Below, piece by piece: positions 1-32,000 of a DNA stretch of 32,000 bases. The notes under the pieces are model-generated. The model did not search any database, was not told the DNA's origin, and worked only from the letters and a program-made list of their open reading frames with translations. Numbering within the stretch: the stretch's first letter is position 1; each line of letters begins with the position of its first letter. The stretch lies in assembly GCF_000021865.1 (NCBI RefSeq), contig NC_014034.1, positions 1,350,001 through 1,382,000 on the forward strand, in the 5' to 3' direction. The DNA is from Rhodobacter capsulatus SB 1003. GTDB lineage: Bacteria; Pseudomonadota; Alphaproteobacteria; Rhodobacterales; Rhodobacteraceae. A program made the translations under genes and the position numbers.

Positions 1-12
1 CGCGGCGGCTCG

Positions 13-1398
13 ATGGCGCTGGAAACTCTGGCGCAGCGGGCGCAGGCGGCGCTTGGCGGCACGCTGCGCGGGCAAGGCGCCTCGATAGCGCTGTTGGAGT
101 TTTCCGGCCCGCCCCCCGAGGAGGACAAGATCCGCGCCTTTCTGAGCGCCACGCCGCAATGCCATTTCACCCTCACCTGGGGCACGGGCGAGACCGAGGC
201 GCAGGCGATCAAGGCGGCGCGAGACCGGCAGTTTTCGCAGCTTGCCACGGTGGTGCTGCCTGCGATCATGGCGGGGGTGCGCCCCTGTGCGATCGATCAC
301 ACGCGGCCCGGCACGATCAGCGATTTCGACCTCAAGGAGCAGAAGGAACGTTTCCTTTGTGCCTCGGTCGCGGACCGGCGCAAGATCGGTCGGGTCGGTC
401 GGCCGCAATTGTTTCGCAAACGCCAGCCGCAACCGCCGCAAAGTTTCGAGGACATCGCGCCCGAGGACGCCCCCGGCCTCAAGCCAAATGTGCGGGGCAA
501 GATTGCGGTGATCGTCGCCGATGGCATGGGGGGCGGCGATCTTGCAAAGGCCTATGGCACCGACACCGCAGGGTTCAGCACTGCGATGGCGGCGTTTCGG
601 GCGCGTCTGGCCGAGGCGATCGAAGATTGGGCTAGCGCCGAGGGGCTGATTTACACCGACAAGGCGGGCGTGGCCCATGCAAGGGTCGATGTGCTGATGT
701 GGGGCGGCGATGACATGACCTTTGTCGTGCCCGCTTCGCATGTGCTGGGGTTTCTGGCGGCGCTGCAGGGGGTGCTGGGCGCGCCCTTCGACAAGGACAA
801 GGGGACGGCGCGGTTCGGGCACCGCATCGGCTGCGTGATCGCGCAGCGCAAGACGCCGATCCGGCTTTTGAAGAAACTGGCCGGCAGCGCCGAGGCGGCG
901 TTGCGCGATGCGGTGACGCCCGAGATGCGCAAGGCGGGGGTGTCGGTGGTCTCGCTTGACGTGTTCGAAAGCGCGCCTTTGCCCTTTGCCTCGATCCTCG
1001 ATCATCGCCGCACCGTGTATGGGCAGGGCTATCGCTCGGGCGCGGATGCGGTCTTGCTGTCGCATGTCGCCAAGATGGCGGCGGCGCTGCGGGAGCTGGA
1101 CGACGAGGAAGGGGCGATCCTGAAGATGTCGCAGATTTATCGGCTGCTCGATGTCGCGCGGCTGTCACGGCGGGACCTGTGCAGCAAGGCGGCAGATGAG
1201 GCGATTGCCGAGGCGATGAAGGGGCATTTCGAGCGGGTGAAGGGCACGCCACCCGATATGGCCGCGTGGGAAAATGGCTGGACCGGGCAGGCCTCGCGCG
1301 GGTTGGCGCTGCTTCTGGCGCAGGTGGCGCAACTGCAACCCTATGCGCAACCCTTTACCGACGAACGCGCCCGCGTTCTTTCGGAGGCCGTGCAATGA
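13..1398 (+). CDS. cas10: Cas10-like type III large subunit (Palm/cyclase part); N-terminus may continue upstream of the window
   Basis: The frame is open back to nt 1. Motifs KIAVIVADGMGGGD and VLMWGGDDMTFVVP (GGDD codons 703-714), followed by a helical tail (MSQIYRLLDV), reproduce the Cas10 Palm2 + D4 pattern. LLEFSG near the N-terminus resembles the Palm1 strand. The stop overlaps the ATG of the next RAMP gene (ATGA at 1395-1398). No HD motif is seen in the visible part. Confidence 0.7.
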   Translation: MALETLAQRAQAALGGTLRGQGASIALLEFSGPPPEEDKIRAFLSATPQCHFTLTWGTGETEAQAIKAARDRQFSQLATVVLPAIMAGVRPCAIDHTRPGTISDFDLKEQKERFLCASVADRRKIGRVGRPQLFRKRQPQPPQSFEDIAPEDAPGLKPNVRGKIAVIVADGMGGGDLAKAYGTDTAGFSTAMAAFRARLAEAIEDWASAEGLIYTDKAGVAHARVDVLMWGGDDMTFVVPASHVLGFLAALQGVLGAPFDKDKGTARFGHRIGCVIAQRKTPIRLLKKLAGSAEAALRDAVTPEMRKAGVSVVSLDVFESAPLPFASILDHRRTVYGQGYRSGADAVLLSHVAKMAAALRELDDEEGAILKMSQIYRLLDVARLSRRDLCSKAADEAIAEAMKGHFERVKGTPPDMAAWENGWTGQASRGLALLLAQVAQLQPYAQPFTDERARVLSEAVQ

Positions 1399-3041
1399 CC
1401 GCGCCACTTGTGTTTGATGTCACGCTGTCGCTCAAGGCACCGTTCCTGTTTCCCGGCCAGGATCCCGGTCGGTTCGGCTATGACCGGGTCGCGCTGCGCG
1501 ATCTGGACGGTCGGCCGATCATTCCGCAAGACCAGATCAAGGGGCTGATCCGGCATGGTCTGACGATCATGGGCGAGACCGAGCTGGTCGAGGGGCTGAT
1601 GGGCAAGGGCTCGGCCGATGCGCGCAAGGACAGCGGCGGGGCGTTCGAGCCCGCCAAGGGGCGGATGTTCCTGACCGATCTGCGCTGCACGATCGAGCCC
1701 GATCTGCGCTCGACCGACTACCACCGGGTGCAGATCGACGACGAGAGCGGGGCGGCGAAACAGGGGCATCTGTTGCGGATCGAGCAGGTCTTTGCGCCCG
1801 AACGGGAGGTTGCCTTCAGCGGGCGGATCACCCTCTTTCCGACGGCGAAAGCGCCCGATGCGCAGGCGCTTGCTCTGCTGCTCGCGGCGGCACTGCAGTG
1901 CAAGCGCCATATCGGCGCCATGGCCTCGATCGGTTTTGGCGAGGTCAGCGGCTGCTCGGTGGAGCCGGCCCTGGAAGCCGAAGAGGCCTGCAAGTTGCCG
2001 GCCGATCCGGTCGGGCGGTTCCTGTGGCGGTTCCGCGTCGATCGGCCCTATCTGGTCGATGCGATCCGCACCGACAACGGCTATATCGGCCAGCCGACGA
2101 TTCCGGGCGGGGCGCTGAAGGGGCTGGTGGCGCGCTGTGCCGAGATGCGCGGCAACCCTCTCGATGCCCAAAGCCTGTCCGACACCGTTTTCGGCCATGC
2201 CACGCAACATGTGGCTCAGGCACTGCCGCTCTCGGTGGTCTGTCTCAAGGAAAAGGGTGCCGAGACCTGCCGCGATCTGGCGGGGAAGGGCGCTTTGCCC
2301 GATGGCGTGACCTTGCAGATCGACTGGAAGGCGGTTCACGAGGCGGCCTGTGTCGCGGGTTTCAAGCACTGTCTTGCGCCGCCGCCGCGCCATGTCGAGC
2401 GGGTCCACACGCAGATCGATGCGACAACCGGGGCGGCGCAGGATGAGAACCTGTTTTCGACCACCGCTGTGGTGCCGGGGAACGATGTGTTCACGGCCCT
2501 CGTCGATACCTCGGCGCTGAGCGCAGAAAATGCCCGCGCCGTGTTGAGTGCGCTTTGCGCGCCGATGCCGGGATTGGGTCGCACCGATGCCCGGGTGGAG
2601 CCGATCGACTTCGTGACGGACAAGGCACCTTCTCCGGTGACGGGCACGGTTGCGCTGGTCCTGCAAACCAAGGCCTGGATCGAGGTGGATCCGGCGCTGC
2701 TGCGTCACGATCCGCTTGCGGCCTATGCGCCCGCGTTCAAGGCCTTCTTGCCGAATTCGACGCTTCTCGAGGTTCATGCGGCTCAGGAATTGCTGGGCGA
2801 CTATCTGGCACGGCGGTTCACGGGCCAAAGTGGCTACATGCCTTGGCTGGTCACCAGTCGGGGGTCGGTTTTCGTGCTCGATGTGGCGCCGAGCGATCAG
2901 GCCGAACTGGCGGCGCTGCAGCGCAAGGGGCTTTGTTCGGCGACGCGGGACGGCACCGCGCTTGACTGGCAAAGCTGCCCCTTCGTCGCGGAAAACGGCT
3001 ATGGCGCATTCCTCCTCTCATCGGTCGGGGGTTCTCGATGA
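1395..3041 (+). CDS. Two-RAMP fusion protein (Cas7-like N-terminal domain + Cas5/Csx10-like C-terminal domain), 548 aa
   Basis: ATG 1395 overlaps the cas10 stop. First RAMP: IIPQDQIKGLIRHG (about nt 1518-1559), RVQIDDESGAAKQGHLLRIEQV, and G-rich loop IGAMASIGFGEV. Second RAMP: TIPGGALKGLVAR (about nt 2097-2135), HTQIDATTGAAQDENLFSTTAV, and tail GSVFVLDV...ENGYGAFLL, typical of Cas5-family (Csm4/Cmr3/Csx10) C-termini. The Cas7 versus Cas5 assignment of each half is inference. Confidence 0.7.
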   Translation: MTAPLVFDVTLSLKAPFLFPGQDPGRFGYDRVALRDLDGRPIIPQDQIKGLIRHGLTIMGETELVEGLMGKGSADARKDSGGAFEPAKGRMFLTDLRCTIEPDLRSTDYHRVQIDDESGAAKQGHLLRIEQVFAPEREVAFSGRITLFPTAKAPDAQALALLLAAALQCKRHIGAMASIGFGEVSGCSVEPALEAEEACKLPADPVGRFLWRFRVDRPYLVDAIRTDNGYIGQPTIPGGALKGLVARCAEMRGNPLDAQSLSDTVFGHATQHVAQALPLSVVCLKEKGAETCRDLAGKGALPDGVTLQIDWKAVHEAACVAGFKHCLAPPPRHVERVHTQIDATTGAAQDENLFSTTAVVPGNDVFTALVDTSALSAENARAVLSALCAPMPGLGRTDARVEPIDFVTDKAPSPVTGTVALVLQTKAWIEVDPALLRHDPLAAYAPAFKAFLPNSTLLEVHAAQELLGDYLARRFTGQSGYMPWLVTSRGSVFVLDVAPSDQAELAALQRKGLCSATRDGTALDWQSCPFVAENGYGAFLLSSVGGSR

Positions 3042-5665
3042 AACATCTCAGAAGATACCGCCTCGAATGGACGGTGCTGACGCCGCTGCATGTGGGGGCG
3101 GGGCAATCCGAACTGCGTGCGCATGACGAGGAAGACGCGTCCGAAGTGGCGCTGATCGCCCGCGATCATGCGGGCAAGCCCTGGATTCCGGGCAGCACGA
3201 TCAAGGGGGCGCTGGGAGCGACCTGCACCGATGTAAAGGTGCGGCTGTTCGGCAAACCGCATGAAAAGGGATCGCAGCAGGCCCGCGGTACCCTGACTTT
3301 TTCCGGGGCGCGTTATGTGTCGAAAGCGGGCAGCAGCGCTAGTTTCGAACTCGCCCAAACCAGTGTCGCCGTAGGCACCGGCGTTGCGGCGGCCAACAAA
3401 CTCTATCGGCGCGATTTCGTGCCCGAAGGGGTGACCTTCACCTCCGATATCGACGTTGAAAGCGGCGACGAACCGACGGTGCAGGCCGATTGCGCCGCGC
3501 TTGAAACGCTGCTTGCGCTGGCAGCCTCGTCCGAGGGGCTGAACCTCGGGGCCAACAAGGCCGATGACCTTGGACGGCTGCAGATCACCCGCATCGAGCG
3601 TGCCGAGAGCCGCTTTGGCCCGACCGGCTGGACCGCACAGACCTTTGCCCCGCACACGATCGCCGCCTCAGCCCCGGTCCGGGCCCCGCTCTTCGGTCTG
3701 CGCATGGTTTGCCCCGGCCCGTTCCTCTCGAAGGGCGGGCAGACGGACAACGAAACGCAGCCGCTGATGGATGCTGCGGGCAAGGCCCCCCGCATCATGG
3801 GGACGGCGGTTTCCGGGGCGCTGCGCAAACGCGCCGAATGGCTTTGGGCGCTGCACCTGCATCGCGGTGGTGGTGCCGAGATGAAAAGCTGCAAGACCTC
3901 GGCCGGACCGCGCGACCTTGATCCTGTCCAGCGCCTCTTCGGCTACGAAGGCCGCCGCGGCCTGTTGCAGGTCTCGCCGCGCAATGTGTCGGCCAAAGGA
4001 TCCTGCCAGATCCCCGGCGTCAGTCTCGATGCGATGACCGCCGCGCCTCGTGATGGGCTCTTGTTCTTTTACCACGCCCATCACGGCGTCACCTTCGATC
4101 TGTCCATCTCCACCCGAGCCGACCTTGACGCAGCCGAGACCAATCTTTTCGACTTGCTCAAGGCTGATCTGGAGGCCAATGGCCTCAAGCTTGGCATGGG
4201 CACCACGAAAGGCTTCGGGTGGTTTTGCTCCGATCAAGACCCTATCCTGAAGCACTATTCCGAAAAACAGACGGAAGCGTTGAAGCTCAAATCGAAAGAG
4301 GATCCCGCGGACCATTACGCCGAAGCGGAATTGCCATCGAACCTCGTGACCATTCCCTACCGTCTCAGCCGGATCGACCCGAACGTGATACAACTCCCGG
4401 AGCAACGGGTCTCGGATCGCTTCTCGAACCATGCGCTGTTGTCGAAGCCGATGCCCGCTGCCGCCTCGGGCCATATCGATCTGGTGTGGCATGTCGAAAC
4501 CCCGGTTCTGGTCGCGGCGCAGACGCATGACCATACCAAACCGCCCAAGGATGTGCCTTTCCAGAAGATCGGAGATACCTTCGCCATTCCCGGTTCTACG
4601 ATCAAGGGCATGTTGCGCGCGGAACTGGAGCGCCGGGTAAATGCCCGCGCCTATAGAATTATCGAAAACCTGCTTGCAATCACTGACGACCCCGAGGCGG
4701 AAAGGCCGCATCTCGATGCGAAGAAGCAACTGGCCGCTTTCAAGGCGCATCGGCCGGATGTGAACGAAAACTACACTCCTGATTTCGCCGAAGCGCTCTT
4801 TGGCTTCGTGCGCGAACCCGAAAGCGACGACAAAAGCCGCAGTCGCCATGAAGCCCTGCATCTCAAGGCGCGTATCTCCTGTGGCATGGCTTGGCTGGTG
4901 TCGGAGTACGACGCCGACAAATCCAGAGACGAACTCTACGTCATCGCGGCTGCCGAGCCGCGCCCGATCTCGAAGTTCTACGATCACTTCGGTCGCAAGG
5001 CCTATCTTGTGGACAACGCGTCGGCCGCCGATGTGGTGGCGCGTTTGAAAGCCGCAGAAAGGAAGCTCGACAAATACGCCTCCCCCCTGAAATTGCTTCA
5101 TCCGAAACAAGGGCAAAACCTTCTCTTTGCGCAGCGCATCTATCTGCACAACATGACCGAAGCAGAAATCGGAGCCTTCCTGACCGTGCTCACGCTTGAT
5201 TTCACCCTGCGCAACCGCTTCCTCATCGGACGGGCCCGGGCGTTCAATGCGGGCAAATGCTTCCCGGCGAAGATCAAACTGACATTGACGCCGAACGATG
5301 CCGGGGCAGATTACCCGGCAAGGGGCGGCAGCAAAGCCGATATGCGGATGATCGGACAATCCGCAACGCCCTTCCTGTCTGCCTTCGGAAAATTCGTCAA
5401 CTCTGGCGAAGATCCGAGCACCGCGCGAGACCCGGCTCTCGCACGGTCGATGGGGTTTGCCGCCAAAGAGTTCAATGCCGCGCATGACCCGCTTTTCGGG
5501 GATTATCTGCGCAAGCGTTCGCGCCTCGATGACGGCAAGATCTATTACCAGCAGACGAGTGACGACCCGAAGAACCGGAATTTCTCCGCTTCGGACCGCC
5601 AAAAGGCCTTCGAGGCGAACAATGGCCGTCTGGCCGCCGTGTTGAAAAAGACATGGCGGGACTAG
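3038..5665 (+). CDS. Three-RAMP (Cas7-like x3) fusion protein, 875 aa, with a ~130-aa non-RAMP C-terminal tail
   Basis: ATG 3038 overlaps the upstream stop (ATGA). There are three copies of the RAMP helix motif: WIPGSTIKGALGA (nt 3182-3220), IMGTAVSGALRKRA (3794-3832) and AIPGSTIKGMLRAELE (4583-4620). Each is followed by an LFG-type strand (LFGKPHEKG, QRLFGYEGRRGLLQV, ALFGFVREP) and a G-rich loop (LGANKADDLGRL, LGMGTTKGFGWF, IGRARAFNAGKCF). Confidence 0.75.
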   Translation: MKHLRRYRLEWTVLTPLHVGAGQSELRAHDEEDASEVALIARDHAGKPWIPGSTIKGALGATCTDVKVRLFGKPHEKGSQQARGTLTFSGARYVSKAGSSASFELAQTSVAVGTGVAAANKLYRRDFVPEGVTFTSDIDVESGDEPTVQADCAALETLLALAASSEGLNLGANKADDLGRLQITRIERAESRFGPTGWTAQTFAPHTIAASAPVRAPLFGLRMVCPGPFLSKGGQTDNETQPLMDAAGKAPRIMGTAVSGALRKRAEWLWALHLHRGGGAEMKSCKTSAGPRDLDPVQRLFGYEGRRGLLQVSPRNVSAKGSCQIPGVSLDAMTAAPRDGLLFFYHAHHGVTFDLSISTRADLDAAETNLFDLLKADLEANGLKLGMGTTKGFGWFCSDQDPILKHYSEKQTEALKLKSKEDPADHYAEAELPSNLVTIPYRLSRIDPNVIQLPEQRVSDRFSNHALLSKPMPAAASGHIDLVWHVETPVLVAAQTHDHTKPPKDVPFQKIGDTFAIPGSTIKGMLRAELERRVNARAYRIIENLLAITDDPEAERPHLDAKKQLAAFKAHRPDVNENYTPDFAEALFGFVREPESDDKSRSRHEALHLKARISCGMAWLVSEYDADKSRDELYVIAAAEPRPISKFYDHFGRKAYLVDNASAADVVARLKAAERKLDKYASPLKLLHPKQGQNLLFAQRIYLHNMTEAEIGAFLTVLTLDFTLRNRFLIGRARAFNAGKCFPAKIKLTLTPNDAGADYPARGGSKADMRMIGQSATPFLSAFGKFVNSGEDPSTARDPALARSMGFAAKEFNAAHDPLFGDYLRKRSRLDDGKIYYQQTSDDPKNRNFSASDRQKAFEANNGRLAAVLKKTWRD

Positions 5666-5952
5666 ACGATCCAGTAGTTCCCCGGCGGCTCGATGGGGGC
5701 GGCGTCGTCGTAGGTGCGGGTGCGGGTTTCGCCGCTGGCGCCGATGGCATAGACGCGCAGGCTGTCGCCGGGGGCAAGTTCGGCCGCGACGCGTTGGGCC
5801 AGCGCCGCCGCGCGCTGCTCGCTCAGCCGCGCCTCGAAGACCGAATATTGCACCCGCGTCGCGGCCCCTTCCAAAATCCGCGCCACCCGACGCCGCTTGC
5901 GGTCTTGCGACACGTCATAGGTGAAGACCATCAGCATCTCGGCGCGCGGCAT
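5662..5952 (-). CDS. cas2: CRISPR-associated endoribonuclease Cas2
   Basis: MLMVFTYDVSQDRKRRRVARILEGAATRVQYSVFEARLS is the canonical Cas2 N-terminal ferredoxin-fold signature. Start taken at ATG 5950-5952 (alternative Met at 5937). The stop overlaps the stop of the convergent RAMP gene at the palindromic CTAG (5662-5665). Confidence 0.85.
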   Translation of the reverse strand: MPRAEMLMVFTYDVSQDRKRRRVARILEGAATRVQYSVFEARLSEQRAAALAQRVAAELAPGDSLRVYAIGASGETRTRTYDDAAPIEPPGNYWIV

Positions 5953-6236
5953 GGCAGACCCTTTTCGGTGCAGATTTCGGGCCTCAGTCTGCCGCGAAAC
6001 GGGGGGCTGCGAAAGCCCTTGCCGGGCGGGCGGCCCTGCGGCGGTCTGTCGTGGCGCGGGGCAATCTTGACGGTGGACAGGACGGATTTCGCCTGCCAGT
6101 TTGAACTTGAGAGGCGGAAAATCGGGCAAAATCGCCGATTCACCGTTGGAAACCCTGCCATGACCTTGAAGTCACAGGATAAAGGAGGAAAAACACGCAG
6201 CAAAACCGGGCTTGCAAGGGCTGTTTCGGAGTGTCG

Positions 6237-6299
6237 GGCACATCACGGTTGGAAAGCGGACCAGAAAGCGCTTTCGGGTCTTGGGTTTGCAGAGGGTAA
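6237..6299 (+). promoter_or_regulatory. CRISPR leader, proximal conserved block (copy 1)
   Basis: These 63 nt lie immediately 5' of the first repeat. They are 61/63 identical to 8585-8647, which lies 5' of array 2. Confidence 0.6.
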
Positions 6300-6475
6300 G
6301 CCCAGACACCTCTCCCGCCAGTAAGCGGATTGAGACACCCAGAACAGGTGTTTGAGCGGCCCACCCGCGCCCAGACACCTCTCCCGCCAGTAAGCGGATT
6401 GAGACGAATGACAGCAACGTACAGCATCGTTTGCCTTTGCCCAGACACCTCTCCCGCCAGTAAGCGGATTGAGAC
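6300..6475 (+). CRISPR. CRISPR array 1: 3 repeats, 2 spacers
   Basis: Identical 37-nt repeats GCCCAGACACCTCTCCCGCCAGTAAGCGGATTGAGAC at 6300-6336, 6369-6405 and 6439-6475. Spacers are 32 nt (6337-6368) and 33 nt (6406-6438). The internal hairpin is CCGC-CAGTAA-GCGG. Plus orientation is inferred from the 3' ATTGAGAC (resembles the AUUGxxAC 8-nt handle of Cas6-processed crRNAs) and from the conserved leader on the left. Confidence 0.95.
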
Positions 6476-6525
6476 ATGCCCTATTCAACGAGGGCGGCGC
6501 CACGGGACGGCAATCCTTGGCGAGT

Positions 6526-8504
6526 TCAGTAGTCCTGCAGCTGCGGCAGGTAGGGGACCGTTTCCGGGCTGCGGCAGTGGCGGGCGAGCGCGCGGGCCTC
6601 TTCGAGCATGATCCGGCGCAGGGCGTGGCGCTGTCCGGTCTGGCTGGAGCGGATCACCCGTTCCAGCGCCTCCTCGTAGCCGGTGATCAGCGCGCGCCGA
6701 CCGGGGGTGAGGAGGCGCAGGCTGTCGCCCTGCGGCTCGAACATCTCCTCGCGCAGGCGGCGGCGGTTGAAGAGGCTCACCGCCAGCCCCTCGGAGAGGG
6801 TGGCGCGGAACACCTCCATCAGGTCATAGACGGCGGCGTCGCCCCGGTCCTGCGCCTGATGCAGCACGCCAAAGCCGGGGTGCAGCCCCGCGCCGATCAG
6901 CGCGGCGCGGATGTCGCGGGCCAAAAGCGCGGTCAGGTAATTGATCGCGGCGTTGAGGGGCGTTTTCGCCGGGCGTTCGCACAGGAACGGCCCCTTGTGC
7001 GCGGTGCAAAGCCGCGCCAGCGCGGGCCAGTAGATCCGGGCGGCCCGCCCCTCATGGCCGCGCAAGGTGTCCAGATCGGGCATCGGTGCGGCAAGGCCCC
7101 GGATCGCGCGGCCAAGGGCGGCGATGGCGCGGTCCACCTCGGTCGCCTTGGCGGAGCGGTTGAGCACGGCAAGCCGCGCGCGCTGGTTGCGCAGCCGCGC
7201 CCCGACCAGAACCCGCGCCAGCGCCAGACGCCGTTCGGGATGCAGCACAAGCGCGGCCTGCGCCAGCTGCAGCTGCGCCTCGGCGGGCTGCGGCGGGGCA
7301 AGATAGCCCTGCGTCTTGCCATGGCCATCGAGAAAGGCAAGCGTGGTGTCGGTGGCCAGCGCATGACGCCAGACCGGGTCATCGACCACGGCGCCCGGGC
7401 CCAGCTCGATCCGGTTCACCCGCGCGGGCGGCAGCGACAAAAGCAGGCTGCCACCGCCATCGAGCACGGCGAAACTTTCGGCGCGCAGGCTCAGGCGGCG
7501 CTCGGGCTCGACCAGATAAAGCACCCGCGCCCCCGGATCGTAACCCGCCGCCACCGCCTCGGCCGTGGCCGCGTCGGCCTCGGCCAGTTCGCGCATCACG
7601 GCGCTGGCGTCGGGGTCGGGCTCGTCTGGGGCGGGCAGCACGAGCGAGCGGACGAAAAGCTGGCCCAGAAACTGAAAGCCGCGATCGAACCCCACCACCC
7701 GCGTTTCGCGCGAGACCATGCGCAGGCCGTGACCGGCGACGAACTCCTCGGCGAGCGCGCGGGCTTCCTCGGCCCCGGCCTCGCTGCGGGCGAGGATGAC
7801 GAAATCATCGGCAAAGCGCACGATCCGGGCGGCGCCGCTGTCGAAACGGTCGTCGAGCCCGTCGAAGAAGAGGTTCGACAACAGCGGCGAAAGCGGCGAG
7901 CCCTGCGCCAGACCGCGCCCCGGCGTGCCAAGCTGGCCCGAGCCATGCGCAAGCCAAAGCCCGACAAGGTCGATCAGCGCGCGGGTGCCGGGGGCGGGAT
8001 CGAGCGCGGTATCGAGCGCCTCGAGCACCGGGTCATGCGGGATCCGGTCAAAGGCCTTTTCGATATCGGCCTCGACCACCCAGGTGTAGCCCATCCGCCG
8101 CAGGGCCGAGATCCGGTCCACCGCCATCGCCACCGAACGGCCGGGGCGGTAGCCGTAGCTGTCGGGGGAAAACAGCGGCTCGAGCCGGGGGTCAGCGCGG
8201 CGGCGACGGCGGTTTGCACGATCCGGTCGGAGACGGCGGGGATGGCGAGGCGACGGGTGCCGCCGTCGGGCTTGGGGATCTCATGCAGGCGCAGCGGCCG
8301 GGGTGCGTAATTTCCGTTGCGCAACAGCCCCGACAGCCGCGCGATCGCCGCCGCCCCCTTGGCGGCAAAGGCTGCGATGCTTTGCCCGTCGCCCCCCGCA
8401 CATCCGTTGTTGCGCCGCACCTTTTCGAATGCCAAGGTGAGGGCATGGGGGTCGGAAATCTGGCCAAACAGGCCCGAAAATCGGCCTTCGTCGTTGGAAA
8501 TCAT
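6526..8504 (-). CDS. cas1: Reverse transcriptase-Cas1 fusion; reading frame interrupted by an apparent 1-nt frameshift near 8187-8191 (possible pseudogene or sequencing error)
   Basis: The N-terminal piece runs from ATG 8502-8504 (MISNDEGRFSGLFGQISDPHALTLAFEKVRRNNGCAGGDG...GGTRRLAIPAVSDRIVQTAVAAALTP) and carries RT motifs 0-2. The downstream frame continues PRLEPLFSPDSYGYRPGRSVAMAVDR...SPLLSNLFF...IVRFADDFVIL, with the FADD catalytic box around 7804-7815. The C-terminal half is Cas1-like (TLRGHEGRAARIYW...NAAINYLTALLARDI...GLHPGFGVLHQAQDRGDAAVYDLMEVFR). Confidence 0.85.
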
Positions 8505-8584
8505 GCCATGCCCCTGCGGGATAAGGGAAAAAGCGAGGTGAGAGACACAGGAAACCAGAAAATCGGGCCCGAGTCGAGGGATGC

Positions 8585-8647
8585 GGCACGTCACGGTTGG
8601 AAAGCGGACCAAAAAGCGCTTTCGGGTCTTGGGTTTGCAGAGGGTAA
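8585..8647 (+). promoter_or_regulatory. CRISPR leader, proximal conserved block (copy 2)
   Basis: 61/63 identical to 6237-6299. It lies in the 143-nt divergent region between the RT-cas1 start (8504) and the first repeat of array 2. Confidence 0.6.
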
Positions 8648-8971
8648 GCCCAGACACCTCTCCCGCCAGTAAGCGGATTGAGACTCTTCCATCGAGCACT
8701 TGCAACCAAACACCCCGTGCCCAGACACCTCTCCCGCCAGTAAGCGGATTGAGACCTCCTTTCTCCACCCCGCGGGGTGTGCGCACGTGGCCCAGACACC
8801 TCTCCCGCCAGTAAGCGGATTGAGACGGGCGTATTCACGGCCCACCAACGCCCCCCATGCGGTGCCCAGACACCTCTCCCGCCAGTAAGCGGATTGAGAC
8901 GGAAGATTTTCGGTCATCTTACGCGATCCGCATAGCCCAGACACCTCTCCCGTCCATAAGCGGGTCAGCCG
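8648..8971 (+). CRISPR. CRISPR array 2: 5 repeats (last degenerate), 4 spacers
   Basis: Same 37-nt repeat at 8648-8684, 8719-8755, 8790-8826 and 8864-8900. A degenerate terminal copy lies at 8935-8971 (GCCCAGACACCTCTCCCGTCCATAAGCGGGTCAGCCG). Spacers are 34, 34, 37 and 34 nt. Degeneration at the right end supports a leader on the left and plus orientation. Confidence 0.95.
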
Positions 8972-9807
8972 AGGGGCGTCAGCCGCACCCTTCCCGCGCC
9001 GATGGTGGTGTCGGCGCCGATGTGCAGCGCCTCGGCCAGCGTGAGCAGGCGGCGCAGCTCGGGCGGGGGCGCGGAAAAGGCGATGCGGCCGGAAAAGCCC
9101 GGACGCGGTTTCGTGCCCCGCGCCAGCGCCCGCCGTTCGCCCGCAACGGCCGGGGGGGCGGCGCGCAGCGCCTCGGCCAGCTCCGCCTCGGGCAGATCGA
9201 GCGCAAAGCCGTGCCACTGCGCGATCCCCTTGGCGCGTTTGGCAAATCCTGTCAGCAGCGAGGCGGGATCGAGGCCCAGCCCCGCGTGATCGGCGCGCAG
9301 GCGCTGGATGATCGGGGTTTGCGTGCGCAAAGCCAGCGCCCCCGCAGGCGGGGGGGAAGCCGTCAGTTGCGCATGGGACACGGCGGTGATCTGCATCGGC
9401 ACCCGGCCCGCGCGGCCCAGATCAAGGCCGCCGCGCAGCCCGGCAATCAGCGCGGCGCGAAACTCGGGCGCCCAGTCGCAGGCGGCCCCGAAAAGGCGCA
9501 GCGTGATGGTCAGATCCGCGCCTTGCGCATCGGCGCGCAGCACGAAAGGTTTGGGCAGCTCGAAGCCTGGGTTCAGCGCGCCTTGCGGGTTGTGAAACAG
9601 GTCGTAAGCGCAGGGCGGATCATAGGGGCAGGGCGCTCCCGCCAGCGCCTCGGGCGAGGCGGAAAGCGCCAGCGCATGGCCCATCGCGCCGCGCACCCGG
9701 CCCAGTGTGGCCGTGCCCGCCGCAAGCCCGCCATGCCCCGCGATCTGAACCACAAGGTCGCGGGCACACAGGGCGGGAAGGAAGTCCTTGAGCGAAATCG
9801 GCTGCAT
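8965..9807 (-). CDS. cas6: Cas6-family pre-crRNA endoribonuclease (RAMP)
   Basis: Start taken at MQPISLKDF (ATG 9805-9807). LGRVRGAMGHAL...CPYDPPCAYDLFHNP...LPKPFVL matches the N-terminal pattern of the Cas6 family seen with RT-Cas1 systems. The C-terminal GFSGRIAF...LHIGADTTIGAGRVRL is the Cas6 G-rich loop. The stop (8965-8967) lies inside the degenerate terminal repeat. Confidence 0.7.
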   Translation of the reverse strand: MQPISLKDFLPALCARDLVVQIAGHGGLAAGTATLGRVRGAMGHALALSASPEALAGAPCPYDPPCAYDLFHNPQGALNPGFELPKPFVLRADAQGADLTITLRLFGAACDWAPEFRAALIAGLRGGLDLGRAGRVPMQITAVSHAQLTASPPPAGALALRTQTPIIQRLRADHAGLGLDPASLLTGFAKRAKGIAQWHGFALDLPEAELAEALRAAPPAVAGERRALARGTKPRPGFSGRIAFSAPPPELRRLLTLAEALHIGADTTIGAGRVRLTPLG

Positions 9808-9985
9808 GGCGCAGTCTTTCGCCGCGCGGAGGCAAAGATCAAGCCCGGCGTGTTTGCCGCGGCGAAAGGCCATTGCGAGGGCGGCAAAATGCGCTCAGGA
9901 AGGGGGAGAAAAGAAAAACCCCCGACCGGGGTCGAGGGCCTGCTAGCGGCGTACCGCTTCGCGTGGATGTTCGCGAGGTAGCAGA

Positions 9986-10630
9986 TTGAGCGAAAAAGAT
10001 CAACAGGAAACAAGGGCCGCGCGCGCGGCGCTTTATATCGACGGGTTCAACCTTTATCACGCGATCGACCGGCTGGGGCAGCCGCATCTGAAATGGCTCA
10101 GCTATTGGCGGCTCGGTCAGGTGATCTTGCCGCAAAAGACGCAAAAGCTGGTGCGGGTGGTCTATTGCACGGCGTTTTATCCCGGTTCGGCGGGCAAGCG
10201 CTGGCGGCACGAGCAGGTGATCGCGGCGCAGCGGGCCGAGGGGGTGGAGGTGGCGCTGGGCCATTACGTGCATGAGCGGATGATGTGTCGCAGTTGCGGC
10301 GATCGCTGGGAGAAGCCGACCGAGAAGGCGGGGGATATCAACCTCGCCATCCATCTGATGCATGACGCGTTCGAAGATGTGTTCGACCATGCCTATCTGC
10401 TGACGGCCGATTCCGATCAGGCGGCGACGGCGGCGATGTTCGCGCGGCACTTTCCCGAGAAGCGGCTGACGACGGTGGCGCCGCCCGGCCGCGACCCTTC
10501 GGTGCATATCCTGCGCCACGCCTCGGGCGGCAAGATCAAGCTCAATGCCGGGCATCTTGAGCGCGCGGTGATGGGGGCCACGGTCGGCAAGGCGCGGCGG
10601 CCCGACGAATACGCCCCGCCCGAGGGCTGA
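9986..10630 (+). CDS. NYN/LabA-like (PIN-related) predicted RNase
   Basis: ALYIDGFNLYHAID at the N-terminus, CRSCGDRWEKPTEKAGDINLAIHLMHDA and LLTADSD together form the NYN (DUF88/LabA) motif set. TTG start at 9986, with no in-frame ATG upstream of the domain. Confidence 0.75.
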   Translation: MSEKDQQETRAARAALYIDGFNLYHAIDRLGQPHLKWLSYWRLGQVILPQKTQKLVRVVYCTAFYPGSAGKRWRHEQVIAAQRAEGVEVALGHYVHERMMCRSCGDRWEKPTEKAGDINLAIHLMHDAFEDVFDHAYLLTADSDQAATAAMFARHFPEKRLTTVAPPGRDPSVHILRHASGGKIKLNAGHLERAVMGATVGKARRPDEYAPPEG

Positions 10631-10633
10631 GGC

Positions 10634-11104
10634 TCAGCGGCCTTGCGTCAGTTCAAGCCAGACCTGTGCCATCGCCTCGGCATCCGGCCCGGCCCGGTGC
10701 GGATGCGGCAGCGTGGCGAGCAGATCCTGCGCGCGGCCGAGCGCCTCTGCGCCGAAAGTATCGCTGACCGCATCGTCGAAATGCAAAAGCTGCACCGGGC
10801 GGCGCAGCAGCATCGTCAGCCATTTGCCGTCGAATTCGGGGCAGTCGGAAAGGACATGAGCCCCAAGCCGCGCTTCGACCGCCTCGGCGACGATCTCGGC
10901 CGCGGGGGCGGTGTGCAGTTGTTCCCGCGCGATGCCGTGGATCTCTGCCGAACGCGGATCCCAGTCGGCCTCGCTCCAGCCCGGGCGAGGGTGAATGAGG
11001 CAAGACCATGTCTCGATGCCAAGGGAGGAGAGCCGCGACAACCCGATTTCGATAGGCCAACCCGTCAGGCTCGAGGCTTCGATGTCGATGAAGATCGGGG
11101 TCAT
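10634..11104 (-). CDS. DEDDh (DnaQ-like) 3'-5' exonuclease
   Basis: FIDIEASS (DxE), SDCPEFDGKWL (D) and HRAGPDAEAM (H-x4-D) give the DEDDh motif order. Convergent with the NYN gene with only 3 nt between the stops. Confidence 0.75.
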   Translation of the reverse strand: MTPIFIDIEASSLTGWPIEIGLSRLSSLGIETWSCLIHPRPGWSEADWDPRSAEIHGIAREQLHTAPAAEIVAEAVEARLGAHVLSDCPEFDGKWLTMLLRRPVQLLHFDDAVSDTFGAEALGRAQDLLATLPHPHRAGPDAEAMAQVWLELTQGR

Positions 11105-11143
11105 GAGGATATCACCTTGAGGGCAGGCTACGGAATGTCATGT

Positions 11144-11155
11144 GAGCACGTGCTC
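11144..11155. repeat. Perfect 12-nt palindrome GAGCACGTGCTC about 40 nt upstream of the exonuclease start
   Basis: Read directly from the sequence. It lies in the lower-GC intergenic stretch 11105-11402. An operator function is speculative. Confidence 0.3.
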
Positions 11156-11402
11156 TGCTTTTGGCGCAAAATACCCGCCGAGGATAGGAGTGGCATGCTG
11201 TAACCGAGCGCCTTCGAGCCGCAGACACTGAAGCAGAGAGGCGTCGATCGAACCAGAATCTCTTCAATCCTTGTCCGCTGGCGCGCAGACGTACGCAGCG
11301 CCGTCTCGCCTGACAACTTTTCATGCACGTAAATGGACGCATTCCGACTGTCGCCCCGCGCTGCTATCCTGCGGAGAAACTCTTGGCGCAAACGGCGGTT
11401 TC

Positions 11403-11615
11403 ATGGACGATGGCTCGGGCGTTGCCCTGATCGGATTGATCTTTTCCCTCTTCCTTCTTTGGTTCGTCCTTTGGGTCGTTATCCTCCTTCCGGCGCGCAT
11501 GGCGCGCAAGCGCGGGCGCAGCGCGGTTGGATGGGTGCTCGTCAGCCTGATCTTGTCGCCTCTCGTTGCGATTGTTCTCCTTGTTCTGCTGGGTCGAAGC
11601 TGGACCGCCCGCTGA
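11403..11615 (+). CDS. Small two-TM membrane protein (70 aa), function unknown
   Basis: MDDGSGVALIGLIFSLFLLWFVLWVVILLPARMARKRGRSAVGWVLVSLILSPLVAIVLLVLLG: two hydrophobic helices separated by a basic loop. T-ending codons are more frequent than in neighbouring genes, and the RBS is weak. Confidence 0.45.
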   Translation: MDDGSGVALIGLIFSLFLLWFVLWVVILLPARMARKRGRSAVGWVLVSLILSPLVAIVLLVLLGRSWTAR

Positions 11616-11707
11616 CGGATCGGTCCCCCAAGGGAAAACGCATCTTCCGCCCCGCGCGCCACGCCCGACCCGGAGGTGCCGGACCCCCAAGGCTGCGCCT
11701 TGACGGC

Positions 11708-13828
11708 TCATGGCTCTCGCCCGAAATCCTCGCGCGCCGAGGGCGCCTCTGGCATCCGGGGCGCCACCAGCCCCGCCCGCAAAATCTCCTCGGCATCGGG
11801 CGAGGCCCGCGGCCCCGCAAGCGACAGCAATTGCGTGCCGGTGCGGGGGACCGCCGAAAGTCGCCTGATCGCCACGGCGAGGGTCGGGACAAGGTCGTGA
11901 TCTGTCTTTCTGGCCGGCTCCGGCAGCTTGCCGAGGCCCCGCGTGCTGCCGGCGACCATGCCGGTGCGCACCGGCTCATCGGCCCAGAGCGCATATTCGT
12001 AGCCGCAAATCGTGCCCGTCCGATCCCGGTGCGCGAGCAGCCAAAGATCGGGGCGGGGGTGCAGCAGATCCTCGAACACCACCGGCTGACCTTGCGGATC
12101 GTCCTTCGCCCGCCGCGCAAAGTGTTCATGCAGGGCGCGGACCATATCGAAGGTCATCCGCTTGACCGTGATCCGTTCGGGCGCAATCTCGCGCGCGGAA
12201 TGGAGCGCCGGGCGCAGCTGCGGGAACAGGTCAAGCGGGGCGGCTCGGGTCAGGCCGCGCCGCAGGTCGGTTTCGGACCGGGCCCGTTCGCGCAGGGCGG
12301 CGTTAGCGGCGCGGAGCAGGGTTTTGCGGATGTCCGAGGGCAGGTCGGCAAGATCATCCGCAATCCTTTCCGTCCAGTCCTCGGCCTCATGCATTTTCTC
12401 CGCACGATCCTTGCGGCGGGCGGTGCGGCTCAGGTCGTTGCGATGCATTTCCTCGGCCCGGGCGGCAAGTGCCGCCGTGATCGGCGGGGGCAACACCGGA
12501 GGCCCGGACATTGCCGCCGCCCGCCGAAGCCGGACGCGCAGCAGTGCCCCGGTCGGATCGGGCGGCATCAGCGTGGTAATGCCGCGATCTGCCGCAGCGC
12601 GCATCAAAGCGCGAGAAATCGGGGTATCGTCGGTGATGTCGAGCGTGGCCCAGCCCCGCGCCGCGATCATCTTCAGTGCGATCTCGATGCGGGGCCGGAT
12701 CGCCCCCGGCCCACCCATGCGGATGACCTCGCCCAGATCGGTCACCCAGCCGCCATCGCGCAGGAAGACCATGCGGCGAGGGGCGGCGAGGTTGATGACG
12801 GCGATCTGATCCCTCAACTGCAGATCGTCTAGCAAAGCCATGTGCAAGGCACCGACCTGCGCGCGGGCGCCTGCGGGGCGACGCCCGATCCGGGCCGATT
12901 TTCCGCGGCCATAGCCCCGGATCGTCAGCCGTGTTTCGCCCGGTGGCATCGGCGTGGGCGTCATGTGTTGATCAGGCAGCGGCCCGAGCCGCGCCACAAG
13001 CTCCGCATGGCTCTCCCCCGGGATCAACCGGCTGACCGCCACCGCCTCGGACCCGCCGCGCAGATGGATCACCGCGCCCCGCGGGGTCTTGCGATATCCA
13101 AGCCCAAATCGTCCAAGGCGCGCCAGCACCTCGGCCCATGTCTTCGCGCTTTCCACTCCCTGCCGGAGCGCTGTCATCGCCTCGATGGGTAACCGCAGGT
13201 GCAGCGGGAGGTGCCCGCTGATGCGCGCCTGATCGATATCACCTTGCCGCAGGTCGGCTTGGACCTTTCGTCGTGCCTGTTTCAATGCCCAATCTTCGGC
13301 TGGCCGAGGCACGAGCCGCACTGCCGGGACGGGGCCGGTGTCGTCGATCTCGACCCGAAAACGGCCATTGTCGCGTGCCCATCCCTGCAGGAGTTCAATC
13401 TCGCGGCAGGCCAACTCAAGCCGGGTGTAATCCTGCCACCTGTCCACCAATCGTCCGGTGATCGGATGGACCCGGCTATATATCGTGTGGACGTGGATGT
13501 GCGCGGTGTCGCGATGCACGCCGATCACGGCTTCATGCCCCTCCGCCCCGAGCCGTGCCATCGCATGTTTGGCCGCCACCCGCGCCTGATTATCGCTCGG
13601 GACTTCGCGCGCGGGCCATGACAACACAATGTGGACATGGGCCGTGCGCGGGTTGCGGCGATGCCGCTGGCAGGTCGCGGCCATCTGCGCCGCCGCGACG
13701 TCGATGCCCCCAGGGATGCACGGGGTGTCGATGTAAGTCGCTTTCGCAGCAACATAATCGATGCGGGCCGCGAGCCCATGATCAGCGGACCGGATTTCTT
13801 GCCTAAGAGCGATGATTTTGCCGATCAT
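11708..13828 (-). CDS. MobA/VirD2-family relaxase with long C-terminal extension (706 aa)
   Basis: The N-terminal 150 aa carry HVHIVLSWP and the histidine triad HRDTAHIHVHTIYSRVHP, typical of the relaxase/mobilization nuclease domain. The remaining ~550 aa were not assigned. Confidence 0.85.
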   Translation of the reverse strand: MIGKIIALRQEIRSADHGLAARIDYVAAKATYIDTPCIPGGIDVAAAQMAATCQRHRRNPRTAHVHIVLSWPAREVPSDNQARVAAKHAMARLGAEGHEAVIGVHRDTAHIHVHTIYSRVHPITGRLVDRWQDYTRLELACREIELLQGWARDNGRFRVEIDDTGPVPAVRLVPRPAEDWALKQARRKVQADLRQGDIDQARISGHLPLHLRLPIEAMTALRQGVESAKTWAEVLARLGRFGLGYRKTPRGAVIHLRGGSEAVAVSRLIPGESHAELVARLGPLPDQHMTPTPMPPGETRLTIRGYGRGKSARIGRRPAGARAQVGALHMALLDDLQLRDQIAVINLAAPRRMVFLRDGGWVTDLGEVIRMGGPGAIRPRIEIALKMIAARGWATLDITDDTPISRALMRAAADRGITTLMPPDPTGALLRVRLRRAAAMSGPPVLPPPITAALAARAEEMHRNDLSRTARRKDRAEKMHEAEDWTERIADDLADLPSDIRKTLLRAANAALRERARSETDLRRGLTRAAPLDLFPQLRPALHSAREIAPERITVKRMTFDMVRALHEHFARRAKDDPQGQPVVFEDLLHPRPDLWLLAHRDRTGTICGYEYALWADEPVRTGMVAGSTRGLGKLPEPARKTDHDLVPTLAVAIRRLSAVPRTGTQLLSLAGPRASPDAEEILRAGLVAPRMPEAPSAREDFGREP

Positions 13829-14121
13829 GTCCCAGCTTCATCCAGATGCTCGATCATCCGCGCAAGGATCGAGCGTTGCGCCGGTCTCGGATTTTCTGCA
13901 GCGAGTTTCAGCGCCAGATCGCGTAACAGCGCAACATCGATCCCTGGCCGCGCGAGATGATCGAGCAGAAGCCGTCGAGCCAGCAAACCGGACGAGCGTA
14001 GCCCCGAAGCCAGGGCCGCTGCCTCGACGGCCCGGAACTCATGCGGGTAGAGTCGGCAAGCGACGATCTCCGTCGCTTTCCGCTTTTCCGAGCGCGCTTT
14101 AGTTGCGCCCTCCTTCATCAC
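13825..14121 (-). CDS. mobC: MobC-like relaxosome accessory protein
   Basis: IVACRLYPHEFRAVEAAALASGLRSSGLLARRLLLD matches the MobC (ribbon-helix-helix) pattern. It lies immediately upstream of the relaxase and is translationally coupled to it. Confidence 0.75.
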   Translation of the reverse strand: MMKEGATKARSEKRKATEIVACRLYPHEFRAVEAAALASGLRSSGLLARRLLLDHLARPGIDVALLRDLALKLAAENPRPAQRSILARMIEHLDEAGT

Positions 14122-14585
14122 ACCGTTCCGGTCTGATGAGCCGAGGGTTGCGGCAGAGGCGCGCCCGCAGACATCATCATTTCGGGCGTGCCAGAGCCGG
14201 ACGGATTGACCGCGATTAGCGGTTCGGCAGGCACCGCCGGGATCACCGCAGGCTCGGACGTTTGCGGGGCCTTCGTCGCGTCCATCTTTGCCTCGGTCTG
14301 ATCCGCTGACGCGGGTTTGCCGCTCTCGCGCATGTATCCTTTGAGCGTCTCCGTCGTCAGTTCGACTCCCAGTTCGCGCAACAGGGCCACGAGCTGTGCA
14401 TAGCTGACACCGCGCTTGAGCGCCGATTTGATCGGCTTTTTCAGCGCGCCCTTGATCGCCGCCGCAGCGGAAACGGGCTGGCGCCCGTCGGGCTTAATGT
14501 TCTTGAGCGCTTCGATGATCTTTGCCAGATCACCAACCGGAATCTGGTTGACGTGGCGGGCAGCTTGCGGGTTTTCAGTTTCCAT
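14118..14585 (-). CDS. Hypothetical protein, first gene of the mob operon
   Basis: ATG at 14583-14585 is preceded by GAGG at a 5-nt spacing (a GTG at 14591 is also possible). VSYAQLVALLRELGVELTTETLKGYM looks like a helix-turn-helix. The C-terminal half is Pro/Ala-rich and probably disordered. Confidence 0.5.
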   Translation of the reverse strand: METENPQAARHVNQIPVGDLAKIIEALKNIKPDGRQPVSAAAAIKGALKKPIKSALKRGVSYAQLVALLRELGVELTTETLKGYMRESGKPASADQTEAKMDATKAPQTSEPAVIPAVPAEPLIAVNPSGSGTPEMMMSAGAPLPQPSAHQTGTV

Positions 14586-14811
14586 GGTCACCTCGGAATG
14601 TTGCGGGTGACCCTAATAATATGCAGGTTTTTCGCGCTGTCGTCTGCTATTGATTCGTAATCCACAATTTTCGGATGGTCTGGGAGACGGACAAATCCCG
14701 GCCTTTAGCGCGCTGTCGAGTGGTTCTGTGTCGATATTCCAATACCGTGATGTCGGCTTTCGATCCGTCCACAGCACGGAATTTCCGATCTGATCCCGGT
14801 GCAGGGTATCG

Positions 14812-14827
14812 CGGCGGTTAACCGCCG
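14812..14827. repeat. Perfect 16-nt palindrome CGGCGGTTAACCGCCG
   Basis: Read directly from the sequence. It lies 12 nt beyond the stop of the WYL regulator gene, inside the candidate oriT region. It could be a short terminator hairpin or a relaxosome or regulator site. Confidence 0.35.
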
Positions 14828-14838
14828 TTTCTTCCCGC

Positions 14839-15822
14839 TCAGGGCATCGAGCCGAAATCGCCCCGCCTGTGGCCCTCGACCAGCGCGCGCAGGCCCTTGG
14901 GCTCCAGCACCTCGACCGCATCGCCCCATTGATAGAGGTGCCACGCCATCTCCAGCCATCCGGCCGCCTCGAAGCGTACGATCAGGCCGCCGTCCGCCTG
15001 CCATTCCAGCCGCTGCGAGGGGTGGAAGCGGAACCCCGCCGCGCGCTCGGCGGCATGGGGGGCAAAGCGCCAGGCCACCGGGCCGAATTGCGCCGGGTCC
15101 TGCCAGACGCCGAAGGAGCGCGCGGCAAAGCGTTCCATCGAGAACGCCGGGTCCATCGCGAAACTCTCGTCAAGCACCTCGGCCGACAGGATCTGATCCA
15201 GCCGGAAGGTGCGGATCAGATCGCCCTTGGCCGGGTCGCGGGCGACCAGATAGGTGCGATGACCAAGCAGCACCCCATGCGGTTCCAGCACCCGCGCGGG
15301 CGCATCGTCGGATTTGTAGCGCACCCGCAGCCGGAACGGGCCGCGCAGGGCCTCGGTCACCGCGTCGAGGATTTCGGGCGCAAGGCTGACCCGAGGCCCC
15401 GGCCGGGTCACCGTGGCCAGCGCCTGCAGCACCGCCTCGGCATCGGCTTCGGCGCGGGCGGCATCGCGATTGCTCAGCCGCGCCAGAAGGCCATCGCGCA
15501 GCCCCGCCAGCGCCTGGCGGTGGCGCAGCCGCCCCTCGGCCACGGCCTCGCGCCCGGCGATGTCGAGCGCCTCGATCGCAGTTTCGGGGCGCAGCTGCAG
15601 CCGGTCGAGCGCGCCCGGGTCGATCCGCCAGCGCCGCTTGCGATCCTCGCCATCCTCGGCGGTGACATTGGCGAAGGTGGTCTCGAGCGCCTGCGTCATG
15701 CGTTGCGCCGTGCGGTGGGAAATCGAAAATTCCTCAACGATCTCATCGAGGCTGACCCCCGTGCGCCGCGCCGCCGCCATCTGCGCCAGACGGATCAGAT
15801 CCTGGGCCTTGGAAAAGGACAT
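14839..15822 (-). CDS. HTH-WYL-domain transcriptional regulator (BrxR/CapW-like architecture)
   Basis: N-terminal HTH (GVSLDEIVEEFSISHRTAQRM). Central WYL-type block LRVRYKSDDAPARVLEPHGVLLGHRTYLVARDPAKGDLIRTFRLDQI. C-terminal extension. Start taken at ATG 15820-15822 (a GTG at 15846 is possible). Divergent from mcrB. Confidence 0.8.
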   Translation of the reverse strand: MSFSKAQDLIRLAQMAAARRTGVSLDEIVEEFSISHRTAQRMTQALETTFANVTAEDGEDRKRRWRIDPGALDRLQLRPETAIEALDIAGREAVAEGRLRHRQALAGLRDGLLARLSNRDAARAEADAEAVLQALATVTRPGPRVSLAPEILDAVTEALRGPFRLRVRYKSDDAPARVLEPHGVLLGHRTYLVARDPAKGDLIRTFRLDQILSAEVLDESFAMDPAFSMERFAARSFGVWQDPAQFGPVAWRFAPHAAERAAGFRFHPSQRLEWQADGGLIVRFEAAGWLEMAWHLYQWGDAVEVLEPKGLRALVEGHRRGDFGSMP

Positions 15823-16010
15823 CGCCACCCCGACAGCAATTGACACCCCGCGACGTTAGGAATGATCTTGCGATCTGTCGAGGCGATTCCCTCGGGGGTC
15901 GATCACCAGACCTTTGGAGCACCTATGCGTTTTCTTGGCAGTCGCACCCGATTTCCCTTCCCCGATCCGATGTGGTCCGGGCAGGCCCTTTTTGTTTTGG
16001 AGGATTTTGC

Positions 16011-18437
16011 GTGACAGGAGTGACCGATACCCGTCGCCTTGTGTTTTACGACGCTGAGGGGGCACTGTATTTTCCGGTGCGTGACGGCGGCACGGGGAAG
16101 TCGATCTTCAAGATCAAGCCCAAGGGGGCCAGCAACCGCGCCGAGGACGCCATCCATCTTGAGGATTGGCTTGACGTCGCGCGGGCGATGCTGATCGACG
16201 GTCTGGCCGCGCGCTGCAGGGCCTTGTCCGGTGGACCGATCAATTACCTGCGGTTCGGGGCGCAAAAGCTGGTGCGCTACGAACTCGACCCGGAGTTGGC
16301 GGAAGCCTTGGGTATTGCGCCCACGGGTGTTGCCGGAGAGGAGACATCCGAAGTCTCCCGCGCCGCCATCGAGGCCGCGATGGATGCTTTTGACGCTTGG
16401 CGCCAGACCGGCGCGCAGGATGAGATCTTCGGCGCCTTTGGTGAGCCGCGCGACTATTGGGTGCGCTCGACGCGGGACCGGGAAAACCGGGTCTATCCGA
16501 CGAAACCCCTCGTTGGCTACCTGCGCGGCAAGACCGATCTGAGCGGCGGTTGGGGGCAACGGAACGACGCGGCGTCCTTCCTGCACAATGCAGGCTTCAT
16601 CATCGTCGATGCCGAGGATCGGCCCGTGCCCCCGCCCGAGCGTTACGACCACCTGATCCGCGATGCCGAGCGTGTCCGGCTGTGCGCGCGCAACTATCAC
16701 ATCGAGCCGGGGCGGGAGCAGGGGGCGGCCGAGGTCTCGATCCGCTCCGGCGATCTGGCCCGCGAAATGGGGCTGGAAAACGCCTTTCCGACCATTTGTG
16801 ACGCGCTGGGCGGCGCGAAATTCCAGACGCTTTGCGCCCTGCCGCCGCCCCGGTTCACCACGCCGAACCCGAGCAGCACCACAACCTTCACCTATGCCCT
16901 TGCCGCAGATGGGATCACGCCCACCATGACCGCCCCCGATCAAGCCCCCGTTCCCCCCACCAACCTGATCCTTTACGGCCCGCCCGGCACCGGCAAGACC
17001 TATGCGACGGCCTGGGAGGCGGTGAAGCTCTGCCTTGGCGCGGCGGCCGATCCCCTGCGCGACGATCGCAAGGCATTGATGGCCGAATACAAGCGGCTCT
17101 GCGAGGAGGGCCGGATCGAGTTCACCACCTTCCACCAGTCGATGTCCTACGAGGATTTCGTGGAAGGGCTCAGGCCGGTGACGGACGAGGGCGGATCGGG
17201 CTTCCGGCTCACACCGCGCGACGGCATCTTCAAGGAGATCAGCCGCCGGGCTTCCACCCGCCCGGATGATGATTTCGACCTGCCCGAGATCGACCGCAGC
17301 CGCCCGATCTTCAAGCTGAACATGATCGGCAAGGGCTGGCGGCCCGGTTACGATGTCTCGATCGCGACGGGGCGGATCTATTGGCTGTTCGGCGGCAAGC
17401 TGGATTGGTCCGATCCCCGGTTCGAGGACAAAGAGGCACTCGCGGCCCGTTGGCGTGAAACCTATCCCGAAGCGACGCTCAACCATGCCAGCATCGGAGG
17501 TACGCATTATTTTCGTTACGGTGCAAAAATCGGCGATTACGTTGCGCTGACGCATGGGCTGGACAGGGTGTTCGCCTTCGGGCGCATCACCGGGGATTAC
17601 GAATATCGCCCCGATCTTGCCCGTCCGGAGGTGGAAGACAGCCCCAACAGCCGGACCGTGGACTGGCTCTGGTCTGATCCCGTGGGCGTCGAGAGGGCGG
17701 CTTTCTACTCCGGCGCCTTCAATCCTGCGCACCCGCTTTGCGTGCTGAACGACAGTTTCGACCACGATGCCTTCGAAGCCGCGATCTTCGGAACCAAGGG
17801 CATTGCCGAACCCCATGTCCTGATCATCGACGAGATCAACCGCGCCAACATTTCCAAAGTTTTTGGCGAACTGATCACGCTGCTCGAAGCCGACAAGCGG
17901 CTTGGAGCGGCAAATGAAATCCGTCTGCGGCTGCCCTATTCCGGGCGCAACTTCGGGGTGCCCGCGAACCTGCACATCATCGGCACGATGAACACCGCCG
18001 ACCGCTCGATCGCGCTTCTGGACACCGCGCTGCGTCGCCGTTTCACTTTCCGCGAACTCATGCCCGACGCCTCGGTTCTGCCTGTCGATTGCGGCGGAGT
18101 GAACTTGCAAAAGCTGCTTGCCACGCTGAACGCCCGCATAGAATACTTCTTCGACCGCGAGCATCAGATCGGCCACGCCTATTTCACCGCCTGCACCACG
18201 CGCGACGACGTGGCCGAGGTGATGCGCTTCAAGATCATCCCGCTTCTGGCGGAATATTTCTACGAGGACTGGGGCAAGGTCGCGGCCGTTCTGGGCGATG
18301 GCTCGGGGCGCCCCGAGCGGTTCCTGCGCGCGGTGCCTCTTGAGCCGCCGTTCGGCTTGGGCGAGGAGGACATCGACGACAAGAAGGTCAGCTGGCAGAT
18401 CCTCGAAACGTTCGACTTTGCCGATTGCGCCGCATGA
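16011..18437 (+). CDS. mcrB: McrB-family AAA+ GTPase subunit of a type IV restriction system, 808 aa
   Basis: GTG 16011 is preceded by GGAGGA (15999-16004). Motifs: Walker A LILYGPPGTGKT, FHQSMSYEDFVEG, Walker B LIIDEINRANISKVFGE, McrB signature GTMNTADRSIALLDTALRRRF. The ORF-track start at 15840 (TTG) would overlap the divergent regulator and is rejected. Confidence 0.85.
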   Translation: MTGVTDTRRLVFYDAEGALYFPVRDGGTGKSIFKIKPKGASNRAEDAIHLEDWLDVARAMLIDGLAARCRALSGGPINYLRFGAQKLVRYELDPELAEALGIAPTGVAGEETSEVSRAAIEAAMDAFDAWRQTGAQDEIFGAFGEPRDYWVRSTRDRENRVYPTKPLVGYLRGKTDLSGGWGQRNDAASFLHNAGFIIVDAEDRPVPPPERYDHLIRDAERVRLCARNYHIEPGREQGAAEVSIRSGDLAREMGLENAFPTICDALGGAKFQTLCALPPPRFTTPNPSSTTTFTYALAADGITPTMTAPDQAPVPPTNLILYGPPGTGKTYATAWEAVKLCLGAAADPLRDDRKALMAEYKRLCEEGRIEFTTFHQSMSYEDFVEGLRPVTDEGGSGFRLTPRDGIFKEISRRASTRPDDDFDLPEIDRSRPIFKLNMIGKGWRPGYDVSIATGRIYWLFGGKLDWSDPRFEDKEALAARWRETYPEATLNHASIGGTHYFRYGAKIGDYVALTHGLDRVFAFGRITGDYEYRPDLARPEVEDSPNSRTVDWLWSDPVGVERAAFYSGAFNPAHPLCVLNDSFDHDAFEAAIFGTKGIAEPHVLIIDEINRANISKVFGELITLLEADKRLGAANEIRLRLPYSGRNFGVPANLHIIGTMNTADRSIALLDTALRRRFTFRELMPDASVLPVDCGGVNLQKLLATLNARIEYFFDREHQIGHAYFTACTTRDDVAEVMRFKIIPLLAEYFYEDWGKVAAVLGDGSGRPERFLRAVPLEPPFGLGEEDIDDKKVSWQILETFDFADCAA

Positions 18438-19741
18438 CCCAGTTTCACCTGCGCGAATGGGACCGGCTGCCCTTCGGCTCCGGGCCGGGGCAGATCCCCG
18501 AGCCCTTGGCCGAGCGGCTGGTCACTGTCGCCAAGGCCTCGCCCTTCGCCGGGTCGGGCGAGGGCGGGGTGCTTGAACATCTCCGCCATCACATCCGGGC
18601 GCGCGGCGTGGTGGGGGTGATCGCGGCCCCCGGGGTCAGCCTCGAGATTTTGCCCAAGATCGACCTGCCCCCGGGCGAAGCTGGAGAGACGCGCGAGACG
18701 GGCGATGCGGCGGTGCGCAGGCGACTGATCCACATGCTGGCCGTGGCGCTTGATCTGCGGCTCGATCTGGGCGCCGTCACCGGGCTCTCGTGGCAAAAGG
18801 AAACGCTCCTCGACATCCTGATCCGCATCTTCGCCGACAAGCTGACCGAGGCTTTGCGCCGGGGGATGCCGCGCCGCTACACCGGCCTTGAAGACGACCT
18901 GCCCGCCCTGCGCGGGCGACTCGACGTGACGCGGCAGTTCACCGCCCATGCCGTCAACCCGGCGCGGCTTGCCTGCCGCTTCGACGCGCTGAGCGAGGAT
19001 ATCGTGCTCAATCGCATCCTCAAGGCGACAGTCACGCATCTGGCGCGGATGACCGGCTCGGGTGCGCTGCGGGGACGGTTGCGGGAACTGGCCTTCGTCT
19101 ATGCCGACATCGCCGATGTGGCCCCGGCGGCGCTTGAATGGGACAAGGTCGTGCTGGATCGCACCAACCGCGCCTGGGCCGAGCTTCTGGCGATGGCGCG
19201 GCTCTTTCTGCAAAACCGCTATCAGACTACCTCGCTTGGCCGGGCCGAGGGGACGGCGCTTCTGTTCGAGATGGATGCGCTGTTCGAGGATTACATAGGG
19301 CGGCTGATCCGTCGGGGCGTGCAAAGCAGCGGCTTGAAGGTGACCTTGCAAGGCGGCGGTCTTTATTGCCTCGACGACGCGGGGCGCGGGCTTTTCCGCA
19401 CCAAACCCGACATCCTGATCCGGAGTAGCGGGCAGGTGGTGCAGGTGATCGACACGAAATGGAAGCGAATTTCGGCGCGGATCGAGGATGCGAAACAGGG
19501 CGTCTCGCAGGCCGATGTCTATCAGATGATGGCCTATGCCCAGCTTTACCGCGCCCCCCGAGTAACGCTGCTTTACCCCCATCATCAAGGGCTTGCGACG
19601 CCCGAGGGGGTGCAGGCGCGGTTCACGATCTCGGGGCGCCCGACCGTGGTTGAGACCGCCTCGATCGACGTGGGGCAGGGGGCTGGCATGGCCGCGCGGC
19701 TGGCCGCGCTGGTGCTGCCGGAGGCGGTGCTGCAAGGGTGA
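18434..19741 (+). CDS. mcrC: McrC-family PD-(D/E)xK nuclease subunit
   Basis: ATG 18434 overlaps the mcrB stop (ATGA). KPDILIRSSGQVVQVIDTKWKRI and QADVYQMMAYAQLY form the McrC catalytic D...D-x-K plus YQ..aY pattern. Confidence 0.85.
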   Translation: MTQFHLREWDRLPFGSGPGQIPEPLAERLVTVAKASPFAGSGEGGVLEHLRHHIRARGVVGVIAAPGVSLEILPKIDLPPGEAGETRETGDAAVRRRLIHMLAVALDLRLDLGAVTGLSWQKETLLDILIRIFADKLTEALRRGMPRRYTGLEDDLPALRGRLDVTRQFTAHAVNPARLACRFDALSEDIVLNRILKATVTHLARMTGSGALRGRLRELAFVYADIADVAPAALEWDKVVLDRTNRAWAELLAMARLFLQNRYQTTSLGRAEGTALLFEMDALFEDYIGRLIRRGVQSSGLKVTLQGGGLYCLDDAGRGLFRTKPDILIRSSGQVVQVIDTKWKRISARIEDAKQGVSQADVYQMMAYAQLYRAPRVTLLYPHHQGLATPEGVQARFTISGRPTVVETASIDVGQGAGMAARLAALVLPEAVLQG

Positions 19742-19801
19742 CAGGTTTTGGCGCATCTCTAGATCAATGTGGGGCAAGCCCTTTTGATCCGGAGATATGC
19801 C

Positions 19802-20524
19802 ATGCAGATGAATCACCTTGCCTTTGCCCGTTCCCCCTCGCTGCGTGTGTCGCTCAAGCGCGGTCTGGCGCGGCAGGCGCTGTCCGAGGCCGGAGCCGTC
19901 CCGATCGACATGGCCCGGCTGATCGCGCTGGCCAGCGACTTTCGCCCCAACCGCAAGGCGCTTGATCGGCTGGGGGGGCGCATCGGCCGTCTGCCCGGCG
20001 TGGTGCGGGTGCGGCTTTGCCCAGATCCGCTGCGCCTCGTGGTGGTCACCCGTGCTCCGCATGGCGTCGTCACCTGCCACGCGGGCGTCGAGCAATTCCG
20101 CGAGGAGAGCCTGCTTTATGTGCGCATGGAGGTCGGGATCGAGGCCGGGCGGGTGATGTTCGGCTTCACCGCCCTGAGCTATTGCCTGCATGCGATCGAA
20201 CGTCTGGTCGAACGCACCGACCTGCCGCTGCATCAGCCGCTGTTGCCCGTTCTGGATGCCGAAGCCTGCGCGGGCTTTGCCGATCTGATGGCCGGGCGGG
20301 AATTGACCGAGGCCGAGGCCACATTCCTGCCGGCGCAGGCCGAAGGGGTTTGGGTGGTCTCGTCCGACTGGATGGCCTTCGACACCGACTGGGGGCTGAC
20401 CTGCCTCGAGCCGCGCGGCATCCCGATGCACTCGATCCGCACCTTCCTTGCGCCCGAACAGATGCGCCCGACGCTCTGGCTGCGCTGGCGCGACAACCCG
20501 ACCTGCCGGATGGCACAGGGCTGA
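19802..20524 (+). CDS. Hypothetical protein (240 aa), no recognisable domain
   Basis: ATG 19802 is preceded by GGAGA (19791-19795). GC3-rich codons are consistent with coding. It starts 60 nt downstream of mcrC. Confidence 0.55.
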   Translation: MQMNHLAFARSPSLRVSLKRGLARQALSEAGAVPIDMARLIALASDFRPNRKALDRLGGRIGRLPGVVRVRLCPDPLRLVVVTRAPHGVVTCHAGVEQFREESLLYVRMEVGIEAGRVMFGFTALSYCLHAIERLVERTDLPLHQPLLPVLDAEACAGFADLMAGRELTEAEATFLPAQAEGVWVVSSDWMAFDTDWGLTCLEPRGIPMHSIRTFLAPEQMRPTLWLRWRDNPTCRMAQG

Positions 20525-20580
20525 GCAATGCGCCGGCGCCGATCGCCTTGGGGCGGGGTGTCACGTTTTATCAGCTGCCT

Positions 20581-20609
20581 TTGCCATGCTATTGCCAAAT
20601 CTGTATAAT
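20581..20609 (+). promoter_or_regulatory. sigma70-like promoter TTGCCA-N17-TATAAT
   Basis: TTGCCA at 20581-20586, a 17-nt spacer, and TATAAT at 20604-20609, in a local AT-rich patch. This predicts a start only a few nt before ATG 20621, giving a very short or absent leader. Confidence 0.45.
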
Positions 20610-20620
20610 TTGTGAGCGCC

Positions 20621-23236
20621 ATGAGACTGAGCCCGTTGCAGACTGCCTCGCCGGTGACCGGCGCCATCCGCCCGCTGACCACGGGGCTCTTGCGCGACAG
20701 CTACCTTGTGCCCCGTGCTGCCTTCGATCCCGATGCGGTCCTTGCGGCGCGGCCGGGTGCGCCCTGGGCGCAAAGCCTGGCCGTCGCGCCGGTGGAAACC
20801 GCGCTTGCGGTGCGTCGCGCGCTTGAGGCTCTGGCGCGCGCGACCGAGACCCTGACGCCTGCAGAGGTGCAGCCCGACCGCCTGCCCGAGGGGCGGGCGC
20901 GGGCGCATCTTGGCGCGCTCTGCGATCTCTGGTCCGATCTGGGCGGCGCGCTGCCCGAGGATTTGCACGTCTGGCGCCATGTGATCACGGCCGAGGCCGG
21001 GGCGGCGCTCGAACCGCTGCCGCTTCTGGCGCCGATCGACTGCCCCCATGCCACCGCTGCCGAAACGGCGTTGGCGCAGGCGCTGGTGCGCCAGCACGGG
21101 TTGGCCCCCGAGGCAGTGTCTGCGGCGTGGCTCGCCCGTCAACCGTCGCAATCGGCCTGTGCTACTGGCGCGCTGGGCCATGTGCAGGCCAACCTGACCG
21201 GCCTTGCCGCGCCCATTGCTCCCGACACCAGCCTGCAGATCTTCGGCTTGCGCGATCCGATGGAAGAGGCCGATTTCGCCGCTGCCACCGTGCAAGGCTG
21301 GCTTGACCGCGGCACCATCGACCACGCCGCGGAGGTGGGGCTGCTCGTGCCCGAGGATCCCGCCTATGCCTGCGCGCTGGCCGAGGCGTTCGAGCGGGTC
21401 GGCCTGCCGCTGTCGGGGGCTCCGGTGGGGGCGATCCTGCGCGACCCGGCGGCCGATCTGATCGCGGCGCTGCTGCCCGTGTTGCGCGGCCCCGCGCCGC
21501 GCACGGCGCTGGCCAGCGTCGTCATTTCGCCGCTGATGCCCTGGCCCGCCGCCACCGGCCGCGCCATTGCGCGTGATCTGATCGCGCGGGGGTATTCGCG
21601 GCTCTGGCGCGAGCTTGACGGCGCCGGTGCCGCGCTGCTCAATGCGCTGCGCCCGGTGGCCAGCCTGCCCGCGCTCTTCGCGCGGCTGGGCGAGATCGAC
21701 ACGCTCATCACCCCGCCCGGCAGCCTGCGCCTGCAGATCGCGCTTTTGCGCAGCCAAGGCGGCGAGCGCCCCGATTGGCCAGCACTTCTGGCCCTTGTCG
21801 CGCCTCTGCCGTTGCCCGGGATCGCCGCGCCGCGCACCGTCGAGGGGGTCAGCGTGTTCACCGAGAACGACCTGCCCTGGCGCTCGGTGCGGCGGCTGAT
21901 CGTCCTCGGGATGCAGGGGCGCAGCTGGCCTCGGCCGCAACCTGCGAACCCGTTCTTCACCGAGACCGAGATTGCGTTGATCGGCACCGCCACCGGGCTG
22001 CATCTTCCCGGCCGCGCCCGAGAGACCGCGCGTCGGCTGGAACTCTTTCGCCGCCAGCTTTGCGCTGCGACCGAGGCGGCGGTGCTTCTGGCCCCGGCGC
22101 GCGATATGGCGGGGGCACGGCTGCCGCCCAGCACGGCGCTTGCGCTGATCGCCCGGCTTCTGGGCCAAACCGATCCGGCGCATCTGGTGGTCGATCCGCG
22201 CCAATTGTCCCCCTCCGCGCAGCCCTTCGCGCTGACCCCGCGCACCCCCGACGCGCACGCCGGGCGCCCCGATCTGCCTGAGAGTGGCGATGTCACGCTG
22301 GGCCGCGATCTTCTGGCCTTGAAAGGCGCGGCCGGGGCGGATCCGCCGCCGCAATCGCCGAGCCAGCTCGAGACCCTGATCGTCTCGCCGCTGGCCTGGC
22401 TTCTGGCCGAGATCGACGCGCGCGATCGCATCTGGTCGCCGGAAACGCTGGATGTTCTGGTGCTGGGGACCGTGGTGCATGGCGTGCTCGAACGCGTTTT
22501 TCCGCCCGAGACGCCGCCCCCCGCGCCCGAGGACATGCCGCGCCTGACCGAGGCGGCCCTGGCCGAGGTGATCGCGCGCAAGGCTTCCTGGCTTGCCGAA
22601 CCGGCCTGGGCTGCCGAACGCGCGAGCCTTGCGCGCGAGGCGCTGCGGGTGGTGCAGGGCTGGGCGCGGTTTCTGACCGAGACCGGCGCGATGACGCTGG
22701 CGAACGAGATTTCGCTGGCGGGCGATCACGGCGGGCTCCTCATGGCCGGTCGCGCCGACGGTCTGTTGCGCCTGCCCGACGGGCGGCATCTGGTGATCGA
22801 TCACAAGCGCGGCACGTCCGGCAAGCGGCGCCGTCGGATGCAGCTGGGCTGGGATCTGCAGGTCGCGCTCTATCGTGCGATGCTCGAACGTCCGAGTCAG
22901 ACTTCGGCCCTGACCGACGCGGTGGCGTCCGGTTCGCCGATCGTCACCGCCTATCACACAACGCTTGATGGTGCGGTGCTGACCGACGGGGCCGGGGCGG
23001 GGCTGGCGCGTGCCGAATGCCCCGCAACCGACCCCGCACGCGAAGCGCTGGCGCATCTGGTCGAGGTGACGGCCGAGGTCGGCGCTGGGCGGCTGCGGCT
23101 CAATACTGCGAGCGATGCGGTGCGGTTTGAAAAGGAGCGCGGCATCACCGCCTATGCTCTGGCGGGCGATGAGCTGATTGCCGCGCTCATGCTGCCCGAG
23201 CCGGAGGACGCGGCCGAGGAGGGGATCGATGACTGA
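20621..23236 (+). CDS. AddB/RexB-like subunit: degenerate helicase fold + C-terminal PD-(D/E)xK nuclease
   Basis: No Walker A is visible. VSVFTENDLPWRSVRRLIVLGMQGRSWP resembles the AddB 2A-domain block. C-terminal nuclease motifs: GTVVHGVLE, GRADGLLRLPDGRHLVIDHKRG, QVALYRAML. The stop overlaps the start of the downstream helicase by 8 nt. The start could be GTG 20612. Confidence 0.65.
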   Translation: MRLSPLQTASPVTGAIRPLTTGLLRDSYLVPRAAFDPDAVLAARPGAPWAQSLAVAPVETALAVRRALEALARATETLTPAEVQPDRLPEGRARAHLGALCDLWSDLGGALPEDLHVWRHVITAEAGAALEPLPLLAPIDCPHATAAETALAQALVRQHGLAPEAVSAAWLARQPSQSACATGALGHVQANLTGLAAPIAPDTSLQIFGLRDPMEEADFAAATVQGWLDRGTIDHAAEVGLLVPEDPAYACALAEAFERVGLPLSGAPVGAILRDPAADLIAALLPVLRGPAPRTALASVVISPLMPWPAATGRAIARDLIARGYSRLWRELDGAGAALLNALRPVASLPALFARLGEIDTLITPPGSLRLQIALLRSQGGERPDWPALLALVAPLPLPGIAAPRTVEGVSVFTENDLPWRSVRRLIVLGMQGRSWPRPQPANPFFTETEIALIGTATGLHLPGRARETARRLELFRRQLCAATEAAVLLAPARDMAGARLPPSTALALIARLLGQTDPAHLVVDPRQLSPSAQPFALTPRTPDAHAGRPDLPESGDVTLGRDLLALKGAAGADPPPQSPSQLETLIVSPLAWLLAEIDARDRIWSPETLDVLVLGTVVHGVLERVFPPETPPPAPEDMPRLTEAALAEVIARKASWLAEPAWAAERASLAREALRVVQGWARFLTETGAMTLANEISLAGDHGGLLMAGRADGLLRLPDGRHLVIDHKRGTSGKRRRRMQLGWDLQVALYRAMLERPSQTSALTDAVASGSPIVTAYHTTLDGAVLTDGAGAGLARAECPATDPAREALAHLVEVTAEVGAGRLRLNTASDAVRFEKERGITAYALAGDELIAALMLPEPEDAAEEGIDD

Positions 23237-26200
23237 TCTGACGCTTGTTCCTGCTGGCGCCGGGGCCGGCAAGACCACCCGCATCCAGCGCACCGTGGCG
23301 GGCTGGGTCAGCGCGGGTCTGGTCGCGCCGGGGCGCATTCTGGCGGTGACCTTCACCGAGGCGGCGGCGGCGGAACTCAAGGCGCGCATCCGCGCCCAAC
23401 TGATCGCGCAAGATCAGGTCGCCGAGGCGCTTGAGTTGGAACGCGCCTACATCGGCACGATCCACGGCCTTGGCCAGCGGCTCTTGACGGAACATGCCTT
23501 CGGCGCCGGGCGCGCACCGGTCAGCCGGCTGCTGACCGAAGCCGAACGCGATCTGCTGATCCGGCTGCAGATGGGCGGCTGTGGTCCGCTGCAAGAGGTG
23601 ATGGGCGATCTTGCGCGGTTTGGCTACGCGTGGAACCGGCAGACCGGGGCCAGCGCCGAGGATCAGTTCCGCGCCGATGTGCTGCGCACGATCGATCTGT
23701 TGCGCGGGCTTGGCGCGCGGGGCGCGAGCCCCGATGTGCTGGCGGGCGCGCTTGCGGCGCTTGACGCCGGATACGGCCCGCGCGCAGCTGAAGGTGCCCC
23801 CCTGACTGACGCGTTGCGCCGCGCCGCGCAGGCATTGCTGGCGCGGTTTCCCGAAGGGATCGCCGATCAGGCCACGAGCGATGCGGCGATCAAGGCCTTC
23901 CGCGACGACCATGCCCGGTTGCGCCGCGCCGCCGAAACCGATGCGCTCAACAGCGACTGGGGCCTGTGGCAGAAGTTGCGCACGCTGCGCCAATCGAAAC
24001 GCGGTGCCCCCACGCCCGAGGGCTATGACGCGCTCGCGCAGGGGGTGATGGAGGCGGCCGAGGCGCTGCTGATCCATCCCGGCCCGCTCACCGATGCCCG
24101 CGCGCATCTGGCCGCGCTGATCCACGGCGCGCAGGCTCTTATGGCGGGCTATGACGCGGCCAAACGCGCGGGCGGGCTGATCGATTTCGCCGACATGATC
24201 ACCGAGACCGAGGCGCTGCTCGCGGCCCGCCCCGAGATCCTTGCCGCGACGCTGGGCGAGATCGACTGCGTGGTGATCGACGAGTTTCAGGACACCAACC
24301 CGGTGCAATTCTCGCTGCTGTGGCGGCTCGCGCGGGGGGCGGCCCGCGCGCTGATCGTGGGTGATACGAAACAGGCGATCATGCGGTTTCAGGGCGCCGA
24401 TCCGCGGCTTTCGGGCGCCCTGCACGCGGCCTGCCCCGAGGCGGTCGATCCGCTTGATCACAATTACCGCTCCGATCCGCGGATCATGCGTTTCGTCAAC
24501 GCGCTTGGCCCGGTGCTGTTTCCCGAAGGCTACGACGCACTTGCGCCCCATCGCGCCGAAACCGGCGTTCCCGCGCTCGAGGCGCTGGTGCTGCCGAAGG
24601 CGAAAAAGGATGTCAGCGCGCCGTGCATCGCGGCCCATGTCGCGGCGCTGCTGCACGAGGGGGCGCAGGTGAGCGACCGTGCCACAGGCCAGTTGCGCGC
24701 GGCGCAGCCCTCGGATGTGGCAGTGCTGTGCTACACCGCCGCCAAGGCGGCCAGCGTCGCCAAGGCCCTGCGTGCCGAAGGATTTGCGGTGCGAATTCAA
24801 GCCGATGGCTGGCGTGCCGCGCCGATCATCCGGGTGGTGCGGGCGGCGTTGGCGCTGGTGGCTGACCCCGAGGACAGCCATGCCGCGCTGCGCTATCTCA
24901 CCCTTGGTCCGGCGCGCTTGCCGCTGCAAGCCGCGTTGACGCTTGCGATCGATGGCGCGCTTGCGACCCATGCCGGGCTGGCGCCGCTCTTGTCGCTGGC
25001 CGAGGACGCCCCGCATCTGACCGTCGCGGCGCTGCTGTCGAAAATCATCCCGGCGGCGGGTCTGCGCGACTGGGCCGCAACGCTCGAGGCGCCCGCGCAG
25101 GCGCTGGCCGATCTGGCCCGGTTCGAGGCCGAGGCGCAGGCCTTCGACGCGCTCGCCGCCGATCTGAAGGCGGCGGCGGGGTTTCATGGCGCCTCGGCGC
25201 AGGTGTTTCTGGGCTGGCTTGCGGCACAGACCGGGCGCGATGTCGACCGCCATCCCGATGCCGCCGGCTGGTCCGCGCCGGGGATCGAGATCTGCACCTG
25301 GCATGCCGCGAAGGGGCGGGAATGGCCGATCACCGTGGTGGCCGGGCTCGATTACAAGTTCATCGCCCGTCCCAATACCCTGCGCGCCGAATTCGACGGT
25401 TTCGACGATCTGGATGCGGTGCTAGATCATGCCGGGCTCGGCTGGCTGCCCGATTTTGCAGCGCCCGAAAAGCAGGCGGCCTTTGCCGAGGCGCTGGTGG
25501 CTGACGACGAACGCGACGCTGCGCGTGAACTCTATGTGGCGCTGACCCGGGCGCGCGACCGGCTGATCCTCGCCCTGCCGACTGCACCCTCGAAGGAAAA
25601 GCCGCGCCCGGAGCGGATGGTCGATCTGCTGCGCGCCCGCAGCGGGCTTGCTACCACCACCGACGGCACGGGCCTGACGATCTGCGGCGAAAGCTTCCCG
25701 GCGCGGGTGGTGATGGCCGCCGATCCTGACGCTGGCGCCGAGGCTGCCCCCGATCCGCAGCCGGTGCCGCGCTTTGGGCTTGCCCGCCCGCATCCCGGCA
25801 CGCCACTGCGGCTTTGGCGCACCACCCCCTCGGGTCTCATTGCGCCCGCAGATGCCGCCCGGCCCAACCTGCGCCTCATCGCCCTTGGCGCAGCGGTGCG
25901 GCGTCAGCGCGACGGCTTCGATCTGGCGACCGAGCGCGGTTCGGCCTGGCACCTTGCCTTTCGCGTCGCCGCCGAGCGCCCCGAACGTCTGGCCGAGGTC
26001 GGCCCCGCCACCGGTCTTGCCCCCGACACCGTGGCCCAGATCGCGGCGCAGGCGGCGGCTCTGCGGCACTGGCTTCTGGCCGAGGGGTTTGACCGGCTGC
26101 ATTTCGAACTGCCCTTGCAGGAAATCGCTGCCGATGGCTCGGAGATCAACGCCATCGTCGATCTTCTGGCCGAGGGGCCGCAGGGGCTGTTGATCGTCGA

Positions 26201-26378
26201 TCACAAATCCGGCGCCTGTCCCTACCCCGAGGCGCGCTTTGCCGGCTATGCCTCGCAGCTGCAGGCTTATGCCGGTCTGGCCGAACGCGCCTTTGCCAAG
26301 CCGGTGCGGGGGCTTGCGGTGAACTGGATGAACGAGGGTGAGGTCTCGGTGCTCGATCTTCAGGAGGTCCCGGCCTGA
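23229..26378 (+). CDS. AddA-like UvrD/Rep-family helicase with C-terminal RecB-type nuclease, 1049 aa
   Basis: SF1 motifs appear in order: PAGAGAGKTT, AVTFTEAAAAELKARI, GTIHGLGQRLL, VVIDEFQDTNPVQ, LIVGDTKQAIMRFQGAD, HNYRSDPRI, TWHAAKGREWP, LYVALTRARDRLIL. C-terminal nuclease: RGSAWHLAF ... LLIVDHKSG ... YASQLQAYAGL. Confidence 0.8.
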   Translation: MTDLTLVPAGAGAGKTTRIQRTVAGWVSAGLVAPGRILAVTFTEAAAAELKARIRAQLIAQDQVAEALELERAYIGTIHGLGQRLLTEHAFGAGRAPVSRLLTEAERDLLIRLQMGGCGPLQEVMGDLARFGYAWNRQTGASAEDQFRADVLRTIDLLRGLGARGASPDVLAGALAALDAGYGPRAAEGAPLTDALRRAAQALLARFPEGIADQATSDAAIKAFRDDHARLRRAAETDALNSDWGLWQKLRTLRQSKRGAPTPEGYDALAQGVMEAAEALLIHPGPLTDARAHLAALIHGAQALMAGYDAAKRAGGLIDFADMITETEALLAARPEILAATLGEIDCVVIDEFQDTNPVQFSLLWRLARGAARALIVGDTKQAIMRFQGADPRLSGALHAACPEAVDPLDHNYRSDPRIMRFVNALGPVLFPEGYDALAPHRAETGVPALEALVLPKAKKDVSAPCIAAHVAALLHEGAQVSDRATGQLRAAQPSDVAVLCYTAAKAASVAKALRAEGFAVRIQADGWRAAPIIRVVRAALALVADPEDSHAALRYLTLGPARLPLQAALTLAIDGALATHAGLAPLLSLAEDAPHLTVAALLSKIIPAAGLRDWAATLEAPAQALADLARFEAEAQAFDALAADLKAAAGFHGASAQVFLGWLAAQTGRDVDRHPDAAGWSAPGIEICTWHAAKGREWPITVVAGLDYKFIARPNTLRAEFDGFDDLDAVLDHAGLGWLPDFAAPEKQAAFAEALVADDERDAARELYVALTRARDRLILALPTAPSKEKPRPERMVDLLRARSGLATTTDGTGLTICGESFPARVVMAADPDAGAEAAPDPQPVPRFGLARPHPGTPLRLWRTTPSGLIAPADAARPNLRLIALGAAVRRQRDGFDLATERGSAWHLAFRVAAERPERLAEVGPATGLAPDTVAQIAAQAAALRHWLLAEGFDRLHFELPLQEIAADGSEINAIVDLLAEGPQGLLIVDHKSGACPYPEARFAGYASQLQAYAGLAERAFAKPVRGLAVNWMNEGEVSVLDLQEVPA

Positions 26379-26579
26379 TCGTTGTGCGGGTACGAAACGC
26401 CGCCGCAGGCTGCCGTCTTGCCGATCCTGCGTGACTGCGCATCTTGTGCCTGATAAAAAAGGAAAATCCGCAGATTCGAGCGGCGCTTCGACCAATCCTC
26501 GTCGGCGGCCGGGTCCCCTGGTCCGGACGCCAGCATGAGTGCATTTTCCGCTGCATGAATAGAAAGCTGACCCGATATC

Positions 26580-28625
26580 ATGTCTTCGATTGCCGATCTT
26601 GTTCTTGACCATCTGGGCCAGCCTGTCGAAACGGCTGTCTTGTTTCTGGCCGGTTTGCTGAGATCCGAGGGCACGCCCGGGGTGGTGGTGGTCTTGCTCT
26701 TGGCGGCGATGCTGGGGTTCCTTGCCTTTGGAATTGGCCGGATGAGAGGCCAGGCGGTGCTCTTGCGTCGGTTCGCGGAGGTTTTGGACCAGGTTCCGGT
26801 CGAGGAGATTGCCCAAGGCGGGCTTGAACGCGTCGCGCCAGAACTTGGCCGGGTGGCTGCGGGCAACTCCGGCGCGACCTTGCGCGAAGCCTGGGACGAG
26901 TTCAGCGAGACGTTGATCATCGACGACCGCGCAGAACCGCCGGTCGTGCGCAACACCGCGCGCCCGGGGGTGTTCTTCAACATCGAGGATCTGGGCTATG
27001 GCCCGGGGTTCCTGCGCATCCTGCCGGGCATGTTCGTCTCGGTTGGCCTTGCGCTGACCTTTTTGGGCCTGATCGCCGCCCTGCATCAGATGTCGGATGG
27101 CCAGATCACCTCTGCCACGATGCAAAACCTGCTCAAGATCGCCTCGGCGAAGTTCATCATGTCGCTGACCGGTCTGGTTTGCTCGATCGTGCTGACCATT
27201 CAGCTGCGGATCAGCATGGGCGGTGTCGAGGCCGCGTTGCACCGGCTGGTGCGGCTTTTGGAAGAGCGGCTCAGCTTTGCCAGCCTCGAACAGATCGCGC
27301 TGGAACAGTTGCGTGCGCAAAGCAAGGCCGAGGAGGCAAACCGCAAGCTGGGCTGGGAACTGGTCGCCGAATTGGGCCGCCCCCTGCGCGAGGAGCTGCC
27401 GTTGGCGATTTCCACCTCGATCAGCGAAGCGATGCAGCCGATTTTGGACAAGGTCAGCGCGCAAGGCACTTCAAGCGTCAGCACGATGGCGCATGATCTT
27501 TCGCAGCAGGTGTCAAACGGGGTGGAGCGCGCGCTCACCGTGGCCAGCGACCGGATCGCGCAGGCGGGTGATCGGATCGCGCAACTGGCGGAACGGATGG
27601 ATCAATCCTCGGGCCGGATGGGCACCGAGATGGATCAGGCGGTGCAGCGGGTGGCGCAGGCTGTCGACGACTTGCGCGGTGCGATGAGCGCCACGGCGCA
27701 ATCCACCAGCGGGGCCTTTACCCAGGGCGCCGAGCAACTGCTTTCGGTGATGAACGCGACGCTGGAGGGTATTCGCCAGAACACCGGCGAAGGGGCGCGG
27801 GCGATGTCGGAGGCGGCGGCGGACATGCGCAGCGCCGCCAGTTCGATGCGGGAGGAGATGGAAGGGGCGGCGCGCAGCGGGGCCGAGGCAGCGCAGGCCC
27901 GGATGCAGGCGGCAGGGGTCGAAGCGGGCGCGGCCATCGACGGCGCCAGCCGTTCGGTGCTGGAGGCCTTTGCCTCGGCCAGTGGCAAGATCACCACACT
28001 GACAGACGAGATGTTCGTCAAGGCGGGGGCGGAACTCCTCTCGCCGATCTCGAATGCCGCCGAGCAGCTTGATGCGTTGGTGGGGGCACTGGAAGAAAGC
28101 GCAGCCAATGCCCGCCAGACCGCCGAGAGTTTGCGCGCGGGCGCACAAGCCGGGGCCGAGGCTGCGGGCACCTTCCGCGGCGCCTCGGCCGATCTGGTAG
28201 CCGCCGCCGGTCCGGTTCGCGCCACCACCGAGCGCATCGAGGGCGCGATCCGCACGCTGTCGGACAGCACGGCGCAGGTGGCCGGCACGGTGAGCCGCAG
28301 CGCCGAGGCCACGGCGACCTCGGCGCGCCAGACCCTTGAGGCCGCGCGCGAAACTCTCGGGGCGCAGCAGCGTTCGATCGAGGCGGCGTTGCAGGGGGTG
28401 GAATCGCTCGTGCGCCGGATGCAGGGGCAGGGTGAGCGGCTTGATACGCTGGACGAAAAGCTGGGCCGGGCCTTCGAGCTTTACGCCAATCAGACCGAGG
28501 GCGCGATGCAGTCGATCCGCGCGCATGTGGTCGACATGTCGAAGGGGCTCAATACGGCGCTGGCCACCCTGCAGACGATCGTCGATCAGCTGCAGGAGTT
28601 CCAGCCGCAGCAGGGGCGTAGGTGA
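26580..28625 (+). CDS. zorA: ZorA (MotA/ExbB-like membrane protein with long helical tail)
   Basis: N-terminal TM segments and a MotA-like block (FLRILPGMFVSVGLALTFLGLIAALHQM, KFIMSLTGLVCSIVLTI) are followed by about 400 aa of Ala/Glu/Gln-rich helical tail. It sits directly upstream of a MotB-like gene. Confidence 0.8.
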   Translation: MSSIADLVLDHLGQPVETAVLFLAGLLRSEGTPGVVVVLLLAAMLGFLAFGIGRMRGQAVLLRRFAEVLDQVPVEEIAQGGLERVAPELGRVAAGNSGATLREAWDEFSETLIIDDRAEPPVVRNTARPGVFFNIEDLGYGPGFLRILPGMFVSVGLALTFLGLIAALHQMSDGQITSATMQNLLKIASAKFIMSLTGLVCSIVLTIQLRISMGGVEAALHRLVRLLEERLSFASLEQIALEQLRAQSKAEEANRKLGWELVAELGRPLREELPLAISTSISEAMQPILDKVSAQGTSSVSTMAHDLSQQVSNGVERALTVASDRIAQAGDRIAQLAERMDQSSGRMGTEMDQAVQRVAQAVDDLRGAMSATAQSTSGAFTQGAEQLLSVMNATLEGIRQNTGEGARAMSEAAADMRSAASSMREEMEGAARSGAEAAQARMQAAGVEAGAAIDGASRSVLEAFASASGKITTLTDEMFVKAGAELLSPISNAAEQLDALVGALEESAANARQTAESLRAGAQAGAEAAGTFRGASADLVAAAGPVRATTERIEGAIRTLSDSTAQVAGTVSRSAEATATSARQTLEAARETLGAQQRSIEAALQGVESLVRRMQGQGERLDTLDEKLGRAFELYANQTEGAMQSIRAHVVDMSKGLNTALATLQTIVDQLQEFQPQQGRR

Positions 28626-29629
28626 TGCGCTTCGCGACCCGGCGCCGTCGCGAGGAGGAAGAGGCGGAATCGGCCTTCGTGTCGATGACCGACATGACCG
28701 TCAGCTTTCTCTTCATCGTGATGATCCTGCTTGCCTTTTTTGCCAGCCAATACAACGACAAGGAAGTTGTGCCGCGCCCCGTCCATGAAACCGTGGTGCA
28801 GGAGCGAGACTCGGCTAGGCAAGACGTCGAGCGGTTGTTGCTGTCGATTGCCCGGCTTCAGGCACAGATCGAAGACCTCAAGCAGACGGTCGCGACAAAA
28901 GATGCCCGCATCGCCGAACTTGAGCGTCAACTGGCTGAAGCGCTGGAAAAGCTGAAGCAGCGTGATCCGCTGGAGGCCTATAGCGCCCGCTCTACCAAGG
29001 CGCGCCATGAGATGATCGAGCGTCTGGCCAGCGCGGTGAAGGAAGATATTGCCCGCGAGAAGATCGAGGGGCTCGATGTCAGCGCGCAAGGCGATGCGCT
29101 GCGGTTTCAGGGTTCCGGGCTCTTTGCCTCGGGGCAGGGCGGGCTGAGCGGCAATTCGCTGCGGATCATCCGGCTTCTGGGGGCGCATCTCGAGGGGCAG
29201 CTGCCCTGTTTCACGGTCGGGCCGCGGGGGGCGATTGCCGCAAGCTGCAACCCGGATCTGGTGCTGATCGAGACGGTGCAGGTTGAAGGCCATACCGATG
29301 CCGATGCCTCGCAGGCGTCGAACCTTACCCTGTCGATGCTGCGCGCGACCTCGGCCTTCAACGCGATCGCGCCCGATGCGGCGCAGGACGACGCCCCGCC
29401 GATGCTGGCGTTCCAGAACCTGCTCGGTCAACCGGTTCTGGCCGTTGCGGGTTATGGCGAGATGCGCCCGATCGGCCCCAATGACAGCCCCGAGGGCAAG
29501 GCGGCCAATCGCCGGATCGACCTGCGCTTCATCATGTATGTGCCGCCGGGCCGCGATCTGATCCCGCAGACCGTGGCCGATATCGGCCGGATCTCGACCG
29601 AGTTGCAGCGCCGCCGGGGACAACCATGA
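28625..29629 (+). CDS. zorB: ZorB (MotB-like, OmpA-type peptidoglycan-binding domain)
   Basis: ATG 28625 overlaps the zorA stop (TGATG). TM segment with conserved Asp (SMTDMTVSFLFIVMILL), a coiled-coil linker (LQAQIEDLKQTVATKDARIAELERQLAEALEKL), and an OmpA-like domain (VEGHTDADAS...NLTLSMLRAT...GYGEMRPI...NRRIDLRF). Confidence 0.85.
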   Translation: MRFATRRRREEEEAESAFVSMTDMTVSFLFIVMILLAFFASQYNDKEVVPRPVHETVVQERDSARQDVERLLLSIARLQAQIEDLKQTVATKDARIAELERQLAEALEKLKQRDPLEAYSARSTKARHEMIERLASAVKEDIAREKIEGLDVSAQGDALRFQGSGLFASGQGGLSGNSLRIIRLLGAHLEGQLPCFTVGPRGAIAASCNPDLVLIETVQVEGHTDADASQASNLTLSMLRATSAFNAIAPDAAQDDAPPMLAFQNLLGQPVLAVAGYGEMRPIGPNDSPEGKAANRRIDLRFIMYVPPGRDLIPQTVADIGRISTELQRRRGQP

Positions 29630-30960
29630 CCGGGCAAAACGGAGGGATTTCGCTCTCGGAGGTATTGGCGTCGCGGCGCAGCCTGCACCTGCCGCCCGCG
29701 CCCTCGTTCGAGATCCTTGACCGGACGATCGAGCGGGTGATCGAACGCTTCGGGGCGCACGCGCAGATCGCCGAGAGGGATCCGGAGCGCTTGATCTCCG
29801 AGATGCTGGCCCGTATCCGGGCCTGGGACTGGCAAAAGGTGCCGATGAGACACGTTAACGCTGTCGGTCGGCTGGTATTTGCCGCCCCTTGGCGGGACCG
29901 CCCGGATTGCGACCCGATCCGAACCTTCCTGCTCGACGAGGTGGCGGTTTCCACCCGCTCGGGGTTCCTCAATCCGCTGGTGCAGACCTACATCACCACC
30001 TTCTCGACGCAATCGGCGGCCTGTCGGCGGCTGGGCCAGGCTTTGGCGCGGGCACGGGAGCGGTTGGGGGCGCAGTGGCGCGCGCTTCTGACCGAGGTGC
30101 CGGAGTTTTTCGATACGGACAGGGCGCCGCAAGCGTTGGCGCGCAAGATGATGCAGATGGAGGATATATGGCGGGGACTTCGCAAACTCGGGCTCCGTCA
30201 CTTCAATGAGCTGGGGCTGATGGACGCCGCGCATCTGGCTTATCTGGAACAGATCGGGCCGAAGCTGACCGACCGCGCCGAGATCGAGCGGCTTCTGGCC
30301 TGGCTGCGCCCCGCAGGTCAGCCGCCGCGCGCCACCGGCGCCGCCGAGGCGATCGCGGCGCTGCTCCGGCCTTGGGCCGGGAAAGCCGTTCCGGAGGATC
30401 TGCGCGCGTTGATCTGCGAACGGTTGATCGAGATCTACGGCGATCCGAGACCGGTTCCGAACGCCACATGGCTGGCCGTTGGCGAGGACAACCTTGCCCT
30501 GTTCCGGCGCTGGCTGACGAAAGCGGAACTGACCTTCTTTATCGGCGTCGTGAATGCAACCCAGAACAGCGACATGTGGCCTCCACGCCGTGATTTCTGG
30601 GAACTTCTCTATCGTCAGGGCCGCATTGCGGAGGCGTGGGTGGCCTTTCCCAAGCCGGCCCGGGATTACGCCCGGCGCAACCTTCAACTCTGGGGACAGG
30701 GGAACGACCGCAGGTTCGGTGAGCAGATCGCGGGCGGATCGCGCACGAATACCTCGCTTCTGATCATGCGGATCGGCGACAAGATCGTGGTGGACGGATG
30801 CCATTCCTACAAGACCCACATCTTCGATGCGAAGGATCCGCAGGCGCCGAAACTCTATCAACGCAAATATGACTGCGAGGACATTCGGTTGCGATCCCGC
30901 GTCTCGCGGGCGCACAACCCCATCCCGAACTGGTCCGACTGGGTCCTGAGGCATATCTGA
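29626..30960 (+). CDS. zorC: ZorC-like protein (EH-signature-type C-terminal domain)
   Basis: ATGA overlap with zorB. The C-terminal block RRDFWELLY...SLLIMRIGDKIVVDGCHSYKTHIF resembles the EH-signature domain of ZorC. The position in the operon fits type I Zorya. The domain call is from memory of the family, not a search. Confidence 0.65.
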   Translation: MTGQNGGISLSEVLASRRSLHLPPAPSFEILDRTIERVIERFGAHAQIAERDPERLISEMLARIRAWDWQKVPMRHVNAVGRLVFAAPWRDRPDCDPIRTFLLDEVAVSTRSGFLNPLVQTYITTFSTQSAACRRLGQALARARERLGAQWRALLTEVPEFFDTDRAPQALARKMMQMEDIWRGLRKLGLRHFNELGLMDAAHLAYLEQIGPKLTDRAEIERLLAWLRPAGQPPRATGAAEAIAALLRPWAGKAVPEDLRALICERLIEIYGDPRPVPNATWLAVGEDNLALFRRWLTKAELTFFIGVVNATQNSDMWPPRRDFWELLYRQGRIAEAWVAFPKPARDYARRNLQLWGQGNDRRFGEQIAGGSRTNTSLLIMRIGDKIVVDGCHSYKTHIFDAKDPQAPKLYQRKYDCEDIRLRSRVSRAHNPIPNWSDWVLRHI

Positions 30961-30962
30961 CG

Positions 30963-32000
30963 ATGAACCTGACCTTTTCCCATACCCCCGAGCAGATCAC
31001 CCTCACCGCCACGGCGTCCCGCGGCGGGCTTCTTAACCGGCTTCGCGCCCGCAAACCGGCCGATCTGACCCTGTTGCCGCCCGAGGAACGGCGCCTTGCC
31101 CTGGCGCTCGCCGATCTGCGGGCGCTGGCCGACGAACACCACGAGCCCTTGCAGATCGAAAGCGACGGCATTCGTCTTTCCCATCGTCTTGCCGCCGCGC
31201 TTGATGCCGATGCCGCCGAGGCGCTGGGCCTGCCGCCGCTGACCGATCTGGTCTTGCGCACCGATGTCGAGGGGATCGTCGGCGAAGCCGGGTTCCGGTT
31301 GCGGGCCGAGTGGATGCGCGCGGGGGTGCGCAAGCTGCCTCGCCGGGTGGGGGCGATCCTCGAGACCGATCGTGGGCCGCAGCGGATCCCGCTCTGGATG
31401 ATGGAGGCGCTCGATCTGGCCGAAAGTCATCGGTCCGGCGCGGGGGACGCCGCCGACTGGGAGGCGCTGGCGCGGTTTCGTCGCGCGCTCGATCCCGGTG
31501 TGGTGCAGGCAGGCAATGTCCGGGCAGCACGGCTGTCGCTGACCGATTTCCTGGCCGGGCTCGAGGTGTCGCTTGCGGATCGCTTCTCGATTTCGCCCAA
31601 CGCCTCGGGCAGCGATTTCGAGGTGGTGCCGTTTTCCGGCCAGCGCATCGCGGATCTCGAAACGGTGCCCGAGACCATGGCCGAGCTGTCCGGCCCGGAA
31701 CTTGGGGATTTTCAGCGCAAGCTGCGCATGCGGGGCGCGCTGAACGCCTTTCGGCTGGCGCCGGGGCGGTTTCTGGTGATCGACCGCGCCGCCGCCCCCG
31801 TGCTGGGGGTGATGGCCGAGATGCAGCGCGCCCCGCGCGAAGAGCGTGCGGCCTTCATCCGCAATCCGCGTCCGCGCCTCACCGCCGCGATCGAGGCAGC
31901 GCTTGAGGCGCGTGGCGATCTGGCCGGGCTCGATGATGCCGCGCGCGAAGACAGCATCGAACGCGCCGCCGGGCCGGTGCTGGTCGAAACCGCGGAATAC
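30963..32000 (+). CDS. zorD: ZorD-like protein, N-terminal 346 aa only (runs off the window)
   Basis: ATG 30963 lies 2 nt after the zorC stop. I translated the frame by hand: it stays open to nt 32000 with GC3-rich codons (MNLTFSHTPEQITL...GPVLVETAEY). It is absent from the ORF track because it has no stop. The identity is positional only; the helicase domain would lie beyond the window. Confidence 0.55.
   Translation, partial: MNLTFSHTPEQITLTATASRGGLLNRLRARKPADLTLLPPEERRLALALADLRALADEHHEPLQIESDGIRLSHRLAAALDADAAEALGLPPLTDLVLRTDVEGIVGEAGFRLRAEWMRAGVRKLPRRVGAILETDRGPQRIPLWMMEALDLAESHRSGAGDAADWEALARFRRALDPGVVQAGNVRAARLSLTDFLAGLEVSLADRFSISPNASGSDFEVVPFSGQRIADLETVPETMAELSGPELGDFQRKLRMRGALNAFRLAPGRFLVIDRAAAPVLGVMAEMQRAPREERAAFIRNPRPRLTAAIEAALEARGDLAGLDDAAREDSIERAAGPVLVETAEY

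Follow-up and report, generated by a model that had tools for sequence, protein, structure and literature searches.

[quoted passage not shown] They very probably encode a III-D2 effector with crRNA-guided single-site cleavage and signalling from SAM-AMP to CorA, in which the Cas11 role is carried by Cas10. The genes were found in a stretch of 32,000 nucleotides, here called the window. Type III-D2 consists of Cas7x3, Cas7-5 and Cas10 without cas11 or csx19 and usually with CorA (PMC13294483); the same definition is given in bioRxiv 10.1101/2022.06.13.496011 and PMC12669027. The III-D2 complex of Gammaproteobacteria bacterium HyVt-522 has been deposited as 9WXH, 9WXI and 9WXJ (PMC13294483), and the protein chains of these entries are the only significant PDB sequence matches of the three window proteins.

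A preliminary description of this DNA parsed the proteins as Cas10, a Cas7 joined to a Cas5 and a triple Cas7, without a separate Cas11, and profile matches bear this out. Its idea of a state intermediate between multi-subunit type III and single-protein III-E is also correct. The layout is not novel, since the identical architecture was already published as III-D2 (PMC13294483; PDB 9WXH); an existing subtype with exactly this architecture had been named in the description as evidence that would count against it. R. capsulatus has Cas7x3, Cas7-5, an HD-less GGDD Cas10 with two Palm domains and a helical C-terminal domain, and CorA. As expected for III-D2, cas11 and csx19 had no profile match among the window ORFs and the upstream 10 kb. 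Two typical III-D2 features are missing: the last Cas7 lacks the large INS domain, and there is no VapBC-like toxin-antitoxin (TA) module; no PIN/VapC family occurs in the Pfam matches of the genes within 10 kb on either side. The effector genes and the domains of Cas7x3 are as follows.

1..1398, + strand: cas10, HD-less, with Palm1, linker, Palm2 and helical C-terminal domain; cut by the window edge; GGDD at nt 703-714
1395..3041, + strand: cas7-5, with Cas7.1 (about aa 1-190) and Cas5 (about aa 205-548) with the Lid region
3038..5665, + strand: cas7x3, with Cas7.2, Cas7.3, linker, Cas7.4 with reduced insertion, and C-terminal extension
3038-3622, + strand: Cas7.2 domain of Cas7x3 (about aa 1-195)
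3680-4237, + strand: Cas7.3 domain of Cas7x3 (about aa 215-400), followed by the linker
4445-5272, + strand: Cas7.4 domain of Cas7x3 (about aa 470-745), with the reduced insertion at about aa 540-628
5273-5662, + strand: C-terminal extension (CTE), the tail of Cas7x3 (about aa 746-875)

The first open stretch of the + strand spans nt 1 to 1398 in frame 1 and is followed by ORFs of 548 aa (1395..3041) and 875 aa (3038..5665). The start/stop coupling described earlier is real: ATGA overlaps join cas10 to cas7-5 ('caATGAcc' at 1395-1398) and cas7-5 to cas7x3 ('cgATGAaa' at 3038-3041). The cas10 ORF extends past the 5' edge of the window, which contains codon 24 onward, the first 23 codons lying upstream. 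Upstream sequence is supplied by contig L002, which is identical to the window (0 mismatches in 13,041 shared nt) and places the true start 69 nt upstream of the window, giving a protein of 488 aa. The ATG at nt 13 was rejected as the cas10 start, as it encodes an internal Met (M28).

Cas10 is matched by the PADLOC Cas10 profile (3e-13), and the profile of its family matches 9wxh_B over the full length (E 1.3e-89), in agreement with the GGDD Cas10-like protein first proposed. The AF2 model (pLDDT 85) is of a complete HD-less Cas10 in which residues 355-487 form an all-helical domain, and its top match in a fold search is the III-Dv Cas10 8s9t_C (TM 0.63), followed by Csm1/Cmr2. In the active site, D286 and GGDE of the 9WXH Cas10 correspond to D197 and GGDD 258-261, and the SAM contacts E8, N11, L12, S29, L33 and Q186 to E6, N9, L10, S27, L30 and Q103. 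Of the residues of the RNA cleavage centre, E436 is matched by E346 and Y491 by the Tyr of 'SQIYRLL'. GGDD, D197 and E346 are invariant in the homologue alignment. The adenine-contacting D307, essential in the solved III-D2 enzyme (PMC13294483), is replaced by Ser in the Rhodobacter clade. In 9WXH, a Cas11-like five-helix bundle forms the C-terminal domain of Cas10 (PMC13294483). This domain is conserved and predicted to be helical in R. capsulatus, where by analogy it would fill the Cas11 role with no separate gene.

The 548-aa protein has one Pfam RAMPs stretch (aa 11-184), and its second half aligns with the Cas5 part of 9wxh_C, which supports the two RAMP domains (Cas7 and Cas5) assigned to it. 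Its family profile matches 9wxh_C with an E value of 1.1e-78 (positions 4-573 of 575 against residues 3-601 of 635), and PADLOC PDLC01419 covers the full Cas7-5 at 1307 bits. In Cas7.1, D30 (nt 1482-1484) does not vary among 6 homologues and corresponds to the catalytic D29. The Lid residue W351, which is needed for SAM-AMP2 (PMC13294483), has no clear counterpart in the alignment of Cas7-5 to the solved complex. Five copies of a helix motif, (I/T)PG(S/G)x(I/L)KGxL, had been counted in the two fused proteins. The pattern as written fits only 2 sites, IPGSTIKGAL (residue 50) and IPGSTIKGML (517) of the 875-aa protein, but all five are recovered with a relaxed pattern. Its sites in the 548-aa protein are IPQDQIKGLI (residue 43) and IPGGALKGLV (236), and those in the 875-aa protein are at residues 50, 253 (IMGTAVSGAL) and 517. 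Only 0.0025 matches are obtained in shuffled sequence.

In the 875-aa protein, three Cas7-like RAMP domains are indicated by three Pfam RAMPs stretches, plus TIGR03986, and by a match of the family profile to 9wxh_D (E 1.1e-33) that is colinear over Cas7.2, Cas7.3 and both halves of Cas7.4 (7-394/20-459, 477-540/569-640 and 629-736/937-1080). The structural model is poor (pLDDT 55); its best Foldseek matches are Cas7-11/gRAMP and the III-Dv Cas7-2x. Between the two Cas7.4 halves lie about 90 aa, versus about 297 aa in 9wxh_D, and the related loci L009 and L010 retain about 280 aa at this site. The short insertion is judged from these alignments to be a reduction inside the III-D2 family and no reason for exclusion from it. 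The Cas7.3 zinc finger of the solved complex is absent from R. capsulatus Cas7x3 in the profile alignment.

The R. capsulatus and HyVt-522 systems share gene order, an HD-less Cas10 with a Cas11-like C-terminal domain, Cas7-5, Cas7x3, an adjacent CorA, cas6, a 37-nt repeat with an 8-nt tag, and the lack of cas11 and csx19. The catalytic Asp of Cas7.1, the equivalent of Cas10 E436, GGD[DE] and the Palm1 SAM contacts are kept. However, pairwise identity is low and only profile-level matches are strong. The R. capsulatus proteins are of 488, 548 and 875 aa as opposed to 592, 635 and 1235 aa (PDB chains, tags included), with an insertion of about 90 rather than about 300 aa, no Cas7.3 zinc finger, GGDD instead of GGDE, Ser for D307 and no TA module. 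R. capsulatus additionally has a frameshifted RT-Cas1/Cas2 adaptation module and mini-arrays, which lie downstream of the effector genes.

5662..5952, - strand: cas2 (Pfam CRISPR_Cas2 2e-18; gene calls)
about 5953-6299, + strand: leader of the first array, upstream of 6300..6475
6300..6475, + strand: CRISPR array with 3 repeats of 37 nt (GCCCAGACACCTCTCCCGCCAGTAAGCGGATTGAGAC) and spacers of 32 and 33 nt
6526..8506, - strand: RT-cas1, frameshifted (Pfam Cas_Cas1 5e-57; RVT_1 profile positions 63-202 only)
8648..8971, + strand: CRISPR array with 5 repeats, the last degenerate (72% identity), and spacers of 34-37 nt
8965..9873, - strand: cas6 (Pfam CRISPR_Cas6 4e-9; PADLOC Cas6 1e-22)
9986..10630, + strand: NYN-domain nuclease (Pfam NYN 8e-6; PADLOC HEC-09 7e-39)
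10634..11104, - strand: DEDDh exonuclease (PADLOC Cas-associated DEDDh 5.5e-9; Pfam RNase_T 3e-3)

A + strand ORF at 5653..6324 was rejected as a gene, being a shadow ORF. The repeat forms a hairpin followed by the 8-nt tag ATTGAGAC, and the two arrays share the leader end. Upstream of the window, a CorA-family gene (L002 6088-7890, 600 aa) lies about 0.65 kb (650 nt) 5' of cas10; its product matches PADLOC CorA (1e-128) and carries a hydrophobic helix after a GMN motif. CorA-linked type III loci bear NrN or DEDD phosphodiesterases (PMC10600005), and by analogy the DEDDh protein is a candidate phosphodiesterase degrading the signal molecule, although its link to the system is uncertain. An NYN gene stands beside cas6 in B. 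fragilis (PMC11346440); in R. capsulatus the NYN nuclease may be an accessory that trims crRNA 3' ends or else a defence candidate in its own right, and no NYN gene is conserved beside loci L007 and L008.

The frameshifted RT-cas1, the tiny arrays and the split cas10 of one strain suggest that the locus may be decaying. The main RT-cas1 ORF (6526..8133, 535 aa) comprises the C-terminal half of the RT plus Cas1, and the N-terminal RT part lies in another frame (8187-8441), with a start possibly near 8506. The junction of the frames is a homopolymer, a G5 run at 8187-8191, and tblastn with an intact Paracoccaceae RT-cas1 homologue shows it to be split across two frames in R. capsulatus. The two to three mini-arrays hold 2-4 spacers with degenerate terminal repeats, and no spacer matched a protospacer in a phage collection. 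In strain L001 cas10 is split in two ORFs, and the cas1 calls of L001 and L003 are shortened. Nevertheless, a decaying relic on a mobile element that no longer gives immunity is unlikely, as cas10, cas7-5, cas7x3, cas2 and cas6 are intact in the R. capsulatus window, with translational coupling and conserved catalytic residues, and at least 96 index blocks of assemblies contain the same protein.

In a functional III-D2 system, Cas6 would cut the mini-array transcripts at the repeat hairpin base and so produce the 8-nt 5' tag. The complex would contain one crRNA and single copies of Cas7-5, Cas7x3 and Cas10, with the tag held by Cas5 and Cas7.1 and with Cas7.1 to Cas7.4 as the backbone along the spacer. 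On pairing with complementary foreign RNA, Cas7.1 D30, aided by Cas10 E346, would cut the target at a single site, and a 3' anti-tag unpaired with the tag would turn on the Palm domains (GGDD) of Cas10. Active Cas10 would most likely join SAM and ATP to SAM-AMP, perhaps also SAM-AMP2, and SAM-AMP would open the CorA-family membrane protein encoded upstream, resulting in growth arrest of the infected cell. We infer stoichiometry, single-site cleavage, messenger identity and CorA activation from the solved homologue; the homology, domain order and conserved catalytic and ligand-contacting residues on which they are based are present in R. capsulatus itself.

The messenger is not certain in the Rhodobacter clade because of the Ser for D307 and the lack of a clear W351 equivalent. 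The same effector complex might make another messenger, a cyclic oligoadenylate or other nucleotide conjugate, sensed by the CorA homologue. GGDD instead of GGDE is a further point in its favor, and the molecule sensed by III-D CorA is stated to be unclear in PMC12669027. This is quite unlikely given that the Palm1 residues touching the methionine and adenine parts of SAM are conserved. Among them are the equivalents of E8 and Q186, which when mutated together abolish synthesis in the solved enzyme (PMC13294483). Profile searches found no CARF or SAVED effector within 10 kb, and CorA is the established SAM-AMP receptor (PMC10600005, PMC13294483).

The Rhodobacterales form is compact: Cas7x3 is about 850-930 aa, its insertion is nearly lost, Cas7.3 has no zinc finger, and Cas10 combines GGDD with Ser for D307. 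Whether this form is a functionally distinct sub-variant of III-D2, in which the CTE binds the duplex in a Cas11-like manner and messenger chemistry or turnover could differ, is doubtful. As regards turnover, a DEDDh phosphodiesterase stands in the III-D locus.

Very improbable is a distinct, undescribed type III subtype that arose as an independent fusion state with Cas11 embedded in the tail of the triple Cas7. The tail is Cas11-sized and predicted to be mostly helical, but at pLDDT <50, so that a Cas11-like fold is still a slim possibility. The embedded Cas11 proposed for nt ~5270-5662 is unsupported, as the tail has the position of the CTE of Cas7.4 in 9WXH by profile alignment and matches no Cas11, Csm2 or Cmr5 profile. 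Cas11 profiles have no match anywhere in the window or 2.5 kb upstream, consistent with the earlier remark that no separate Cas11 gene is visible. Cas7x3 is 360 aa shorter than the solved one, without the big insertion and zinc finger, and the compact form occurs in only about 17-19 clusters (50% identity) of 1.84 billion representatives. However, the three subunits are full-length III-D2 homologues in the same order with the same CorA partner, and L009 and L010, with their large insertion, bridge the compact and solved forms.

Assignment to III-D2 also holds in comparison with other named systems. Synechocystis III-Dv (PDB 8S9T-8S9X) similarly has an HD-less Cas10, fused Cas7s (its Cas7-2x) and a last Cas7 that bears an insertion. 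However, it has a Cas7-Cas5-Cas11 triple fusion, with Cas7-2x and Cas7-insertion as separate proteins, whereas in R. capsulatus Cas7.2-7.4 form one chain and Cas7-5 lacks a Cas11 domain, stopping at the Cas5 C-terminal motif (548 aa versus 791 aa in 8s9t_A). Membership in III-Dv was therefore rejected, there being no triple fusion and Cas7.4 being joined to Cas7.2-7.3. III-E Cas7-11 (gRAMP) and III-I Cas7-11i also carry several Cas7 domains per polypeptide, but both have an internal Cas11 domain. III-E (Cas7-11e), which lacks Cas10 and Cas5, was rejected because both are present here and the NCBIfam profile NF041225 reaches 13.4 bits, far short of its cut-off of 700. In III-I, three Cas7 and Cas11 are in one protein beside a Cas10 remnant without the N-terminal Palm; it was rejected because Cas10 has both Palms and GGDD and the match to the III-I gRAMP profile of NCBIfam, NF049957, is weak (28.7 bits; cut-off 800). 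The SAM-AMP-signalling Cmr system is alike in its CorA effector, small phosphodiesterase (NrN/DEDD), NYN beside cas6 and RT-Cas1, but has a six-subunit effector with a separate Cas11 (Cmr5) in place of the three-protein III-D2 effector, and in the relatives examined NYN and DEDDh do not keep their association with the CRISPR locus.

A joining of separate genes into the long ORFs by misassembly, a concern already raised in the preliminary description, or by a frameshift has no supporting point and is extremely improbable. It is refuted by conservation of the fusions, which are seen in complete genomes and in both metagenome and Logan assemblies, and which other genera share in homologues with 30-85% identity. 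Independent assemblies and further taxa (Pseudotabrizicola; MAGs of Paracoccaceae, Novosphingobium and Acetobacteraceae) carry the fused genes in the same order, and the order cas10, cas7-5, cas7x3 is kept in five other loci. In the Paracoccaceae MAG, CorA lies upstream and cas2, RT-cas1 and cas6 lie downstream.

[quoted passage not shown] When all PDB sequences were searched, the best and nearly only match of each effector protein was the corresponding chain of 9WXH, the type III-D2 complex of Gammaproteobacteria bacterium HyVt-522. Family profiles matched these chains full-length for Cas10 (E = 1.3e-89) and Cas7-5 (E = 1.1e-78), and colinearly over all three Cas7 domains for Cas7x3 (E = 1.1e-33). 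The PADLOC profile PDLC01419 ('Csm3, III-A/III-D') scored 1307 bits against protein 2 (Cas7-5) across 548/548 positions and was evidently built from this protein or an identical one. Thus, the locus is already within profile sets derived from CRISPR classification. The components are as follows, in window coordinates unless stated otherwise.

Components of the locus
Outside the window, 650 nt upstream of cas10: CorA-family protein, 600 aa (PADLOC CorA, 1e-128; GMN motif)
8158-8400 of L002 (the R. capsulatus contig supplying sequence upstream of the window), between corA and cas10: CRISPR array, 4 repeats
1..1398, plus strand: cas10, in frame 1, running from the window edge, which cuts it, to its stop codon at 1398
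1395..3041, plus strand: cas7-5 (protein 2), 548 aa
3038..5665, plus strand: cas7x3 (protein 3), 875 aa
5662..5952, minus strand: cas2, downstream of cas7x3
6300-6475: CRISPR array, 3 repeats
6526-8506, minus strand: RT-cas1
8648-8971: CRISPR array, 5 repeats
8965..9873, minus strand: cas6
9986..10630, plus strand: NYN nuclease (PADLOC HEC-09, 7e-39)
10634..11104, minus strand: DEDDh exonuclease (Cas-associated DEDDh, 5.5e-9)

The gene order corA, cas10, cas7-5, cas7x3, cas2, RT-cas1, cas6 also occurs in a Paracoccaceae MAG, with 33-63% protein identity. The preliminary description read the effector as an intermediate fusion state; its domain parsing was right, but the layout has already been published as type III-D2, one of the findings that the description had named as refuting it. 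The III-D2 architecture lacks csx19 and cas11 (bioRxiv 10.1101/2022.06.13.496011), the 2025 classification draws III-D2 as the likely ancestor of III-E (PMC12669027), and the cryo-EM structure is PDB 9WXH/9WXI/9WXJ. The locus has little discovery value since the fusion state lying between Cas7-11 and the multi-subunit type III effectors has had a name from 2021 onwards, and its cryo-EM structure dates from 2026.

The packing of a Cas10 and multiple RAMP domains into coupled genes without a separate Cas11 is confirmed by the ORFs, by the profile matches and by the ATGA overlaps, which are present in the sequence at both gene junctions as originally reported. The overlapping chromosome contig L002 is identical to the window across the shared 13,041 nt and places the cas10 start (MFLYLEGVNL...) 69 nt farther upstream, so the ATG at nt 13 is an internal Met and the full protein has 488 aa. 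This protein matched Cas10 models (PADLOC 3e-13; Pfam Cas10 palm2) and contains GGDD. Protein 2 has a single Pfam RAMP domain (residues 11-184) and its remainder aligns with a Cas5, while protein 3 has three Pfam RAMP stretches. Five copies of a helix motif had been counted across the two; the pattern as first written matches only 2 sites, but relaxing it gives exactly five, at residues 43 and 236 in protein 2 and at 50, 253 and 517 in protein 3, with a chance level of 0.0025 matches in shuffled sequence. The possibility that the long ORFs are artefact fusions is contradicted by the recurrence of these fusions, both across independent assemblies and among homologues from other genera (30-85% identity). 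The effector genes are intact in the window, which is GC-rich (~66%). The plus-strand ORFs 5653..6324, 6469..8310 and 8857..9981, weighed as possible genes (a Cas11 candidate, for instance), were rejected, being shadows of the minus-strand cas2, RT-cas1 and cas6.

The R. capsulatus subunits (488, 548 and 875 aa) are smaller than the corresponding chains of 9WXH (592, 635 and 1235 aa). The Cas7.4 insertion is ~90 aa compared with ~300 in the solved complex, Cas7.3 lacks the four-cysteine zinc finger (aa ~275-300), and, in contrast to typical III-D2 loci, no VapBC-like module was seen here. Related Novosphingobium and Acetobacteraceae loci keep ~280 aa at the insertion site, which makes the compact form a reduction within the family. 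This form is rare, with ~17-19 clusters at 50% identity among 1.84 billion representatives; two-domain (Cas7-2x-like) relatives number in the hundreds. The locus thus encodes a naturally minimised III-D2 complex of ~1,900 aa in total, which shows that the zinc finger and the large insertion are dispensable in evolution.

An embedded Cas11 had been proposed in the tail of the 875-aa protein, but no Cas11 profile match was found anywhere nearby and the tail (aa ~746-875), which comes after the last matched Cas7.4 block, occupies the position of the C-terminal extension (CTE, 155 aa) in the solved Cas7x3. In 9WXH this extension makes contact with the guide-target duplex, and the Cas11-like five-helix bundle is the C-terminal domain of Cas10, which is conserved in the R. 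capsulatus protein. AF2 modelled Cas10 well (pLDDT 85), as a whole Cas10 that lacks only the HD domain and has an all-helical domain at residues 355-487; the nearest fold, in a PDB library ending in April 2026 that appears not to include 9WXH, is the III-Dv Cas10. A search with hmmscan against PADLOC and Pfam gave no match to aa 737-875 of Cas7x3 at E up to 10, a weak negative since the structurally Cas11-like domain of Cas10 also matched nothing. AF2 predicts helices in the tail with pLDDT below 50; the Cas7x3 model as a whole (pLDDT 55 from an 11-sequence alignment) is too poor for assigning the tail fold, and Foldseek returned only multi-Cas7 relatives. The embedded Cas11 is unsupported; at the level of fold it is a remote possibility.

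By homology with the solved complex, the assembly would consist of a single crRNA with Cas7-5, Cas7x3 and Cas10 bound to it in one copy each. The predicted target RNA cleavage centre is conserved. Cas7.1 D30, aligned to the catalytic D29, is invariant in 6/6 homologues, Cas10 E346, aligned to E436, is also invariant, and the Tyr of 'SQIYRLL' in Cas10 aligns with Y491. Cas7.2 E36, near the non-catalytic Q52 of the solved protein, is invariant across the compact family. The Cas10 active-site residues are all present (D197; GGDD at 258-261), and the SAM-contacting Palm1 residues E8, N11, L12, S29, L33 and Q186 of 9WXH correspond to E6, N9, L10, S27, L30 and Q103. SAM-AMP signalling to CorA is the best-supported mechanism, with the messenger and effector steps being ones that we infer; it is favored because CorA is adjacent and no CARF or SAVED gene was found near the locus. 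The messenger is less than certain because D307, an adenine contact that is essential in the 9WXH enzyme, is Ser in the Rhodobacter clade (residue ~218 of full-length Cas10) and no clear equivalent was found for W351, which is needed for SAM-AMP2. Asp is kept at the D307 position in more distant GGDE members. The CorA protein had no matches among PDB sequences. R. capsulatus is genetically tractable, making native study of CorA/SAM-AMP signalling possible.

The NYN and DEDDh genes near cas6 mirror the pairing of NYN with a phosphodiesterase in the CorA type III-B locus of B. fragilis; neither gene turned up next to two related loci, L007 and L008. The nearby DEDDh nuclease is of interest as III-D CorA loci have been noted without known SAM-AMP-cleaving enzymes (PMC12669027). 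ARAGORN called a 95-nt tRNA-Arg(ACG) at 10577-10671, across the ends of these two genes. Rfam gave no tRNA there at the gathering threshold, and the call is probably a false positive.

All three arrays have in common a ~60-nt leader end and a 37-nt repeat, which folds into a hairpin with ATTGAGAC behind it; these 8 nt are the tag expected on the crRNA. A single array split by a 2.2-kb insertion is ruled out, as separate arrays with their own leader copies flank RT-cas1. Each array holds only 2-4 spacers, and blastn of both window arrays against 50,697 phage records found no protospacer match. A frameshift at a G5 run (8187-8191; junction 8184-8191) interrupts RT-cas1: an intact homologue aligns over its residues 30-114 at 8187-8441 and over residues 116-663 in another frame at 6529-8184, and the N-terminal portion of the reverse transcriptase is missing from the 535-aa ORF that was called. 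Some strains show features that point to decay. In the R. capsulatus strain GCA_052362895.1 (L001 8537-10004), two ORFs of 234 and 270 aa are called in place of a single cas10, and the cas7x3 call is 863 aa long; in both L001 and L003, a further strain, Cas1 is called at 356 aa only. The locus seems to be strain-specific since a one-genome-per-species collection gave no R. capsulatus match.

A defence island adjoining a MobA/VirD2 relaxase takes up the remainder of the window, with parts at 11708-13828 (minus strand) and at 15840-19741, 23178-26378 and 26580-30960 (plus strand). It contains an McrBC-like pair (AAA_5 and McrC), a UvrD/GajB-like helicase and the type I Zorya genes zorA, zorB and zorC (PADLOC 1e-295, 9e-106 and 8e-184). 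Upstream of the window are a DRT RT_UG17 and a SLATT gene.

Follow-up and report, generated by a model that had tools for sequence, protein, structure and literature searches.

SAM-AMP/CorA signalling of type III CRISPR systems was discovered only in 2023. These systems need an enzyme that degrades the signal (NrN, a DEDD nuclease or a lyase), and in the published CorA loci the gene adjoining corA encodes a SAM-AMP lyase or else a phosphodiesterase of the NrN or DEDD kind (PMC10600005, PMC11229360, PMC13294483). NrN and SAM-AMP lyase were reported to be indispensable for defence (PMC13294483). An off-switch function is established for NrN and lyases, whereas for the DEDD class, carried by many loci, it is so far presumed. 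DEDD nucleases were linked to corA as presumed SAM-AMP phosphodiesterases in loci without a NYN gene (PMC10600005), and for DEDD enzymes in general SAM-AMP cleavage has so far only been proposed (PMC10600005, PMC11229360, PMC13294483). In type III-D2, a VapBC-like unit was needed for defence and not for growth arrest, and was proposed to be an off-switch (PMC13294483). The NYN protein of Bacteroides fragilis is a Mn-dependent single-strand RNA endonuclease that does not cut SAM-AMP; according to the same work, NYN accompanies type III systems only in Bacteroides (PMC11346440).

The window analysed here is a stretch of 32,000 nucleotides of Rhodobacter capsulatus SB 1003 (contig NC_014034.1, positions 1,350,001 to 1,382,000). 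It carries a type III-D2 locus accompanied by two small convergent genes, one for a NYN RNase and one for a DEDDh exonuclease. The distribution of this two-gene cassette supports its functional link with type III CRISPR: three divergent CorA-type III loci contain it, and a strain that has no such locus retains only a decayed copy.

The locus and its gene pair

The coordinates of the cassette and of the neighbouring genes are given in Table 1.

Table 1. The NYN/DEDDh cassette and its surroundings; positions are those of the window unless the contig (G000:C1) is named.
Feature	Position	Strand	Basis or remark
CorA	G000:C1:1347182-1349284, just before the window		PADLOC 1.7e-128
Type III-D2 effector genes Cas10, Cas7-5, Cas7x3	13-5665	+	Pfam and PADLOC matches
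cas2	5662-5952	-	Pfam CRISPR_Cas2 on the 96-aa gene in sister strains
RT-Cas1 (main frame)	6526-8133	-	Pfam RVT_1 and Cas_Cas1 on the same gene in sister strains; two CRISPR arrays flank it
cas6	8965-9873	-	Pfam CRISPR_Cas6 in identical loci; divergent from the NYN gene
NYN/DEDDh cassette, 1.24 kb	9871-11105	.	only DNA common to otherwise unrelated type III loci
NYN leader or promoter region, part of the cassette	9871-9985	+	alignment of four copies; conservation begins at ~9870
Terminator-like hairpin and T-run in the leader	9916-9941	-	consensus scan; conserved in all cassette copies
NYN RNase gene	9986-10630	+	214 aa; TTG start; GAGG 7 nt upstream
DEDDh exonuclease gene	10634-11104	-	156 aa; ATG start
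Relaxase	11708-13828	-	neighbour beyond the DEDDh gene

The III-D2 complex 9WXH was the sole PDB match of Cas10 and Cas7-5, and both of its SAM-contacting Cas10 residues, the EGVNL glutamate and a glutamine, are retained in the Cas10 of the window. Judged by its III-D2 architecture with CorA and by these two retained residues, the system of the window is of the SAM-AMP kind. A Cas1 family match was located at G000:C1:1356670-1357521. With its McrBC, relaxase and AddAB-like genes, the window represents a defence island that can be mobilised. In the interval from corA to the relaxase gene, and just upstream of corA, no match of Pfam, PADLOC or PHROGs pointed to NrN (DHH/DHHA1), SAM-AMP lyase or a VapBC-like/PIN protein, although small ORFs may have escaped recognition.

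The first-pass annotation of this DNA had described the pair as convergent NYN and DEDDh reading frames with stops 3 nt apart, lying between cas6 and RT-Cas1 on one side and the mob genes on the other; both the frames and the neighbours were confirmed. The NYN stop codon TGA occupies positions 10628-10630 and the DEDDh stop codon positions 10634-10636 (TCA on the + strand). The DEDDh gene stands alone at a distance of ~4.7 kb from cas2, without fusion to Cas2 or Cas1 and outside any operon with them. The palindrome GCTGAGGCTCAGC noted earlier over the facing stops is present, one base away from the position first given for it (10626-10638 instead of 10625-10637). The facing stop codons by themselves account for half of its letters. 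We rejected the palindrome as a functional element, since the R. lacus sequence does not preserve it and the region folds no better than shuffled sequences (z = +0.75). Over positions 9700-11700 no Rfam family was matched, and a consensus scan of the same interval detected no sigma-70-like promoter. The hairpin of the leader would end transcripts of the DEDDh strand before cas6.

Both genes are under purifying selection. Among the cassette copies, dN/dS was 0.03-0.10 for NYN and 0.15-0.19 for DEDDh; for the latter it was 0.16-0.31 against a lone metagenome copy with 85% identity. Synonymous divergence of the two halves was unlike among the R. capsulatus copies (dS ~0.10 for NYN, 0.32-0.50 for DEDDh), which argues against tight co-adaptation. 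Prediction of a NYN-DEDDh complex returned a score of 0.01 and gave no answer on binding. Sequence searches of PDB chains with both proteins yielded no match.

The NYN protein matched Pfam NYN (PF01936) above the cut-off (26.9 bits vs. 24.2, E 7.9e-6) and PADLOC HEC-09 at 7.4e-39 (131.5 bits, profile positions 3-190 of 203). The aspartates D19, D117 and D142, together with D144, are invariant in 26 homologues (alignment A2), and the protein contains a Cys/His cluster (C61, C101, C104, H75/H93). In the Foldseek search with the AlphaFold model (pLDDT 93), 2QIP (1.6e-8) and the NYN domain of MARF1 (5YAA/6FDL, 1e-5 to 2e-4) were the only matches below 1e-3. The three-Asp active site corresponds to D358/D426/D452 of MARF1, and profile, residues and fold all place the protein among NYN domains. 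The spacing of the aspartates resembles that of D13/D118/D143 in the B. fragilis NYN. No Hma genes surround this HEC-09-type protein in the window; its neighbours are cas6 and the DEDDh gene.

All five catalytic residues are intact in the DEDDh protein, with the motifs Exo I (DxE), Exo II (D) and Exo III (Hx4D) present. In the 22 homologues of alignment A1, D7, E9, D87, H136 and D141 never vary, and the position of D92 is always occupied by D or E. The match to Pfam RNase_T (PF00929) was below the cut-off (18.5 bits vs. 24, E 0.0031), and PF00929 is present on some of the homologues. PHROG 192 was matched at 1.3e-10, and a protein-atlas look-up returned unnamed exonuclease clusters only. The PADLOC model 'DEDDh, Cas-associated' (PDLC01247) matched over the full length at 5.5e-9. 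This model is generic, because DnaQ-like genes of the same genome score 1e-22 to 2.5e-40; the match was dropped as evidence, as housekeeping DnaQ-like genes score far better.

The AlphaFold model of DEDDh (pLDDT 96.6) has a DnaQ-like fold. Its top structural match was the exonuclease domain of DinG (Z 16.4, rmsd 3.3, 149 aligned), closely followed by epsilon (Z 15.9), and the whole series of DinG, epsilon, Cas2-DnaQ, Cap18, RNase AS, RNase T and Orn covered Z 16.4-13.3. By Foldseek, the top E-value (2.2e-8) belonged to the DnaQ domain of Streptococcus thermophilus Cas2-DnaQ (8H2F); its Z of 15.2 is 1.2 below that of DinG and falls among epsilon, DinG, Cap18 and RNase T (Z 14-16). The RNA 3' exonucleases RNase T, RNase AS, 3'hExo and ERI are among the structural neighbours. 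By the modelled fold, a phosphodiesterase of small molecules and an exonuclease of DNA or RNA are indistinguishable. By residues and model, the protein is predicted to be a minimal stand-alone 3'-5' exonuclease or phosphodiesterase. A search for longer, fused forms among its relatives came up empty, which counts for little as evidence.

Distribution of the cassette and of its two families

The homology edges of the cassette are sharp, at 11105 and at ~9854-9871. The blastn alignment with R. lacus spans 9854-11105 and that with locus A of R. capsulatus SP108 spans 9871-11105, the flanks being non-homologous. Nucleotide identity of the cassette was 89.4% with R. lacus and 92-94% with the two copies of strain SP108, which has one copy in each of its two CorA-type III loci. 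The cassette genes were 85-97% identical in nucleotides across type III loci in Rhodobacter, while the CorA protein was only 26-48% identical between the cassette loci and the Cas10 and Cas6 proteins each ~30% (Cas6 of the window vs. R. lacus, 30%).

An intact cassette was seen only inside CorA-type III loci, and all four intact copies share a locus with corA. The three divergent loci represent two independent junctions, with the cassette at the locus edge in both, and the copies sit beside three effector variants. The gene order in R. lacus and SP108-A is DEDDh, NYN, CorA, Cas6, Cas10. DEDDh is there one gene apart from corA, and 10 kb apart in the window and SP108-B. The NYN gene is divergent from corA in R. 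lacus and from cas6 in the window. The distance between the cassette and cas1 is ~12 kb in the R. lacus-type loci, and a Cas1 or RT-Cas1 gene is present in all cassette-bearing loci. Strain SP36, without CRISPR-type CorA, has only a 366-bp remnant of the cassette.

Among 300 Rhodobacteraceae genera, DEDDh was found in 12, NYN in 10 and both in none. A word search gave 27 homologues of DEDDh, and 110 blocks of the contig collection contain the exact protein. Of the 79 DEDDh-family loci, 74 had neither CorA nor a Cas gene within 10 kb; these 74 were also without NYN and had VapBC, MmeI, HsdR, GmrSD, TniQ and integrase genes nearby. In 25 genomes, DEDDh homologues occurred without CRISPR-type CorA. 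The CRISPR link is limited to a DEDDh sub-clade at protein identities of at least 87%; the copy with 85% identity adjoins a DruE-like helicase, with no NYN gene there. NYN homologues at 57-62% identity occupy prophage or IS sites. No NYN or DEDDh partner gene was detected within 1.5-10 kb at 40 + 13 + 74 loci. Outside R. capsulatus and R. lacus, neither family was CRISPR-linked. A CorA-centred survey of 400 alphaproteobacterial genomes gave two other matches, one outside a CRISPR context and the second, a CorA-like protein of 1249 aa, in a type III-D-like locus that has neither gene of the cassette.

Co-occurrence with CRISPR loci, proposed earlier as a check of the pair, was found in part: the intact cassette was seen in CorA-type III loci only, and the wider families are not CRISPR-linked. 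The other suggestion of the first-pass annotation, an independent two-gene module, finds no support for the two genes as a pair, given the absence of co-occurrence outside Rhodobacter (0/300 genera).

Possible functions of the two enzymes

Since the cassette was found intact only in SAM-AMP/CorA type III loci, its products are most likely enzymes of signal reset and RNA trimming, not of spacer making. We propose that DEDDh is the SAM-AMP off-switch of CorA-type III loci and that NYN processes crRNA or other RNA, a proposal to which we give an even chance and for which we infer both the substrates and the roles. The cassette would be a portable accessory unit of SAM-AMP-signalling (CorA-type) type III loci in Rhodobacter. 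DEDDh would strip the 3'-terminal AMP from SAM-AMP, stepwise from SAM-AMP2, and the loss of SAM-AMP would close the CorA channel and reset immunity, a job carried out elsewhere by NrN or SAM-AMP lyase. In favour of this role are the position of DEDDh one gene from corA in R. lacus and SP108-A, similar to the phosphodiesterase or lyase genes of published CorA loci, and the lack of any other recognised enzyme for signal degradation in the Rhodobacter loci. The recurrence of the cassette beside strongly diverged CRISPR proteins, its decay in SP36 and the purifying selection on both genes speak for the proposal as well. NYN would serve the RNA processing of the system as a metal-dependent single-strand RNA endonuclease, most probably by 3'-end trimming of Cas6-cut crRNA, as proposed in B. 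fragilis. Against this proposal count the lack of a CRISPR link of either family outside R. capsulatus and R. lacus, the peripheral position of the cassette, the 10 kb between DEDDh and corA in the window and the undiscriminating fold. The single other alphaproteobacterial CorA-type III locus examined, which has neither gene, also counts against it.

The HEC-09-type NYN and an orphan DEDDh could instead be independent cargo of a defence island or mobile element at the locus edge, with no work in CRISPR; we regard this as unlikely, though of appreciable weight. The HEC-09 match is strong and HEC-09 is defined as embedded in Hma systems, the wider families occur in prophage, integrative-element, restriction or toxin-antitoxin settings and never together, and the 85% DEDDh copy stands beside a DruE-like helicase. 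The peripheral cassette in both locus architectures and the mobilisable nature of the island fit cargo as well. Against cargo, however, the cassette was seen intact only in CorA-type III loci, in two junction contexts and with three effector variants, and decayed where no such locus exists. The loci would also be left without the signal-degrading enzyme that characterised CorA systems need, and HEC-09 protected against no phage tested (doi 10.1101/2024.01.29.577857). Quite unlikely, in our view, is a joint action on crRNA, in which NYN cuts the exposed 3' handle after Cas6 and DEDDh polishes the end to the effector edge, while SAM-AMP turnover falls to a housekeeping enzyme or to an unrecognised gene. 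A complementary endonuclease and exonuclease in one inherited cassette that abuts cas6 in the window fit a shared substrate, RNA 3' exonucleases are structural neighbours of DEDDh, and type III crRNA of Staphylococcus epidermidis is trimmed by the 3'-5' enzymes PNPase and RNase R (PMC11346440). The published association of DEDD nucleases is nevertheless with corA, in loci without NYN (PMC10600005), and the two halves of the cassette diverged differently in dS.

Spacer acquisition was the idea of the first-pass annotation: NYN would make RNA prespacers and DEDDh would trim them for RT-Cas1. Its link to the type III locus is supported; prespacer generation or trimming is not the best fit and seems to us very improbable. 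In its favour are the Cas1 or RT-Cas1 gene of every cassette-bearing locus, the best Foldseek E-value for a Cas2-DnaQ domain, and a NYN role in RNA protospacer trimming left open by Chi and White (PMC11346440). In the R. lacus-type loci, however, the cassette adjoins corA at the far end from cas1. DEDDh is not fused to Cas2, and the lack of fused forms among its relatives points weakly in the same direction. The 8H2F match is only ~1 Z unit from epsilon and Cap18 and lies below DinG. We know of no RT-Cas1 system that needs a dedicated DEDDh enzyme, which also counts against this role.

The SB1003-type strains of R. capsulatus are genetically tractable native hosts of the cassette, in which a type III-D2 system has a compact DEDD candidate together with NYN. 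The cassette is an example of NYN with CorA-type systems beyond Bacteroides, and of accessory genes that stay together, or are exchanged together, when the effector modules change. As an improbable extension of the proposal, the cassette may be a self-contained, exchangeable 'reset plus RNA-processing' unit swapped among divergent SAM-AMP/CorA systems, its many relatives on integrative elements and prophage-like islands being signal-degrading enzymes with which mobile elements counter nucleotide-based immunity; such relatives would be counterparts of the ring nucleases of viruses and the SAM-AMP lyases of phages. Should the assignment be mistaken, two more uncharacterised defence-island nucleases are all that the pair would represent.

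Comparison with described systems

DEDDh shares its fold with the Cas2-DnaQ fusions of type I-E (8H2F/8H18), yet it is neither fused nor adjacent to Cas2, and the match is no better than those to epsilon, DinG, Cap18 and RNase T. Like the VapBC module of III-D2 (PMC13294483), the Rhodobacter cassette is a two-gene unit with a PIN-superfamily nuclease among cas6, corA and cas10; it consists of convergent DEDDh and NYN genes instead of a VapB/VapC operon. The NYN protein agrees with HEC-09 (PADLOC-DB; Payne et al. 2024, doi 10.1101/2024.01.29.577857) in the full-length HMM match and the MARF1-like Asp triad. Unlike HEC-09, which is embedded in Hma (helicase-methylase-ATPase), it belongs to a type III CRISPR locus.

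Compared by locus, residues and structure matches, NYN resembles the type III-B NYN of B. fragilis (PMC11346440) in its three catalytic aspartates, its gene next to cas6 in a locus that also encodes CorA and RT-Cas1, and the same PDB matches (2QIP, MARF1). It differs in its alphaproteobacterial III-D2 setting, HEC-09 family and Cys/His cluster, as well as in its partner, DEDDh vs. NrN. DEDDh itself, compared by description, is like the CorA-associated DEDD nuclease of the type III-B loci of Streptococcus oralis and Syntrophothermus lipocalidus (PMC10600005, PMC11229360): a small DEDD exonuclease in a CorA locus without NrN or lyase, with RNase T and oligoribonuclease among its structural relatives and, in R. 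lacus, one gene from corA. In contrast to these III-B nucleases, the window DEDDh is found at the cas6 end, 10 kb from corA, and its nearest relatives are non-CRISPR mobile-element genes; the Rhodobacter enzyme belongs to III-D2 systems of Alphaproteobacteria and is arranged tail-to-tail with NYN.

Gene arrangement around the nuclease pair

The first-pass annotation had placed two small nuclease genes beside cas6, and both open reading frames were present there, encoding a NYN ribonuclease (P0001) and a DEDDh exonuclease (P0002). The genes are convergent, with stop codons 3 nt apart, and form a cassette flanked by the cas6/RT-Cas1/cas2 block and a relaxase gene. In this 3.87-Mb genome, cas10 lies directly downstream of corA.

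Features of the locus (window positions, counted within G000:C1:1350001-1382000; G000:C1, positions on contig NC_014034.1)
Feature	Position	Strand	Remarks
corA	G000:C1:1347182-1349284		just before the window; PADLOC CorA, 1.7e-128
type III-D2 effector genes	13-5665	+	
cas2	5662-5952	-	beyond the second CRISPR array from RT-Cas1
RT-Cas1	6526-8133	-	CRISPR array on either side, between cas6 and cas2
cas6	8965-9873	-	followed by CRISPR array, then RT-Cas1
NYN gene (P0001)	9986-10630	+	ORF, 214-aa protein
DEDDh gene (P0002)	10634-11104	-	ORF, 156-aa protein
relaxase	11708-13828	-	

The palindrome at the facing stops spans 10626-10638, and half of it is forced because TGA and TCA triplets face each other. 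It was not kept in the R. lacus copy of the cassette, and the region showed no folding beyond that of shuffled controls (z = +0.75). The palindrome is incidental.

A terminator-like hairpin with a T-run was observed on the minus strand (9916-9941) within the conserved NYN leader. A DEDDh transcript would reach it only after crossing the whole NYN gene in antisense, a hint that the two genes may influence each other in this way. The DNA 5' of the DEDDh start (11105-11260) was completely different in each of the four cassette copies, and only the window copy had a clear ribosome-binding site (AGGTGA). Between the DEDDh and relaxase genes, a 70-aa ORF (11403-11615, plus strand) matched phrog_9201, a phage family of unknown function (9e-11). 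Just before corA, at L064:3005-5008 (G000:C1:1341005-1343008), lay a SLATT_5 membrane protein gene and, next to it in the downstream direction, a defence reverse transcriptase of class UG17 (PADLOC 2.9e-135). Upstream of these were genes for a resolvase and a type III restriction enzyme; downstream was an integrase fragment.

Properties of the two nucleases

P0001 exceeded the Pfam NYN cut-off and gave a full-length match to the PADLOC family HEC-09 (7.4e-39); HEC-09 is a proposed defence gene that did not protect against any of the phages assayed (doi 10.1101/2024.01.29.577857). Residues D19, D117, D142, and D144 were invariant among 26 homologues, as were C61, C101, C104, H75, and H93, and the conservation of these cysteines and histidines suggests a zinc site. 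The only matches of the predicted model (pLDDT 93) at E <1e-3 were the NYN proteins 2QIP and MARF1.

By sequence, P0002 is a minimal DEDDh exonuclease with invariant D7, E9, H136, and D141; position D92 is D or E across the whole family. Its predicted model (pLDDT 96.6) aligned with the DinG exonuclease domain, epsilon, the Cas2-DnaQ domain, Cap18, RNase AS, RNase T, and Orn (Z from 16.4 to 13.3), and the fold is therefore silent on substrate. The match to the PADLOC 'Cas-associated DEDDh' model (5.5e-9) was given no weight because DnaQ-like genes of this genome reach 2.5e-40. Two further DEDDh domains of identical score lay in 811-aa open frames at distant sites (G000:C1:2281205-2281684 and 3059298-3059777), a pattern suggestive of either duplication of an exonuclease-fusion gene or a repeated element.

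Both genes were under purifying selection among cassette copies (dN/dS: NYN, 0.03-0.10; DEDDh, 0.15-0.19). Among R. capsulatus copies, dS was ~0.10 for NYN vs. 0.32-0.50 for DEDDh. The two halves of the cassette are mosaic.

Distribution of the cassette and of the wider families

The same convergent pair was present in R. lacus, where the proteins are 90% and 94% identical to those of the window and the gene order is DEDDh, NYN, CorA, Cas6, Cas10, RAMPs. DNA homology to the window was confined to 9854-11105 (89.4%); CorA, Cas10, and Cas6 shared 31%, 30%, and 30% protein identity. R. capsulatus SP108 carried two copies, one at each of two different CorA-type III loci: the first (L086) adjoined an R. 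lacus-type CorA locus and the second (L087/L169) the same cas6/RT-Cas1/cas2 block as in the window. In SP108 this block was joined to a third effector module (CorA, 48% and 26% identity with the two others; Cas10, 28-31% identity), which is evidence of module swapping. In every copy the homologous stretch ran from 115-132 bp ahead of NYN to the start codon of DEDDh (11105). R. capsulatus SP36, which lacks CRISPR-type CorA, kept just a 366-bp fragment spanning both 3' ends (L088:10050-10415) in a mosaic accessory region. The intact cassette was thus observed exclusively at CorA-type III loci, where it occupies two independent junction contexts and accompanies three effector variants.

Among 300 Rhodobacteraceae genera (one genome each), a DEDDh homologue was detected in 12, a NYN homologue in 10, and both in none. 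At 40 DEDDh loci and 13 NYN loci, the adjoining 1.5 kb contained no partner gene. Scanning the genomes of 185,579 species yielded 79 DEDDh loci, and in 74 of these the 10-kb flanks were free of NYN, CorA, and Cas genes. Around these 74 were VapBC/FitA-PIN and HTH antitoxins, MmeI and HsdR restriction enzymes, GmrSD, TniQ, IS fragments, and integrases. CRISPR-type CorA was absent from 25 genomes carrying DEDDh homologues, and a metagenomic DEDDh copy 85% identical to P0002 adjoined a DruE-like helicase without NYN. NYN homologues (57-62% identity) lay at a prophage end, beside IS/phage genes, or beside housekeeping genes. In general, the two families do not travel together; the link to CRISPR suggested in the first-pass annotation was supported for the intact cassette within Rhodobacter but not for the wider families.

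In Rhodobacteraceae islands (L090-L104, L119, L123, L124), a subset of the DEDDh homologues belonged to a conserved string of small genes. There DEDDh lay between two unknown genes, one of 136-161 aa and one of 68-86 aa; FitA-like and PIN genes came after the second of these, in some loci with a MmeI-type restriction-modification enzyme next. This string looks like integrative-element cargo.

Possible roles and comparison with SAM-AMP systems

CorA-type III systems signal with SAM-AMP. The usual neighbour of corA is a gene for a phosphodiesterase, either NrN or a nuclease of the DEDD class, or alternatively for a SAM-AMP lyase; NrN and the lyase both break down SAM-AMP, and defence depends on them, and the DEDD class is assumed to act likewise (PMC10600005, PMC11229360, PMC13294483). 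The best reading, to which we give about an even chance, is an accessory cassette in which P0002 is a putative SAM-AMP/SAM-AMP2 phosphodiesterase and P0001 a putative crRNA- or RNA-processing nuclease. As a 3'-5' exonuclease, P0002 would free the 3'-terminal AMP from SAM-AMP/SAM-AMP2, which is the NrN reaction, and P0001 would process crRNA or other RNA. The NYN of the B. fragilis system, encoded beside cas6, cleaves ssRNA endonucleolytically in a Mn-dependent manner and leaves SAM-AMP uncut; crRNA 3' end trimming was proposed as its role, with RNA prespacer trimming left open (PMC11346440). The absence of a CRISPR link in the wider families counts against this, as does the number of independent junctions, just two.

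The same wider families would fit defence-island cargo unrelated to CRISPR at the locus edge, which we consider unlikely, though worth keeping in mind, given the confinement of the intact cassette to CorA-type III loci. We rate joint crRNA maturation by the NYN endonuclease and the DEDDh exonuclease as quite improbable; prespacer processing by the pair, as first suggested for this locus, seems very improbable.

The DEDD and NYN pairing, its occurrence in alphaproteobacterial III-D2 loci, and a discrete cassette of the two kept across swapped effector modules were not found in the searchable literature. In the PDB, R. capsulatus Cas10 and Cas7-5 matched only the HyVt-522 III-D2 complex, whose structure is solved and which makes SAM-AMP and SAM-AMP2 (PMC13294483). 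R. capsulatus Cas10 retains the EGVNL glutamate and the glutamine, the SAM-contacting residues. In HyVt-522, a VapBC-like (PIN) two-gene module adjoins corA, is required for defence, and is a proposed off-switch (PMC13294483), whereas searches of the Rhodobacter locus and its flanks detected no VapBC-like gene, NrN, or lyase. In another genome (G359; L174:8854-12603, minus strand), a type III-D-like locus with RT-Cas1 encoded a 1249-aa protein with a C-terminal part matching CRISPR-type CorA and ~700 N-terminal aa without a Pfam match. NYN with type III was described as restricted to Bacteroides (PMC11346440); a NYN gene beside cas6 in a CorA-type III locus is common to B. fragilis and the window. 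Both accessory classes, DEDD and NYN, are already described for SAM-AMP systems.

Follow-up and report, generated by a model that had tools for sequence, protein, structure and literature searches.

AddAB (RexAB; Bacillus subtilis structures PDB 3U4Q and 4CEJ; alphaproteobacterial type, TIGR02784/TIGR02786) is encoded by adjacent genes and consists of one subunit carrying a UvrD-type SF1A motor with a RecB-type nuclease, and a partner subunit in which an inactivated helicase-like fold is joined to a RecB-type nuclease. In canonical AddAB, the nuclease domain of AddB is flanked by four conserved cysteines, which form an Fe-S cluster required for end binding. The mycobacterial AdnAB is also a heterodimeric helicase-nuclease with a RecB-type nuclease in each subunit, and UvrD-type motor domains with ATPase motifs are present in both of its subunits. 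RecBCD is composed of three subunits including RecD, an SF1B helicase. The Azaca system consists of ZacA (DUF6361), ZacB (a PLD nuclease), and ZacC (an SF2 helicase). According to the GTA papers, addA and addB are common alphaproteobacterial families. UvrD-Cas4 (pfam12705) fusions, found near restriction systems and regulators of the WYL/HTH type, are predicted to be ancillary components of several defense systems (Hudaiberdiev et al. 2017, PMC5704561), and Azaca of Bacillus functions as ZacABC alone (bioRxiv 10.1101/2025.07.10.664194).

A gene pair with the AddAB layout is present in the window, i.e., the whole stretch of 32,000 nucleotides of the Rhodobacter capsulatus SB 1003 genome that was analyzed here (NC_014034.1, positions 1,350,001 to 1,382,000); all coordinates below are those of the window.

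Organization of the gene pair

The AddB-like subunit gene extends from 20621 to 23236 on the forward strand and encodes 871 aa, and the AddA-like subunit gene extends from 23229 to 26378 on the same strand and encodes 1049 aa. Both open reading frames have alternative starts (20612/20621-23236 and 23178/23229-26378). The ATG at 20621 was adopted as the start of the AddB-like gene on the basis of the N-termini of its homologues, which follow the pattern MR[IL]xP.... Reading of the junction (...GAGGAGGGGATCGATGACTGA) placed the ATG of the AddA-like gene at 23229 and the TGA of the AddB-like gene at 23234 to 23236, giving the 8-nt overlap (23229-23236) that had been reported in the initial annotation. 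A Shine-Dalgarno-like run, GAGGAGGGG, lies upstream of this ATG at the junction, and the AddA-like gene is the immediate downstream neighbor of the AddB-like gene in all 81 of 81 loci. The sequence of the junction suggests that the two subunits are probably translated in a coupled manner. In one R. capsulatus assembly (L001), the AddB-like gene is split in two; the DNA is identical apart from two 1-bp insertions, which cause the split. Because these insertions are probably assembly errors, the split was not used as evidence of dispensability.

Domain composition of the two subunits

In the AddA-like subunit, Pfam domains UvrD-helicase (E 7.5e-44), UvrD_C, and PDDEXK_1 (residues 913-1042) were detected. 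The motor motifs, namely Walker A GxGKT (G14-K15-T16), DEFQD (351-355), and motifs III to VI, were invariant, as were the nuclease residues D978, D991-x-K993, and Q1010...Y1014. By these motifs, the product is a complete SF1A UvrD-type motor with a C-terminal RecB-family nuclease; the Pfam matches and invariant residues thus agree with the earlier description of a 1049-aa UvrD-type SF1 helicase having all motifs and its own RecB-type nuclease.

In the AddB-like subunit, the only Pfam match was PDDEXK_1 (residues 582-768, E 1.6e-19), and no helicase family was matched. The nuclease residues D713, D727-x-K729, and Q747...Y751 were invariant in an alignment of 29 sequences. A P-loop was absent from the invariant columns of this alignment, and neither a Walker A nor a Walker B motif was found in the protein. 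The AF2 model had a pLDDT of 86, and its best Foldseek matches were AddB chains (4cej_B, E 5e-18), followed by AdnA and RecC, with a TM score to AddB of only about 0.35 for this multidomain model. Based on the alignment and the model, the product is a helicase-like N-terminal region without ATPase motifs joined to an intact C-terminal RecB-family PD-(D/E)xK nuclease, and its predicted fold is AddB-like. Pfam, the alignment, and Foldseek therefore all accord with the inactivated helicase fold, lacking Walker A, and the PD-(D/E)xK nuclease that the initial annotation had proposed for this 871-aa protein. The alignment also contained no invariant or near-invariant cysteine, which means that the Fe-S cysteines of AddB are missing. 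DNA-end recognition may thus differ from that of canonical AddAB.

Comparison with known systems

AddB was the best fold match of one subunit and AddA the best sequence match of the other, since a helicase-family profile searched against PDB sequences gave B. subtilis AddA as its top match (3u44_A, E 8.7e-44). These matches bear out the AddAB/RexAB architecture assigned to the pair at the outset. However, the subunits are shorter than those of AddAB (871 versus 1166 residues in the AddB chain and 1049 versus 1232 residues in the AddA chain, both from PDB), the Fe-S cysteine cluster is lacking, and the family cut-offs are missed by a wide margin. The AddA-like subunit scored 126 bits against a cut-off of 861 for TIGR02784 (addA_alphas) and 134 bits against 708 for TIGR02785 (addA_Gpos). 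The AddB-like subunit matched no AddB model, its sole match being to TIGR03623 (E 0.006, 15 bits).

AdnA was the second-best fold match of the AddB-like subunit. Like AdnAB, the pair has one RecB-type nuclease per subunit and would be a heterodimeric helicase-nuclease, but the 871-aa subunit differs from those of AdnAB in having no Walker A or B motif. Unlike RecBCD, the pair is not adjoined by a RecD-like gene in the window or in the annotated relatives. Its combination of an SF1 UvrD-type helicase with a PDDEXK_1 nuclease is shared with UvrD-Cas4. UvrD-Cas4 unites both parts in one fused polypeptide and is associated with type III R-M or Dcm/Vsr, whereas the pair has two subunits, one of them an inactivated-helicase partner, and its associations are with Azaca, McrBC, BREX, and Zorya. 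The GajB models of PADLOC matched the AddA-like subunit in the helicase core only, and the logic of a nuclease paired with an NTPase recalls Gabija, but PADLOC detected no GajA (OLD/Toprim) among the neighbors of the pair. Nhi and Hna differ in being single proteins of other families.

UvrD-Cas4 was the only precedent found in the literature on AddAB-like defense pairs. PADLOC 2.0.0 contains no model for the AddB-like subunit and literature searches yielded no description of the pair, consistent with the earlier remark that no such pair was known to be catalogued as a defense system.

Neighboring genes in the window

A BrxR-like transcriptional regulator of HTH-WYL-WCX type is encoded at 14839 to 15846 on the reverse strand (Pfam WYL, WCX, and HTH_11; PADLOC WYL). 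It is followed on the forward strand by genes for a McrB-like AAA+ GTPase and McrC of type IV restriction (16011 to 19741; Pfam AAA_5 and McrBC; gene calls in L002). In the related locus L096, a unit of WYL, McrBC, and the pair is present without Zorya, and McrBC is probably a functional partner of the pair in the clade of this window.

An orphan gene of 240 aa lies between McrBC and the pair (19802 to 20524, forward strand). Its product had no match in Pfam, NCBIfam, PADLOC, or PHROG, and its AF2 model (pLDDT 89.5) had no significant fold match in PDB or BFVD. The family comprises 84 homologue clusters, all unnamed and restricted to Rhodobacterales, and its members adjoin the WYL gene in six other loci. 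A relationship to a HEPN-like 237-aa family was ruled out (hhalign probability 0.3).

Downstream of the pair, after an intergenic gap of 201 nt, a type I Zorya system comprising ZorA, ZorB, ZorC, and the start of ZorD begins at 26580 on the forward strand and continues beyond 32000 (PADLOC ZorA1, E 1e-295, ZorB1, ZorC1, and ZorD1). ZacA, ZacB, and ZacC were all missing from the window in Pfam and PADLOC searches. A MobA/VirD2 relaxase is encoded at 11708-13828 on the reverse strand. The pair had been placed on a mobilizable element between McrBC and Zorya; Pfam and PADLOC confirmed both flanking systems, while the only signs of a mobilizable element are this nearby relaxase and a NikA-like gene.

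Promoter and operator-like sequences

A σ70-like promoter, TTGCCA-N17-TATAAT, was found upstream of the pair at 20581 to 20609 on the forward strand, as initially annotated. Its TTGCCA (20581-20586) and TATAAT (20604-20609) hexamers are separated by a 17-nt spacer and agree with the consensus at 11 of 12 positions. No other 11/12 match occurred within 14000-27000 (13 kb), and sites with at least 9 of 12 matches numbered three, compared with 1.1 ± 0.9 in shuffled sequences. The promoter was identical base for base in L096, whose AddB-like protein is 91% identical, and was not conserved in Sedimentimonas. With a predicted transcription start at approximately 20615-20617, the leader preceding the start codon (ATG, 20621) would be only about 4-6 nt long.

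A 15-mer resembling an operator, GTCACGTTTTATCAG, is located at 20560 to 20574 on the forward strand, with 6 nt between it and the −35 hexamer downstream, and is kept in L096 and L008. A regular-expression scan revealed a second copy, GACAGGTTTTGGCGC, at 19740 to 19754 (forward strand), just upstream of the orphan gene, and a third, GACAGCAATTGACAC, is situated at 15832 to 15846 (forward strand) in the divergent WYL/McrB control region. The window thus carries the 15-mer three times, before McrBC, the orphan gene, and the AddAB-like pair. Among relatives, a 15-mer of this class was found at a fixed distance (−61 to −76) from the start of the AddB-like gene in 22 of 83 loci, where approximately one was expected (0.012 per 90-nt window); the significance of the motif comes from this position-specific comparison across loci and not from the window by itself. 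An additional copy was found upstream of the WYL gene adjacent to the pair. A 10-mer common to two of the control regions, GGGGTGTCAC, was also considered and was not significant within the window, at least two matches being obtained in 50 of 100 shuffles.

The 15-mer may serve as the binding site for the WYL regulator. Since the motif is common to the pair, the orphan gene, and McrBC, these would constitute one putative regulon in the window, and the BrxR-like WYL protein is the probable regulator of all three.

Distribution and genomic context of the pair

The family of the pair has a patchy distribution, with members in 127 of 185,579 species genomes. These are mostly Alphaproteobacteria, and the family spans Rhodobacterales, Rhizobiales, Sphingomonadales, and Acetobacteraceae. 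Antarcticimicrobium and Sedimentimonas each have two divergent copies per genome. Ten plasmids, seven of them conjugative, carry the family, and IS elements flank it. No relative of the AddB-like protein was encoded in phage genomes.

For the neighbors in relatives, six-frame open reading frames were grouped by cross-locus conservation clustering. A recognized defense marker was present within 10 kb in 68 of 82 loci, in keeping with the defense-island setting first proposed. A BrxR-like WYL homologue was found in 53 of 82 loci, and in 35 of 75 it immediately preceded the pair in the same orientation; in about one third of the loci, the surroundings within 10 kb lacked a WYL gene. Directly downstream of the pair (n = 70 loci), Azaca was found in 23, a divergent Azaca-like trio in 16, McrBC in four, and Zorya in one, the window itself; 26 of the 70 had no recognized partner immediately downstream. 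ZacABC or an Azaca-like trio is therefore downstream in the operon of the pair in 39 of 70 relatives, and in every annotated example the helicase gene ends with a stop codon that shares 1 nt with the start of ZacA or its counterpart. The order WYL-pair-Azaca is fixed across divergent taxa. The association with Azaca is nevertheless not exclusive, as the pair is also found with McrBC, with Zorya, or alone, as in Ruegeria, where it is flanked by RES-Xre toxin-antitoxin pairs on one side and a Bil-like ubiquitin system on the other. Given that ZacABC of Bacillus works by itself, Azaca in general does not require the pair. The linkage to BrxR-like WYL genes, the translational coupling to Azaca or Azaca-like operons, and the operator motif common to operons of the window are observations beyond the initial annotation.

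The AddAB-like architecture and gene order might suggest that the pair is simply the housekeeping AddAB of R. capsulatus. This is already contradicted and retains practically no probability: the AddA cut-offs, alphaproteobacterial and Gram-positive alike, exceed the observed scores 5- to 7-fold, no AddB model recognizes the AddB-like subunit, the distribution is patchy and plasmid-borne, and the synteny in relatives is variable and defense-rich, in contrast to the conserved housekeeping locus of canonical AddAB. The family is instead carried by plasmids or islands and is co-operonic with WYL, Azaca, or McrBC. These results uphold the earlier view of the pair as accessory, and a canonical addAB is expected elsewhere in the R. 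capsulatus genome.

Its occurrence on conjugative plasmids with flanking IS elements, together with the relaxase near the pair in the window, would also fit a passenger or a maintenance function of mobile elements (establishment of plasmids or ICEs, anti-restriction, or recombination of the element), brought next to defense genes by the chance composition of variable regions. We regard this as very unlikely, because the translational coupling to Azaca and the fixed gene order exceed mere co-location, most loci show no link of the pair to transfer genes, and the relative L096 has no relaxase.

Discussion

The pair travels with anti-phage systems under a probable common regulator and is therefore probably an uncatalogued defense or defense-accessory module rather than one of housekeeping repair. 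We propose, with a probability of roughly 0.6, that it is an accessory, horizontally mobile helicase-nuclease of the AddAB type, forming a WYL-controlled module that destroys linear foreign DNA as an exonuclease-V-like finisher or backup. The 1049-aa subunit would provide the sole active SF1A motor and one RecB-type nuclease, and the 871-aa subunit would contribute the other RecB-type nuclease together with a scaffold of inactivated helicase-like fold. As a heterodimer, the two would load on free double-stranded DNA ends, unwind them, and degrade both strands. The pair would belong to a defense-island regulon under BrxR-like WYL control, and its target would be linear foreign DNA, including fragments produced by the endonucleolytic systems that accompany it, namely Azaca or Azaca-like trios in most relatives and McrBC and Zorya in the R. 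capsulatus window; it would probably act downstream of these endonucleases. Such finishing or backup degradation would proceed without dependence on the host AddAB. From these features we infer an anti-phage effect of the pair.

A role in self-protection, in which the pair resects chromosomal breaks made by the neighboring nucleases (McrBC, Azaca, and Zorya), promotes their recombinational repair, and so lowers the autoimmunity cost of the island, is unlikely in our estimation. The architecture does match that of bona fide repair enzymes, the pair is co-operonic with nucleolytic systems, and it appears to be under WYL control, DriD and PafBC, relatives of BrxR-like WYL regulators, being known to control DNA-damage responses (PMC9186387). 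However, AddAB-type repair needs host-specific Chi recognition, and Chi should differ among the four groups across which the family occurs on plasmids. Moreover, the hosts are expected to own AddAB already, and in Ruegeria the pair is found without a nuclease partner.

The resection products of the pair, ssDNA or oligonucleotides, might act as the ligand that induces the adjacent BrxR-like WYL regulator, so that the island would be induced by feed-forward. The frequent presence of the WYL gene, often directly upstream on the same strand, and the operator-like motif common to the upstream regions of the WYL gene, the pair, and McrBC are consistent with this, as is the analogy to the WYL regulator DriD, for which ssDNA is the allosteric ligand and AddAB has been named as the likely source of ssDNA (PMC9186387). 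Such signal generation seems decidedly unlikely, since the pair would need to be expressed before induction and about a third of the loci have no nearby WYL gene. Extended to the whole island, the pair would be the sensor of an immune island made up of several systems: ends made by infection or by McrBC, Azaca, or Zorya would be resected to an ssDNA ligand that switches the BrxR-type WYL regulator, with feed-forward induction of all operator-bearing operons. This we hold to be quite unlikely.

If the pair, as a module degrading linear foreign DNA, contributes to immunity, a two-subunit enzyme of the AddAB type would join the defense repertoire, as an end-degrading finisher hard-wired to endonucleolytic systems such as Azaca and McrBC. 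This would bear on the synergy of co-located defense systems and on how cells cope with phage inhibitors of RecBCD/AddAB. The conserved arrangement of WYL gene, operator, and pair offers a tractable route to the ligand of the BrxR family. In addition, approximately 300 protein clusters now labeled 'PD-(D/E)XK nuclease family protein' or 'UvrD-helicase domain-containing protein' would receive a specific name and a testable role.

Gene organisation and promoter

The AddB-like gene extends from 20621 to 23236 on the plus strand and encodes 871 aa, its ATG at 20621 being backed by the N-termini of homologues. The AddA-like helicase gene occupies 23229–26378 on the same strand and encodes 1049 aa. 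Its product shows 100% identity to a protein named from R. capsulatus, and the DNA is the same as in several assemblies. The junction sequence, GAGGAGGGGATCGATGACTGA, contains a Shine-Dalgarno-like run ahead of the second ATG and places this ATG (23229) before the TGA of the first gene (23234–23236); the 8-nt overlap claimed in the initial annotation was thus seen directly. The near-consensus promoter described there, TTGCCA-N17-TATAAT at 20581–20609 (+), was also recovered, with agreement at 11 of 12 consensus positions and no other match of that quality within 13 kb. Because the −10 hexamer ends 11 nt ahead of the ATG, the transcript of the AddB-like gene is predicted to have a very short leader.

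Two loci have an unusual gene structure. In a R. capsulatus assembly (CP198954.1, locus L001, 7391–10008), the AddB-like gene is annotated as two ORFs because two 1-bp insertions interrupt DNA that is identical elsewhere; the insertions are probably assembly errors rather than the mark of a pseudogene. A single ORF of Chachezhania antarctica (L041, 10001–14164; protein P0080, 1397 aa) combines most of the AddB-like protein with the C-terminal portion of its AddA-like partner; it may be a natural fusion or may have arisen by deletion.

Domain composition and relation to known enzymes

PDDEXK_1 was the sole Pfam match of the 871-aa protein, which matched nothing in PADLOC and nothing in the PDB in a single-sequence search. 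An alignment of 29 family members (33–87% identity) revealed invariant RecB-family nuclease residues (D713, D727-x-K729 and Q747...Y751) and no conserved P-loop, in agreement with the earlier claim of a protein that carries a PD-(D/E)xK nuclease and lacks Walker A. No conserved cysteine was found in the same alignment. The AlphaFold model (pLDDT 86.4) gave AddB chains as the best fold match (4cej_B, E 5e-18), followed by AdnA and RecC, and the only match of the family profile in the PDB was AddB, at a marginal score (E 0.039).

The 1049-aa protein contains the UvrD-helicase, UvrD_C and PDDEXK_1 domains of Pfam. Walker A, DEFQD, motifs III–VI and the complete RecB nuclease motif set are invariant in its family, as expected from its description as a UvrD-type SF1 helicase with all motifs and a RecB-type nuclease of its own. 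The family profile matched B. subtilis AddA best (E 8.7e-44), and then UvrD, PcrA, AdnB and RecB.

Based on the motif, domain and fold results of both subunits, the predicted architecture is of the AddAB type, with one live motor and two nucleases; the proposed AddAB/RexAB architecture therefore stands, the best fold match being AddB and the best profile match AddA. AdnAB has two motors whereas the pair has one, and RecBCD includes RecD whereas the pair has no RecD neighbour; the pair is thus of neither type. It is also not a canonical AddAB, because the helicase scored 126–134 bits against AddA models with cut-offs of 708–861, the 871-aa subunit matched no AddB model, and the Fe-S cysteines of canonical AddB are absent from it. 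AddAB remains the closest family in fold and architecture. Conceptually, the closest relatives are the UvrD-Cas4 fusions, predicted ancillary parts of several defence systems that often occur with WYL regulators (Hudaiberdiev et al., PMC5704561). None of the PADLOC 2.0.0 models represents the AddB-like subunit, and only generic GajB/UvrD ones matched the AddA-like helicase. Literature searches found no description of this pair, so that the initial impression of an uncatalogued system holds within these sources.

Distribution

addA and addB are common alphaproteobacterial families (GTA papers). A pattern-seeded scan, in which each species was represented by a single genome, found relatives of the present pair in at least 127 of 185,579 species, the count being a lower bound. 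With a threshold of E <= 1e-30, an exhaustive profile search of 1.84 billion proteins recovered 305 representative clusters defined at 50% identity. Nearly all carriers are Alphaproteobacteria (Rhodobacterales, Rhizobiales, Sphingomonadales and Acetobacteraceae), with one Azonexus in addition. Two genomes in the scan each harbor two divergent copies, and the family occurs on ten plasmids, seven of them predicted to be conjugative; no member was found in phage records. Such a distribution is typical of accessory genes that move horizontally, and its patchiness, the plasmids and the double copies bear out the earlier view that the pair is accessory. As an alternative to a defence role, the pair may serve mobile-element maintenance.

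Genomic context

The context census covered the window and 84 fetched loci, and its counts rest on about 80 loci from the pattern-seeded scan. The AddA-like gene lies directly 3' of the AddB-like gene in all 81 loci with enough sequence. At least one recognised defence marker was present in 68 of 82 loci, in line with the defence-island setting noted for the window. An HTH-WYL-WCX (BrxR-like) regulator was found in 53 of 82 loci; in 35 of 75, its gene immediately precedes the pair in the same orientation.

Downstream sequence of 3 kb or more was available for 70 loci. In these, the immediate downstream neighbour was ZacABC (Azaca) in 23 (PADLOC E values of 2e-121 for ZacA, 1e-165 for ZacB and 0 for ZacC), a divergent Azaca-like trio in 16, McrBC in 4, Zorya in 1 (the window itself) and no recognised partner in 26. 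The helicase stop and the ZacA or ZacA-like start overlap by one base in all annotated examples. The divergent trio (L065, L066, L071–L091, L092 and L093; e.g. L092 15747–21302) is not called Azaca by PADLOC. It consists of an unknown protein of ~410 aa (412 aa in the census), a ~600-aa PLD protein weakly similar to ZacB, and a ~850-aa SNF2/DEAD helicase closest to PDC-M27C.

Upstream of the pair, BREX genes (BrxL, PglX) occur in 6–7 loci. A second clade has, immediately upstream and in this order, an IetA-like AAA ATPase, WYL and a fused phosphatase/ADP-ribosylglycohydrolase; a plasmid eight-gene cassette joins these genes, the ATPase being a double-AAA protein, with the pair and the Azaca-like trio. 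Ruegeria atlantica carries the pair on its own, with RES-Xre toxin-antitoxin pairs on one side and a Bil-like ubiquitin system on the other. In several loci a HEPN-like protein of 237 aa is encoded between WYL and the pair. Its family (224–237 aa; L008 of Sedimentimonas, 9317–9991; L024, 9223–9936; and 13 other loci) bears the Rx4H HEPN-type motif RLYVLR[CN]Q[LM][VM]HGG and matched nothing in Pfam or PADLOC; on a Fuscovulum plasmid, the product of the gene in this position has been annotated as containing a HEPN domain.

Neighbours in the window and in a close relative

The relative L096, whose AddB-like protein is 91% identical to that of the window, has the order WYL(−)–McrBC–(102 aa)–pair, with no Zorya and no relaxase. 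By this gene order, the unit in this lineage consists of WYL, McrBC and the pair, and Zorya is just the next island tenant. The McrB homologue of L096 (5696–8215) has a ScoMcrA_N-type N-terminal domain that is not listed in the R. capsulatus assemblies, which suggests that the DNA-reader domain of McrB has been swapped between close relatives.

The orphan gene of the window (19802–20524, +; 240 aa) belongs to a family of 84 clusters in Rhodobacterales only, and six other pair-carrying loci have a homologue beside WYL in the opposite orientation. Its AF2 model, although confident (pLDDT 89.5, pTM 0.86), had no significant match in the PDB or BFVD. Further upstream are a type III CRISPR-Cas locus (13–9873) with Cas10, Csm3-like RAMP fusions, an RT-Cas1 fusion (6526–8133, −), Cas6 (8965–9873, −) and two short arrays of 36–39-nt repeats (6300–6477 and 8648–8973), and an NYN-domain gene (9986–10630; PADLOC candidate HEC-09, E 7e-39). 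A 95-nt tRNA-Arg called by ARAGORN at 10577–10671, overlapping the 3' end of the NYN gene, is probably false, since Rfam gave no tRNA at gathering score. The stretch from the CRISPR locus to the WYL-McrBC block contains genes for a MobA/VirD2 relaxase, a NikA-like protein and a weak DUF6471 match (11708–14591, −), which are all absent from L096; no integrase was found in the window.

Putative operators

A conserved 15-mer, GACAG-nTTTT-GnCAC, which forms the pseudo-palindrome TGACA-N5-TGTCA, precedes the start of the AddB-like gene by 61–76 nt in 22 of 83 loci; its background frequency, taken from the same loci, predicts 0.012 per 90-nt window. In several loci, including L011, L020, L028 and L031, a second copy is found immediately ahead of the neighbouring WYL gene. 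The window has three copies on the plus strand: in the WYL/McrB divergent region (15832–15846), just before the orphan gene (19740–19754), and 6 nt ahead of the −35 hexamer of the pair (20560–20574), the last being kept in L096 and Sedimentimonas. The 15-mer is probably bound by the BrxR-like WYL regulator, and the three candidate operators fit a single WYL-controlled regulon that would take in McrBC and the pair as well as the orphan gene. Alternatively, the pair may generate ssDNA as a ligand of WYL, a reading favoured by the fact that ssDNA is the ligand of DriD (PMC9186387).

Proposed role

By analogy with AddAB, the two proteins would assemble into a heterodimer and load on the ends of dsDNA, the single 3'-5' motor unwinding the duplex and both strands being cut. 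McrBC is a modification-dependent endonuclease, and host AddAB can be inhibited by phages. The repeated coupling of the pair to Azaca and McrBC suggests that it may act as an exonuclease for finishing or backup, removing the DNA fragments that these systems produce, as a module independent of host AddAB. Bacillus Azaca cuts T4 DNA in vitro and needs ZacABC only (bioRxiv 10.1101/2025.07.10.664194). The pair might instead repair self-inflicted breaks; Chi-regulated repair, however, appears a less probable role than simple degradation of linear DNA, because the family crosses hosts with presumably different Chi and lacks the AddB Fe-S module. Taking the finishing or backup role as the preferred reading, we rate the pair as an AddAB-type enzyme that would have been redeployed in defence islands as a module under WYL control and that is often fused into Azaca operons.
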